From positions 87,172,001 through 87,236,000 of the forward strand of contig OX597814.1 of NCBI GenBank assembly GCA_951406725.2: a stretch of 64,000 bases of DNA. Reading direction: 5' to 3'. The position numbers and the translations under genes are program-made. The stretch comes from Octopus vulgaris (Eukaryota). This document shows, piece after piece, positions 1-64,000 of the stretch. Position 1 is the first letter of the stretch; each line of letters opens with the position of its first letter. The notes below the pieces were generated by a model, which did no database searches, was not told the DNA's origin, and saw nothing but the letters and a program-made list of their open reading frames with translations.

Positions 1-141
1 AGAGTAAAAAGAGAGTAAAGAGTATAGCATACGTTTACAAATGTACAAACATAGAGATACACTAAATCCATAATGTTTATTTGTTATCTAAGTTTTTTAG
101 TGTCTGGTAGTACAGTGCCATTTATTTCTTTCTTTTTATAG

Positions 142-349
142 ATTTGTTGTCCAAGAATTACCTCCAACACCTTCAAAATTTCACTATATTTTTAATTTAC
201 GAGATTTGTCAAGAGTTTATAATGGTCTGTGTCGAACAATGCCAGAACGCTTTTCTGAAACTCAACAATTTCTGCGGGTGTGGAGAAATGAATGTTTACG
301 AGTTTTTGCTGATCGTTTGACCAATGAAAAAGACAAAAGTCTTGTACAA
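142..349 (+). CDS. DNAH10: DNAH10 exon 1 of window ([30 protein letters not shown]...KSLVQ)
   Basis: tttttatag| acceptor, |gtaagt donor; phase 2 in, 0 out. Confidence 0.93.
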
Positions 350-3300
350 GTAAGTTTATCTGTGAAATGTAGAGCATTATCTGTCACTCATGACTGACTT
401 TAATTAATCCATTTAACCACTGTCATTTTGGTTCCTCTTTTTCATAAACTGACTTCAATCATCTTGCAATCATTTCAATGTTGATATTGAATACAGTAGT
501 TATAGGAAAAAAAGAATACCAAAATATGGTCCCAAATGTGAAAGATACTACTAATCTACTGCTAGTAGCTTTTTGAAAATCACACATTTTTTATTGTAAC
601 TACAAAAATAGAGGAAATATATATTATTTTGAACTTGTTGAATCTGGAATAAGGAGCAGGCTTTTTGCAATCTGTGAGTTTAATGTCATTAATGTTCCAC
701 TTAAGCTATTACAAAAAAGACATAAACTGGGAGAGAGAGCATTCTAAAGGGACAGTATTCTGGAAATAAATGGTTAGTGTGAGGCCAATGGGATGAACAT
801 ATCAAATGTAATAAGAGGTAGGAAGACAAGTGGGTTGTGAGTGCCTGAGTAGTTGAGGTATAAGACCAGCCAGCTATGAAGATTAGAGAACATTAAGAAG
901 TGATAGGGAAAACAGAGAGAGAAGACAGCATGTTTGTGGACCAGAAGCTGGAGTGTATCTGATAGTGGAACAGAGTGCTTGTGGTTCAGAAGCTGAAATA
1001 TGCCAATTAGTGACTACAACTAAAATTTTTTAAAGCCTTTTTCTACTTTGTGGTATCAAAATGTTCTTGGACTAGTTATGTTCAATAAAAATTAACTCGA
1101 GGCTAGAAGGATGCCAAGAAGCAGACCAATCCAGAAAAGAAGGATTTGGAAGCTAAAGAACCCTTCACATGGTCAGAGATTTAGGGACATCCTCACTGAG
1201 AAATTTGATGAGAAGCGAGGAGGAGCTACAGACTTCAGACACAGAGGGTAACTGGAAATTCCTATGCAACAGCTTACTGAATGCCACAGAACAAATCTGT
1301 GGCTGGTGCAAAGTCCCTTCCAGACCTAGAGTAATGTGGTGGTGGAATAATACGGTAGACAAGGCTATTAGAGCAAAGAAACAGGCCTGGAAGAGCGGGG
1401 GTAGCAGGGAACTGTACCAGACAACCCGAAGAGAGGCTGGGCAACAATTATACATAGACAAGGGAGAAGCAGAAAAGAAGAAGTTTGCCAATGTTCAGCA
1501 ATGTGAGGACCAATGAATTGAAGTATTTCCGATTGCAAGACAATGTGTGAAAGAAAATTGTGATGTCACAGGAGAGAAATGTGTCAGCATGGATGATAGT
1601 GCACTTGATTTTAATGATAAAGGCTGTTGAATGTAGAAAATGAATGAGAGGAGGAGAGCTTGTTAAATGTTGACCCAGTAGAGTTAAATGAATGGGAAGA
1701 GGAGAGCCTGTTAAATGTTGACCTGCTACCCGAATAGATAGCACCCTGGTAGATAAAGCAATTAAGGATATGAAGTCAGGAAAAGTTCCCAGCCCATCAA
1801 GAATCAATGCTGAGATGCTTAAAATATCGGGTGATGTGGGTCATGGCCTAATCACCTGTATTGTAAACCAGGTAGTTCACAAAGAAGTCATACCCAATGA
1901 CTGGCGTAGTAGCACCATAGTCAGCAGCTACAAGGGTAAAGGTGATACTTTAGACAGAAATAACTACAAGGGTATCAACTTCTGGATCAGGTGATGAAGG
2001 TGATGAAGGGAGAAAGTCTGCAAAGATGTGATGCAGTTCGGTTTAGTGCCAGGTAGAAGCACCATGGATGCTATATTCCTGCAATGGTAACTACAGGAGA
2101 AATACCTAGCCAAAGATAAACCCCTATACTTGGCTTTTGTGAACTTGGAGAAAGCCTTTGACAAGGTCTCCCGATCTCTTATCTGGTGGGCGATGTGGAA
2201 ACTGGGTATTGATGAGTGGTTAATAAGAGCCGTACAGGCCTTGTACAAGGATGCCATTAGTAAGGTAAGAGTCGGCAATGAGTATAGCGAAGAATTTCGG
2301 GTAGAAGTAGGTGTTCACTAAGGATCAGCCCTCAGCCCCCTCTTATTCATCATAGTCCTCCAGGCCATAACAGAGGAATTCAAGATGGGGCTGGCCTTGG
2401 GAGCTCCTCTATGCTGATTTCAGGTGTGGAAGCAAGGTTTAGAATCGAAGGCCCTTAGAGTCAATGTTGCAAAAGTCCTAGTAAGTAGGAAGGTGAACAC
2501 ATTACAAACCCCTTCAGGTAGATGGCCCTGCTCTATCTGTAGAAAAGTTGTAGGTAGAAACTCCATAAGATGTACCCAGTGTAAGCTATGGATGCATAAC
2601 ATCAAAGGAAGCTTAACTGGGAAGATAGCTTTTGTGTGTAACAGATGTACAGGAGCAATAAACACCACAGATGCTTAGAAAACTGATTCCATCACATGCC
2701 TGGGGGAGAAACTAGAAGTACTTGATAGCTTCCGCTACCTAGGTGACCAAGTCTGTAGTGGGGGTGGATGTTCAGAGAGCATTACCACTAGAATAGGAAT
2801 AGCCTGGGCAAAGTTCAGAAAGCTCCTACCTCTATTGGTGACAAAGGGCCTTTCGCTTAGAGTGAAAGGTAGATTGTATGAAGCATGTGTGTAAAGTGCC
2901 ATGCTACACAGCAGTGAAACATGAGCCATGACTGCTGAAGACATGCATAGGCTTGAAAGAAATGAAGCTAGTATGATCTGCTGGATGTGTAATGTCAGTG
3001 TGCACACATGACAGAGTGTAAGCGCCCTGAGAGAAATGTTAGACATAAGAAGCATCAGATGTGGTGTGCAAAAGAGACAACTGCACTGGTATGGTCATGT
3101 GCTACGTATAGATGAGAACTGTGTGAAGAAGTGTCACTCCCTAACGGTGGAAGGAGCCTATGGCAGAAAGAAATCCAGGAAGACATAGGTGGTGAAGCAT
3201 GACCTTTGAACATTGGGCCTCACATAGGCAATGTAAAAAGACCGAGACCTCTGGAGATATGCTGTAATTGAAAAGACCAGGCAAGGTAAGTGAGATCACA

Positions 3301-6300
3301 GCTGTAGCCTGCACCAGTGTTGCATGACCAGCCCATTTAAAAAATACTTTTGAATTGTTGGGCAACATTCCATGCTTGAGGAGACCTATTGAGTCGAGTA
3401 AATCAAAGTCAAATCAAATTACAATCAAATAGAAATTGTAGTCGTGGCCATTACAAGTGCTGGTGACACGCAATAAGCACCATTCATTCATGCGTCTGAC
3501 TACCTCCCCATGCCAGTGGTATGTAAAAAGCACCATCCGAATATGGTCGATGCCCCCCCCCCCCCAGCCCCAACTGGCTCCTGTGCCGGTGGCATGTAAA
3601 AAGCACCATCTGAATGTGGCCGATGCCAGAGCCACCTTACTGGCTCCCCGTGCTGGTGGCACGTAAAAAGCACCATCTGAACATGGTCGATGCCATTCTC
3701 CCTGCTTTGACAGACTCCTGTGCTGGTAGCATGTAAAAAGCACCATCCAAACATGCCCGATGCCAGTGCTGCTTGACTGATTCCCATGCCAGTAGCATGG
3801 GAAAAGCACCCACTACATTCTCAGAGTGGTTGGCGTTAGAAAGGGTATCCAGCTGTAGAAACATTGCCAGATCAGATTAGAGCCTGGTGTGGCCTTTTGA
3901 CTTGCCAATCTCCAGTCCATGGAAAACGGTTGTTAAATGATGATGATGATGATGACTTTGTTTCCTTTCTCCAATTAAAGGGAAAACTTCAATTCATTAA
4001 GAACTTTTACATGTTTTTAGGTACATCACCTACTACCGCTATTGACTAATAATGTGGCAATAATTTTGATAGTGCTGTACATGCATAATATAAGTTGTAT
4101 ATTTCTCCCTTAGCTTCTTTGTTTTAAAGTCAGTAAACTTTTTGAACTTCTATTTTTAGGAACATATACGACAACTTATTACTGTGGATTATAAAAAATA
4201 TCATGACTACGTAATGAGAGATCCAATTCTATTTGGTGACTATGCTAATGCAATGTCAGGTGTAGGATTCTATGAGGATATTCAAGATCTGGACGCCTGC
4301 AAAGATTTGTTTCAAGAGGTAAAATCTATTTTCTATTCTCAGAAAATCTGAGAGATGAAAGTGGTGACTACATAATTTATTCCTCAGTTAACATTTATGA
4401 ACAGATAAAGTAAATTATAATTTGGTGTTATCAGTAAGAAAGATCCAGAAGTATAAAAAATATTGTGCTATTTTCTTCTTTTGCTGCATTTCTGTGATGT
4501 GTTAATAGAGTAGTAAAGAATGAAGGAACTATTAACTTTTATTGAGTTTTCAATTATGCTTTTTTTTTAATTAGTACCTTCTCCACTTATTGTAATAATA
4601 CGAGGGGCGTTCAATAAGTAATGTCCCTGACCCATTTCCCATAGCAGTAGAGCAACGAAACTTGGCACAGTTATTAGTCTTTTCCTACATAGGAACTACC
4701 CAGAGTTATGCATTTCTCCCATTGTTTGATACAGCTCTGGAGACCGTTTTTGTAGAAGACCCCAGCTTGGTCTTCCAGCCACGTCGTGACTTCAGAAATC
4801 AAGGCTGCATCATCTGGGAAACGCTTTCCTTTCAAAATCAACTTCATGGCTGGGAAGAGGTGAAAATCAGAGGGTGCAAGGGGAGGAGTTCATAGCTGCA
4901 CGCCTGTGCTTCTGATCTGGCGACACACGAGTTGTGGACCGAAGCGTTGTCCTGCAGGAGGAGGATGCCTTTGCTGATCTTGCCCCGCCTCTTGATTTTG
5001 ATAGCTTCTCTTAATTTCCTCAAAAGTGAAGCATAATAGGCTCCTGTAATTGTGGTACCCTTTGCCAGGAAATCTGTCATCACTACTCCGTCCTGGTCCC
5101 AGAAGACTGTGAGCATAACCTTGTCAGCGGAGGGCTGCACCCTTGCCTTCTTTGGAGGAGGTGATTCACGGTGCTTTCACTGCATTGACTGGGCTTTGGT
5201 CTATGGATCATAGTGATGGACCCAGGTTTTATCCTGTGTGATCAGTCTTTTGAAAAATATTGACTTATCTTCTTGGCACATCTCCAAATTCATCCTCGAG
5301 CACTCAACGCGTTCTTGCTTCTGGAAAGGTGTGAGCAACCTGGAAATCCATCTGGCAGACACCTTTTGCATATGCAAATGGTCATGAATGATAGTTTCCA
5401 CAGACCCGGTACTAATCTTGACCTTATGGGCTATTTGGCGAATAGTTATGCATTGACCTTCCAAAATGGCAGCCTCAACTTGACGGACAGACGTCTCATC
5501 AACGGCAGAAGGGGCGACCAGATCTGGGAGCTGTTTCCACAGAGTTCCGACTATGTTTGAATTCACAATGCCAGCGTTTTACAAGGTCATATGATGGGGC
5601 ATCATCACCATAAGTTACTTTCATTTCATCAAAAGTCTCCCGTGGTGTGCGGCCTTTCAAAAACAAAAACCAGATCACTGCTTGACACTCAACAGGCTCC
5701 ATTTCACACTTGACTCAGTTCAAACACCTGTAAATCAGAAACCACAATTAGTTCAGAGCTGTAATTCGCCACTTAATCTATAGAGGTATAAATAAGTGCA
5801 CATGCAAAATTTTAGCTAGATCAAATAACTGCAAGTGGGTCAGGGGCATTACTTATTGAACGCCCCTCGTATATAACAAAAAGTGGTATAGATGGACAAG
5901 GGAATTTATAGAAAAAAATTAAAATATATTACAGTTGGACATGCACAAGTAGGATCATTTCATCAGTTGTCAACTGCTAATCACAACAATTTCAGTACCT
6001 AAGACAATATTGTTCAGTCTGTCAGTGCCCATCGCTCATTAAATTTGCAAAGATAGAGAAGTGCATGCAAACATTGATTAAAAGGAAGTTAATAATTCAT
6101 ATCAAATTTTGTACAGAAAGTACAAAACATAAACAGGGAGATAACAATGAACGGTCTTTTGACCTGGACAATAAATGATATCATGTGAGAAATCTAGCTA
6201 CTGTAAAAATGACAGGAGAAAAAAACTTAGAACAAGCAGAAATGCTTTATGGGATGGAAGAGAAGCAGGGGATAGTAGCAGGTGAATAAAAGTAGAGTGA

Positions 6301-9300
6301 TTGTGAGAAAAAAAAGGTGGGTGAAAGAAATTGGGGAACTGGGAAAAGGTGGTGGTAGGAATGCAAAGATTCGTAAAATTGTGTTAATAGAGATAGAAAG
6401 CAGAAGGTTACAAGTTCAATATAGACTCCAGGTTAGTTCAGATTGTCCTAGAGTCTATATTAATTAAATTGTGGTGTAAAATATGAGCTCAAAGATGAAG
6501 TTAATTTGTCCAATCATCAATAATAAAAAAAATGTATTTTGTTTGAACGATTCTCTAAAACACTTTAAAGTTGTTTTTTTTTAATGTAAACTTTTGTTTG
6601 AATGGTTTTGCAAATTCAGACATTGAGCTGACTTGTGAGAATTACCAGGATATGCTTTATAAAGCTAATTTTTTAATTTTGAACAGAGGTTACCACCTAT
6701 TTTCCAGATTGGAAACAAGAAGTTTATTGTCATGCTTTAGAGCCAGTTGATGTTTGAAACAAAAACCCATGTCTGGTGGCTTATAGTTGTTATGTTATTT
6801 CAAGTTCTTTCTTTTCGATTTTCAGTTATTGGAAGAATACAATGAGAGACTTGTCCCAATGAACTTAGTTTTATTTAATGACGCTTTAGAACATTTGACT
6901 CGAATCCACCGCATAATTCGCATGGATCAAGGCCATGGTCTGTTGGTTGGTGTTGGAGGCAGTGGTAAACAGAGTCTGTGTCGCCTTGCTAGTTTTGCTG
7001 CTGAGTGCCAAATCTTTAAGATAACACTCTCTCGTGGATACAATGAGACTAGCTTCCGAGAAGATTTGAAAATCTTGTACAACAAATTAGGAATGGACAA
7101 TCAGAAGATGGTATTCCTGTTTGCTGATCAAGATGTTGCTGAAGAAGGTAAGCATCAGATACAGAATGTGGGAGGCAGTCAGGGACTTAACTTTCTTGTT
7201 TCCAATTTTATTAAATTTAGAAGCTTTTCTCTGTCTTTCTTGTCCTCAAAAATATTTCAAATATATTTCTGGAACATAGAACATTAGCAAACTATTAATA
7301 TTAGTATTTCTTCTCAATAAGATTAATCATTTTTTTTTTATATTCCTTAAAGTTGGTGTTTTTTCTGTTGGGTAGCTGTAATCAATTTCTGTTTGCATTA
7401 AGGAAACCAATAACCTGATTTAGAAGCAATTCATAGGTTCATCACTTAGAATATGATGATGTATAAGAGTTTGGCATTTTGGTGTTGGGTATGTTTTGCT
7501 GTATGATCACTGTTTTAACTTTGACTATCCGGTATTTATTGTTGGTATTCAGTCCTATAATTTAAGTCTAAAAATATGCAGTATTTATTGTCATTGCTAT
7601 CATTATATTCAGTGTCATTAAAGAGGAGCAATGTCTTGAGTTTGAAGCCGTAGTTATCTAACTGAAAAATACCAGCCAACCTTAAAAAATAATAGTGAAA
7701 TTCTTTTGATACCTTCTGCTTGTTAAGATAAAATTGAGTTTGCATCCATATAATTCTTTTTTCTTCACCATGGTATTTAACAAGTTAAAAAATTTTGAAA
7801 CCATCATAATTTTATCATAGATATTTGTTCACTCCTTTTTCGTAGGGTGCTGACCCATTATGGGCTTAGGTATAGAACTACAGATCATACAGTCATAAGT
7901 TTAGATCTTACTACTGTCAATATGTTTGCTCTCCCAAAATGTACCTAACTCTGCTCCAGTTGGTCTGATTGTGATAGACTGAATGGTGAGCTGTAAGAAA
8001 GACATTTAACTGTAAAACAATTGCTCCAACAAATAAATCATTTCATCCATATAAGCATGAATGTAAAACATAATGTAAGACAAAATGTAAAACAAAAAAA
8101 GAAATGGTTTTCTCTGCTTGTATATATGGGATGATAGTAGTGTATCAATTTCTTCTTTTAGATTAGTGCAGTAAATAAAGTAAATTGCTTGACTTTTACT
8201 TTTCAGATATATCCATTATCACTGAATAGATGTTGAACTTTATTGATCATGTCCATATCCATGTGAAGATTCTAGTTCAGTACCACTGCTAAGAAATATT
8301 CATCAGTTAACCCTTACATGGTAGAATCATAAGTTGATGTATTATTAGAGAACAACAGATATTATCAATTGATGTTTCAAAAATTTTGCATGTATATGAC
8401 CATTATCAAAAGAAAGTGAATATATTATGGTATTTTCGATAAGGTGATTGCAAATTTTATTGTGCAAAAGACTAACAATTATTATAGATTTTCTACTCAT
8501 TTAAAGTGAAAATAAGTTGAAAATTTACCCTTAAAAGGAGATTTGTTTTTGCTTTTTCTCGTTTGGCATACACATTCATGCAACCCTTTCCAATCATTTT
8601 AGAGTTGAAAGGCAATTAATTATGACATGTAATGAACTTATTTACTGCTAGCTTAATTGGAATATTGTTAGTTAGGTGTTGCTTGGGGTACAATACTTTG
8701 CTAATGTTAAAAAAAATAAAATCTATAAAATTCTAATACCCATGTAACTTTTGTAAGCTGATTCTTAACTCCATTTTTACATTTTTTTGGCAAGTAGCTG
8801 AGCAGGAACAAATCTAATCCAGCTCAGGTTATAGTTCCAGTGATCTGCTAAGTAAATTGAGGCACATAAAATTAATTGTACTGTCCAAATATTCAAAGAA
8901 ATACCTATAATAAATTTAAACTCCAAATGTTTAACCTGATAGTCATACTGTCATGAACTCTTTACATGAACACCACCCTGTACTTAACTCCATGTCCCCC
9001 TACATGGCCTTGCTATTTGCTTTTGAGCCAAATTAACTAACTAACTAACTAACATATCCAGTCAGCGATTTTATGTCTATATGCGACACTGATGGAGATT
9101 TATGAAGTGCTGAAAGTTTTGTTTATGAATTTTAGTGTGTGTGAAACCTTCTTAACTGATTCTCTTGGGCTATTTATTTATTGAAATCATGAAATAATTG
9201 CATATTCCAATACAATTATAATGACTGGTAAGTGCTTGTCTCTTTCTACAGGATTCTTGGAATTGGTGAACAATATGTTAACAACCGGCATGGTACCAGC

Positions 9301-12300
9301 TTTGTATACAGATGAAGAGAAAGATGGAATTATATCACAGGTATGAATAAAAAACAAGGCAGACATTTTTTTAAAAATCAAGTAATTCTTTAATAAAAAT
9401 TTTCTTTGATATGTTGCCATAATTGTTTATATAAAATAAAGAGAAAACAGATAAGATACTATATTTTTATACTGATGGAGTTCACTAAAATATTCTACTG
9501 TGAATTTTGTGCTGTGTTTCCAATGTCTCTAAGTTTGAGTAAGTCTACTAGGCCACAATTTTTATCTAAATTCAAGTTTGATTTTTGTTGTAATTACTTC
9601 CCTCTTCATTGTTATTGCTCTTTCTCAGCACTCTTTTACACAGGATACTCCTCTGTCTTTCTTGTCATCCATGCATACAGGCATGTCCCCTACATCCCTC
9701 TTCAGCTGAGCGCTCCTAGTCTTGTGAGCCTGTAGGAGCCAGTGCCATGTAAAAAGCACCCATGTCAGTACCACATAAATCATCTAGTACACTCTGTAAA
9801 GTGGTTGGCATTAGGGAGCGCATCCAGCTGAAGAAACCATACCAAAACAGTCATGGAGCCCAGCCAGCTCTTAAGCTGACCAGTTCTTGCCAACCCATGC
9901 CAGCAAGGGAAATGGACTTTAAATGATGATGATGATGATTGTTATTGTTTGTAATAGAATGTTGGTTGCTATAGTGTGGTGGCATGTATTTTGTGTCTAC
10001 AATAAGGTTTATTGATTCCCAATTTGAATGGTTTTAATACCAATTGCTTTTACTCTCAAGAAAGGCATGAATGTTATAACTTCCAAGATATCATTATCTG
10101 AAAATTTCACATTCCATTCTTATGAAACAAAAACCCCCCAAAAACCAGTTGCTCAAAAAGATATGATTTATGCTAGGTTAAAAAAACAGATATCCATTTC
10201 TGGTTAGATAAACTTGGATAAAAATTAGGTTAGTTCTTAGAACAGTGGACTTCACAGATGACATTGCTATAAATGAAAGAGATGTGTTATGGACTGATCA
10301 ATGGATAATCATCAGCAAAGTAGATGCTAGAAATGGTAACATCAATGGTGACAATGATGACAATAAGAATGATTATGATGATGCTAATTTTTTTACTAAT
10401 TCCATGAACAATTTCACTTGTAATGTATGATAAAGACCTAGTTTTTAGTTGTATTGGCTGAAGCAATCTAACTTGCAGTAGAGCTTGATTTTTATATTTG
10501 ACTAAAACCATTTAATCAGTTATTTAATCAGTTATGTTTCTATACAATCATTTAATCAGTTAATATGTATCTATACAAGCATTTAATTTCCATATATATA
10601 TTAATTCTTGTTCTATTGTTTCAGGTCCGTGCTGAAGCTATGGCTTTAGGACTCTCTCCAGCACGAGAAACTATATGGCAATTTTTTATCAGCAAATGTT
10701 CTGATAATCTACACATTGTAATGTCAATGTCCCCAATAGGGGACACTTTGAGAACACGCTGTAGAAATTTTCCTGGTAATTATATGGAGTTTTGAAATAT
10801 TTAATTGTTTTTAGAACTGATTTGTTATCATGTTTGATGGGCTCAGGGGAGATTTTAGATAAATGATGTGTTTAAGTATTGAGATGTTTTCAAGTATTTG
10901 GAGTATGGTAGGTAAACTGAATGTTTTGTTTCTAAAACTGACTAATAGGAGAGTACAATATACTTTAAATATATTTTGCAGGCTGAGGAATTTAGACTCC
11001 TTATAATTAGTATATCATGTTTTGAAAGATTTGGGAGATGGTATGGTTAACAATTAGCAAGTAATGTATTTTGTGGATGATGTATTCAGACTAAACAGGA
11101 ATAAAGCTAGTATGATCCATTGAATATGCAATTTCAGTGTACATATATGTACTAGTGCTAGTGTAGTGAGAGAAAAGTTGGGCATAAGAGAAATTAGATG
11201 TAGCGTGCAAGAGAGAAGATGGCACTGGTGTGATGCATATGGATGAGGACAGTTGCATAAAGCAGTGCCAGTCACTTAAAGTGGATGGAACTTGTGGAAG
11301 AGGGAAACCCAGGAAGACATGAGACAAAGTATTGAAGGCCGATCTCAAGATGGAGGTGATAACAAAAGACTGAAATATCTGACACCTTGCTGTGTTTGAG
11401 AAGACCTGTCCAGGACAACAGAATTGATATCCTAAAACCACCTTAGTAAATGTGCAGAGCTCTGCCCCACCTTCTCTCTCATCACCCTTTTAGATTTTTC
11501 CCCTCATATCTCATACCCTAACGCTTCACACCTCCCTATCTTTGGTATTATTTAGCTATCATAATCAGCTGAGTATTTATCAACAAGAAATACGACAACC
11601 TGGATATACCTCCTTAGTACCAGCCACCCCAGCATCGCCTGCACCAAGATCACCATCACAAATGAACCACCACAAACAGTACTGCAAATCATCAATCCCT
11701 AACACTTCTCCATGCCTGTCTACTTGCATACTCTCCTCCCTTGTACATCACCCCTTGTGCATAACCACATGAGTGTATATGTGCATGCATGCATATCTGT
11801 GTGACTGTGCATATGCATCTGCTCACCATATACATGCGCACAGGCATACATGTGCACCTGTACATGTGCATATATGTACACATGCAAACTTGTGTGTGTG
11901 TGTGTCCATGTGCATGTACATGTGTGCACACGTGTGTGTGTGTTCGTGCACATGTGGATGTGTGAATGTACAATGAAGCACACAGACACACGTATAAGTA
12001 CAGATGCATGTATGCAGATATATGGGCATGTACATGTACATATATACGTATATGCCTCCACATCTACCGCCCCTTCCTACTTCCCCCAACTGCTTTCTTA
12101 TCCACCACATGATCAATTTCCTGTTCACCATGTGGTCGATTACCTGTTTACCATGCAGTATTTTCCAACTAATTGTTGTTGCTGAAATACCAACATCAAA
12201 CCACAATACCACGTGACCTTACTTGACCAAATGCAGGCTAACTTAATCAAACTCTCTTCAGACACCAAAGGCTGAAGACTAGCTACACACTTGAAACTCA

Positions 12301-12341
12301 GAGTACCAAGGTGTCTGAATCAAACTGTTTTAATCTATCTA

Positions 12342-12381
<40 letters not shown>

Positions 12382-13816
12382 CCTATATATATATATATAT
12401 ATATATATGGGCACATAACAAACACCATCCGATCGTGGCCGTTCGCCAGCCTCATCTGGCACCTGTGTCGGTGGCACATAAAAACACCATCCGAAGACCC
12501 GGCAAGACTAGTCAGGCCATAACCCGTGGCCCCGACCTGGGACATAGTCAGTCCACCTGTGCATACCTTCCTTCTTGTGATACTTGTGAAGGCCTGTTGA
12601 GGCAAGTGAAAATCAAAATCAAATCAAAACAAATCAAAATAGATGAACATCAATGGAATTTGTATCTTTGTGGTACCAGTGCCGGTGGCACACAAGAAAA
12701 CCATCCGAATGTGGCCGTAGCCAGTACCGTACCGACTGGCCTCCGTGCTGTGGGCACGTAACAAGCACCATCCGATCGTGGCCATTCGCCAGCCTCATCT
12801 GGCACCTGTGTCGGTGGCACATAAAAACACCATCCGAAGACCCGGCAAGACTAGTCAGGCCATAACCCGTGGCCCCTACCTGGGACGTAGTCAGTCCACC
12901 TGTGCATACCTTCCTTCTTGTGACACTTGTGAAGACCTGTTGAGGCAAGTGAAAATCAAAATCAAATCAAATCAAATCAAATCAAATCAAAACAAATCAA
13001 AATAGATGAACATCAATGGAATTTGTATCTTTGTGGTACCAGTGCCGGTGGCACACAAGAAAGCCATCCGAACGTGGCCGTAGCCAGTACCGCATCGACT
13101 GGCCTCCGTGCTCTGGGCACGTAACAAACACCATCCGATCGTGGCCGTTCGCCAGCCTCATCTGGCACCTATGTCGGTGGCACATAAAAAACACCATCCG
13201 AAGACCCGGCAAGACTAGTCAGGCCATAACCCGTGGCCCCTACCTGGGACGTAGTCAGTCCACCTGTGCATACCTTTCTTCTTGTGACACTTGTGAAGAC
13301 CTGTTGAGGCAAGTGAAAATCAAAACAAATCAAAATAGATGAACATCAATGGAATTTGTATCTTTGTGGTACCAGTGCCGGTGGCACACAAGAAAACCAT
13401 CCGAACGTGGCCGTAGCCAGTACTGCATCGACTGGCCTCCGTGCTGTGGGCACGTAACAAACACCATCCGATCGTGGCCGTCTGCCAGCCTCATCTGGCA
13501 CCTGTGTTGGTGGCACATAAAAACACCATCCGAGCGTGGCCGTCTGCCAGCCTCGTCTGGCACCTGTGTCGGTGGCACATAAAAAACACCATCCGAGCGT
13601 GGCCGTTCGCCAGCCTCGTCTGGCACCTGTGTCGGTGGCACATAAAATCACCCACTACACTCTCGGAGTGGTTGGCGTTATGAAGGGCATCCAGCTGTAG
13701 AAACACTGCCAGATCTGACTGGCCTGGTGCAGCCTTCGGGCTCCCCAGACCCCAGTTGAACCGTCCAACCCATGCTAGCATGGAAAGCGGACGTTAAATG
13801 ATGATGATGATGATGA

Positions 13817-13897
<81 letters not shown>

Positions 13898-14720
13898 GTT
13901 ATACATTTATATAGTTCAAATTTACAGAAAACAAAAGACAAAGAGAGGTGTAGGGACAACAAGCAAGTGTATTAGTATAATGTTTAGGAAGAATGGAAAA
14001 TTATTTTACATTTCAACAGAAAGGATTAAGAGGCAAAAAAGGTGACTGAAAAAAATGGAGAGAAAAAAATGTGTAGGGATTAATGGTTCAACATGATGAA
14101 ATTGCCAGAAGAAAGAGGCTGAATGAAAGGGAGATAATGATAGTGTCCCAGACAAACAAATTTGCTCTTGCGCATGCAAGAATAGTGTGTGTGTGTGTCT
14201 GTGTGTATCAATGGGGGTGAATGTGTGAGTATGTATGTGTGGGCAAGCTGAAAAATGTGTGGATCTGTGTATGTGTATGTGTGTAAGTGACCCACTGCGT
14301 ATATTATATGGAGTGATATGCATTACATGTACTGGTATGTATGTCTGGGTGCGTATTGACGTGTGTATGTATGTGTGCAAATGCATTGGCCTGGGTGAGT
14401 GTGTATGTATACAAGTAACCAAGTGTATGTATATATACTTATTTAAAATAAAATGATATTATGAAGGGAATATTAGAGATCAATTCTATGTTGTACTTGA
14501 ATGTATAAATCTTCTTGTTAATTTGTGTTTTAATTAATCTTTTATCATTGTTATTGTTTTTATAAAGGTATTGTGAACAATGCCAACATTGATTGGTATT
14601 TTCCTTGGCCCCGTGAAGCATTGTCATCTGTAGCTAGCGTGTTCATAGCTGCTGATGTGAGTATCTTCTAAATTGGTGTTATCTACCTCCTCCTCTTCCT
14701 TCTCCTCCTCCTCCTCCTCC

Positions 14721-14762
<42 letters not shown>

Positions 14763-15330
14763 CCATCACCACCACCGCCGCCGCCACCGCCGCCTCCGCC
14801 ACTGCCGCCGCCGCTGCCGCTGTCGCCACCACCACCACCACCTTCTTCTTCTTCTTCTTCTTCTTCTTCTTCTTCTTCTTCTTCTTCTTCTTCTTCTTCT
14901 TCTTCTTCTTCTTCTTCTTCTTCTTCTTCTTCTTCAGCATCAACATCATCATTACTCTGATCCTTCATGATTGTCATCATTCTCATAATCAGCAGCAACA
15001 ATCAACATCATCATCATGGTCATCATTTTGTTCATTATTGGGAAGATTTTATGCTATAATGGTTATTAGTCCAGACTCTCAATCCAGTAATCTGATTGCA
15101 AATCATGGTGGAACATTATAGAAGTGGTATTAGTGGTGGTGGTGGTGGTGGTGGTAGTAGTAGTAGTAGAAGTAGTAGTTATTGTAAATTTCATTGACAA
15201 CAGACAACAAAATTACATATTAGTACTTTATATATGATAGCAATAGTATTGTTTGTTTTTCTAAATAGGTAACCTAATTAGGCTTGGATAATGCTTAGAT
15301 AGTGTTGTCTAGTTTTGGGAGGTTCTGTGG

Positions 15331-15371
<41 letters not shown>

Positions 15372-16835
15372 TATTGTCTCCTTACCATGACATTATATGA
15401 TTGTTGTTAATGATTGTCACCATCATACAAGTGGTGCCCTTTGTTGCCAATCTCCAATGTCTAGGTATGGAAAAATATTACCTTGCTTGGAAATAGGTGA
15501 GGGTTGGTGACAAGAAGGGCATCCAGCTGTAGAAAATCTGTCTAAAAAATCTGTTTGAACCATGTAAGTATGGGAAAGTGGATGTTAAATGATGGGGATG
15601 ATGATGATGAGGAGGAGGATATACATAAGCCAAAAGTAAATAAGTAAATACATAAATATAAATAAATAAAATAAAATAAAACAAAAAAATGCACTGCACA
15701 TATTCTGTGCAGGAACATCTTTATATGAATAATGCAACAGAGATCCCAGACATTCAAAGCAAGTTGCTTGCTACACATGCTAAAACAACACTGAAAATGA
15801 TTTTTATAAAAATTATGAAAACAGATATTATATATTAGTAGTGATTGATATGCTAACAAGAAAACAGTGCTGGGCAATAGATAATCCTACTTCAATATAG
15901 TCAGTTGGTGTTAGAATTTGTTGCAAAATATTCCTCAAATCACTGTCTTAGGAAAAAAAGGAAAGGCACATTGGATCATGTTGTTTTGAATACACAATGC
16001 TTGAATAAAAGACAGGATAGTCATGGCAGGAATACTCTTTGATTATAGATTTACTCAGTCAGGACTTACCTGAGGCTAAACAATAATCGTAACAATGCTG
16101 TGTGTTTTTGATGATGATGATGATGATGGTGATGGTGATGGTGATGGTGATGATGATCGGAGCACTGGGCTCAATCCCATTGAAACTTCAAAACTTCTTA
16201 AGGCAACTGGAAGATTGATGTCTTGCAAAAAGCAGCCTTATTAGGCACAGCGCACATCTTAAGGAAAGTATTATCTGCCTGAGGTCTTTTTTGTGACTTG
16301 ACAGATGACTAAAGACTCCAGTGCTTTTTTAGAGCGAAGGATGAGGGGAAAATATAAAGACCGACATAAAGTGTTGGGGTATACATATACTGAAATGATT
16401 AAATAAATAAGTAAAAAATAATCTTTTCTACTAAAGGCACAAGACCTGAAATTTTGGGGAAAGGGGTAAGTCAACTACATTGACCCCAGTGTTCAACTGG
16501 TACTTAATTAATCAACCCTGAAAGGATGAAAGGTAAAGTTGACCTTGTGGAATTTGAACTCAGAACATGCAGACAGACAAAAAGCTGCTAAGCATTTCGC
16601 CCAACATGCTAACGAGTCTGTCAGCTCACTGGCACAACAATAATAATAATAATAAAGATTTGAACAGATGAATAGAGGAAATAGGCATAAAACCCAGTTT
16701 AGTACAGCTCCAGAAAACAGTGTTATTAGGGACAACTAGGGTACTGAGAAGGGTTCTTGACATATAAGGTTACTTGTAGCCCGATGTTAGGAAATTTTCT
16801 TTTCCAACAGTCTAATCTGTTGAGCATATATGAAA

Positions 16836-16919
<84 letters not shown>

Positions 16920-17424
16920 TACAATCACTACCACCACCACCACCACCACCACTTATAATAATAGTTATAATAATGATGAAGATGATGATGATGATAACAA
17001 GCATATTCTGGGATATGCCAATACACATAGATAGAGAAATAAAGGCCAATAGGCCAGATATAGTTGTCAGAGATCACCAAGAAAAAAAAATGCTTTCCAA
17101 TAGATGTCTCAATACCAATAGATAACAATGTTTTTCTAAAAGGAATGGAGAAACTTTCAAAATACAAAGATCTGGAAATAGAGGTAACTCGTATGTGGAG
17201 CCTAAAACAAAAACAATTGCATCATAGTAGGTGCATTAGGTATGATAAAAAATATTCAGGCAAATACATAACAAAAACACTAGAACTAACAAATATATAT
17301 AACATACGTAAAACACTTTCAATATAGTAAAAATAAGAGTACCACAACAAACCACAGCACATACCCAAGGCACACAATGCTGCACTTGGTAGTTCAGTGA
17401 AAGCACATGATAAAAATAAGACTA

Positions 17425-17459
<35 letters not shown>

Positions 17460-20400
17460 TAATAATAATAATAATAATAATAAGAGAGAAATATGGTCGG
17501 CGAACGAACCACCAAAAAAAAGGAGTATCAAAATAACAAACTTGGCATCTGAACAACTTTGGACCCCCATAACAACTGAAGAGGTCACCCAGGCACTGCA
17601 AAGACTAAGCAACTGGAAGGCACCTGGGCATGACAAGATCCCCAACTTCTGGTTGAAATATCTAACAGGAATGCACAAAAAGCTGGCTGAAAACTTTAAC
17701 AACGTACTAGCAGAACCAGAGACAATGCCTGAATGGCTCACGAAGGGGAAAACCATCTTAATTCCCAAATCAAATGAAACAGAAAAACCAGAAAACTACA
17801 GACCAATAACCTGCCTCCCTACTATGTTCAAGGCATTTACTGCAGTGATATCACAAAGGCTGAACAAGCACCTGGACGAAAACAAACTGTTCCCAGAAGA
17901 GCAGAAAGGATGCCGCAAAGGCTCATATGGCTGTAAAGATCAACTAATGATTAATAAAGCCATAACTGAAGACAGCCACAGAAAGAAGAAAGGCCTCAGT
18001 ATGGCCTGGATTGACTACAAAAAGGCGTTTGATAGCATCCCCCACACATGGATCCTCGAAACACTAGCCATTAACAAAGTAGCACCAACAATCATAAAAT
18101 TCATAGAGCACTCTATGAATAAATGGCAAACAGTCCTACACCTCCAAACAAAAGAGGGACTCATGAAAACCAAAGACATCCCCATTAGAAGAGGAATATT
18201 CCAGGGAGACACGCTCTCTCCACTCCTTTTCTGCTTGGCACTGTCACCTCTATCTGATATGCTAAATAGAACTGGATGCGGATATAAATGTTACGGCAAA
18301 ACGATCAGCCACCTTTTATATATGGATGACCTAAAACTATACGCTGCAAATGACAAACAGCTGGAAACACTATTAAAGACAGTTCATGGATTTACCAAAG
18401 AAATAGATAAGAAATTTGGATTAGAAAAATGCGCCAAAGTAACCATGAAAAGAGGAAAACTAGTTAAGAGTAACAACATCACACTAGATAAAACCAATGA
18501 AATAAAAGAATTAGACCAAAGCCAAACTTACAAATACTTAGGAATCCATGAACTAGATAAGACACAACACACACAAATGAAAGAGAAAATAAAAAAAGAA
18601 TATTATAGACGAGTTAGATCAATACTAAACACAGAGCTCAATGCTAAAAACAAGATAATAGGTATCAACACTTTAGCTGTCCCAGTTATAAGTTACAGCT
18701 ACAATATCCTTAACTGGACACGAAATGAACTGACCAAAATAGATAGGAAAACAAGAAAAATAATGACAGGATCTAGGATGCATCACCCAAAATCTGACAT
18801 AGAAAGACTATATATACAACGTATAGAAGGTGGTAGAGGCCTTATACAGCTGGAAAACTACTATAAAATAACCACCATAGGACTGCAAAAATATCTACTT
18901 CAGAAGGAAGGAAAACTGATCCAGATAGCGGCAAAACACGAGCAAAACAAAAAACTGTTCTCAGTATTTAAGGAAGCTGACAAATACAAACAAGAAATCA
19001 TACCACCTAATAAACATGAAGAAGAAGAAGAAGATGAAGAAACAACAAAAGCTATAAAACAAATGAAATCCAAACTAAAAATAGAACAGCAACGAACCAT
19101 GATAAAACGAGGGCAAGAAAAGCCCCTTCATGGTAAATACTGGACTAAACTAAACGCAAAAGAAATAGACAAAGAAAAATCCCAGCAATGGTTGAGAAGC
19201 TCAGGACTCAAAGCAGAAACAGAGGGATTTTTAATTGCAGCACAAGACCAAAGCCTCCCCACCAGAAATTACCAAAAACATGTAATGAAAAGAAATATTA
19301 CAAGTAACTGCAGAATATGTGGAGATGGACAAGAAACAATAAATCATATTATCTCTAGCTACCCAGTCCTGGCTAAGAAGGAATATATTCACAGACATGA
19401 CAGAGTTGGAACCTACATACATTGGAAGCTATGCCAACATTATGGAATAACAACAGAAAAAAGATGGTATAGGCACACACCAGAAAAGGTCACAGAAAAC
19501 GAGAAAGCAACCATACTCTGGGATATGCCGATACACACAGATAGAGAAATTAAGGCCAACAGACCAGATATAGTTGTCAGAGATCATGAAGAAAAAAATG
19601 CTTTCTAATTGATGTATCAATACTGGCTGATGACAACGTGTCTCTAAAAGAAATGGAGAAACTCTCAAAATACAAAGACCTGGAAATAAAGGTAACTAGA
19701 ATGTGGAATCTGAAAACAGAAACAATTCCTATCATAGTAGGTGCATTAGGCATGATAAAAAAATATTCAGACAAATACATAACAAAAACACCAGGACTTA
19801 CAAACACATATAACATACAGAAAATTGCACTACTAGGCACTGCACACATCCTACGCAGAACACTTTCCATACAATAACCATCAGAGCATCACAACAAATC
19901 ACAGCACATACCCAAGGCACACAGAGCTGTGCTCGGTAGTGAAATGAAAGCACGCTATAAAAATAAAACTACTGAATAATAATAATAATAATAATGGTTT
20001 CAAATTTTTCCACAAGGGCAGCAGTTTTGGGGGAGGGGATGAGTCGATTACATCGATCCCGATATTCAACTGATACTTATTTTATTGACCCTGAAAGGAT
20101 GTAAGACGAAGTCGACCTTGGCAGAATTTGAACTCAGAATGTAGTGACAAGCATTCTGAGTTCAAATTCGACCATGGTTTCAAATTTTAGTGTAAAGCCA
20201 ATAATTTTAGGGGCAGGTGTTAAGCCCCTAATATATTGACCACTTTTCTATGCTAGCATAGGTCAGATGGAACTTGCTGAGGCAGATTTTCTATGGCTGG
20301 GTGCCCTTCCTATCACCAACTTTGAACTGCTTCTAAGCAAGGTAATATTTTATCATAGTGAGACATGTACCTGCAGAATACTGGAAATGAATGATACCGT

Positions 20401-21337
20401 TTGTATGACAGTGACACTCATTTACAACAATAGAAAAATGTCAGGACAAGGAGACACCAAGTCTCTCTCTCTCTCTCTCACACACACATACATACATAAT
20501 GAGCTTCTTTCTATCTCCATCTACCAAATCTACTTTCAAGACATTGGTTAGCCTGGGGCCATGGTTGAAAGCACTTGCTCAAAGTTCCATGCAGTGGGAC
20601 TGAACCTGGAACCAAGTTGTTGGGAAGCAATCTTCTTAATCACACAATCATGCCTGCATCAATTAAAAAAAAAACACAGTTGGAGAAAGCAGCAAATAGT
20701 GCAAATATCAGGAAGCAATAAGTCATACATTATTAAGTTATCAAGTCTTGACTTATATGATCTCCTTATACTTTTTATATTCACTGAGTAATTTCTAAAT
20801 ATTTCCTAATCAAGCCAAATAAAATCTGGTTCAAATTTTCACTGAAAATTGTAATTAAAGGTGACCAATTCATAATATGACACTGTCTTTCTATCCTTCA
20901 GAATAAATTAATACCATCTGAACACCGTATGAATATCATTGAACATTTTGTGATGGTACATAAAATTGTCGGAGAATTTAGTCAGCAATTCATTTTGCGT
21001 TTGCGTCGTAACAATTATGTTACCCCTAAAAACTATTTGGACTTTATCTCAACTTATCTGAAACTATTAAAGGAAAAGGACCAGTTTATTAAGGGTCAGG
21101 TAAGAAAATATTTACTAATTTGAAGACTCTTATTTTCTTTCAAAGTTTCAAAGATTCTTTCTCTATGTTTCAACTTAGCAGGCTAAAACTTCAAAGTTAC
21201 TGTCAACAACATTCTTGTGCTCAATAAAAAAGATAAAACAAAATTAAAAAATCATGTATAAGAATAATATATGTATGTGTGTATGTGTGTGTGTGTGTGT
21301 GTATGTGTGTGTAAGTGAGTGTGTGTGCGTGTGCCTG

Positions 21338-21370
<33 letters not shown>

Positions 21371-21610
21371 CATCAGTATCATCATTTAGCATCTGCTTTC
21401 CTTGCTGGCATGGGTTAGACAGTTTGACTGAAACTGGTAAGCTGGAGAATTGTTCCAAATTCTGGTCTGATTTGGCATGGTTTCTATGGCTGGATGCCCT
21501 TCCTAATACCAACCACTTCAACAGTGTAATGGGTGCTTTTACATGCCACCAGCACAGGTGCCAGTTACATGACACCAGCATTGACTACAACTACAATTTC
21601 ACTTGACTTG

Positions 21611-21661
<51 letters not shown>

Positions 21662-24589
21662 TGAGTATTGTAGTTCACTTGAAGCATTGTGTATTGTTTG
21701 TGAATTATAACGTGTCTTGAATGGCACAACAATGCAGCGTGGACTATAATAACTTATAATTTTATTATCCATAGTCTGATAAAATAATATTTCAGAATAT
21801 AAAAATTCCTTGTTCAGATGTCGCTAGGAATTGATTGAGTCACTGCTATAATCAGTTTTCCAACGATTACTGAAATTTTATTTTTCTGGAAGCGTCTCTT
21901 CAGTGATCTCATGAATCTCCTTCCAGAATTCCTCATGAGAAGTGCGTGAGGCTGGACATGTCTCAAGCTCGTGTGTTGGTACATCTATAGCACTGCTTTT
22001 AAGTTATGTATTATATGTGCAGTTTCTTTTTTTCTTTTTCTTTTATAATACATGAGCATGTTATCAAAAGTGAACCTATACACATCTAGATGTGGCTAAA
22101 TAATATATTGATTGCCAACCTCCAGCCTGTTGTTAATTTGGGGCCCTAGTCTATCTATGAAGATAGCTTCCTTAATTCTTAGATTACCCAAATTTCTTTC
22201 ATTGGCCTCATTTGTGACTGTTATGCATTTCTCAGTGTTCTGGCATCTGTCTAGATGTTTTCTGAAGGAGGAGGCTCTCATGTTCAGATGTTCTTTGATG
22301 TGAATGTGTAACGGTCTTGTTGTGCTACCCACATAGAACTTGTTATATTGTATTCTATACACAACATACCCGTTGGCATAAATCTGTGTCACGGATGGGG
22401 CAGTTAACTAGCATGCATTGATTGCTGACCCTTGCTTATTTCTTTGCAAGGTGTCTTCTCATAAAATTAACTTTCATTTCAATGCTATGTTGAAATCAGC
22501 TTCAATGTTTTATAACCTGAACCATCAGTCACCCAACAGGTCACGGGCAGTCTAGTATGTAATAAAAGTGATTAATTAATTTTTAAAAATTATAAAAATA
22601 CAAAAAAAGTGAAATCAATCTGGAAATTTTGAAATGAAAAGTAGATAGTATTGTCATAAGTGCATAGGATATTTTAATGAATTTGTACATTGTCATCTGA
22701 ATCATAATAAAAGAAAGTTGATTGAGTTCTTGGAGTAGAGAAGATTTTTGCCTTTTAAACAATAACATAAATTATGTGCATGATGGATAGAGTTTTAAAA
22801 TAAATTCCTTGTCTCTATATTGTAGTGTGAACGTCTGGCAGGAGGTTTACTGAAAATTAAAGAAGCCAGGGAACAACTTGATGTTTTAAATAAAAAACTT
22901 GTAGTTCAGAAAAGTGCTGTGAAAGAAAAAACAGATGCCTGTGAGATTCTGTTACAAGATATTTCTGAACGGACAGCTATAGCTAATGAGAAGAAACAGA
23001 TGGCTGTGGCTAAAGCGAAGGATATTGAAGAACAGAGTGCTATTATTGCAATTGAGAAGGTTTGGGATATATTGTTAATAACTTTCACATCCATCAATCC
23101 ATCTCTCCATCCTCATCCATTCTTTGTTTTACTTGTTTCAGTCATTAGACTGCGGCTGTGCTGGGGCACTGTCTTGAAGGGATTAATTGAACAAATCAAA
23201 CCCAATACTTATTTCTCTTTTTTTAAGTGTTATACTTATTCTGTCAGTCTCTTTTGTAGAACTACTCTCTGATAGGGATGTAAATAAACCAACACCGGTT
23301 ATAAGGTGGCGATAGGGGATACAAATACAGACACAATGAGATAGACATGTGTGCACATGCACACACGCACACACACATGTTCACACACACAATCGGCTTC
23401 CATACAGTTTCCATTCATAAGGCTTTGGTTGGCCCGAGCCTATAGTAGAAGACAGTTGCCTAAGGTGCTACACAGGGGGACTGAACCCAAAACCATGTGG
23501 CTTCAAAGTGAGTTAAGAAAACCACCACCCTTGTTTACCATTCTAACATGAAGTTTTACTTTAGTGGGTTTTACAGATTTGCTAAACATCAGGGCTGATT
23601 CCATCACAGACTGATAGAACATGCTACTGGTAACTATGTAATGCAGGACTAATCATTCCTGATCAAGAAGTTGGCAACAGAACTGAATTCCCTACTGGAT
23701 TTTCCCAATGAGAAGAGTGTGAGGGCACTCAGTGTGATTAAAAATAGAAATTCTATCAAAGGTAGATGGGCTCTTTGAGAGCTAATGGCATTCATATCCT
23801 GAGCAGGAAATAGGTGCCATCAGGACATTCAGTGAGACACAGGAATGGCAGTTAAACCAATATGTAATCTCAAACTAGATCAGGGAATTGGAAAGTATTG
23901 GCAAAAGAATTCAAGTGCCCTTATTGTAGAAGTTCTAAAGGAATGATTTGACCTAATTTGAGACCTAATGCTTTTATGTCTACTGTAGCAACTTACTTTG
24001 ATTACAGGTAAGTTCACTGCTGTCAATTCACCTTGAAGAAACTTCACCATGAGGAAAGTTTACTGAGAAAATATATCCATAGTATCTCACCATTAATAGT
24101 TAAAAACTATTTTATTGAAAAAAAAAACAACAACCATGCATTGATGACAGTGAACTACCCTTGTTGTGAATTGATGATGGTGAACTTACCAGACATGACT
24201 TACTTTAGATGTTTTGGTCTATCTTTGTTCTACTATCAACTCAATTACCTGGTCACTTGTTCATGCAAATCCAGTCAGACAAAATAGAAACAAAACATAC
24301 TACATTAGCAGCAGTATTGATAACTTGAAAAACTGTGTTGAGATGCACATCTGAAACAAGTGCTGACTTTGGTACTCCAGAAAAATTTACTGTGGTCACT
24401 GTCAGAAGCTATAGACATACATAGACAGACTAAACAATAAAGAAAATACGTGGTTAGATTATTATCTCATACTGCTAACCATTCAGAAAACTTATCAGCT
24501 AGAAATAATAGCCAAGTCTCTCTCAAATACTCACTTGTCTTTAAAAAGAAAATATTAGATAAATAGTTTTAGGTACCCTAAGTTTTTTG

Positions 24590-24666
<77 letters not shown>

Positions 24667-27600
24667 TTATAGCTGGTATGTCCTTGATCATAGGTATTCT
24701 CCTCAATCAGCAACTGTCACTAACCAACAACAACAGCAACACACATGCAGTAAATAACTACATGTCTGAATATGCAGTATAGTCCTCATCCAGATGGGGC
24801 ATTGAATATCTGGAGTGATGAATCTTATGAGTTACTCTCCGGTAAATGTTTAGGTGCCAATGTGTTAAAGGTCCGCTCAAAGAAGGGTGACAGGAATTAA
24901 GCAACATGTCTATTTTCAGTTGTGTTATCATGACACCAAAGTCGATTAAAGAAACATCTGTTTGTGTGTATATGTATCTGCATCCAAGTATATTTGTATA
25001 ACTGTGTGTGTGCATGTGTGTGTGTATGTGTGTGTGCATGAATATTTTGGTGTCAGTGTATGTATGAGTCTTTCAGTGTGCAGACATGTATAAGTAAACA
25101 TATATGTGTGTATTTGTATGTGAGTTTATGAGTGTGTGTGCATTTATGTGTGAATGCATATGCGTTTGTATGTGTATAGTATATGTCTGTCTCCTATGAG
25201 AGGAATAAACACCGAAACTTTACATGTCGCTCACATGTTTATTTTGCTGCTAGTCATTATAACATTGTTTTCTGTTATGTTTTTCTTTAGGGAGAGGCAG
25301 AAGAGGCATTGAATGAAGCCCTGCCAGCACTTGAGGCTGCCCGACTGGCTCTTGATGATTTAGAAAAATCAGATGTGACAGAAATCAGGTCAGGATATTA
25401 TCATATTCAAAATAGGCTGTATTGCTTTGCATCCTCCTGATAATCATGGTCATGATCATCACCATCATCATCATCACTGCCATTGCCGTGCCATCATTGT
25501 CACCACCGCCACCGCTGCCACTGCCACCACCACCATCTCCCGCTGAATATCTCCTGGAATAGACATTCCAGTTGGTTCTCAATGATGCCCGAGAACATTG
25601 CCATTCTCGCCTACTGCTAGTCCTCTTAACCCTTTTGCTACCATATTTCTGCTGGAATATACTGCCTTTGTTTCAATTCATTTTGAAAATAATGAAGAAT
25701 TTATTTAAATGATTTTGTCATTATTAAGCAGGTGTTTGGAACAAATCATGAAACGTTGATGGCAGGTTTTAATTTCACTCAATTTAAAATAGGAAATTCA
25801 TATCATAGACCCAAGGAAAGACTTAGTTGTGTGGTATCAAAAGGGTGTGAAAGTGTATGGCTCAGTGGTAAGGGTATTCGGCTTAGAATTATAAGTTATA
25901 AGGTTGGGAGTTCATTTCCCAGTGACACAAGACACTTTATTTCATGTTGCTCCAGTCCACTCAGCTGGCAAAAAATCAGTTGTACCTCTATTTCAAAGGG
26001 CCAGCCTTGTCACACTTGTGTCACACTGAATCTTCTTGAGAACTACGTTAAGGGTACATGTGTTTGTGGAGTGCTCAGCCACTTGAATGTTAATTTCATG
26101 AGTAGGCTGTTCTGTTGATTGGATCAACTCTGTCAGCATTGTAACTGACAGAGTGCTTATATCAAAATGGTTAAGAATGCTAATGTGGAAGTACCATTCC
26201 AGATACTAGGCTCCCAGTCTTGGTCTTCACTTGAATCTGAACTGTAGAAAACAATGACTGACGAAAGGCAACCAAACCTTCTCATGATCAGGGTATCTTT
26301 GTGGATACTGCAGGTTCATCACATGTCTGTGCATCATCAGTCCATCAGTCAATGCATACTGAGCCATCTGCACAGAGGGTGTTGACAGCAGATGGACTGC
26401 CTGGCTAATGGAACACATCACAAAAAAAAATCAAACACCCCGAGACCAGATGAGAACCAGGCAGTGAAATATGATGGAAGTGATGTACACATTTGCCACT
26501 TCTGCTTGACTTTTCTTGGATGGCTTCTTTTCAGTTCATTTCTGAGTGAGATCAGCCACCCTGCTCATAATATAATACCAGTTTCTATTCACCTAAACTG
26601 TATGTACCCCACAACACTATCTGATGTTGTAGAATTGCCTCCTAAGATATTGAGCTCTAAGCCCACTGATCTGTCTCAGTTAATTTTTGTTCCTTTCTCT
26701 TCGTATTTCTTTAGACTGGTGCTGAGCATGTTGACTTCCATGGTGTTCAGTATTATTAAGATAATGGCATCTGTATATGCTATATAGCTTTCCCATGTCC
26801 CAGTTCAAATGAGATACTCTTCAACATTTCCAGTTTCTGCAGTAGAGGGTCAGTACATACAAAAGTTATGAAAGAAGACATTCTTCAGGGAGTGAACACA
26901 TAATTCAAAATGATTTTTATAGGTAATCATTTAATTTATCTAGTGCTAGATTAACCATTAATCAAAATAAGCATGTGCTTAGGGCATCAAGAGAAGTGGA
27001 GCACCGGAGAAATGGTAAATGGTTTATGGCACAAAAGAAATAACTTCAAGCTGGTTGGAATAATAATATTTGAAGTGGTTTATATGATAGAAAATATAAT
27101 TTTGAGGTGTTTATGGTGTCATAGTGATGTCATATAAAATCAACCAATTGTATACAAAATAGGTGGAGTTTATGATTTATTCATGTGTTGCTATTTCTCT
27201 CTCCCACTGTTTATGTATATATATGGTAAAATTGCCTAAAGTGCTTGTCTTTATTTTGGTTAACATGCAGTTTACCTTCATAGAATAGTAAAAGTAAAAT
27301 GTCTAGAAAAATGAAAGTATATTGTGACAGAAAACAAAGTGATGAGAGTGACATCTCATAATTTATAAAATAATTGTAGAAGACAATAATATTGAATGTG
27401 ACTTTCCAAATATAGACTTTCCAAATATAGGCAGTTATGCAGCAAGTATAGAAGCAAATGTATTATGTAAAATTAATTTTGAGGATCTGATCAAAGACTT
27501 AACAATTAAAAAAGGAGGAGAAAATTTTTCAAATATAAATAAAGTGGTAGTATACAAAAATAAGCATTATTTCCCATCTGACTGTTAGTTTTGTTTCATT

Positions 27601-29902
27601 TTGAAAAATAAAAAAATTATTTTGTGGTTTATTATTTGTTTATATGGGAGTACAACTATATCCACTCAAAAGTTATTATTTTGGCACAATTTCTTATATA
27701 TTAAGTTAACTTTGCTGTCATACTACAGATCATTTGCAAAACCACCCAAAGCAGTCCAAGATGTATGCGAATGCATTGTAATTATTAAGGGCATTCGTGA
27801 AGTGAGCTGGAAATCAGCAAGGGGTATGATGGCAGAAGCGAATTTCCTACGTCAGCTGACTGAAATGGATGTAAATTCCATCTCTTCAGCAGCTCAAAAA
27901 CAAGTAAAAGGTAAGACCCTATTCAAATCCAATCTGTGAACAAATACTAAGAATTGTTGTCCACATTTTATTTTCTATGTTTTCCTTCTTAATTTGTTCA
28001 AAGTTACCTTTTACGACATTTTTATCTTTTATTTTTTACTTGTTTCAGTCATTGGATTTTGGCCATATACATAGACACTGACTTGAAAGGTTTTGGTCAG
28101 ATAAATTAACCTTACTACTTATTTTTAATACTGGTACTCATTCTATCAGTCTCTTTTGCAAGTCTGCTAAATTACGGGGGCGTAAACAAACCAGCACCAG
28201 TTGTCAAGTGGTGATAGGGGACAAGCAAACACACACATTTAGAAATGCAAACACACACATTTAGATACATAAATAAAATGACTCTGTTAGTATTTGAAGT
28301 AAATGAATCGAAACGTCTCCCATTTATATGAGCTGTTAAAGAATTATAATAAAACAATAAATGTGCCCTTTTAAAACCTAGCCAGGCTCATGGGCCTGGT
28401 TTCCTGGTTTCCATGGCATATGTGTTCCCCAGCTGGATGGGACGCCAGTCCATCACAGCGTTACTCATTTTTGCCAGCAACGTGAAATGAAGTGTTTTGC
28501 TCAAGAACACAATGCGTCGCCTGGTCCAGGAATTGAAACCACAATCTTATGATCATGATGCTGATACCCTAACCACTAAGCCACACACCTCCACTAAAGA
28601 ATTATAGAGATAGAAATTAATTTAGAAATATGTTGTTTAAGAATTGGAACCAATTTTACAAAAGGCTAAATGATTCTTAATTCATTGTATTTTGCAGCCA
28701 GATTAAAAGTGTTAGACATATCCCTCGATGATATGAAGCAAGTTAGCAAAGCTGGTGCTGGACTGTTGAAGTTTGTAGAAGCTGTAATGGGTTATTGTGA
28801 AGTAGCAAAAGAAATTAAACCCAAACGAGAAAAGGTCAGTTTAAAATTCTTAATAATGTACTTCTTAGAAATATCTGGAACAGATATTAATAAGATGATG
28901 TCATATTTGAGTTATCTCTGTGAAAAATTTTGTGGAACTCATATATGGGAAGATAAATATGTTGATTATTTTCATGGGTTCATAGGGCCAGTACTTAATT
29001 GTTTTTTTTTTGAGTTTTTTTTTTTGTAGTATTTAACAAATGTGAGATAAACTATCTCATAGAATGTGTATCACAAGTAACTTTTTAAGATAACCAAGAA
29101 ATCAAGCACATAGAATAAAGGACCTACACTAAATGATATGCTACAGAATCCAGAAAACCAGTCTAATGAGCCTATGGTTTTGGAAGAACCTTTGATCCTT
29201 TTAGAATGATATGGTGTTGGTGCCATGTAAAAAGCATTTAGTACCATATCATTCAACAGTTTTTTGGCTTACCATCTCCGGTCAAACTGTCCAACCCATG
29301 CTGTGGTTAGTGGACATTAAATGGTGATGATGGCAAATAGGACTATGATAATCATGATAATGCTGAGTAATTCTGGCGAATAGTGCTTGAATGAATTTTC
29401 CAGTAGGAAAATAAATGGCCAAATAATTCATTCAGTTGACATCTCTTGGTGTATGGAGTCAATGTTTATATTGAAACATATTTGTTCTAAAATTCTGGAT
29501 CATCATTTTCAAGCAGGCAGAGAATTCAATAGGAGAGATTCAGCTGTTTTTGTGAGCCAGTATGGCCAATAAATAACTGCTAACTCATTAGTTTCTGATG
29601 TTGATCCTGTTGTTTAAACTCGGGTCTGCTCTTATGTAAAAAAAAGATCTATGTAATGATGTATTTCAAGTAACAAATTATTATCATTCTTGGTTTAAGA
29701 TTTAATTTTCTATGTTGGCCTGGGTTAGATGGATGGTGTTTTTCTCCTTCTTTGGACTTTTCCATTTTCCTTTCCAATGAAGAACTATGCTCAAAGCATA
29801 AAAAAAAACTCTCCTTCTTACCAAGCGTCAAACTAATATGCTTAATGTGCATGTCTTTTTGTTGTTTGTTATTGTTATTTTTAATGCTTATTTATTTGAT
29901 TT

Positions 29903-29942
<40 letters not shown>

Positions 29943-30300
29943 TGTTAGGAAGGGCATCTGGCGTTAGGAAGGGCACCCAGCCGTAGAAACACTGCCAGAT
30001 CTGACTGGGCCTGACGAAGCCTTCCAGCTTCACAGACCCCAGTTGATCCGTCCAACCCATGCTAGCATGGAAAGCGGACGCTAAACGATGATGATGATGA
30101 TGATGATATGTAGTCAAATCAAATAAATGAGCATTATATAGATATATGTATATATGTGTATATGTATATATGTATATATATGTGTGTATATATATATATA
30201 TATCTATATAATGCTCATTTATTTGATTTGACTACATATATATATATATATATAGTCAAATCAAATAAATAAGCATTATATAGATATATGTATATATATG

Positions 30301-30351
<51 letters not shown>

Positions 30352-31766
30352 GATGTTTATGATTTAAGTATATATATTAATTTATAATATTATTACTATA
30401 ATAAATATGAACATTTAATTTTTAAATTATGTATTAATTTTGTTGTATATTAGATATATTGATATATATATGTGTTGAATTTATATATATATATATATAT
30501 ATACATACATACATACATATATATAAACCCTTTTTCAAGATACCATAAAATCTTTTAGTTTAATATCTGTATGACTGTCCTAATTAGATCACTTCAAATC
30601 AATCCTGTTTTTATATTTTTCAAAGTTGTTTTAGATTTGAATAGTGATAATTTCATAAATTCTACATAGTTTAAAATGTTAGAAAAAAGTAAACCATATG
30701 AAGATTTCTTTTCCGTGAAACATTCTTTTCTTGTCTTTAAAGATAGTAATATAACTTAGTTTTAATTTAATAAACTAATTGTGAACTCATGTTCTTATTT
30801 ACAGTTGGCTCGGCTTGAAAAAACTTTCCATCAAGCTGAGAAAGATTTAGAAAAGATCAATCGAGAAGTAGCAGCGCTTGAAGAAAAATTGAATGAGTTA
30901 GCCAAAAATTATGAACATGCTATATATGAGCGACAAAAATTGCAGGAAGAGGCTGATTTGATGGAAAGGCGTCTTATTGCTGCGGACAAACTGATATCAG
31001 GTCTTAGTTCTGAAAATGAAAGGTAAAGTCTATGTTACTATACAAAAAAATCTGTTTCTTTGTCACTAAGTAAAGTCTGCTTAGCATGGTATTTGTTTCT
31101 TAGTTCTGGAGAAAGTCTATTACAGTAGTAGTCATAGTATCCATATTTTAAATAGCTGGTAAAGTACATGTTACAGTCACATTTATTTTCTTAAATGATA
31201 CAAAATGACTGAAATTATAGGAGTGCTACTTTCTGTGATGGTGAATACAGGTTCTAATATAGTGGTACTTTCCTTTTAGATGATAGTTGAAGACTTTTGC
31301 CACTCTGCAATGGTATCTGTTTCTTGCATGCTGATAAAAGATTGCATTGGTGTCTGAAATGTGAATATATATAAACAGGGCTCTACATAGTGTAAAAGAT
31401 ATTTTTCTCCAAGCATACACTTCTACTGACTGGTTCATTTGATGATGAAGGTGATGTTGTTGTCTTTGTCATTTCTGCTGCCACTGCTGTCATCATAGTC
31501 ATTTTATGTTCAGTGTTCCATGTCTGCATGGTTCAGACAGAATTTGTTGAGGCAGATTTTCTATGGTCAGATGTCCTTCCTGTCACCAACTCTCACCTTT
31601 TTTCAAGCAAGGTAACATTTTTCCAATAGCTAGACATGTATTTTATGGAAGATTGGAAATGGACAGCCTTGCTTGCATGATGATTGCTCACTTACGACAA
31701 TTATGTGATGAGAAGACACGTACACACACAATGATAATAATGATAGTAGTTGTAATAATGATGATG

Positions 31767-31815
<49 letters not shown>

Positions 31816-32586
31816 TAACAAGAGCATTCAGAGAGTGCAAACCTCCACCAAGTCAACACTAACATCTTCTCAACGATTAGCCAGAGGTGATTTTTAAAAT
31901 GAGAATATCTGAAATAAACTCGACTGCTCTCACAAACAAGAATAGTAAAAATGAACCCGACCAAGGCTTTGGTTGGCCTGGGGCTATAGTAGAAGACACT
32001 TGCCAAGGTGTCACACAGTGGGGCTGAACCTGGAACCATGTGGTTGGGAAGCAAGCTTCTTACCACACAGCTGTGCCTATACATATATATTCTTTTATTC
32101 TTTTACTTGTTTCAGTCATTTGAATGTAGCCATGCTGGAGCACCATCTTAAACGGTGTTAGTCGAAGAAATTGACTCCAGAACTTATTCTATTGGTCTCT
32201 TATGCTGAGCCGCTAAATTATGGGGACATAAACACACCACCATTAGTTGTCAAGCGATGGCAGGGGACAAACACAGACACATACACACATGAATATATAT
32301 ATGCATATATATATACATATACATACATATCTATCTATCTATCTATCTATCTATATATATATATATAGGGAGAATTCACGAAAAAAAACAAAAGACAAAG
32401 ACAGGTAGTGTAGAAAACAAACAGATGTATTAGCATAATGCTTGGGAATTGAAAAAGTCTTTAACATTTCGAGCCTGTCCACCAAATCCACTCAAAGTGA
32501 TCATTCATGACCAAAAGAAGTGTTTACCTTTATATATATATATATATAGTATTCAATATGCAAATAAGGGTGGAATATAATTAATT

Positions 32587-32633
<47 letters not shown>

Positions 32634-35600
32634 TACATGACAGGATTCTTTTAGTTTCTTTCTACTAAATATACTCACAAAGCTTTGGTTAACCTAGGAC
32701 TGTAATAGGAGGTGCCACACACTGAGATTTAAGCTCAAGACCATATAATTTGGAAGCAAGCTTCTTAATGAAGCAATCAAACCTTTGCCTTTGATGTTTA
32801 TTTTATTTTATTTGTGAATGACTTCTTTATTTTGTATTTGTTAGGTGGGTAAAGGATTTGGAGCTGCTAAAGGAGAAAGGTATTCGTCTTTTGGGAGATT
32901 GCTTGCTGGCAGCTGGATTTCTCAGCTATGTAGGTGCCTTCAGCTGGGAATATCGCAGCGAATTGGTTTATAAGGAGTGGCTGAATGATTTGACCAGAAG
33001 AAATGTTCCACTCAGTACTCCATACAGACTTGAAGATATTCTTACAACTGATGTGGAAATTAGTCGGTAAGTGGTTTTTGCCCAAAGTCTCACTTAACAC
33101 CAAACTGAAATGGCTTCAATACAATGCAGCAAGTGAAAATAATTGGTGCACTAGAAGTGTGATTGGTCTTTGGGAGTCTTGTCTGAAATTAGGACTTACC
33201 GTACCCTGGTGTAGCGAGTACTATAAATAATAATGCTGTAAAATTATACATTTCTCAGATATCTTGCTGGAAACATGATAAAATTTGCTTCCTAAATTGC
33301 AAATATGATGTTGAGGTGAAGTTATTGGTTCCATAGTTGCTAAGATAGATTTAAATGAAAGAAACTCACTGAACTATTACATTCTTTACTAATTATATGC
33401 TTGTTTGTGTATGGAAGATGGGCTGTGAAGTATGTGAAAAAGGTATGATGCTGTATGATGCAGTGAAAGTTCAAGAGTAAATGTTGCTGATGTGAAGTAA
33501 ATATAAAGAAACAAGTTGGGTATGATCCTCTGTTTATGGACTATACAGATTAAGTGACTTGAAAAAGTAACTTTAAAGGTATTAGATGATGTATCTATGT
33601 AAGATTATACTAGCTTGAACATTAAATGCTAATAGAGGATGTTTACTGGGTAAAATGTCTTACAAGTAGATGGCAGAAGATAGCTTTAGAACTTTGAAGA
33701 GTACAGATGAAATAATGTGAAATTGAAGTTGAACTACTCTAATATTGTATTACAGACCTGTCTGACAAACACTAGCATGTAAAATCAGTTCAAGCAGGTA
33801 TATACTCAAAGATCTTCCCCTGTGATCTTCATTTATTGTTTTCTTTTAAAAGCCCATGTAGTGACATAGATGTCACTACATGGGTGTCCTGGCAAGTATC
33901 TGTTTATTGGTCACCTGCTTTTAATGAAGAACTGATCTAGTTGTTACTCTAGACGTTAGAGCCATAAATATGAATGAATATTTTAAATGGATTAGAAGAG
34001 AATACGATCAAATCTAAGAAAGGAATGACCATGTTTGGTGATCACAGTGTTATGTAAATAATTCAATTGTGGATATACCAGAGATATATTGTACTTATAA
34101 TATTCTAGCCATATCAAAGTTTCTGGTGAACTTGTTGATTCATCGTAAGATGCACACACTAAAACTGTAATTCCTGTAGCAGTAAAACATAGGCAGATGA
34201 GTATAACTAGTAAAAAAAAAAAAATCAAATCATCAGCATGCATATAAAGTATACTGAATACAATCTATTAATGTGTAAAGGTTGACACAGATACTGCATG
34301 TTCTTTTTATTTGCATTATATTGTCAGCAAAGACTAATCTTTTGATTTGTTTGGCCATTTTCTTGTCAGCAGCATCAATTAACTTCCTCCTTACTGCAAA
34401 TTAAAAGTATAGTTTTATTTTTAATGTTAGAGTACATAGAAGGTACGATAAGTAAAGAGTATTAACTGTCTTAACTGATCAATTGAGTGTAGTGGACATT
34501 AGTTAATGCTAGAAAGAGAAGTGACTGCAATATGGTGGATATATGATGGGAGAATATATGTAAAAGTTCTACAACCTGTTGGTATTTGTACAGGAAATAG
34601 ACCAGACTGTTAAATGTTAAATAACTCTACACAGTTTTACTTGAGCAGAACAATAGTCAGTGGTAGCCAATCAACCAAAACATTCTCTTAGTATTTCCAA
34701 CTCTGCCCAATCCTCTTATTGCTGGCATTTTAATAGAACTTTTGTTATCCTCCTTACAGAGAGTTTATTGAAAAGGATTAGGTTGGCATTGAGCAGTTTG
34801 ACTGTCTGTTGACTGCATAAAAGATTCCCACTAACTTAGGAACTAGAAATCTTTGGGATATGGTAGTTTGATTAAGTCTTAAAATTGCAGGTCTTAGTTG
34901 TAAATTTAAAAGACAGAGATTGATCAATGTATACTGGTCCTTTTTACAAACACTAGTCACTAAAATAATTGCAATGATGAAGATAGTAAGCAATGGGAAA
35001 GTTTATGAGAAGTGTGTTTACCAGACACGTTTTCTTTTGACCAGTTGGACATCAGAAGGCCTTCCACCAGATGAACTATCCATTCAGAATGGTATATTAA
35101 CAACACGGTCAAGTCGTTTCCCATTATGTATTGACCCACAGCAGCAGGCCCTTAATTGGATCAAGAAAAAGGAAGAAGGGAAAAACCTCAAAGTAAGAGC
35201 TTTCTATTGGACTTATATTTTATGGTTGAGTTTAATGTTATATTTAATAATTAATATAATTTACTCTAACAGAGAAAAAACAAAACAAAACAATGATAAT
35301 TCCATTTCATATATCATAACTTGTTTTATAATAACTTATCTAATTGTTTCATTTCCACCTGTTTTCAAAGTTGTACTCACTGCATTACTATATTATCATC
35401 CATCAGGTGTGCACTTTCAATGATTCAGATTTCCTGAAGCAGTTAGAAATGGCTATCAAATATGGTTTTCCTTTCCTTTTCCAAGACGTTGATGAATATA
35501 TTGACCCTGTCATTAATAATGTGCTTGAGAAAAACATCAAAGGTTTGTTAAATAATTTTAAAACCCTCAATATTATATTACTACTAAGGTGGCAAACTGG

Positions 35601-38600
35601 GAGAATCATTAGCACACCTGGCAAAATGCTTAGCAACATTATGTTCGTCATTATGTTTGAATTCAAATTTTGTCAAGGTTGACTTTGCTTTTTATTCTTT
35701 CAGGGGCAATAAAATAAGTTCCAGTTGAGCATTGGAGTTGATATAATCAACTTATACTCTCCCCTGAAATTGCTGGTCTTGTGCCAAAATTTGAAATATT
35801 ATATTAACACTGTTTTCTTTTGCAATATTGATATTACAGAGAATATCCTATATTCACGTCCTTGTTGATTCACTTGTGTCGAATCAGAAATACTTTTCGT
35901 ATAATTGGGTTTACTCAGAGCTCATAATTATGTCAATAATATTGGCAGAAAATTGAGAGCCTATAGTTCCATGGTTCAATTCATGTTTAAGTCAATTTGG
36001 CCAATCATACCTTTGAGATCCATGGACAATAAGAAAGGGAAGCTATTGTAAGGCAGGATACTTAATTTGACTCTCTTTTAAAGTTAAACTTGTATGCTCC
36101 AAGATGGATTTGAAGATGACTAGAAGAGTGTTCCAGCTAAGGAAAAGGTTTATCTTCATTGTTTGATGTATAAGAAACAGGCATAAACTCCTCCTTTTTA
36201 AGGCTGTCTGTAAAAAAATTTTCACTGCAGAAATATCAAATGAAAGGTTATAGACCATCAGTTTAAATCTTGCAATATACTTTATATTGTACCAATAAGA
36301 CAGACATTTTCATCTATTTATAACAAAAATAAGCATCGTGTCTTATGTTCAGCATTAAAATCTGCAAAAATGACAACTAAACTTTTGTTACATCTGATGC
36401 TAATACAACTTTAATGTAGCTTAGACATTTGATAGGTTATATCTCTTGGGTCTTTAGTAATGGAAGGCAATGTTTACGATACTGGAAGAACATCATCTCC
36501 TTCCATCATTCTTCTTGTTCTTTATGTAGTTCAGGATTTCGGCAGGTGAAGCGAAAAGACATCTGCTATTTACAACTATTTACAACTGGTTTATTTACAG
36601 GAAAGGTGAAGTGTGCTGCTCTCAGCTACCACCGTAAGCTCCAATAGTGTGGGTGCATAGCCACTGGATATAGACTGGCAGAAAGCTCTGCCAGTGTTGA
36701 TGTTCAGCCAATGCTGCTGTGTAATGGCGCTGAAGAAGAAGAGACAGGGCTGAATCAGTTTTTCGTCTACGTTGTTCCTATCGCGAGCCTCGTTGTGATC
36801 TCGCGCATAGCAAATGGATGCAGGTGAGGTCTTGCTCCAGTCTCAGAGATGGCAATGGCTGCCACAAGATCTCATCCAATGTGGCGCTGGCTGTTTGTGC
36901 CACTACAGGTCTTACAAATGATTGATGATAATAATTCTCACAGGTGGTTGCCAGAACAAAGGGTGAAATAAAAATGGAGTGTTTTTTGAAGTTGTTCAAT
37001 TGCATATATCACAAGTTCTAATTCCTTAGGAAACATTAAGATATGTTTATTGTTAGAAACTAAGTTGATTGAATCAAACCTAGTTTTCATATTGGTTTTG
37101 ATTCAATTTATTTCTGTCATAGAAGATCATAGGTGAAATTTGAAAAATCTGCCTCATTGAACTTTATCTTACCTATACAAGCATGAAAAAGTGGACATTA
37201 AAATGATAATGATTTATTTCTAATTTATTTTAATTGCATTTGGTGAACCAAAGCATCATAGGTTCACTTCATTTCTAAAAGTGAGAGTGATAAGGAATTG
37301 CCTGCGCGGGTGGAGCTGATATCAGATAAGGGATTGTCTGCTCAGGTGGAGCAGATATCACACAGGGTTATTTTTAAATGGTTCATTGTTCTCTCTTCTC
37401 ACCAGTAGTTACATATTTTTGTTAAAATATATCAGCAAAAGATGCACACACACATTTATATACATTACACACACTCACACACACACACGCACACACACTC
37501 ATATCTATCTGCGGCTTTATATAGCTATGGTAAGACCTCACCTGGAATTTGCATCACCGATCTGAAACCCCTATCTTGCCCAGGATATTAATCGTCTGGA
37601 AGCCGTTCAGCGACGTGCAACCAAAAAAATACCCTCCATCAGGCATTTGCCATATCCTGAATGCCTTACTTCCCTGGGCATGGACACATTGAAACTCCGA
37701 CGTCTGGCAGCTGACTTGGCAGACACCCATAAAATTATTAACCATCTTACAAACAATAACTCTGAGCACCTTTTCAAACTCCACCCGTCTAACACCCGTG
37801 GACATATTTACAAAGTCAGAAAACAGCACAGTTCCCAAGAGTTGTTGAAGCATGGAACAAACTGCCAGCATCAGTTGTTAGTTGTCGGAGCACTGCATCC
37901 TTCAAAACTTCCATGCTTTCTGAGATTCGCCAACACTACACCTGATTTTCTTTTCCTCCATACACACACAAGCATGTATCTAACTCATACATTGTTCGCT
38001 TTCCAGACATTTGTACATTACTGCATGTACTTTATACGCACTTTCTGACAAGTTGTGGTGCACCTGAGCACTGTATACAATAATTTCATTATATTATATG
38101 TACACACAGACGCAGACAGACACACACACACACACACACACATACACACACATGTACTTTTGCTCATAAACTATTTCCTCATATGCAGCAGCAATATCTT
38201 CTCACTGCACACTTTAGTTTAATGTGTCTGATGATTATTGTTCAAGTGCGACCACCTTCAAAAGACAATGAGGAGGAGGAGGAGGAGGCTAATGAGGTAG
38301 CTGCTGAACCAAAACCAGCTTCCACAATACCCAACAAGAAGTCTGTCCGGAGACTTCTCCCTAAACCAAAAAAGAAAAAAAAAAAGACGGGTAAAACTTT
38401 TAATTTATGTTCAGTGAACTGTGTTGATCAGCCTAGAACATGTGAAATGTCCAAATCATGGATTTTCACATCATCACAATGCACTGCCTCACTGTTTGTG
38501 TCACCAGCTTTTCCCAGGAATGGTATTGCATTATGTTGTCACAGTTTGAAGTTTGGCACCTTGGAATGTTTTTATTTTAGATATACAACACATTACACTA

Positions 38601-39142
38601 TATATTAAAACACTGGGTAAGTATTTATTTCGAATGGTTACATAAATATGTAAATCGTTGTATTGTTCTGTAAATGGTTGTATTTATTGTTCTGTGAATA
38701 GTTGTCTGTTATGCTTTGGTCACCTGGATATATTCACTTCATGTATTCTAACGTACAAAGAAATATAGACTGGTAAGAGAATATTAAATACAACAGTCAG
38801 TCTGGACTCTCCTATGAAGGCATACACAATGTTGTTTCACTTCAGTGCATGTGTTGTATAACTGGAAGGTCTAGGACAACCAGTAATTTTAATACACAGA
38901 CAGAAACACATGCGCACGCGTGCACACACACACACACACGTATATATGTATGGATATGATGAAAGCTACATAGCTGAAACTGAAATAAATGTCAACTTTT
39001 CTTTATACAAAATACAATAAATACATTACTCTACTGGAAGGTATTGAGTAATTTTTCAATTTAATGTTTGACTGATTTTTTTATATAACAATACTTAAAA
39101 TCAAATCTTAACATATGCAAAATTATACATCTTTATACATAC

Positions 39143-39198
<56 letters not shown>

Positions 39199-39462
39199 GT
39201 ATATATATATGTGTATATATATACACACGGCGAGCTGGCAGAATCATTAGCACGACGGGCGAAATGCTTAGCAGTATTTCGTCTGCTGCTACGTTCTGAG
39301 TTCAAATTCTGCTAAGGTCAACTTTGCCTTTCATCCTTTCGGGGTCGATTAAATAAGTACCAGTTACGCACTGGGTTTGATATAATCAACTTAATCCATT
39401 TGTCTGTCCTTGTTTGTCCCTTCTGTGTTTAGCCCCTTGTGGGTAGTAAAGAAATTTATATA

Positions 39463-39514
<52 letters not shown>

Positions 39515-40338
39515 TATGTATATACATGTATATGTGTGTGTGTATATATATATACATACTGGGTGTGGTGAATAAATTATCATCTAAATTATGCAAAAAT
39601 GAAAATAACACTGACATCTCATTTTAACAGATATATTTACCAAAATTACATAAAAATATATAGAAATACTAAAGAGTAAATTGAATCAATAAAATCGCCA
39701 TTGGCTTCAACTACAACCTCAGACAACTTCGGAATCTCCTGCAACTCTTCTGGACAATCTCCTTGTTTAAGATGGTGAATGCTGCCATAATCCTTACCTT
39801 CAGTTCATCTTTGGTGTTACAAGGAATTTTGGTGGTCTCATGCTCAACTGCACCCCACACATAATAATCAAGGGGGTTGCAATCTGGGGAGTTAGGTGGC
39901 CAGATGTTAGAGGGTAATGTGGTTGCAGAAACTGTCTGACAGCCATGACTGTGACTGGGTTCTCCTACTTGTGTGGCATGGTGCAGAATTCTCTTGCCAG
40001 ACATAGGGTCTTCCAGTAGCCACCCTCTTGATCTAGGGCAGCACTACCTCCTCCAGGCACTTGATGTAGGTCTCTGTGTTGAGTCTGAGGTCGTGTGGGA
40101 AGATGAATGGATACATAATGTTGCCATTGCTAGTGATCACTTCAAACACCATGAGGTTGATTTTTATTACTCTCGGCATGATTTTTATCACGTCCAGTGC
40201 AATTTTATCACTTCTGGTACGATCTTTATCACTTCCTGTGTGAATGCCAAGCAGTACAGCATGTCATTCCCAAATTTCTGGCAGAGTGAATTGCATCATG
40301 GTGCTTTTTTTCCACAGATGGTGTATATTTATATTTAT

Positions 40339-40369
<31 letters not shown>

Positions 40370-40461
40370 CACACACACATGCCCACACACTCGTACATAC
40401 ATGCATGCATTTATCCATCCATACATACATGCATTCATACATACATACATACATACATACA

Positions 40462-40495
<34 letters not shown>

Positions 40496-41189
40496 CATAC
40501 ATGCATTCGTATATAGTGAATGCACATGTCCTAGTGGTTAGGGTGTTGCACCCATGAATGTGAGATTATGGGCTCAATTCCTAGACTGAGTAGTCTGTTG
40601 CATTCTTGAGCAAATTACTTCATCTCTTATTACTCTGCAATCATTTCAACATCTGATATGTGATACTCTGTGCACTTGTACATGCAATGTTGATTTGATG
40701 GAGGGAGTGAGCTTATGTGCAGCACAGACATTTGATCTCTATACACAAATCCTCTGTGTTGGTCATTTAACAAGAAATTGCAGGATCATCTTTTTTGGAC
40801 TCAAGAGACTACCATTAACACACACATACATGTACACACACACATACATACATACATACATGCATACATACATACATACATACATACATACATACATACA
40901 TACATACATACATACATACAAAGACAAGTGAAGGAACAACAAGCAGGCTCCTGTGCCGGTGGCACATAAAAAGCACCCATTACACCCTTGGAGTGGTTGG
41001 CATTTGGAAATGCATCCAGCTGTAGAAACTTTGCCAGATCAGATTGGAGCCTGGTGCAGCCGCTGGCTCTCCAAACCTCAATCAAACTGTCCAACCCATA
41101 CCAGCATGGAAAACGGACGTTAATCGATGATGATGATAAATATATGATTATATATATACATATGTATGTATATGATGCTGCTGCTGCTG

Positions 41190-41225
<36 letters not shown>

Positions 41226-43280
41226 ATATATAAAACTGAAATGCGTTTTTACCGCTTGTCTCTTCTCTATATATAAAACTGAAATGCGTTTTTACCGCTT
41301 GGATCGCTTTCAATGCCACTACGACCCGTCCGATTCGCTCCAAAATTTACAGGGACATGTAGAATGAGGTGACGATGCGCGTGGGCTACCTTAGAAATTC
41401 CTATCTTAAAAGGTGTGGTTGCTAGGGGCCATCTTCTTCACTCACACTATTTCCTTCTTTCCCTCTCTTACTCCCCTTCATTTATAAAGTTGACAATGTC
41501 CACTCCCGTTATTTAATGTATTCCCCTCAACTCTCTTTCACTTTGCCTTTATAAGGTCGTCAGGCGGCTTTCTTTGATGTATCTGTTTGCATTCATACGG
41601 AGAATTATCATCGCCCAATTTATGTATATGTCTTCCTCACTCACTCACTCTTTTTCCTAATGATAATTATCATCGCCACCACCACCACCACCACCACCAC
41701 CACCACCACCACCACCACCACCACCACCACCACCACCACCACCACCACCACCACCACCACACAATACTCACTCTATTTCATACAAACGGCCTTCTTTTAT
41801 GTATCTGTCTGTGTGAAAGAGAGAGATAACTGAAATTTTTTACTCGGTTTTTGTAGTGCGTGCGTGTGTATGCATGTATGTGTATATGTATGTATGCATG
41901 TATGTGTGTGTGTGTATGTATCTGTGTGTATGTGTGTATGTATGTGTATGTGTGTATGTGTGTGTATGTATGTGTGAGTGTGCATGTATGTATGTACCTT
42001 TGTCTGTTTATGTAACGGTCTGCTATGTAGAAATGAGGTTGACTCAATGGAAATGCATGCATACACACACACATACATACACACACAAACACACATAATA
42101 CACATACATACACACACACACATAGATGCAGACCTATGTTAAAAGTGCTGGCAAGTTTGCATGACAACTATTTTTTTTCCTGAAATGAAAGGCGTGACCT
42201 CTAGGACAAAATTCCTCATCTTATAAAATGTGGCCCCAGTACACCCGAATGAAATCACGTTATATTAACCAAAATGTGAAAAGGGGTATAAATGGGGCAG
42301 GAAGGGGATTAAAATTTAAAGGAGCGGGTGTTTAGGAATTCTCTGTTACATCAAGCTAAAAAATTTGCGCCAGCCTTTTAATCGTCAATGTGTTGCCGTC
42401 CATGATGAAGAAGTTTTGAATGCTTGCCATGGTGAGTCTGCTGTTGTGAAAAAGAATCACTTCAAAACTTGGTGTTTAGGGATTTTCTTTTACATCAAGT
42501 TGAAAATTTTACGCCAGCCGTTAAACTGTCAAAACGTTGCTGTCCGTCGTTAAGAAATGCCAGCCATGCTGACTCTACTACCCTCAGATTCTATCCCTTC
42601 AAACTTTGGTTTCCAATATTTTATTATTTTTATTCACCTCGCAAGTTCCTCTGTCCCTTTTAAATGTTTGTGTTTTGCTGTCTGCCTTGAAGCAGACCCT
42701 TCCGTTGTTACTGCCTGATATTTATGATTGATCTTTCTAAATATTTTATTTCTCGACTTACTCAAGATATTTTGTTGTTTATAAATGGGAAAGAGATAGA
42801 TAAAGATAGAGAGTAAGAGAAAGCGAGGGAGAGTCCGAGAGAAAGGAAGAGTAAGAGAGTGGGGAAAGTGAGAGAGAAAGGAGAGAGAAACAAAGAGGGA
42901 GAATCATCATCATCATCATCGTTTAACGTCCGTTTTCCGTGCTAGCACGGGTTGGACAGTTTGACCAGGGTCTGGGAAGCCAGGAGGCTGCACCAGGCTC
43001 CAGTCTGATCTGGCAGTGTTTCTATAGGTGGATGCCCTTCCTAACGCCAACCACTCTGTGAGCGTAGTGGGTGCATTTTTCGTGCCGCCGGCACAGGTGC
43101 CAGGGGGCTGGCAATGGCCACGATCGGTTGGTGCTTTTTACGTGTCACTGGCACAGAAGCCAGTCAAGGCGGCGCTGCAATCCGCCACGTTCGGATGGTA
43201 CTTTTTACGTGCTGAAAGGAAGCAACAGAAAGTAACAACCACACTCTTACCCGCGCGTAGAGCGGGTCACCTTCAGCTAG

Positions 43281-43313
<33 letters not shown>

Positions 43314-45033
43314 GATGATACATATATATATATATATATGGAGGCACAATGGCCCAGTGGTTAGGGCAGTGGACTCACGGTCGGAGGATCGCGGTTTCGA
43401 TTCCCAGATTGGGCATTGTGTATGTTTATTGAGTGAAAACACCTAAAAGCTCCACGAGGCTCCAGCAGGGGGTGGTGGCGACCTCTGTTGTACTCTTCTG
43501 TCACAACTTTCTCTCCCTCTTTCTTTTGTTGGCCTGCTCGCTTAGCCAGCGGGGTGGCACCATTTGAAGGCTAAAACAATGCGAAGTGCATTGTGACCAG
43601 CGATGTGTAGCAACATCTGATAGCCTGGTCGGTCACGTGATCACATGATATATATATATATATATAAAGGAGTACTACATCAGTTATGACAACGAGGGTC
43701 CCAGCTGATAAGACCAATGGAACAGCTTGCTCATGAAATTAACATGCATGTGGCTGAGCACTCCACAGACGCATGTACCCTTAACATAGTTCTCAGGGAG
43801 ATTTAGCATGACAGAGTGTGACAAGGCTGGCCCTTTGAAATACAGGTACTACCCATTTTTGCCAGCTGAGTGGACTGTTTATTTCATATAAATATAAATA
43901 TATATATATTTTTAGTAATCTTAGATTTTATCTTTGTACTACGTAACAATATTGTTTATATGCCATCATCTATAGTACCCCATGATAATCTCCTCTGTAT
44001 TAACATCATAGGTTTTATTCACATCTTGCCCCTTTAACTGGTAATTAACATCTTGATTTGGGGTCTTCTCCTACCTAGCCTCCTTTATAGACAGTTACTT
44101 ATACAAATTCTAAAATCCTTACAATATCTATGACGATACCCAACTATAAACTGCGACTCACTCTTGCCCTTCATTCTAAACAGACACTGTCCTCTAGCCT
44201 TAGATTTAGTAGTTGATAAAATAAGACTAATAAATTAAAAATGAACCACAATGAACCAAGTAATGACCTCATTCTCATTGGTGTTGTGCAATAGGGTGAG
44301 GTCTGAGGCGTTTCTGATGCTGTTACAGATCTTCCTGATGAGCTGCTTAGTCACCTGGCTGATCTCAAACTTTACCAGGTATATCAGCCTGCATTTGGGT
44401 TAAGAGGCAAAGTTAGGCTTATGATCTTTGATTATTATGAAGACCACTCTTTTTGCCAGAGTCTCTATCCTATCTTCTATACCTAATTTAATAGCTATAT
44501 CTTTGGCCTCCTGGTTAATATAATCATATGTGTTGGAGGTGGCCCTCCTGTATGTTTGTGTGATGGCCACAGTTAAATGACTGGTACCAGTGCCGGTGGC
44601 ACACAAGAAAACCATCCGAACGTGGCCGTAGCCAGTACCGCATCGACTGGCCTCCGTGCTGTGGGCACGTAACAAACACCATCCGATCGTGGCCGTTTGC
44701 CAGCCTCATCTGGCACTTGTGTCGGTGGCACATAAAAACACCATCCGAGCGTGGCTGTCTGCCAGCCTCGTCTGGCACCTGTGTTGGTGGCACATAAAAA
44801 ACACCATCCGAGCGTGGCCGTTCGCCAGCCTCGTCTGGCACCTGTGTCGGTGGCACATAAAATCACCCACTACACTCTCGGAGTGGTTGGCGTTAGGAAG
44901 GGCATCCAGCTGTAGAAACACTGCCAGATCTGACTGGCCTGGTGCAGCCTTCGGGCTCCCCAGACCCCAGTTGAACCGTCCAACCCATGCTAGCATGGAA
45001 AGCGGACGTTAAATGATGATGATGATGATGATG

Positions 45034-45109
<76 letters not shown>

Positions 45110-46998
45110 TATAACTGTCCAAATGTGCTGAGTCAAATTGTTGTCAAAATATATGTATCTCCTGAATGTGTTGAATGCCACTTTCTCTCATTTGCTCACT
45201 TGTGTGTGTGTGTATATATATATAAGATATAAGTAAGTTAGATGTATGGAAACGATCTAAGGGATAGATGTATCCAGAGGCGCTCCTGGTAATTACTTCA
45301 GTATGGATGGTCCTTGTTATAAGGTATATAGTAGTGGTTAATTTAAAAGTAAACCGTAGTTTAATATATATATAGACGATAAGAAACTGGAGAAATAAAT
45401 AACAATGAGAAGTGGATCTTTGGTGTTATAAAGCCATTATTTATTTAATTAAGATGGGAGTATGATAGAGTAAATTTACAGCTGTTTCCATGTATCAGGC
45501 TGGGGTAAATATGTATTTACCTCATTGTAATTGATAGACATCAACAGAACGAAGAAAGCAAAGATAAACAAAAGGGAGTAGAGAGAAAGAAAGTGTAAGG
45601 AAAAAACAGGAAGAAGAAAATGTTCAATAATTTGATAGTCTTACATTTTAGTTAGGTTCAAAGTTCAATAAATCCGTTAATATGTATATTATGAATTATT
45701 ATTTAATTCCCAGAAATTGAAAATATTTTCAAATTGATTTTGCTGCAAAAGTTTTATTCACATTAGATTAACAGTTCATCTAACATAAATCACTGAAATA
45801 TTTTCCTTCATAGATTTTAATACATTGGAATAGGTAACAATGAATTCTTGCTAAAAGTAATGCTTAATATTTCCAGGAGACCAAGGTCGAGAATTTATTG
45901 TACTTGGTGATAAAGAGGTTGATTATGATGCAAACTTCCGCTTATATTTGAACACTAAATTGGCAAACCCTAAATACTCACCAGATGTGTTTAGCAAATC
46001 AATGGTTATCAACTATACTGTTACTTTGAAGGTATGTTTTGCTCTTTAAAACCATTATCTCAAATAATTAATAGCTTGGTAATGTTTCAGTTCTGTGTCT
46101 CTCCTTTTATTGAATACTATAAAATTTCTCATTTCTATGAAATATACCATGTTTCATTGTGGCCATATGTCCTAGGAAGATTTGTCCTCTTTGATAGAGA
46201 AGCTTCAGTTACCCGACAATCATTGCATTATGTTTTTCAGATAGGCATATTACTTCAACTACATCTAACGCCCTACTGGAAAATGGAGACCACCTTTACT
46301 TCAAAGGCTCTATAGTTTGTCTTAGGCAGAGGTGTCAGATTTGTTTACTTTTGTGGGCTGGATTGATGCCTAAACAAGAACTCACAGGCTGGATAGCGAG
46401 AATTATTCCTAAAAGCCCTATTCACAACATAGGTCAAAGTAAATGGATAAATGAGTTAATAAACATTATAACTTTATTAATAACTAGCAGTATAACCTGG
46501 CGTTGCTCAGGTTTGTTTTTTAGCTGCGCTTAAAATGGCAAACTTTGATGTCTGCCATTTTAACATAGTTTAACAAAGTTTTGACATAGTTTCAATCTTT
46601 TTTGAAAATAAAAATTTTGCATTATGTAGCTTGTTATTCTCTTTAAGTGAACATTTTTCTGGTTGAAATACACCGAAAAATGGCAACACAGCAGTCAAAA
46701 AATCATAAAAAATAGGGATTTTCATAGAAAAAAAGCACCTTTTTGATGTAAATAATTTTTGGTGTTAACATGGTCCGATTTGAATTTTTTCTTGTACGGA
46801 ATGAAGAGCAAGCCTTCTTCTATCATACTCTCAATTTTGGTCAACATGCACAGCAGGGTCTCGGAGGAGATAGTGTTAGTTGAAGGCTACCAAACCTGCC
46901 ACATACACACAGACAACTTCAGCTTTATATGTATAGATAAAGAAAAGAAAGAATAGGAGTCATTAGCAAAGTTTGTGTGGTGGTAAGTTATCCACATG

Positions 46999-47030
<32 letters not shown>

Positions 47031-50000
47031 TTATATATGTATAACTTAGCAGTTTGGCAAAAGAGATTGATTGAATAAGTACTAGTCCTGGTGTTGATTT
47101 ATTTTACTAAAAACCCTTTAAAGTGGTGTTCCAGCATGGCTGCAGTCAAATAACTGAAATATGTTAAAGAATAATAGAAAGAAAGAGTGTTTGGTATTAG
47201 GAAGGGCATCTAGCTGTAAAAAAGCCCTGCCAAAATACAGTATCCTGAGTAGTCTTCTACATGGCCGGCTCCTGTCAACCATCCTACCCATGCATGCATG
47301 GAAGTCAGACATTAAATAGTGACGATGATGATAATACAGTCTTATTAAATAAAAGTCCTTTGAGTGGAAACTGAGGCAGGAATTGTCCAAATGAATGCAT
47401 GCAGTTCTAAGACCAGTGCTTGATAATAAACTTGCAAATATCAATTATACACTAACATGCATATTCAATAGCAAATGAAAGTCATACACTGATGTATGCA
47501 ATTAACAGCCATACACAGACACACATACCTTACACCAAAGGAAAACTATACAAAACCTCAAAATTTTCATTTGGTCCAGTATTTGATAAATGCTGGATAA
47601 AGTGAAGTGCAAGTTGATTCATCTTTTAGTATATGGTTTTGTACGTTTTTTTTTTTCAAACTAAACTCAAGTCAGTTTCTGATTTTGGAGAATATTTTTA
47701 AATTTAAAAAAAACAAAAAAAAAATGATGGCAGTGATAAACATTGCTGTGGGCTGTACGTTTGATATCTCTGGACTAAGGGATGGAAAATATCTTAAGTT
47801 CCAAATATGCAAATATCTAACTAATACTTGCACTGACAAAATAAATAAGAAACAGTTAAATTTAAAACAAAAGTGAGTATTTTAGGAATCTTTAAGTGAT
47901 TGATAGTTACATTTCATACAGCAAAAATATTAATTACATTTGTGACCTTTACAAGCTAGAACCAAAATATTACATTTTTATTTCTGTAGTGAGCCAATCC
48001 ATTATATAAGATACTTTACTAACACTGATATTTCTCATGGCTTCTTTAAAACCTGCTATTCTTCAGGGGTTGGAAGATCAGTTGTTAAGTGTGATTGTCA
48101 AATTTGAAAGGAAAGAACTGGAAGAGCAGAGAGAAAGACTTATTCAAGTAACAAGGTGAGTATTCATTTTAATTTGTGAAAAACCAGTGTCCTACTCAGA
48201 GACAGACTTGAATCTCATTTGTTTACTATTAAGAAAGTCAAATTGTTTAAACTTACATGGTTCAAGACTGGAAAAAAAAACTTGCTAATTAAAAAGTTTG
48301 ATTAATTAACTATAGATATGCTTTACATTAACAGTGAAAACAAACGATTACTGAAAGATCTGGAAGATTCCTTGCTAAGAGAATTGGCAACATCTCAAGG
48401 CAACATGTTGGACAATGTTGAACTGGTGTCTACATTAGAGGAAACGAAAACTAAAGCAACAGAGGTCAGTAATTATTATCAATAATGTTTTAACTTTTTT
48501 TTTTTACTGTATTTCTGTTGAAATACATTTCCTTTATTACGGTTAATTTTGAAAATAATGAACACTTTAGTAAAATAACTTTGTCTTCATTAAATCGGTG
48601 TTTAGAGCATAGACATGAGATTTTGATGGAATTTAATTTTAGGAAGTTTGTATTATAGAGCCAAAGGTGGTTTCAGGCAGGTTGGTATCAAAAGGGTTAA
48701 CGCTTTTTCATCAAACTTGTATACAAAGGAATGCTGAAAGTTCCTGCTTTTGTGTAGAAGAAAATACAGGAGGATCAATTATGGTTTTATTCAACATATT
48801 CATTTCAGATTTACACACTTATTGCAGCAGTCCTTCAGTTTTTCTAAGTCCTGTAAAAGAACTCAGAAGGTTGGACCTCCAACCAGGCCTTCTGCAATAC
48901 CCTTTTAATAATGGAAGGCAAGGTTTATGATATCGGAGGAATATCAGAGATTAAAGCTAGTTATTTTGTAATATTTTGCTTTGTGCTGGTGGCACATAAA
49001 AATGCTGGTGGCATGTGAAAAAACATTCGAGCGAGGTTGTTGTCAGTGCAGCTGGACTGGCACCTGTGCAGGTAGCATGTAAAAAACACCATTTGAGTGT
49101 GACCATTGCCAATACCACCTGACTGGCACGTAAAAGCACCCACCACACTCTTGGAGTGGTTGGCATTAGGATGGGCATCCAGCTGAAGAAACTCTGCCAG
49201 ATCAGATTGGAGCCTGGTGCAGCCATCTGGTTCGCCAGTCCTTAGTCAAATCGTCCAACCTATGCTAGCATGGAAAGTGGATGTTAAACAACGGTGATGA
49301 TGATGATGCTCAGAACTATGATCTTTCCATGATTCCATGACCAATCAAGTACATTCCTGCAATATTCTGGTGAAATAAATGAGCTAAACTCACTTCTATC
49401 TACCAAAACATGAGTTTCTGTAATAAAAGGAAGTTAGTAGTTCTTGACTCATTTCTGTTATGATGACCATTTACTAGATTAATTCTGATTCCCAGTTACA
49501 ACAATCACTTTACAGAATTGCATATAAATTACTTCTTATTTCACCTCTCTTTTCAGGAAGCTTTTCCTAATATATTTCAAGAGTTCTTTTTCCATTCACA
49601 AAATATTTACTCTCTTATTATATCATTTTGACTGTACCAATTTTATTTGTTACTCGCATTTTATAATTTGTAAGGCTCTTAGTAGGCTGTAGGAAAGGCT
49701 TTTTTCCTCGGACATGATAAAAAATTAGAATATATATATATATATATTTATTTCTTCTTCTTAAATCTTTACATTCAGGTTATTGAGAAACTTGCTTTAG
49801 GAGAGAAGACAGCAAAAGATATTGATAAACTACGGGATGGTTATCGGCCAGCGGCAAAACGTGGTGCTGTCTTATTTTTTGTCCTGGCTGAAATGTCTGT
49901 GATAGACAACATGTACCAGTACTCCCTGTCAGCTTACTTACATGTATTCAGACATTCACTGAAAAAGTCCATGCCTGATGCTGTTCTGATAAAACGTCTG

Positions 50001-53000
50001 AACAACATTATGAACACATTAACACAGAATATCTATGACTATGGATGTACAGGTAAGAGTTATTTATTTGTCTTTGTTTTTACTAATTAAATACATCATC
50101 ATCATAATCATTATCAATGTGTCTGACAGGTGAACACTCATTAAATAATGCAATTTAACTGTCAAAAATCTTATCTGTAATACCTGACAGCTTCTGTTAC
50201 CTGGCCCATTTAATCAACAGTAGAGGTAATTGTTGCAGAGACATATTAAGTTGTCCCAAAAGTTCGTAAACACTTGCAAAAATTGAATTTTTACTCGCCA
50301 AGTACTAACAAAAACAACAAAAATTATTCCTCAAAATAAAGACCATTATTTTCCAAGACTTTCTACGAACTTTTGGGACAACCTTATAGTTGCCAGTGTA
50401 AGAACAAAGTGGAAAAAGTTCAAGTAACTATTACATTTGGGGGTAACAAACGGTTTCTTTTCTAATTGAAAGGCAAATTGAATGATACTTGTGCATAAAG
50501 TGTGGTGAATGTAGATGTGTGTAGGCTAGAAAGAAATGGGGCAAGTATATTCTGTTGGATATCTAATGTCAGCATGCATAGATGGTTGAGCAAAACAAGT
50601 TAAGTAAAGAAATGGGTATTAAAGGAATCAGATATAGCTGATTCCTCTGATCGTACTTTTATAGATATGTGTACATTTGAAGGGAGATAGTAAGGTGAAG
50701 AATTACTAAGCAAACCAAATAAAAGGAACCTGTTGAAGACTAAAATTCAAAAAACTGTAGGTAGAAGTAGTTAAGTGTGATTTGAAGATGCTGGAGATGA
50801 GGGCAATGACAGCTGATTGCAACAAGTAGTAAGATACTGTGTCATAGAAGACCCATCTAACCCATGCCTGCATTAAAAAATGGTTGTAATATGTTGATGA
50901 TAATGATGTTTAGTGTATGTAAATCCTGTTTAAAATAGGTATGGATAAAAATAGGACTTCACCTCCAAAATTGGGTTTAATTTTATTTGGTTCTTAATAA
51001 ATAACCATAATCAAGATAAAAGTATAAAAATGATATATTCTATTAAATAATGACAAATTCAGTTGGTATTTCAAAAATGGAGTCTGTCTTTCCTGCTTTT
51101 ACAATTTCTTTAGTACTTGTATTTCTATATTCAATATTTTTTATTAATACATTCAATATTTTTTTGTTGAATTACTTTAGGAATCTTTGAGAAGCACAAG
51201 TTACTCTTTGCCTTCCAAATTACCGTCAAACTGGAACAGGATCAATCAAAAATCCGTCAAGAAGAGTTAGAATTTTTTCTTAAAGTAAGACTTTTATATC
51301 ATATTCAAGAATCATTATATTGTAATATCTTTAATTACAACTGCACTCAATTCTTCCTTACTTGTTTCCTCTCAACTTTCTCCATTCTGAAATCATTGCT
51401 TCTCCCCAATCATGTTATTTTGTAACTTCTTGTTATTTAGTTCATCTTATCTCTTTCTCTCTCAACTCAAACTGATATTGCAGATACAGAACACAAAATA
51501 CTTGTCATCTAGAACTTTTTAAAACTTGCTAGCTCATGTCCCTGACTCACCCATTGACTTTCTGAATACTCTTTATCGCTTCACTCCAAAATTCTACTGC
51601 AATCGTTCTGGAGTCCATATGGCCCCTGAGGGTTCAAATAAGATTTTGGGGATTCCACATAACAGAATAGTAAATTGGTGATCCATAATAATATTTTGAG
51701 GGTCCCTGAAAAACTTTTACTTTAGATGTATGTATTGGTATGTATTGTAAGAAACAGCTAGGTTTCTTTCTCTAACATTCTACATACTTTAACCTATACA
51801 AGTTAACACTTTACACAGGTCAACCTACACAAGTTAATGTGTGAAAAACAAAATAGAAATTTTGAAAGAAGTTTCTATAAAACTAGCTTTTAAACATCGA
51901 AATGCTATGGTGGGGTCCACCAGAATAAAATAGTAATCAAAGGTGTCCATAGATAAAAAACATTTAAGAACCTTCATTCCACAGTTTTGATCCAATGACA
52001 TTTGCTAAACCCTTTCTAATTACTGATGTAGTTACTACCATCTATGCTGATGCTGACAACAATGATGATGTTACCAGATATTATAACTGATTTGTTTTTT
52101 TAAAGGGAAACATTGCTTTGGAGAAAAGTGCCAGAAAGAAACCTTTTCCATGGATCATTGATGAAGGATGGGAAGATTGTGTTCAACTTTCTGAAGAATT
52201 TCCAGAAAAATTTGGGGAGCTTCTTGATAGTATTGAGAATGAAGAGACAGTTTGGCAATCTGTAAGTTTAGTCAGACCAGATTATAGAACTTTTGTCTTA
52301 TGTATTCTTTTTATGTATTTTATAAAACTATTATGAGAATAAGGTTTCAGAGGAAGGTTAGGAAACTTTGTATTTAATGATGATATCAACAGCTGGATGT
52401 CTATATATGACCAGGCTTCACCATGGACCAAACAACAACAATAACAGCAGCAGTGGCACCGGCAGTAGCAGCAGATTTTTAAAGTTTCTTCATTTATATT
52501 TGTCATTTTTATTATTGATTTCTAACATTGTGAAAGCATGTGGCTTAGTGGTTAGGGCATTTGGCTCACGATTGTAAGGTTGTAAGTTCAATTCCGGGCG
52601 ACGCGTTGTGTCCTTGAGCAAGACACTTTATTTCACGTTGCTCCAGTCCACTCAGCTGGCAAAAATGAGTTGTACCTGTATTTCAAAGAGCTAGCCTTGT
52701 CACACTCTGTGTCATGCTGAATCTCCCTGAGAACTACGTTAGGGGTACGCGTGTCTGTGGATTGCTCAGTCACTTGCATGTTAATTTCACAAGCAAGCTG
52801 TTCCATTGATTGTATCAGCTGAGACTCTCATCTTCATAACCAATGGAGTGCTCCTTTTTTCTAACATTAACACAAAAGCCAGGAATTTTAAGGTTAGGAA
52901 AAAGTTAATTTAACATAAGTATATTAGTATAAGTATAGCTATTTTATTTACCCTGGAAAAATGAAAAGCAAAGTTGGCCCTAGAAAGAATTGAAATTAGT

Positions 53001-56000
53001 TAAATAAATAGTGTAAAATATTTAATCCATCACTGCTCTACCATCCCTGCCACTATACATTTCTGAACAAAGCCTGGTATGATTTCTTGATCACAAAAAG
53101 GATATATTAGAGTGGTACTCTGTTGACTTTTATAGGTAGAAATGATATATAAAATTTATAAGGAAGAGGTAAATGTGTTGTGATGTTCATTCTTTTCTAA
53201 GGGTAAGCAATATAAATTCTGTGCAAAGCTAGAACCAAGATTTAAAGCTGATTATAGAATATTTTACTTTTCAGTAGCAAACTTGTTGATGAAATTTCTA
53301 CTGTTTTACTTGAGACAACTTTTTAGAGTCAAATTAGTGATGCACTTGAATTTTCTCTTGGAGTTGCTTCCCTTTATATTTGTTTCTACAATAATTTCCT
53401 GGAAATTTACTTGTCAACCTCTGAAATTGTTAAGCTTTATACTATATAAGTAACAGTCATAATTCCTATATCATCTATACATCATGTTGATGTTCATATA
53501 GCCATGTAATATATATATACTGTAAAAATCCATGTAATTTGCGCACCTGTGTAATTTACGCAGGAGATTTTCAGGATAAAAATTGTTGAAAAAAAAAAAG
53601 CTTCTACTCGTGTAAAATTTGTACCCAAAAGTTTTGAGAATTGCTGATATGGCCAGGGGGAAAAAGTTTTCAATTTAGTTGTATTTAACATAATTTCACT
53701 TATTTATGATTAGATTTTATTAAATTTTCATTAAATAAAAATAATTTCTGTTTAACAGGTATCATATTGAAATCTGTTAAATTATGAAGTGTTTGTGTTT
53801 ATAATAAACATTGTTTTACATTTCTTGCCCACAAGAGATTATGTCTGATCTTTAGCATACTTCTGTATGTCTTCTCAAATCACAATCATAAGAAAAGTTG
53901 TTGATAATTCAGATCTATTCCATCTCATGCACAGATTTTTTAATTGATTGTTTTTAACTAAACACTTTGAAAGCAAAGATAAAAGATGAAAATAATACTG
54001 GGGCATTGTTTTGTACTTGGATGCCCTTCCTGCCAGCAACCATGCCTTTTTTTTCAAGAATGAGACTTTTTTTAGTCAACACATCTTTGAAGGTGTAAAG
54101 CTAGTGGACAATTTGCCAGATAAATGACAACAAACTTCACCACTTGTAGCTAAATAGTTTTCATGAGAAGTATTCCAATTGCTATGGCTAACATGCCTTT
54201 GACCATAAATTGCTTTACTCTAAAATACTTACACCCAACTGATTTTCTCTCCTTAAACTAATGTTTGCTTTGTGTTTCATATTTTATGAGAATTCTGATA
54301 GAAGTACCAGACAAGATACTGGGGGAGGTAGATGTATTCAACTAAAAGTCTGAAGGCACTGCTCCAGCATACCCATAGTCCTATGTTTGAAACTGGTAAA
54401 AGAAAGAAGAAAAGAATACCTTAAGTCCTCAAACTGCCACACTGCATTCTTTATGATATAATGCTGAATGTTCTTAGTGAGCAGTGTGTCCCTCAACTAT
54501 ATGGAAAGAGAGTATCTGGGATATAAGCTCTGAAGATTGCACTTAGTCACTTGACTGGTTACTTATGTACCATATACATGTGTGTATGTGTGTGTGTGTA
54601 TATGTGTGTGTGTATGTATGTATGTATGTATGTATGTATGTGTGTGTGTATGTGTGTGTGTGTGCGCGCATGCATGTATGCATGTATGTCTTTATATATG
54701 TGTTTGTGTGTGTGCATGCATATGTGTGTATCTGTGCTTACATATGCATATATCCCAAACTCACTCAGCTACAGTTAGCAGCATTGCTGTCAACAGGTCA
54801 TCAGCAATGACAGCAATGAGTAGAGAACAAGACATTCATCAATTTTATAGTAACAGAAGTTGCTTCCTAGCAGTGAGCATCCACTACTGCTCACTGCTAT
54901 AGAATATGCTTTTTTATGTGGTACTTGTAATTCTTATTTACAATTACAGTGACTTTAGAATTAAGTTTCTTGATCATAAACATAATGCAATTCAGATGAT
55001 GAGATGTGAACCATCAATCATTCAGATGACAATCTAATACCCTATTAGTTACTGTAGTTTTCACACTATAGCTTAGAAGTAGTGATCTGTTAGTGAGCCC
55101 AAATCACTTTTGAGCGTTACTCCACTAAACGTAGCTTGATTAGATACTTTGCATGGAAATTGTCAGTCCAATGTTGAGTGTGACCTAAAGTTCCAAGATA
55201 TAGGATATGTCAAGTTATGATCTGATCTAGAATCATACTGTACCCTATTATTCAATACTAATTAGTAATGTGTAGTGTTTCAATTATAGAGTACTTAATT
55301 TAGTTTATTGTCGTAGTTTTTTTTTTTCCTTTTATTTCTCACTTTTCCTATGTTAGGGTAATTATAATTGCCCTGGTCTCTGTCATTATATTTCTCTTTC
55401 TTTTTCTTGCAGTGGTTTGACCATGATTCTCCTGAGTCAATTTCATTTCCAGTACCTTATGATCATTCACTGGGTCCTTTTCAAAAATTAATGTTGTTAC
55501 GATGTTTCCGAGTTGATCGAATCTACCGTGCCATTACACTATATGTTACTGAGGTAATGGGAGAGAAATATGTCACACCACCCATTCTCAGTTTTGATTC
55601 TATTTATGAACAAAATTCTCCAATGTCACCAGTGGTATTTATCCTGAGTCCAGGTTCTGATCCAGCCAGTGATCTGATGAAACTTGCTGAAAGAATAGAA
55701 TTTGCAAGCAACAAGATCAAATTTTTGTCAATGGGACAAGGCCAGGAGAAAATTGCTCTTCAATATTTAGAGACTGCTATTGCTCGAGGTCAATGGCTTA
55801 TGCTGCAGAATTGCCACCTTCTGGTGCATTGGCTACTCAAATTAGAAAAACAACTTGAAAAACTGACTAAACCTCATCCTGATTTCCGTTTGTGGTTAAC
55901 AACTGAACCCATAGGAAGTTTCCCTATTGGAATATTACAGAGAACATTCCAGGTGTGTTACAAACCTCTTTTTATTGTTGATCATTTATAGCGTCATGTT

Positions 56001-59000
56001 CTTTACAGGTATGTTCCATGCACTCTTAAGAAATTACCTAATTATGGAAACCTTAACTATTGCTATGCACGATAGTTCATTCAATTAGCATAAATAATAT
56101 TCATCCACCTTAATACAATTATAATTTTTTGAGCTATTAACTTCATTTTTAGAGATGAAGCATTTTAAAATGTATCTTGATTACATTCCAATGGTTCAAT
56201 AACCAATCAAAGTCAGGTATATATTGTTTCTGGGTGGCTACAGTGCACTGAACTGAATTTGAACTAGTAACTTTTATTTCTAAAGTAATAATACACAGAA
56301 GATTAGAGCATTTTTACCATTAGTTAAGAAATAATGGTTGTTAACCCTTTCATTACCATATTTATTTTGAGATGCTCTGTGTTTCTTTCAATTATTTAAA
56401 ATATAACAAAGAATTTAGTAAAATAACTTAGTTATCATTAAGCTAGTGTTAGTAACATAAATTGTGGCTAAGGTTTGGTGGAAGATTTTAATTCAAGACT
56501 TAAGAAAACAAGACACTTGTACTACAGAGCTAGAGGCGGTTTCAGCCGGGTTGGTAATGAAGGAGTTAATTGAAATCCAGCTCAGTAATATGGACTGATC
56601 TAGGAATAATACAACTAATAACATTGTGTCACACAATTTCTTCAGCTCGATACATTATATAAATTAAAATAATTTCTAAAATCTTCAACCTTTTATTCTT
56701 TAAGAATTTTGAAAGTATCAATGAGAACACCATGATATTTTTTCACTTTTAATGTCACTAAGCCAGTTCTGAATTCTTTGATCTGTATTGCGTAGATTTT
56801 ACAACTCGTAAGCTGCTGATATCTTCACTTTCGTTTTTAGTATTAAAAATTTCACAGTAAAATAAAAAAATTTTACAGTATAATTTGATAACTAATATGG
56901 AAAACATTTTACTGATTATGCCTAACGTCGTCGGCTAGAAATTTTCAAACTTGGCAGGTTCATTTTAAAGTTATCTCCCTTGCATGACAAGCTATATTTT
57001 CTGCCTTGGTAGAGACAAGATATTTTTAAATGCTATTGGAAATTTTACCGGTGAGTGTGTTAAATAATAAGGCACTAAAAGAGAATGACTCTCCCCAGAC
57101 ACAACAGAATTAAATGCTAATGATTCCCAAGTAATAATAAGTGACATGTGTTTCCAACAAGCTACAAACATCAGACAGATGTGCTAAGAAACATCTAACT
57201 TTTATATCTAATATTTCAAGTATCAATAATGATTTCCTTTTACGTACTAAACCAATTATTTACAGTTATTTCATCAACATGAAGTATAGGGAAGGAAAGA
57301 GTGCATCATTCTCCCATGGATCAAAATGATAACAAAAAATAATTTATAACTTTGGTACACGGTCACAAATAACAGTCATCTTAATCTTCTCTTACCATAT
57401 AATTTGAGAATAAATTATACTTATTTTATAAATAAATTGTACTTATTTTATAGACCCCCAGAGGGATAACATGCAAAATTAACTTTAGCAAGATTTGAAC
57501 TTAAATTTTAAAGTGATGTAAAAAAATTCTTTCTTTCTGCTAATTCAATCACCTCCTTTTCAGTAGTTGTAATAATAATTATTATTGCCCACATAATATG
57601 ATATATTGATTTAATCCCCTGATATTACTATCACTTATGACTCAGAATATACAGTAAATTATCATTTGTTTGAGATAGAGTATTTTTATATGATAATATA
57701 GATTTTAATTCAACATGATAACATAATTTAAAAACTGCTGTATAACTTGATGTAAGTATATTTAGGTATACATAGAATATTGCTCATGGTAATTGAGCAC
57801 CTGAGTGCTTTACTAATAGTCCTTCAGCAAATAAGGAAATCTTGATGACTAATAATATTTTAATTAGTCATCTCATTTGTAATCATGTTTGTGAATATCT
57901 AGCAAAAATATGTGTGTGATTTAGTTTTGTGCAGCCATGTGTACTAAATGAATGTCAAATTGTGAAGGTGAATTTGAAACTGTATTCTCTTCACCGGGTG
58001 TTTGTATAAGTTATGTGTGCAAAACAAATCAAAATTGAATAAATAATAACAAAGAATGGAAATACAATGAATTACTTGTTGCTGGGAGATGAAATACATA
58101 TTCAAAATAGTTAAAGTTGAAATGGTTAATTATAATTAAAAAAGAAAAATGAAATTCTACATTTTTTCACGCACAGAGTTGCTGAAGCATGGAATAAACT
58201 GCTTGCGTCAGTTGTTGACTGCCATGACACTGCATCCTTTAAGGCCCTCATGCTTTCCGAAATCCGCCGAAACTACACCTGATTATATATACACTTTAGA
58301 TGAGTTGTAGTGCACCTGAGCACTGTACACAATTATTATTATTATTATTATTATTGCATTACTTGGAAGAATTAACAATATAAAACTGTCCTTGACAACA
58401 ACTGTTTATATAAATCAGGCATTTTGACCATAGTTCTACTGATTTTGGTGTCTTTATTTTCTTGAATTTTGTAGAAAGAAGGGGATTGCCACATTTGTTG
58501 TATTTTCTGTCCTTCAGATGTCTTGTGTAAAACATTGGTAATAAAGCTGGGTTACTGTTGACTTGATCAATGTTCTATATGACTGACAATTGCTGCATCA
58601 TAACTGCCATTATTTCTGGCTGAAGTGAATATATAATGGCCATCAGTAACAGATAAAGAGACGATGCGTATATAAGAGGGTAAATATTCTGCCAGGGCTA
58701 TATGAAGGCTAATATCCATGTAAGACAGAATGCTAAACTTTCTTACAATGACCAAGAGAACCAGTGCAAACAGTAGCTCTGCTGTTTAAACAGTGGTTGA
58801 AATTTCTGATTGGCCAAAATGATACAACTGATAAGAAGGAAACCAAACTGTCATCTACATGAAATCACTTCACAATCTCATAATGCATTATCATGATGAG
58901 ATCATCTGTTGCTATGGTTGTGGGTTCTAATGCTAGCTGTGATTCTTTATTGAAGTTTTTTTGTATTAATGTGTTGAAGTTACCTATAGATTTACATTAA

Positions 59001-61556
59001 TCCATTTTTTTCAACATCAAATCAGTTTAGAATTATTACTGTGCTTTTTCTACGTGATAAGGTTTGTGCTTTATACTTTTATTAATTCTCCCTAGGATAT
59101 TATTTTTGCTAACGAGATCTAGACCATTCTTCACGGGGTTATTGCACATGTTGCAGAATTCATTGTAATTATTTAGTATTATAATCTCTTTTATTTGGTA
59201 TTTTTTAGTTGTTGTTTGTTTGCTTGCTGTTCAGTTATTTTAACTATGTGTTTGGCTTGCTTAGTGGTGTCCTTGTTTGTGCTTCTGTTATCTTACAAGA
59301 TTCTATTATGTTGTTACATAGATAGTTATGTATGTTTCCTTATTCCTTTTGGGTTTGTTAACAAATTTGTCCACAAGTGAAAACTGGCTGTCTGATAATT
59401 CTATTGTTTGTAAATCCATGAATAGGCTATGTTAGAATATATTAGGTTTATTCTCAAATTATATGCTTTTGATTGTGTTAACAATATTGTATTTGAATTC
59501 ATCCACACTTTTGTTCTGTGGTATTGTACATTTTTTGAGATCCTTTTGCTGTCTTTATTATTGTAAAAATAGCTATCTACCTTGTTTGTTTGATTTTAAT
59601 TTCTAACCTTTTAATGAGATATTTGATGTAAAACTTCAAGAGAATAATGAGAGTGTTTTTTTCACCAAATATAGATGATTTATCTACTTCATGTCATTGG
59701 TGTTTCTGTTTTATGTTTATGTATGTTAGTAGTACTAGATGTGAAAGTAGTTGTTTCCTCTTCCATATACATATTGCAGCCACCTCTAATAAAGCTACTT
59801 CTAATAACAAAATTTCCCTTCTCCACTAACATTTGTCTTTGTTTTCATTGAAATGTGTCCTTAGGTTGTAACAGAACCACCAAATGGTCTAAAACTAAAT
59901 CTTCGAGGAACTTATCACAAAATACCAACAATTGCACTAACTGAATGCCTTCACCCAGCATTCACTTCTCTTGTTTTTGTTTTGGCCTTCTTCCATGCTG
60001 TGGTCCAAGAACGGCGTAAGTATGGCAAAGTTGGCTGGAATGTGCCATATGACTTCAATGAATCAGACTTCCGAGTATGTATGCAGATTCTGAATACCTA
60101 TTTGACTAAATCCTTAGAGCAGGGTGATCCCAAGATACCATGGAACAGTCTCAAGTATTTGATTGGAGAGGTAAAGTGCTGATTCACTGTTATTTTTCTT
60201 TTTTCCATCAGTGTTGTTGAAATAATATCCAAGAAGGTTCTTTGTCTGAGAAATAAACAGTGACATCTGCCAACTCTTGTAATGAAGCTAGGGCCAAATT
60301 GTAATGGCTGTACTGTTACTTTTGATCTGTCAGTGATGTGGGACATATTGCATAATCAACAACCTGTCCTCTATACCATATTGTCAAGGCTTGGCTCCAA
60401 TTGAACACCCTCTCTTTGAGAGATAAAACTGAACAATACTACAATTCAAACAGCAATAAGGCAACCCACAAGTGTGGTTTGTGTAGCAGAGACTACCATT
60501 CTTGTATTGGTCTGCTCAGCCTCAGACGACACTGTTCCAGCAGGGGGGACAACCATGACATTTATCATCATCATTTAACATCCATTTATCATGCTGGCAT
60601 GGGTAGGATGGTTTGACAGGAACAGGCAAGTCAGAAAACCAAACTTTGCTGTCTGTTTTGGCATGGTTTCTACAGCTGGATGTTCTTCCTAATGCCAACC
60701 ATTTTACAGAGTGTACAGGGTGCTTTTTATGTGGCATCAGCAGCAGTGAAGTCACCAAGTAACTTGTAGAACAAAGCCCCTCAACTGGGGAGAGTAGTAT
60801 TCTGGGAGAGAAAAGTTGTCTCGCATTAGAAGAAAAACATGGCTACCTCATGGTCATTAATAATAGATGGAGGCCTAAGCATATCTTTTGACTAAATCAG
60901 TGATTTTCAACTTTTTTTCTATTTGCAGCACCCTGAATGAAGCGCTTAAGATGTTATAACACATTATCAACTTCATAAAGATTTTATTAAATTTTAAAAA
61001 ATGAGAACGAAAATAGTTTTAAAACAGTTAAAGGTGCATGCATCATATTTTGCCATAAATGAATAAATAAACACCAATGATGTACATGAAAAGTACTCAA
61101 GTATTTGAAAGATCTTAGCACTTTCTGACTCACTCCATACAGTACTCCTGCACACACACACACATATGCGTGCATGTACACACACACACACACAAGACAT
61201 GCCTTTTTTTTAGTATCAGTCTACCAAATCCACTCACAAGGCTTTGATTGGCCTGGGGCTATAGTAAAAGACACCCAAAATACCATGCAGTGAAACTGAA
61301 CCTGAAACCATGTGGTTGGGAATCAAACATCTTAATCAATCATACAATTATACCTGTACCTATGTATGAATGAATGAATGAATGAATGAATGAATGAATG
61401 AATGAATGAATGTATGTATGTATGTATGTATGTATGTATGTATGTATGTATGTATGTATGTATGTATGTATATGTGTGTGTATGGCTGTATATATATATA
61501 TATATATGTGTATATGTATGTATGTATATGTGTGTGTATGGCTGTATATATATATG

Positions 61557-61588
<32 letters not shown>

Positions 61589-62673
61589 TGTATGTATGTA
61601 TGTATGTATGTATGTATGTATGTGTCTATATATGTATGTATGTGTGTGCTTAAGTTATAATAATATTGAAATGGAGTATTGTATAGCAGAATGCTGGTAA
61701 TTTCCTGATGTTTTTTTCCAGGTGATGTATGGTGGGAGAGCTATTGATAATTTTGACCGAAGGATTCTGAATATTTATATGGATGAATATATGGGTGATT
61801 TCATTTTTGACACGTTCCAACCATTCCATTTTTTTCGTAACCAAGAAGTGGATTATTGCATTCCAGAACCAGGACCTAAAGACAATTATGTTGGTAAGCA
61901 ACATTTATCTAACTCAAAAGTATGCGAAGGTAATGGTAAAAAAGAAAGCTCAGTGTGTTTTTGTCATTGTTGTTATTGTGTATGGTTGTGTTGATGTTTT
62001 GTATGGTGATGCTGGTTTGTTGCATTGTTTGTTCCTTCTCGAGCCATGCCTGGCTCATAAGGGCCAGTTTCACGGTTTCCTTGGCGTATCAATTCTCCAC
62101 CTGGATGGGACGCCGGTCCGTCACAGGTGACCTGCAAGATGCAGGAGGAAAGAGTGAGAGAAAGTTGTGGCGAAAGAGTCAGCAGAAGTTTGCCATTACC
62201 TTCTGCTGGAGCCGCATGGAGCTTAGGTATTTCGCTCAAAAACACATGCATTGCCCGGTCTGAGATTCGAACCCACAATCCCTCGATCACAAGTCCGCTG
62301 CTCTAACCACTTGGCCATGTGCGTCCACAGTTTGTTGCATGGAAGTGTTTGTGTGTTATATAGATGTGTTGGTGTATTTCAGGCTGGTATTGATATCATG
62401 TGTGACATTGTTGGTCTGTTGTGTGATAGTAAATATGATATTGCTTTGATGTAAAAGTCTGGAAACTTTCTCTTCTAAAGTGAAAAAGCAATGATTCTGT
62501 AGTAACTTCTTATCATGTCACCTCTGTTCTTTTATTACCAGATTACATTGAATCCTTGCCCTTGATCAACACTCCCGAGGTCTTTGGTCTTCATCCCAAT
62601 GCTGAGATAGGTTATTATACCCAAGCTGCTCGGGATATGTGGTTACATCTGATAGAGCTTCAGCCTCAGACAA
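142..62673 (+). CDS. DNAH10: Dynein axonemal heavy chain 10-like, partial multi-exon gene (25 internal exons; both ends outside the window)
   Basis: Manually spliced exons give one stop-free frame of about 1549 codons. Dynein motifs: [23 protein letters not shown]4 Walker [48 protein letters not shown]5 [27 protein letters not shown]6 [37 protein letters not shown]. It closely follows the DNAH10 sequence as I recall it; not checked by search. Confidence 0.93.
1096..3955 (+). mobile_element. RTE-clade LINE, 5'-truncated and degenerate (RT with internal Cys/His finger, 3' UTR repeat array, (GAT)n tail)
   Basis: Broken ORF fragments: [52 protein letters not shown] (followed by a deletion), [15 protein letters not shown]. 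Many stops and frameshifts; ends aacccatg-like tail plus gatgatgat. Confidence 0.9.
4160..4318 (+). CDS. DNAH10: DNAH10 exon 2 ([11 protein letters not shown]...RDPILFGDY...[16 protein letters not shown])
   Basis: tttttag| and |gtaaaa; 159 nt, phase 0-0; not in the ORF track. Confidence 0.9.
4601..5869 (-). mobile_element. Full-length mariner (DD34D-type) transposon, inactivated
   Basis: About 34-bp TIRs CGAGGGGCGTTCAATAAGTAATG(T/C)CCCTGACCCA with TA on both sides; 1269 bp. Transposase from ATG 5702 with WISRLL (WVPxxL), [32 protein letters not shown]; frameshifted, and HPPYSPD is missing. Confidence 0.95.
6826..7147 (+). CDS. DNAH10: DNAH10 exon 3 (LLEEYNE...[16 protein letters not shown]...DVAEE), AAA4 P-loop
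   Basis: ttttcag| and g|gtaagc; phase 0-1. Confidence 0.95.
9252..9340 (+). CDS. DNAH10: DNAH10 exon 4 ([30 protein letters not shown])
   Basis: ctacag| and |gtatga; phase 1-0. Confidence 0.93.
9735..9938 (+). mobile_element. RTE 3'-end fragment
   Basis: gtgccatgtaaaaagcacc unit, gtggttggcattagg..catccagctg motif, aacccatgccagca, (GAT)n tail. Confidence 0.75.
10625..10775 (+). CDS. DNAH10: DNAH10 exon 5 (VRAEAMALG...[23 protein letters not shown])
   Basis: tttcag| and g|gtaatt; phase 0-1. Confidence 0.93.
11065..11420 (+). mobile_element. Degenerate RTE ORF C-terminal fragment
   Basis: Visibly homologous to 2930-3290 (aaagctagtatgatc...ggcataagagaaattagatgt...ggaaacccaggaagacat...gagaagacc). 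Confidence 0.7.
12257..12319 (+). ncRNA. Type I hammerhead ribozyme motif (stem II degenerate)
   Basis: Stem I TTCAGACACC..GG / CC..GGTGTCTGAA; core CTGAAGA 12272-12278; GAAA 12293-12296; stem III CTC-A-GAG; GTA cleavage triplet 12303-12305. Confidence 0.55.
12408..13820 (+). repeat. Tandemly multiplied RTE 3' UTR (higher-order repeat, periods about 343 and 364 bp) ending in the RTE tail plus (GAT)n(TA)n
   Basis: Unit start gaagacccggcaagactagtcagg at 12493, 12836 and 13200; near-identical units differ mainly in (ATCAA)n length; each contains 59-70 bp sub-repeats. Confidence 0.9.
14568..14656 (+). CDS. DNAH10: DNAH10 exon 6 ([30 protein letters not shown])
   Basis: tttataaag| (AAG acceptor) and |gtgagt; phase 1-0; supplies the conserved IDWxxxWP motif. 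Confidence 0.92.
14686..14950. repeat. Compound trinucleotide microsatellite (CCT)(CAT)(CAC)(CGC)(CAC)(CTT)~31
   Basis: Read directly; starts about 30 nt after the exon 6 donor. Confidence 0.95.
16157..16380 (+). mobile_element. R4/Dong-like element 3' fragment (family A)
   Basis: Encodes GALGSIP...[18 protein letters not shown], the typical C-terminus of RLE-bearing elements; follows a (GAT/GGT)n tract. Confidence 0.65.
16425..16635 (-). mobile_element. tRNA-headed SINE (same family as 39229-39452)
   Basis: Reverse complement of gagctg.caga..cgttagca..gggcgaaatgcttagc..ttctgagttcaaattc..ctttcatcctttc.gggt. Confidence 0.75.
16655..16836 (+). mobile_element. R4/Dong-like element 3' fragment (family B) between (AAT)n and (TAC)n
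   Basis: Encodes [31 protein letters not shown]. Confidence 0.65.
16998..17427 (+). mobile_element. R4/Dong-like element 3' fragment (family C, older copy)
   Basis: [25 protein letters not shown]...[17 protein letters not shown]; collinear with 19510-19974; followed by (AAT)n. Confidence 0.9.
17484..19974 (+). mobile_element. R4-clade (Dong-like) non-LTR retrotransposon, 5'-truncated, RT plus restriction-like endonuclease
   Basis: Long ORF with [84 protein letters not shown]..(F)LIDV..K..KY. One frameshift in the A-run near 19592; (AAT)n on both sides. Confidence 0.95.
19996..20150 (-). mobile_element. SINE fragment (family of 39229-39452)
   Basis: ggtttcaaattttt..agtcgattacatcga..gaccctgaaaggatg..gtcgaccttggcagaatttgaactcagaa. 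Confidence 0.7.
20902..21099 (+). CDS. DNAH10: DNAH10 exon 7 ([15 protein letters not shown]...[15 protein letters not shown]...IKGQ)
   Basis: ccttcag| and |gtaaga; phase 0-0. Confidence 0.94.
21367..21605 (-). mobile_element. RTE 3'-end fragment
   Basis: Reverse complement of the tail (gctggcatgggttagacag..ggatgcccttcctaat..ggtgcttttacatgccaccagcac). Confidence 0.8.
22096..22450 (-). mobile_element. Penelope-like element remnant, GIY-YIG endonuclease
   Basis: [24 protein letters not shown]...[17 protein letters not shown], preceded in another frame by a Cys linker ([14 protein letters not shown]). Confidence 0.85.
22826..23059 (+). CDS. DNAH10: DNAH10 exon 8 ([14 protein letters not shown]...IIAIEK), stalk coiled coil 1
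   Basis: ttgtag| and |gtttgg; phase 0-0. Confidence 0.92.
25291..25388 (+). CDS. DNAH10: DNAH10 exon 9 ([32 protein letters not shown])
   Basis: ttctttag| and ag|gtcagg; phase 0-2. Confidence 0.92.
25626..26174. mobile_element. piggyBac-type (TTAA) MITE interrupted by a SINE
   Basis: ttaaCCCTTTTGCTACC ... GGTATCAAAAGGGT[SINE]TATCAAAATGGttaa; related to 48490-48700 and 56341-56569. Confidence 0.75.
25847..26159 (+). mobile_element. tRNA-headed SINE with 12-bp TSD
   Basis: A box tggctcagtggt, B-box-like gggagttcatttccc; TSD tatcaaaa(g/t)ggt at 25835-25846 and 26160-26171. Confidence 0.8.
26180..26890 (-). mobile_element. Highly degenerate L1/Tx1-like RT remnant
   Basis: Minus-strand translation gives AYTDAIILI (about AYADDxx) followed by [16 protein letters not shown] (about xGAKINxxKS). 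Confidence 0.45.
27729..27910 (+). CDS. DNAH10: DNAH10 exon 10 ([17 protein letters not shown]...QKQVK), microtubule-binding domain
   Basis: ctacag| and g|gtaaga; phase 2-1. Confidence 0.93.
28349..28594 (-). mobile_element. tRNA-headed SINE with 12-bp TSD
   Basis: TSD taaagaattata at 28337-28348 and 28595-28606; minus-strand head gtggcttagtggttaggg..ggtttcaattcc. Confidence 0.85.
28698..28834 (+). CDS. DNAH10: DNAH10 exon 11 ([46 protein letters not shown])
   Basis: tttgcag| and |gtcagt; phase 1-0. Confidence 0.93.
29941..30106 (+). mobile_element. RTE 3' tail inserted in (TA)n, with a 19-nt 5' duplication
   Basis: ggtgttaggaagggcatct ggcgttaggaagggcacccagccgtagaaacactgcc...aacccatgctagcatgg...(GAT)n. 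Confidence 0.85.
30805..31022 (+). CDS. DNAH10: DNAH10 exon 12 (LARLEKTF...[18 protein letters not shown]), stalk coiled coil 2
   Basis: tttacag| and ag|gtaaag; phase 0-2. Confidence 0.94.
32845..33066 (+). CDS. DNAH10: DNAH10 exon 13 (RWVKDLELL...[18 protein letters not shown]...DVEIS)
   Basis: ttgttag| and cg|gtaagt; phase 2-2. Confidence 0.94.
35045..35192 (+). CDS. DNAH10: DNAH10 exon 14 ([50 protein letters not shown])
   Basis: tgaccag| and |gtaaga; phase 2-0. Confidence 0.94.
35407..35542 (+). CDS. DNAH10: DNAH10 exon 15 ([45 protein letters not shown])
   Basis: ccatcag| and g|gtttgt; phase 0-1. Confidence 0.93.
36660..36823 (+). promoter_or_regulatory. Candidate intronic CpG-rich promoter / first exon
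   Basis: Local CpG cluster; CCAAT 36708; ATGGCG 36724; GAAGAAGAAGAG; two TCTCGCGAGA-like half matches (36781, 36799); TAG-caa-ATG GAT GCA G|gtgagg. Confidence 0.4.
37515..38095 (+). mobile_element. CR1-clade LINE 3' fragment
   Basis: [42 protein letters not shown]; tail gtgcacctgagcactgtatacaat. Confidence 0.9.
38247..38390 (+). CDS. Candidate unannotated 144-nt exon ([48 protein letters not shown])
   Basis: ctgat..ttgttcaag| and g|gtaaaa; multiple of 3; stop-free in phase 1; coding-like purine-rich composition. Confidence 0.45.
38581..38616 (+). CDS. Candidate 36-nt microexon ([12 protein letters not shown])
   Basis: tttttattttag| and g|gtaagt; multiple of 3; stop-free in phase 1. Confidence 0.35.
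39229..39452 (+). mobile_element. tRNA-headed SINE with a Meta/MESC-like core
   Basis: ggcgagctggcagaatcattagca..ttctgagttcaaattc..gcctttcatcctttcggggtcgattaaataagtaccag; a further copy lies near 35587-35795. Confidence 0.75.
39557..40150 (-). mobile_element. Tc1/mariner-superfamily (maT/DD37D-like) transposase 3' remnant with one TIR
   Basis: [27 protein letters not shown]; terminus ta|ctgggtgtggtgaataaatt. Confidence 0.75.
40940..41136 (+). mobile_element. RTE 3'-end fragment
   Basis: ctcctgtgccggtggcacataaaaagcacc plus tail plus (GAT)n. Confidence 0.85.
41221..43280 (+). mobile_element. Non-autonomous Helitron (about 2.06 kb)
   Basis: a|TC 5' end (TCTCTATATATAAAACTG); 3' GC hairpin ACCCGC-gcgtaga-GCGGGT 43249-43267 followed by CTAG|t at 43277-43280. 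Confidence 0.75.
42903..43213 (-). mobile_element. RTE 3'-end fragment with three array units, nested in the Helitron
   Basis: (CAT)n, gctagcacgggttggacag, ggatgcccttcctaacgccaacc, ggtgcttttt acgtg repeats. Confidence 0.85.
43340..43648 (+). mobile_element. tRNA-headed SINE (resembles octopus OR-type families)
   Basis: A box tggcccagtggttagg, B box ggtttcgattccc; flanked by (TA)n. Confidence 0.8.
44270..44560 (-). mobile_element. Penelope-like RT N-terminal remnant
   Basis: [54 protein letters not shown], matching the xLKDHKxNF..CRLINP motif of PLE RTs. Confidence 0.7.
44581..45034 (+). mobile_element. Young RTE 3' UTR copy with a five-unit array
   Basis: Nearly identical to 13367-13820; CpGs largely intact. 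Confidence 0.9.
45877..46031 (+). CDS. DNAH10: DNAH10 exon 16 ([52 protein letters not shown])
   Basis: tttccag| and |gtatgt; phase 1-0; not in the ORF track. Confidence 0.94.
46484..46937 (-). mobile_element. Short non-autonomous Helitron (454 bp)
   Basis: Minus strand: a|TCTATACATATAAAGCTG 5' end; hairpin cctgagcaacgccagg; CTAG|t 3' end. Confidence 0.7.
48067..48155 (+). CDS. DNAH10: DNAH10 exon 17 ([29 protein letters not shown])
   Basis: tcttcag| and ag|gtgagt; phase 0-2. Confidence 0.94.
48335..48464 (+). CDS. DNAH10: DNAH10 exon 18 ([44 protein letters not shown])
   Basis: ttaacag| and |gtcagt; phase 2-0. Confidence 0.94.
48490..48700. mobile_element. piggyBac-type TTAA MITE
   Basis: Ends ggtatcaaaagggTTAA; body homologous to 25630-25846. 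Confidence 0.7.
48980..49307 (+). mobile_element. RTE 3'-end fragment with array units
   Basis: gtgctggtggcacataaaa.., gcatgtaaaaaacacc, ggcacgtaaaagcacc, tail and (GAT)n. Confidence 0.85.
49779..50052 (+). CDS. DNAH10: DNAH10 exon 19 ([34 protein letters not shown]...MYQYSL...YDYGCT)
   Basis: cattcag| and g|gtaaga; phase 0-1. Confidence 0.94.
50246..50386. mobile_element. 141-bp mariner-derived MITE
   Basis: TIRs TTAAGTTGTCCCAAAAGTTCGTA / TACGAACTTTTGGGACAACCTTA, TA on both sides. Confidence 0.8.
51181..51284 (+). CDS. DNAH10: DNAH10 exon 20 ([35 protein letters not shown])
   Basis: actttag| and |gtaaga; phase 1-0. Confidence 0.93.
52106..52261 (+). CDS. DNAH10: DNAH10 exon 21 ([24 protein letters not shown]...ETVWQS)
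   Basis: ttttaaag| (AAG acceptor) and |gtaagt; phase 0-0. Confidence 0.92.
52530..52857 (+). mobile_element. tRNA-headed SINE with 11-bp TSD
   Basis: A box tggcttagtggtt, B box gttcaattcc; TSD tttctaacatt at 52519-52529 and 52858-52868; same family as 25847-26159. Confidence 0.85.
55413..55952 (+). CDS. DNAH10: DNAH10 exon 22 (WFDHDSPES...ILSPGSDP...MGQGQE...WLMLQNCHL...[11 protein letters not shown]), AAA6
   Basis: cttgcag| and |gtgtgt; 540 nt, phase 0-0. Confidence 0.95.
56341..56569. mobile_element. piggyBac-type TTAA MITE
   Basis: TTAAccctttcattacc ... ggtaatgaaggagTTAA. Confidence 0.75.
58160..58355 (+). mobile_element. CR1 extreme 3' fragment with (ATT)n tail
   Basis: [13 protein letters not shown]; near-identical to the reverse complement of 63303-63480. 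Confidence 0.85.
59865..60170 (+). CDS. DNAH10: DNAH10 exon 23 ([13 protein letters not shown]...[28 protein letters not shown]...LKYLIGE)
   Basis: tccttag| and |gtaaag; phase 0-0. Confidence 0.95.
60240..60545 (+). mobile_element. RTE/BovB-like C-terminal remnant
   Basis: [23 protein letters not shown] matches the CxxCxRxCxSxIGLxSHxRxC finger at BovB-type ORF ends. Confidence 0.55.
60563..60770 (-). mobile_element. RTE 3'-end fragment
   Basis: (CAT)n, catgctggcatgggtagg, ttctacagctggatg, ggtgctttttatgtggcatcagca. Confidence 0.75.
61364..61650. repeat. (GAAT)n(TATG)n microsatellite upstream of exon 24
   Basis: Read directly. Confidence 0.95.
61722..61893 (+). CDS. DNAH10: DNAH10 exon 24 ([23 protein letters not shown]...KDNYV)
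   Basis: tttccag| and g|gtaagc; phase 0-1. Confidence 0.95.
62026..62329 (-). mobile_element. tRNA-headed SINE with 11-bp TSD
   Basis: TSD gtttgttgcat at 62015-62025 and 62330-62340; minus-strand head tggccaagtggttagagc..gggttcgaatctc. Confidence 0.85.
62542..62673 (+). CDS. DNAH10: DNAH10 exon 25 ([44 protein letters not shown])
   Basis: ttaccag| and a|gtaagt; phase 1-1. Confidence 0.94.
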
Positions 62674-62682
62674 GTAAGTGTG

Positions 62683-62794
62683 TATACATATATGTATACA
62701 CTTGCATACATACATACACACATACACACATACATACATACATACATACGTACACACATGCGTACATACATACATATGTACATACGTACATACA

Positions 62795-62826
<32 letters not shown>

Positions 62827-62882
62827 CACATACATACATACATACATATATACATACATACATACATACATACATACATACA

Positions 62883-62913
<31 letters not shown>

Positions 62914-62935
62914 GTATGTACATACATGCATGCAT
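62683..62935. repeat. (CATA)n microsatellite downstream of exon 25
   Basis: Read directly. Confidence 0.95.
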
Positions 62936-63302
62936 GATCATGATGATTACCTCATCTTGTCAGATGATAGCCATCTCACGTAAGAAAAAAAACGGAGAAA
63001 TGAAATGAATAATGAAACATCTGTACGCCATTGGATTTAAGTGACAAAAGTTTGTAGAACGTTTTCACCACTCCCTCAGTCACCATAGTCGGTTCAATGA
63101 CAAGCCTTGCAAGATAACTGGTATTATTTTGATTGCAAGTTTTGTCAGTATTTTTTTCTAGTAGAGCTGTTTTCCCCATGGCTTTGTCAAAAACAATGAG
63201 AGCATCCTTTATATATATACACACATATACACACTGGTTCAATTTCCACTCATTTACTTATTTATTTTTTCTAAAATTTTTGTTACATTTTGCAACCTCT
63301 TT

Positions 63303-64000
63303 AATAATAATAATAATAATAATTGTGTACAGTGCTCAGGTGCACTACAACTCATCTAAAGTGTATATATAATCAGGTGTAGTTTTGGCGGATTTCGGAA
63401 AGCATGCAGTGTCATGGCAGTCAACAACTGACGCAGGCAGTTTATTCCATGCTTCAGCAACTCTGAGCGTGAAAAAATGTTTCCGAAAGTCATGGGAGCT
63501 GTGTTGTTTTCTGACTTTGTAGGCATGTCCACGTGTGTTAGACACATGGAGATCAAAAAGGTGTTCAGTGTTGTTGTTGGTGAGGTGGTTGATAACTTTG
63601 TGGGTGTTTACCAAGTCCGTCGCCAGACGCCGGAGCTTCAGTGAATCCATGCCCAGGGAAACAAGGCGCTCAGAATATGGTAGGTGTCTGATGGAGGGTA
63701 TGCGTTTGGTTGCACATCTCTGGACAGATTCCAGGAGGTCAATGTTCTGAGCAAGATAGGGGTTCCAAACTGAAGTGTGGTCGTACCATAGCTGTCTACA
63801 GTTTTAAATAGATGGCTGGAGAGCGGCTAACAAAAGTCTTGCTGAGTGATGCCAAGACACCCTTGGCCTTCTTGACAATTTTAGAGATATGCTTTGTCCA
63901 ATGCAAATCACTGCTGACAGTGATGCCTAGGTCACGCTCGCAAGAGGATTTCTTGATATCAGTGTTGTGGAGGGTGTATGTGGACGCAGGGTTTTTTCTC
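63303..64000 (-). mobile_element. CR1-clade LINE 3' part (continues beyond the window)
   Basis: [47 protein letters not shown]; (ATT)n tail. Confidence 0.9.

What the first reader, a model, noticed from the sequence alone, without database searches (positions are those of the whole stretch)
3457..3811. RTE 3' UTR is an array of tandem H-type pseudoknots separated by variable-loop hairpins
Seen: about 6 units of 60-70 nt here, and 1-5 units in other copies (13367-13652, 44581-44867, 48980, 40948, 42903 on the minus strand). Each unit reads GUGC-Y-GGUG-GCAC-[A-rich 6-8 nt]-CACC: stem 1 GUGC/GCAC, a 1-nt loop, stem 2 GGUG/CACC and an A-rich loop. It is followed by auccgaNcguggccg and a GCCAG..CUGGC hairpin whose 6-15 nt loop differs between units. 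The outer stem-1 pair covaries (c-GTGC..GCAC-g versus t-GTGT..GCAC-a). Established: this topology resembles compact luteovirus-type pseudoknots, and tandem 3'-UTR pseudoknots in tobamoviruses substitute for a poly(A) tail; these elements end in (GAT)n rather than poly(A). Inference: a modular, copy-number-variable RNA device for translation, stability or RT loading. I know of no description of it in a LINE.
Basis: partly seen in the sequence, partly recalled or inferred. Interest (0 to 1): 0.8.

Follow-up and report, generated by a model that had tools for sequence, protein, structure and literature searches.

The report
Repeat array in RTE retrotransposon tail
An octopus-type jumping gene carries, behind its coding region, 5-6 copies of a 60-70 letter unit that could fold into small RNA knots, but the better-supported knot is a single ancient one next to the array that normally sits at the front end of such elements.

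Summary
The array is real: six 53-73 nt units at 3457-3810 behind a decayed RTE-clade ORF, and 34 units tabulated in the window. The unit pseudoknot is plausible but unproven. Stem 2 shows no compensatory change (0 of 4 pairs, 18 units), the cited stem-1 'covariation' is what CpG decay gives unaided, and pseudoknot and plain hairpin are about equal in energy. In its favour, common variants in four public runs avoid stem 2 and the GCCAG/CTGGC stem (0 of 19 in 80 of 282 positions). It joins a 38-nt block from RTE 5' UTRs (86-90% to L005; also in hagfish RTE-2/4_EBu) to the last codons and terminal stem-loop of an RTE ORF. That block covaries (4 pairs changed on both sides, 0/500 shuffles on score) and keeps a loop partner in 7 of 7 element types: an ancient pseudoknot, just upstream of the RTE start codon, which I did not find described. 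Best reading: a SINE-like RNP/ribosome-recruiting module captured into a LINE 3' UTR, with a weakly constrained amplified unit. A tobamovirus-like poly(A) substitute is unsupported. New variant of a known kind; interest 0.45.

The parts
1090..3290 (+). 5'-truncated, decayed RTE-clade ORF (endonuclease remnant, RT, PHD-like Cys insert), ending ...EKTRQGK*
   Evidence: RVT_1 E 1.6e-10; 70% to proteins named Octopus vulgaris / O. bimaculoides; relatives carry RVT_1 + PHD; 42% to L005 RTE
3291..3432 (+). ORF-proximal spacer (~110 nt) and (AAATC)n-like microsatellite; homologous to the B-subfamily spacer at 12836-13010
   Evidence: local score 128 vs best shuffle 94
3457..3810 (+). Array of six units (A1-A6): S1 hairpin / candidate H-type pseudoknot, ATCCGANCGTGGCCG linker, GCCAG..CTGGC variable-loop hairpin; CpG-decayed
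3831..3868 (+). RTE 5'-UTR block (P1, mid pair, P2, loop pairing with TGCC after an A-rich linker); two substitutions in this copy
   Evidence: (86% over 42 nt to L005 3996-4037)
3869..3955 (+). Hairpins, RTE 3'-end remnant (partly deleted here) and (TGA)n tail
12410..13366 (+). B subfamily: three 363-bp-period segments (ORF end, spacer, (AAATC)n, units 1-3) joined at a CCGAA microhomology
   Evidence: go-back joints to 13200/13201 at depth 2965-7062 in runs X1 and X3
13367..13820 (+). B subfamily: five units, block, RTE 3' end, (TGA)n
   Evidence: (98.5% to 44581-45035)
44581..44867 (+). Young B copy, five units, 5'-truncated at unit 1
44888..44925 (+). Intact RTE 5'-UTR block: candidate conserved pseudoknot
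44975..45035 (+). RTE 3' end: reads [11 protein letters not shown] in one frame, folds as a stem-loop, then (TGA)n
42903..43212 (-). Truncated copy: 2.5 units, block, tail
48982..49308 (+). Decayed copy with internally deleted or duplicated units, block, tail
40946..41137 (+). Truncated copy: one unit, block, tail
21369..21600 (-). Copy with the spacer-array junction but only two units (internal deletion)

Best explanation
The 3' end of this octopus-type RTE is a composite. The ORF stops at the codons where related RTEs go on into ...[11 protein letters not shown], and those last codons reappear about 600 nt downstream as the terminal stem-loop before (TGA)n. In between lie a spacer, a microsatellite, the unit array and a 38-nt block from RTE 5' UTRs. 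So a bipartite, SINE-like RTE derivative (5'-UTR piece + 3' end) was joined into the LINE's end, most likely by template switching or recombination (inferred), and has been copied with it since. Working parts, by inference: the terminal stem-loop and (UGA)n are recognised by the RT and prime TPRT; the block folds as a conserved pseudoknot that in its native place, about 10 nt before the ORF start codon, most likely binds the ribosome or the ORF protein, and here helps full-length and truncated RNAs capture the RT, as SINE bodies are thought to. The 60-70 nt unit was amplified by slippage or template jumps at short repeats. It folds as an S1 hairpin in balance with a marginal H-type pseudoknot, plus a hairpin with a free loop, and is weakly selected in active master copies as an additive helper for RNA stability or RNP assembly. 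It serves the transposon, not the host. Shown: composite anatomy, homology of block and tail, covariation of the block's stem. Inferred: all folding in vivo and all function.
For: Tail: reads [11 protein letters not shown] / RASTENGR*; 7 of 120 homologous proteins end in this kind of motif; the L005 ORF runs straight into a matching tail, as does a second RTE at window 50790-50910. [quoted passage not shown] Block structure: 13 sequences, 87% of cells paired, 4 pairs with two-sided change, 0/500 shuffles reach the covariation score, slid controls 24-43%; the loop partner lies 5-11 nt downstream in 7 of 7 element types against 2 of 8 chance matches, and by eye in all 7 hagfish occurrences. Unit: of 19 listed common variants in the array none is in S2 or the hairpin stems (expected 5.4, hypergeometric P 0.001), 6 are in loop 3 (expected 2.2, P 0.012), and 4 of the 5 in S1 keep pairing; hairpin loops of 4-11 nt differ wholly between intact units while the stem does not.
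Against: No two-sided change in the unit's S2 nor in the block's pseudoknot helix. Only 40 of 130 variant rows were shown, units are paralogues and not independent, and S2 and the hairpin stems are poor in CpG, so the depletion is weak evidence. Nested folds of the arrays are no better than shuffles (z -0.32 and -1.15), and S1 has probability 0.01-0.11 in 4 of 5 B units in the nested ensemble. A 4-bp partner with G-U allowed arises by chance about one time in three at that distance (exact CACC 1-6%). Homology of the unit itself to an RTE 5' UTR is not shown: no HMM hit in 41.7 kb of foreign loci (best E 4.4); anchored alignments to L005b reach 4-5 of 300 shuffles in 2 of 18 comparisons, and an unrelated SINE reaches 2 of 300. 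In L005's first element the block lies in an open frame from an upstream ATG. The block sequences are related, so the shuffle counts are not probabilities. No experiment.
Confidence: 0.5

Rival explanations
1. Neutral minisatellite: the composite origin holds, but the unit is a passenger amplified by slippage at its internal TGGCAC repeat; it forms at most a hairpin and has no function.
For: No S2 covariation; the hairpin-only model fits as well (93.5% paired, Y-G closing pair kept in 16 of 18 units); 2 of 5 B master units lose an S2 pair; no folding excess; private copies delete or duplicate unit parts at short repeats; other element types carry the block without any array.
Against: Common variants avoid S2 and hairpin stems and gather in loop 3; hairpin loops turn over in length and sequence inside an unchanged stem; B1 and B2 both keep a 3-bp S2; the array persists in subfamilies about 70% identical.
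Confidence: 0.3
2. One reading: tandem pseudoknots replace a poly(A) tail and boost translation or stability of a non-polyadenylated RTE RNA, as in tobamoviruses.
For: Position in the 3' UTR, tandem layout, feasible topology; ribozyme-cleaved, uncapped RTE RNA is translated in reporters (PMC8501958), so unusual translation aids are plausible.
Against: Related RTEs with short-repeat tails have no array (L004, L005, L008; no unit HMM hit); the polyadenylation state is unknown; no Rfam match to any viral pseudoknot family even at E up to 10.
Confidence: 0.1
3. The unit is a small self-cleaving ribozyme or the relic of one: it occupies the slot just upstream of the block, where RTE 5' ends carry ribozymes, and has a conserved 15-nt linker and a variable peripheral hairpin.
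For: In hagfish RTE-2_EBu a twister-like stretch directly precedes the block (identification recalled, not tested); RTE 5' ends carry HDV-like or twister ribozymes; the linker can form a 3-bp stem with an 8-nt loop reminiscent of HDV P3/L3 (by eye).
Against: No Rfam ribozyme hit; my HDV descriptor finds nothing and there is no hammerhead core (descriptor had no positive control); the P1.1 and J4/2 equivalents are absent by eye; cleavage inside the 3' UTR would separate the ORF from the tail.
Confidence: 0.07

Closest known systems
Bipartite RTE derivatives and RTE-mobilised SINEs (Kojima 2018, PMC5786205; hagfish SINE1-1_EBu, SINE2-1/9/10_EBu with RTE-2/4_EBu, PMC7245038)
   Same: A middle piece of an RTE 5' UTR joined to an RTE 3' end with a short-repeat tail; the very same block sequence occurs in the hagfish elements.
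   Different: Here the module is fused behind the ORF of an autonomous-type RTE rather than behind a tRNA or 7SL head, and is preceded by a 5-6 unit array; the parts of those papers that I read treat sequence, not a pseudoknot.
R2Tg 3' UTR pseudoknot (PMC12222951)
   Same: A small pseudoknot in the 3' UTR of a non-LTR retrotransposon, bound by the RT to start TPRT.
   Different: Single, in the last 67 nt, R2 clade, solved by cryo-EM; here RTE clade, tandem, 160-500 nt from the end, predicted only.
Octopus RTE-2_OV (PMC9115989)
   Same: Octopus RTE-clade LINE with a zinc finger and a 3' UTR of about 600 nt made mostly of repeats.
   Different: Its 3' UTR is called a microsatellite; by eye the listed primers did not recall this ORF and a motif search of 4 of 8 supplement files found nothing, so identity is untested and I think unlikely.
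Luteovirus/polerovirus frameshift pseudoknots and tobamovirus upstream pseudoknot domain (recalled)
   Same: Compact H-type topology, short loop 1, A-rich loop 3; tandem layout in a 3' UTR.
   Different: Outside any ORF; S2 4 bp with a 1-nt loop 1; units separated by about 35 nt; no Rfam match; no covariation.

Membership tests
RTE-clade non-LTR retrotransposon | Single ORF with APE endonuclease and RT, similar to RTE proteins | tested here: met
   RVT_1; 612 relatives at E<=1e-20; 42% to the 1139-aa EN+RT ORF of L005. The endonuclease part is truncated in this copy and no tree was built.
RTE-clade non-LTR retrotransposon | Short tandem-repeat tail after a terminal stem-loop | tested here: met
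   (TGA)n after the CGTCC/GGACG stem; same layout in L005.
Bipartite RTE derivative | Segment from an RTE 5' UTR | tested here: met
   42 nt at 86-90% to L005 upstream of its ATG; hagfish RTE-2/4_EBu.
Bipartite RTE derivative | Joined to an RTE 3' end with the ORF deleted in between | tested here: met
   About 50 nt separate the block from the ORF-terminal codons.
Bipartite RTE derivative | Moves as an independent non-autonomous element with its own 5' end or small-RNA head | tested here: inconclusive
   All window copies are fused to the spacer or cut inside the module; the tail is about ten times deeper than the spacer in public contigs, which truncation and other SINEs also explain; no head among the 24 loose ends shown of about 2200.
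H-type pseudoknot (unit) | Two interleaved stems with feasible loops | tested here: met
   S1 4-5 bp, S2 3-4 bp, loop 1 1-2 nt, loop 3 5-9 nt in 8 of 8 units scored; steric fit of a 1-nt loop over 4 bp not modelled.
H-type pseudoknot (unit) | Compensatory changes in both stems | tested here: not met
   S2 0 of 4 pairs; S1 changes explained by CpG decay.
H-type pseudoknot (unit) | Forms in solution | not testable with these tools
   Needs probing or NMR.
H-type pseudoknot (RTE 5'-UTR block) | Covarying stem 1 | tested here: met
   4 of 8 pairs with two-sided change.
H-type pseudoknot (RTE 5'-UTR block) | Covarying loop-to-downstream helix | tested here: inconclusive
   Partner kept at 5-11 nt with one-sided G-C/G-U changes in 7 of 7 element types, but the loop is invariant.
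Tobamovirus-type poly(A)-substituting pseudoknot domain | Non-polyadenylated RNA with translation enhancement | not testable with these tools
   Contigs show no RNA ends; no Rfam match.
HDV-like / twister / hammerhead ribozyme | Core motif and fold | tested here: not met
   Rfam none; own descriptor none, without positive control.

The most novel reading that the evidence does not exclude
RTE retrotransposons from hagfish to molluscs carry an undescribed, covarying pseudoknot about 10 nt before their start codon that recruits the ribosome to ribozyme-cleaved, uncapped RNA; SINEs borrow it as an RTE counterpart of the Alu domain; and this octopus LINE has moved it to its 3' UTR and amplified a miniature pseudoknot in front of it as a dose-dependent 3' enhancer, which would help explain why this tail is one of the deepest repeats in these genomes.
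Probability: 0.2. Interest if true: 0.75.

Novelty: new variant of a known kind. Interest (0 to 1): 0.45.

Why it matters
Why SINE 'middle bodies' taken from RTE 5' UTRs are so conserved is an open question (PMC5786205 speculates on function without a structure in the parts read). The block here gives a concrete, testable RNA fold with covariation, in a repeat laid by 43,000-115,000 contigs per run in four organisms. If the units prove to be selected pseudoknots, this is a LINE that tunes an RNA module by copy number. If not, it is still a clear case of a LINE that swapped its 3' end for a SINE-like module, and a warning that CpG decay mimics covariation in palindromic stems.

Tried and rejected
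No whole genome is held, so no genome-wide phased alignment. Rfam: 0 at gathering in the window; only chance hits at E up to 10 in two arrays and in 4 foreign loci at E up to 1. Unit pattern: 1 hit in viral contigs and 2 in metagenome contigs, all single matches without array or tail, read as chance. Block patterns in viral contigs: 0, 0 and 3 chance hits. RTE protein in viral contigs: none. The 2-mismatch block search in 5 genomes gave mainly chance matches and one further 1-mismatch copy that I did not fetch. Unit HMM on 11 foreign loci: nothing. HDV-like, hammerhead, twister and pistol readings of the unit were considered by eye and by descriptor and rejected. An alternative helix, GUGY with the distal RCAC, changes C-G to U-A between A and B3/B4 but is broken in B1, B2, B5 and E3; kept only as a lead. 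No convincing target-site duplication for 6 copies. One search had the pseudoknot bracket one column off; one search is the corrected count. Motif searches of supplements found nothing in PMC9115989 (files 5-8 not searched), PMC5786205, PMC4824008 (file 1 not searched) and PMC11481361; alignments there may be pictures or split by gaps. The octopus genome paper PMC4795812 is not held; whether this family is the 'Twitch', OK or OR SINE (names recalled) is untested (one search found nothing). Four look-ups of earlier findings returned nothing.

Full report
Setting. The window is animal DNA rich in microsatellites, within a dynein heavy chain gene. No genome is held. The closest named proteins to the broken ORF are from Octopus vulgaris and O. 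bimaculoides at 70%, so I call it octopus-type. Four coded organisms hold the repeat.

Observation. The array is real. Six units start at 3457, 3510, 3583, 3650, 3720 and 3786. A unit profile finds full units at E 1e-5 to 1e-17 against a best of E 1.7 in the reversed window, and I tabulated 34 units. The B copies at 13367 and 44581 are 98.5% identical and show five distinct master units.

Is the unit a pseudoknot? On 18 units, S1 is 94% paired and S2 84%; 25 of 500 shuffles reach the paired share and 13 of 500 the covariation score. S2 has no two-sided change. The outer S1 pair is U-G 6, C-G 5, U-A 4, unpaired 3; both partners are in CpG, so decay alone gives this, and the only two-sided S1 change (G-C to A-U) is the other decay product. 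The hairpin-only reading with a Y-G pair over a 3-nt loop fits as well. With a simple Dirks-Pierce-style penalty of my own choosing, without triples or coaxial stacking, the best pseudoknot is -6.9, -5.8, -5.8 and -6.6 kcal/mol against hairpins of -6.9, -5.1, -5.1 and -7.8 for A4, B3, B5 and D1, and 1.5-4.9 worse than the hairpin for A3, B1, B2 and C3 (its shuffle test is post hoc). Nested folds of whole arrays do not beat shuffles (z -0.32, -1.15) and give S1 probability 0.01-0.11 in 4 of 5 B units. In favour: in 326,000 contigs laid from four runs, the 19 listed variants inside the array include none in S2 or the hairpin stems (80 of 282 positions, expected 5.4, P 0.001; S2 alone P 0.049) and 6 in loop 3 (P 0.012), and 4 of the 5 in S1 keep pairing. 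Only 40 of 130 rows were shown, the data are unphased, the units are paralogues and CpG content is uneven, so this is modest. The GCCAG/CTGGC stem stays fixed around loops of 4-11 nt with unrelated sequence in intact units. I put the odds that the unit pseudoknot forms at a little over even, and that it is selected at about even.

What the region is. The last 36 nt before (TGA)n translate as [11 protein letters not shown] (44581 copy) and match the C-termini of related RTE proteins such as P0004 (7 of 120 hits end this way). In L005, and in a second RTE at window 50790-50910, the ORF runs straight into this tail. In the array-bearing family the ORF stops at EKTRQGK* (A) or KTRQD* (B), at the codons that precede that motif, and about 600 nt intervene. 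The 42 nt after the last unit's hairpin match L005 3996-4037 at 86% (A) and 90% (B); there the block ends 11 nt before the ATG of an RTE ORF. It also occurs near the start of L005's other RTE (inside an open frame from an upstream ATG, so 'UTR' is less sure there), after a tRNA head in L006/L024, in L007/L026 and in other short elements of the window. [quoted passage not shown] Block plus tail is therefore a bipartite RTE derivative in the sense of Kojima 2018, here fused behind an RTE ORF, spacer and (AAATC)n. The spacer is homologous between A and B, so the fusion predates their split.

The block's structure. Thirteen block sequences give a 4-bp lower stem, a single mid pair (U-A in 6, C-G in 5), a 3-bp upper stem and a 6-nt loop: 87% of cells paired, 4 pairs changed on both sides, 0 of 500 shuffles at the observed score, slid controls 24-43% (one search was misbracketed). 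The loop has a 4-5 bp partner 5-11 nt downstream after an A-rich linker in 7 of 7 element types, against 2 of 8 chance matches in prokaryote or viral contigs, and by eye in all 7 hagfish occurrences. The loop is invariant, so this helix shows only one-sided changes, and the sequences are related. Alone the block does not fold well in a nested model (z 0.69), as expected if a pseudoknot is needed. No Rfam family matches.

Origin of the unit. Not settled. It has the same topology as the block and sits where RTE 5' ends carry ribozymes. Alignment to the L005 5' UTR is colinear but not significant after 18 comparisons. Known ribozyme readings fail.

Mechanism. Most likely (0.5): the terminal stem-loop and (UGA)n prime TPRT; the block, an initiation-site or RT-binding pseudoknot in its native place, helps the RNA capture ribosome-bound RT; the units are an amplified, weakly selected structured helper. 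Rivals: neutral minisatellite (0.3), poly(A) substitute (0.1), ribozyme or relic (0.07). Related RTEs with short-repeat tails lack arrays, which speaks against a needed poly(A) substitute.

Literature seen. Passages of PMC4758252, PMC9115989, PMC8967140, PMC12222951, PMC7245038 (supplement passages 91, 96) and PMC8501958; part 1 of 3 of PMC13282606; part 2 of 6 of PMC4824008; parts 2-4 of 5 of PMC5786205; supplement search only for PMC11481361. A 3'-UTR pseudoknot in a non-LTR element is known for R2Tg. Nine searches (listings only unless named above) showed no description of this array or of a pseudoknot in the RTE 5'-UTR block. Subscription papers on octopus SINEs, the octopus genome paper and Repbase are not held, and unsearched supplement files may bear on this. 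Dimensions of viral pseudoknots and the twister identification are recalled.

Verdict. Observation partly confirmed, interpretation partly supported. New variant of a known kind; interest 0.45. The strongest lead is the conserved block, not the array.

Noticed in passing
window 191-349 and 4160-4321 (+): Exons of a dynein heavy chain gene (DYN_lid E 2.8e-10 for the first, no Pfam hit for the second); the RTE copy lies in sense orientation between them.
   Followed up: partly
window 12410-13366: The 363-bp duplication of the 3' UTR joins a unit back to the ORF end at a 5-nt microhomology; similar go-back joints have depths of thousands in runs X1 and X3, so it looks like a multi-copy subfamily or a recurrent template jump.
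   Followed up: partly
window 20230-20420 (-), 15430-15610 (+), 53990-54040 (-): Other short elements carry the same block (the first two also the RTE tail) without the array.
   Followed up: partly
window 50500-50910 (+), 11097-11420 (+): Remnants of other RTE families; in the first the ORF runs directly into the terminal stem-loop, the presumed ancestral layout.
   Followed up: partly
window 17401-19608 (+): 735-aa open frame of a different LINE (RVT_1 E 1e-31, weak zf-RVT); the C-terminus looks like a restriction-like endonuclease of R4/Dong type (recalled).
   Followed up: no
L005 (contig in a Terriglobia MAG); also L004, L006-L009: Animal-like RTE and SINE contigs sit as apparent contamination in several prokaryote genome records; L005 has an intact 1139-aa RTE ORF followed by the start of a second RTE.
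   Followed up: partly
L005 3720-3835 and 3900-3935: Structured region (z -2.5) and a second candidate H-type pseudoknot upstream of the block in this RTE 5' UTR; by eye colinear with the octopus unit, not significant.
   Followed up: partly
L020/L024 (G003 contig C25): A complete tRNA-headed SINE of about 190 nt with the block right after the head and apparent target-site duplications.
   Followed up: no
PMC7245038 supplement, RTE-4_EBu 5' end: By eye its first 60 nt share ordered short words with the octopus unit, including a GGTG...CACC helix; could be the unit's origin; not testable here.
   Followed up: no
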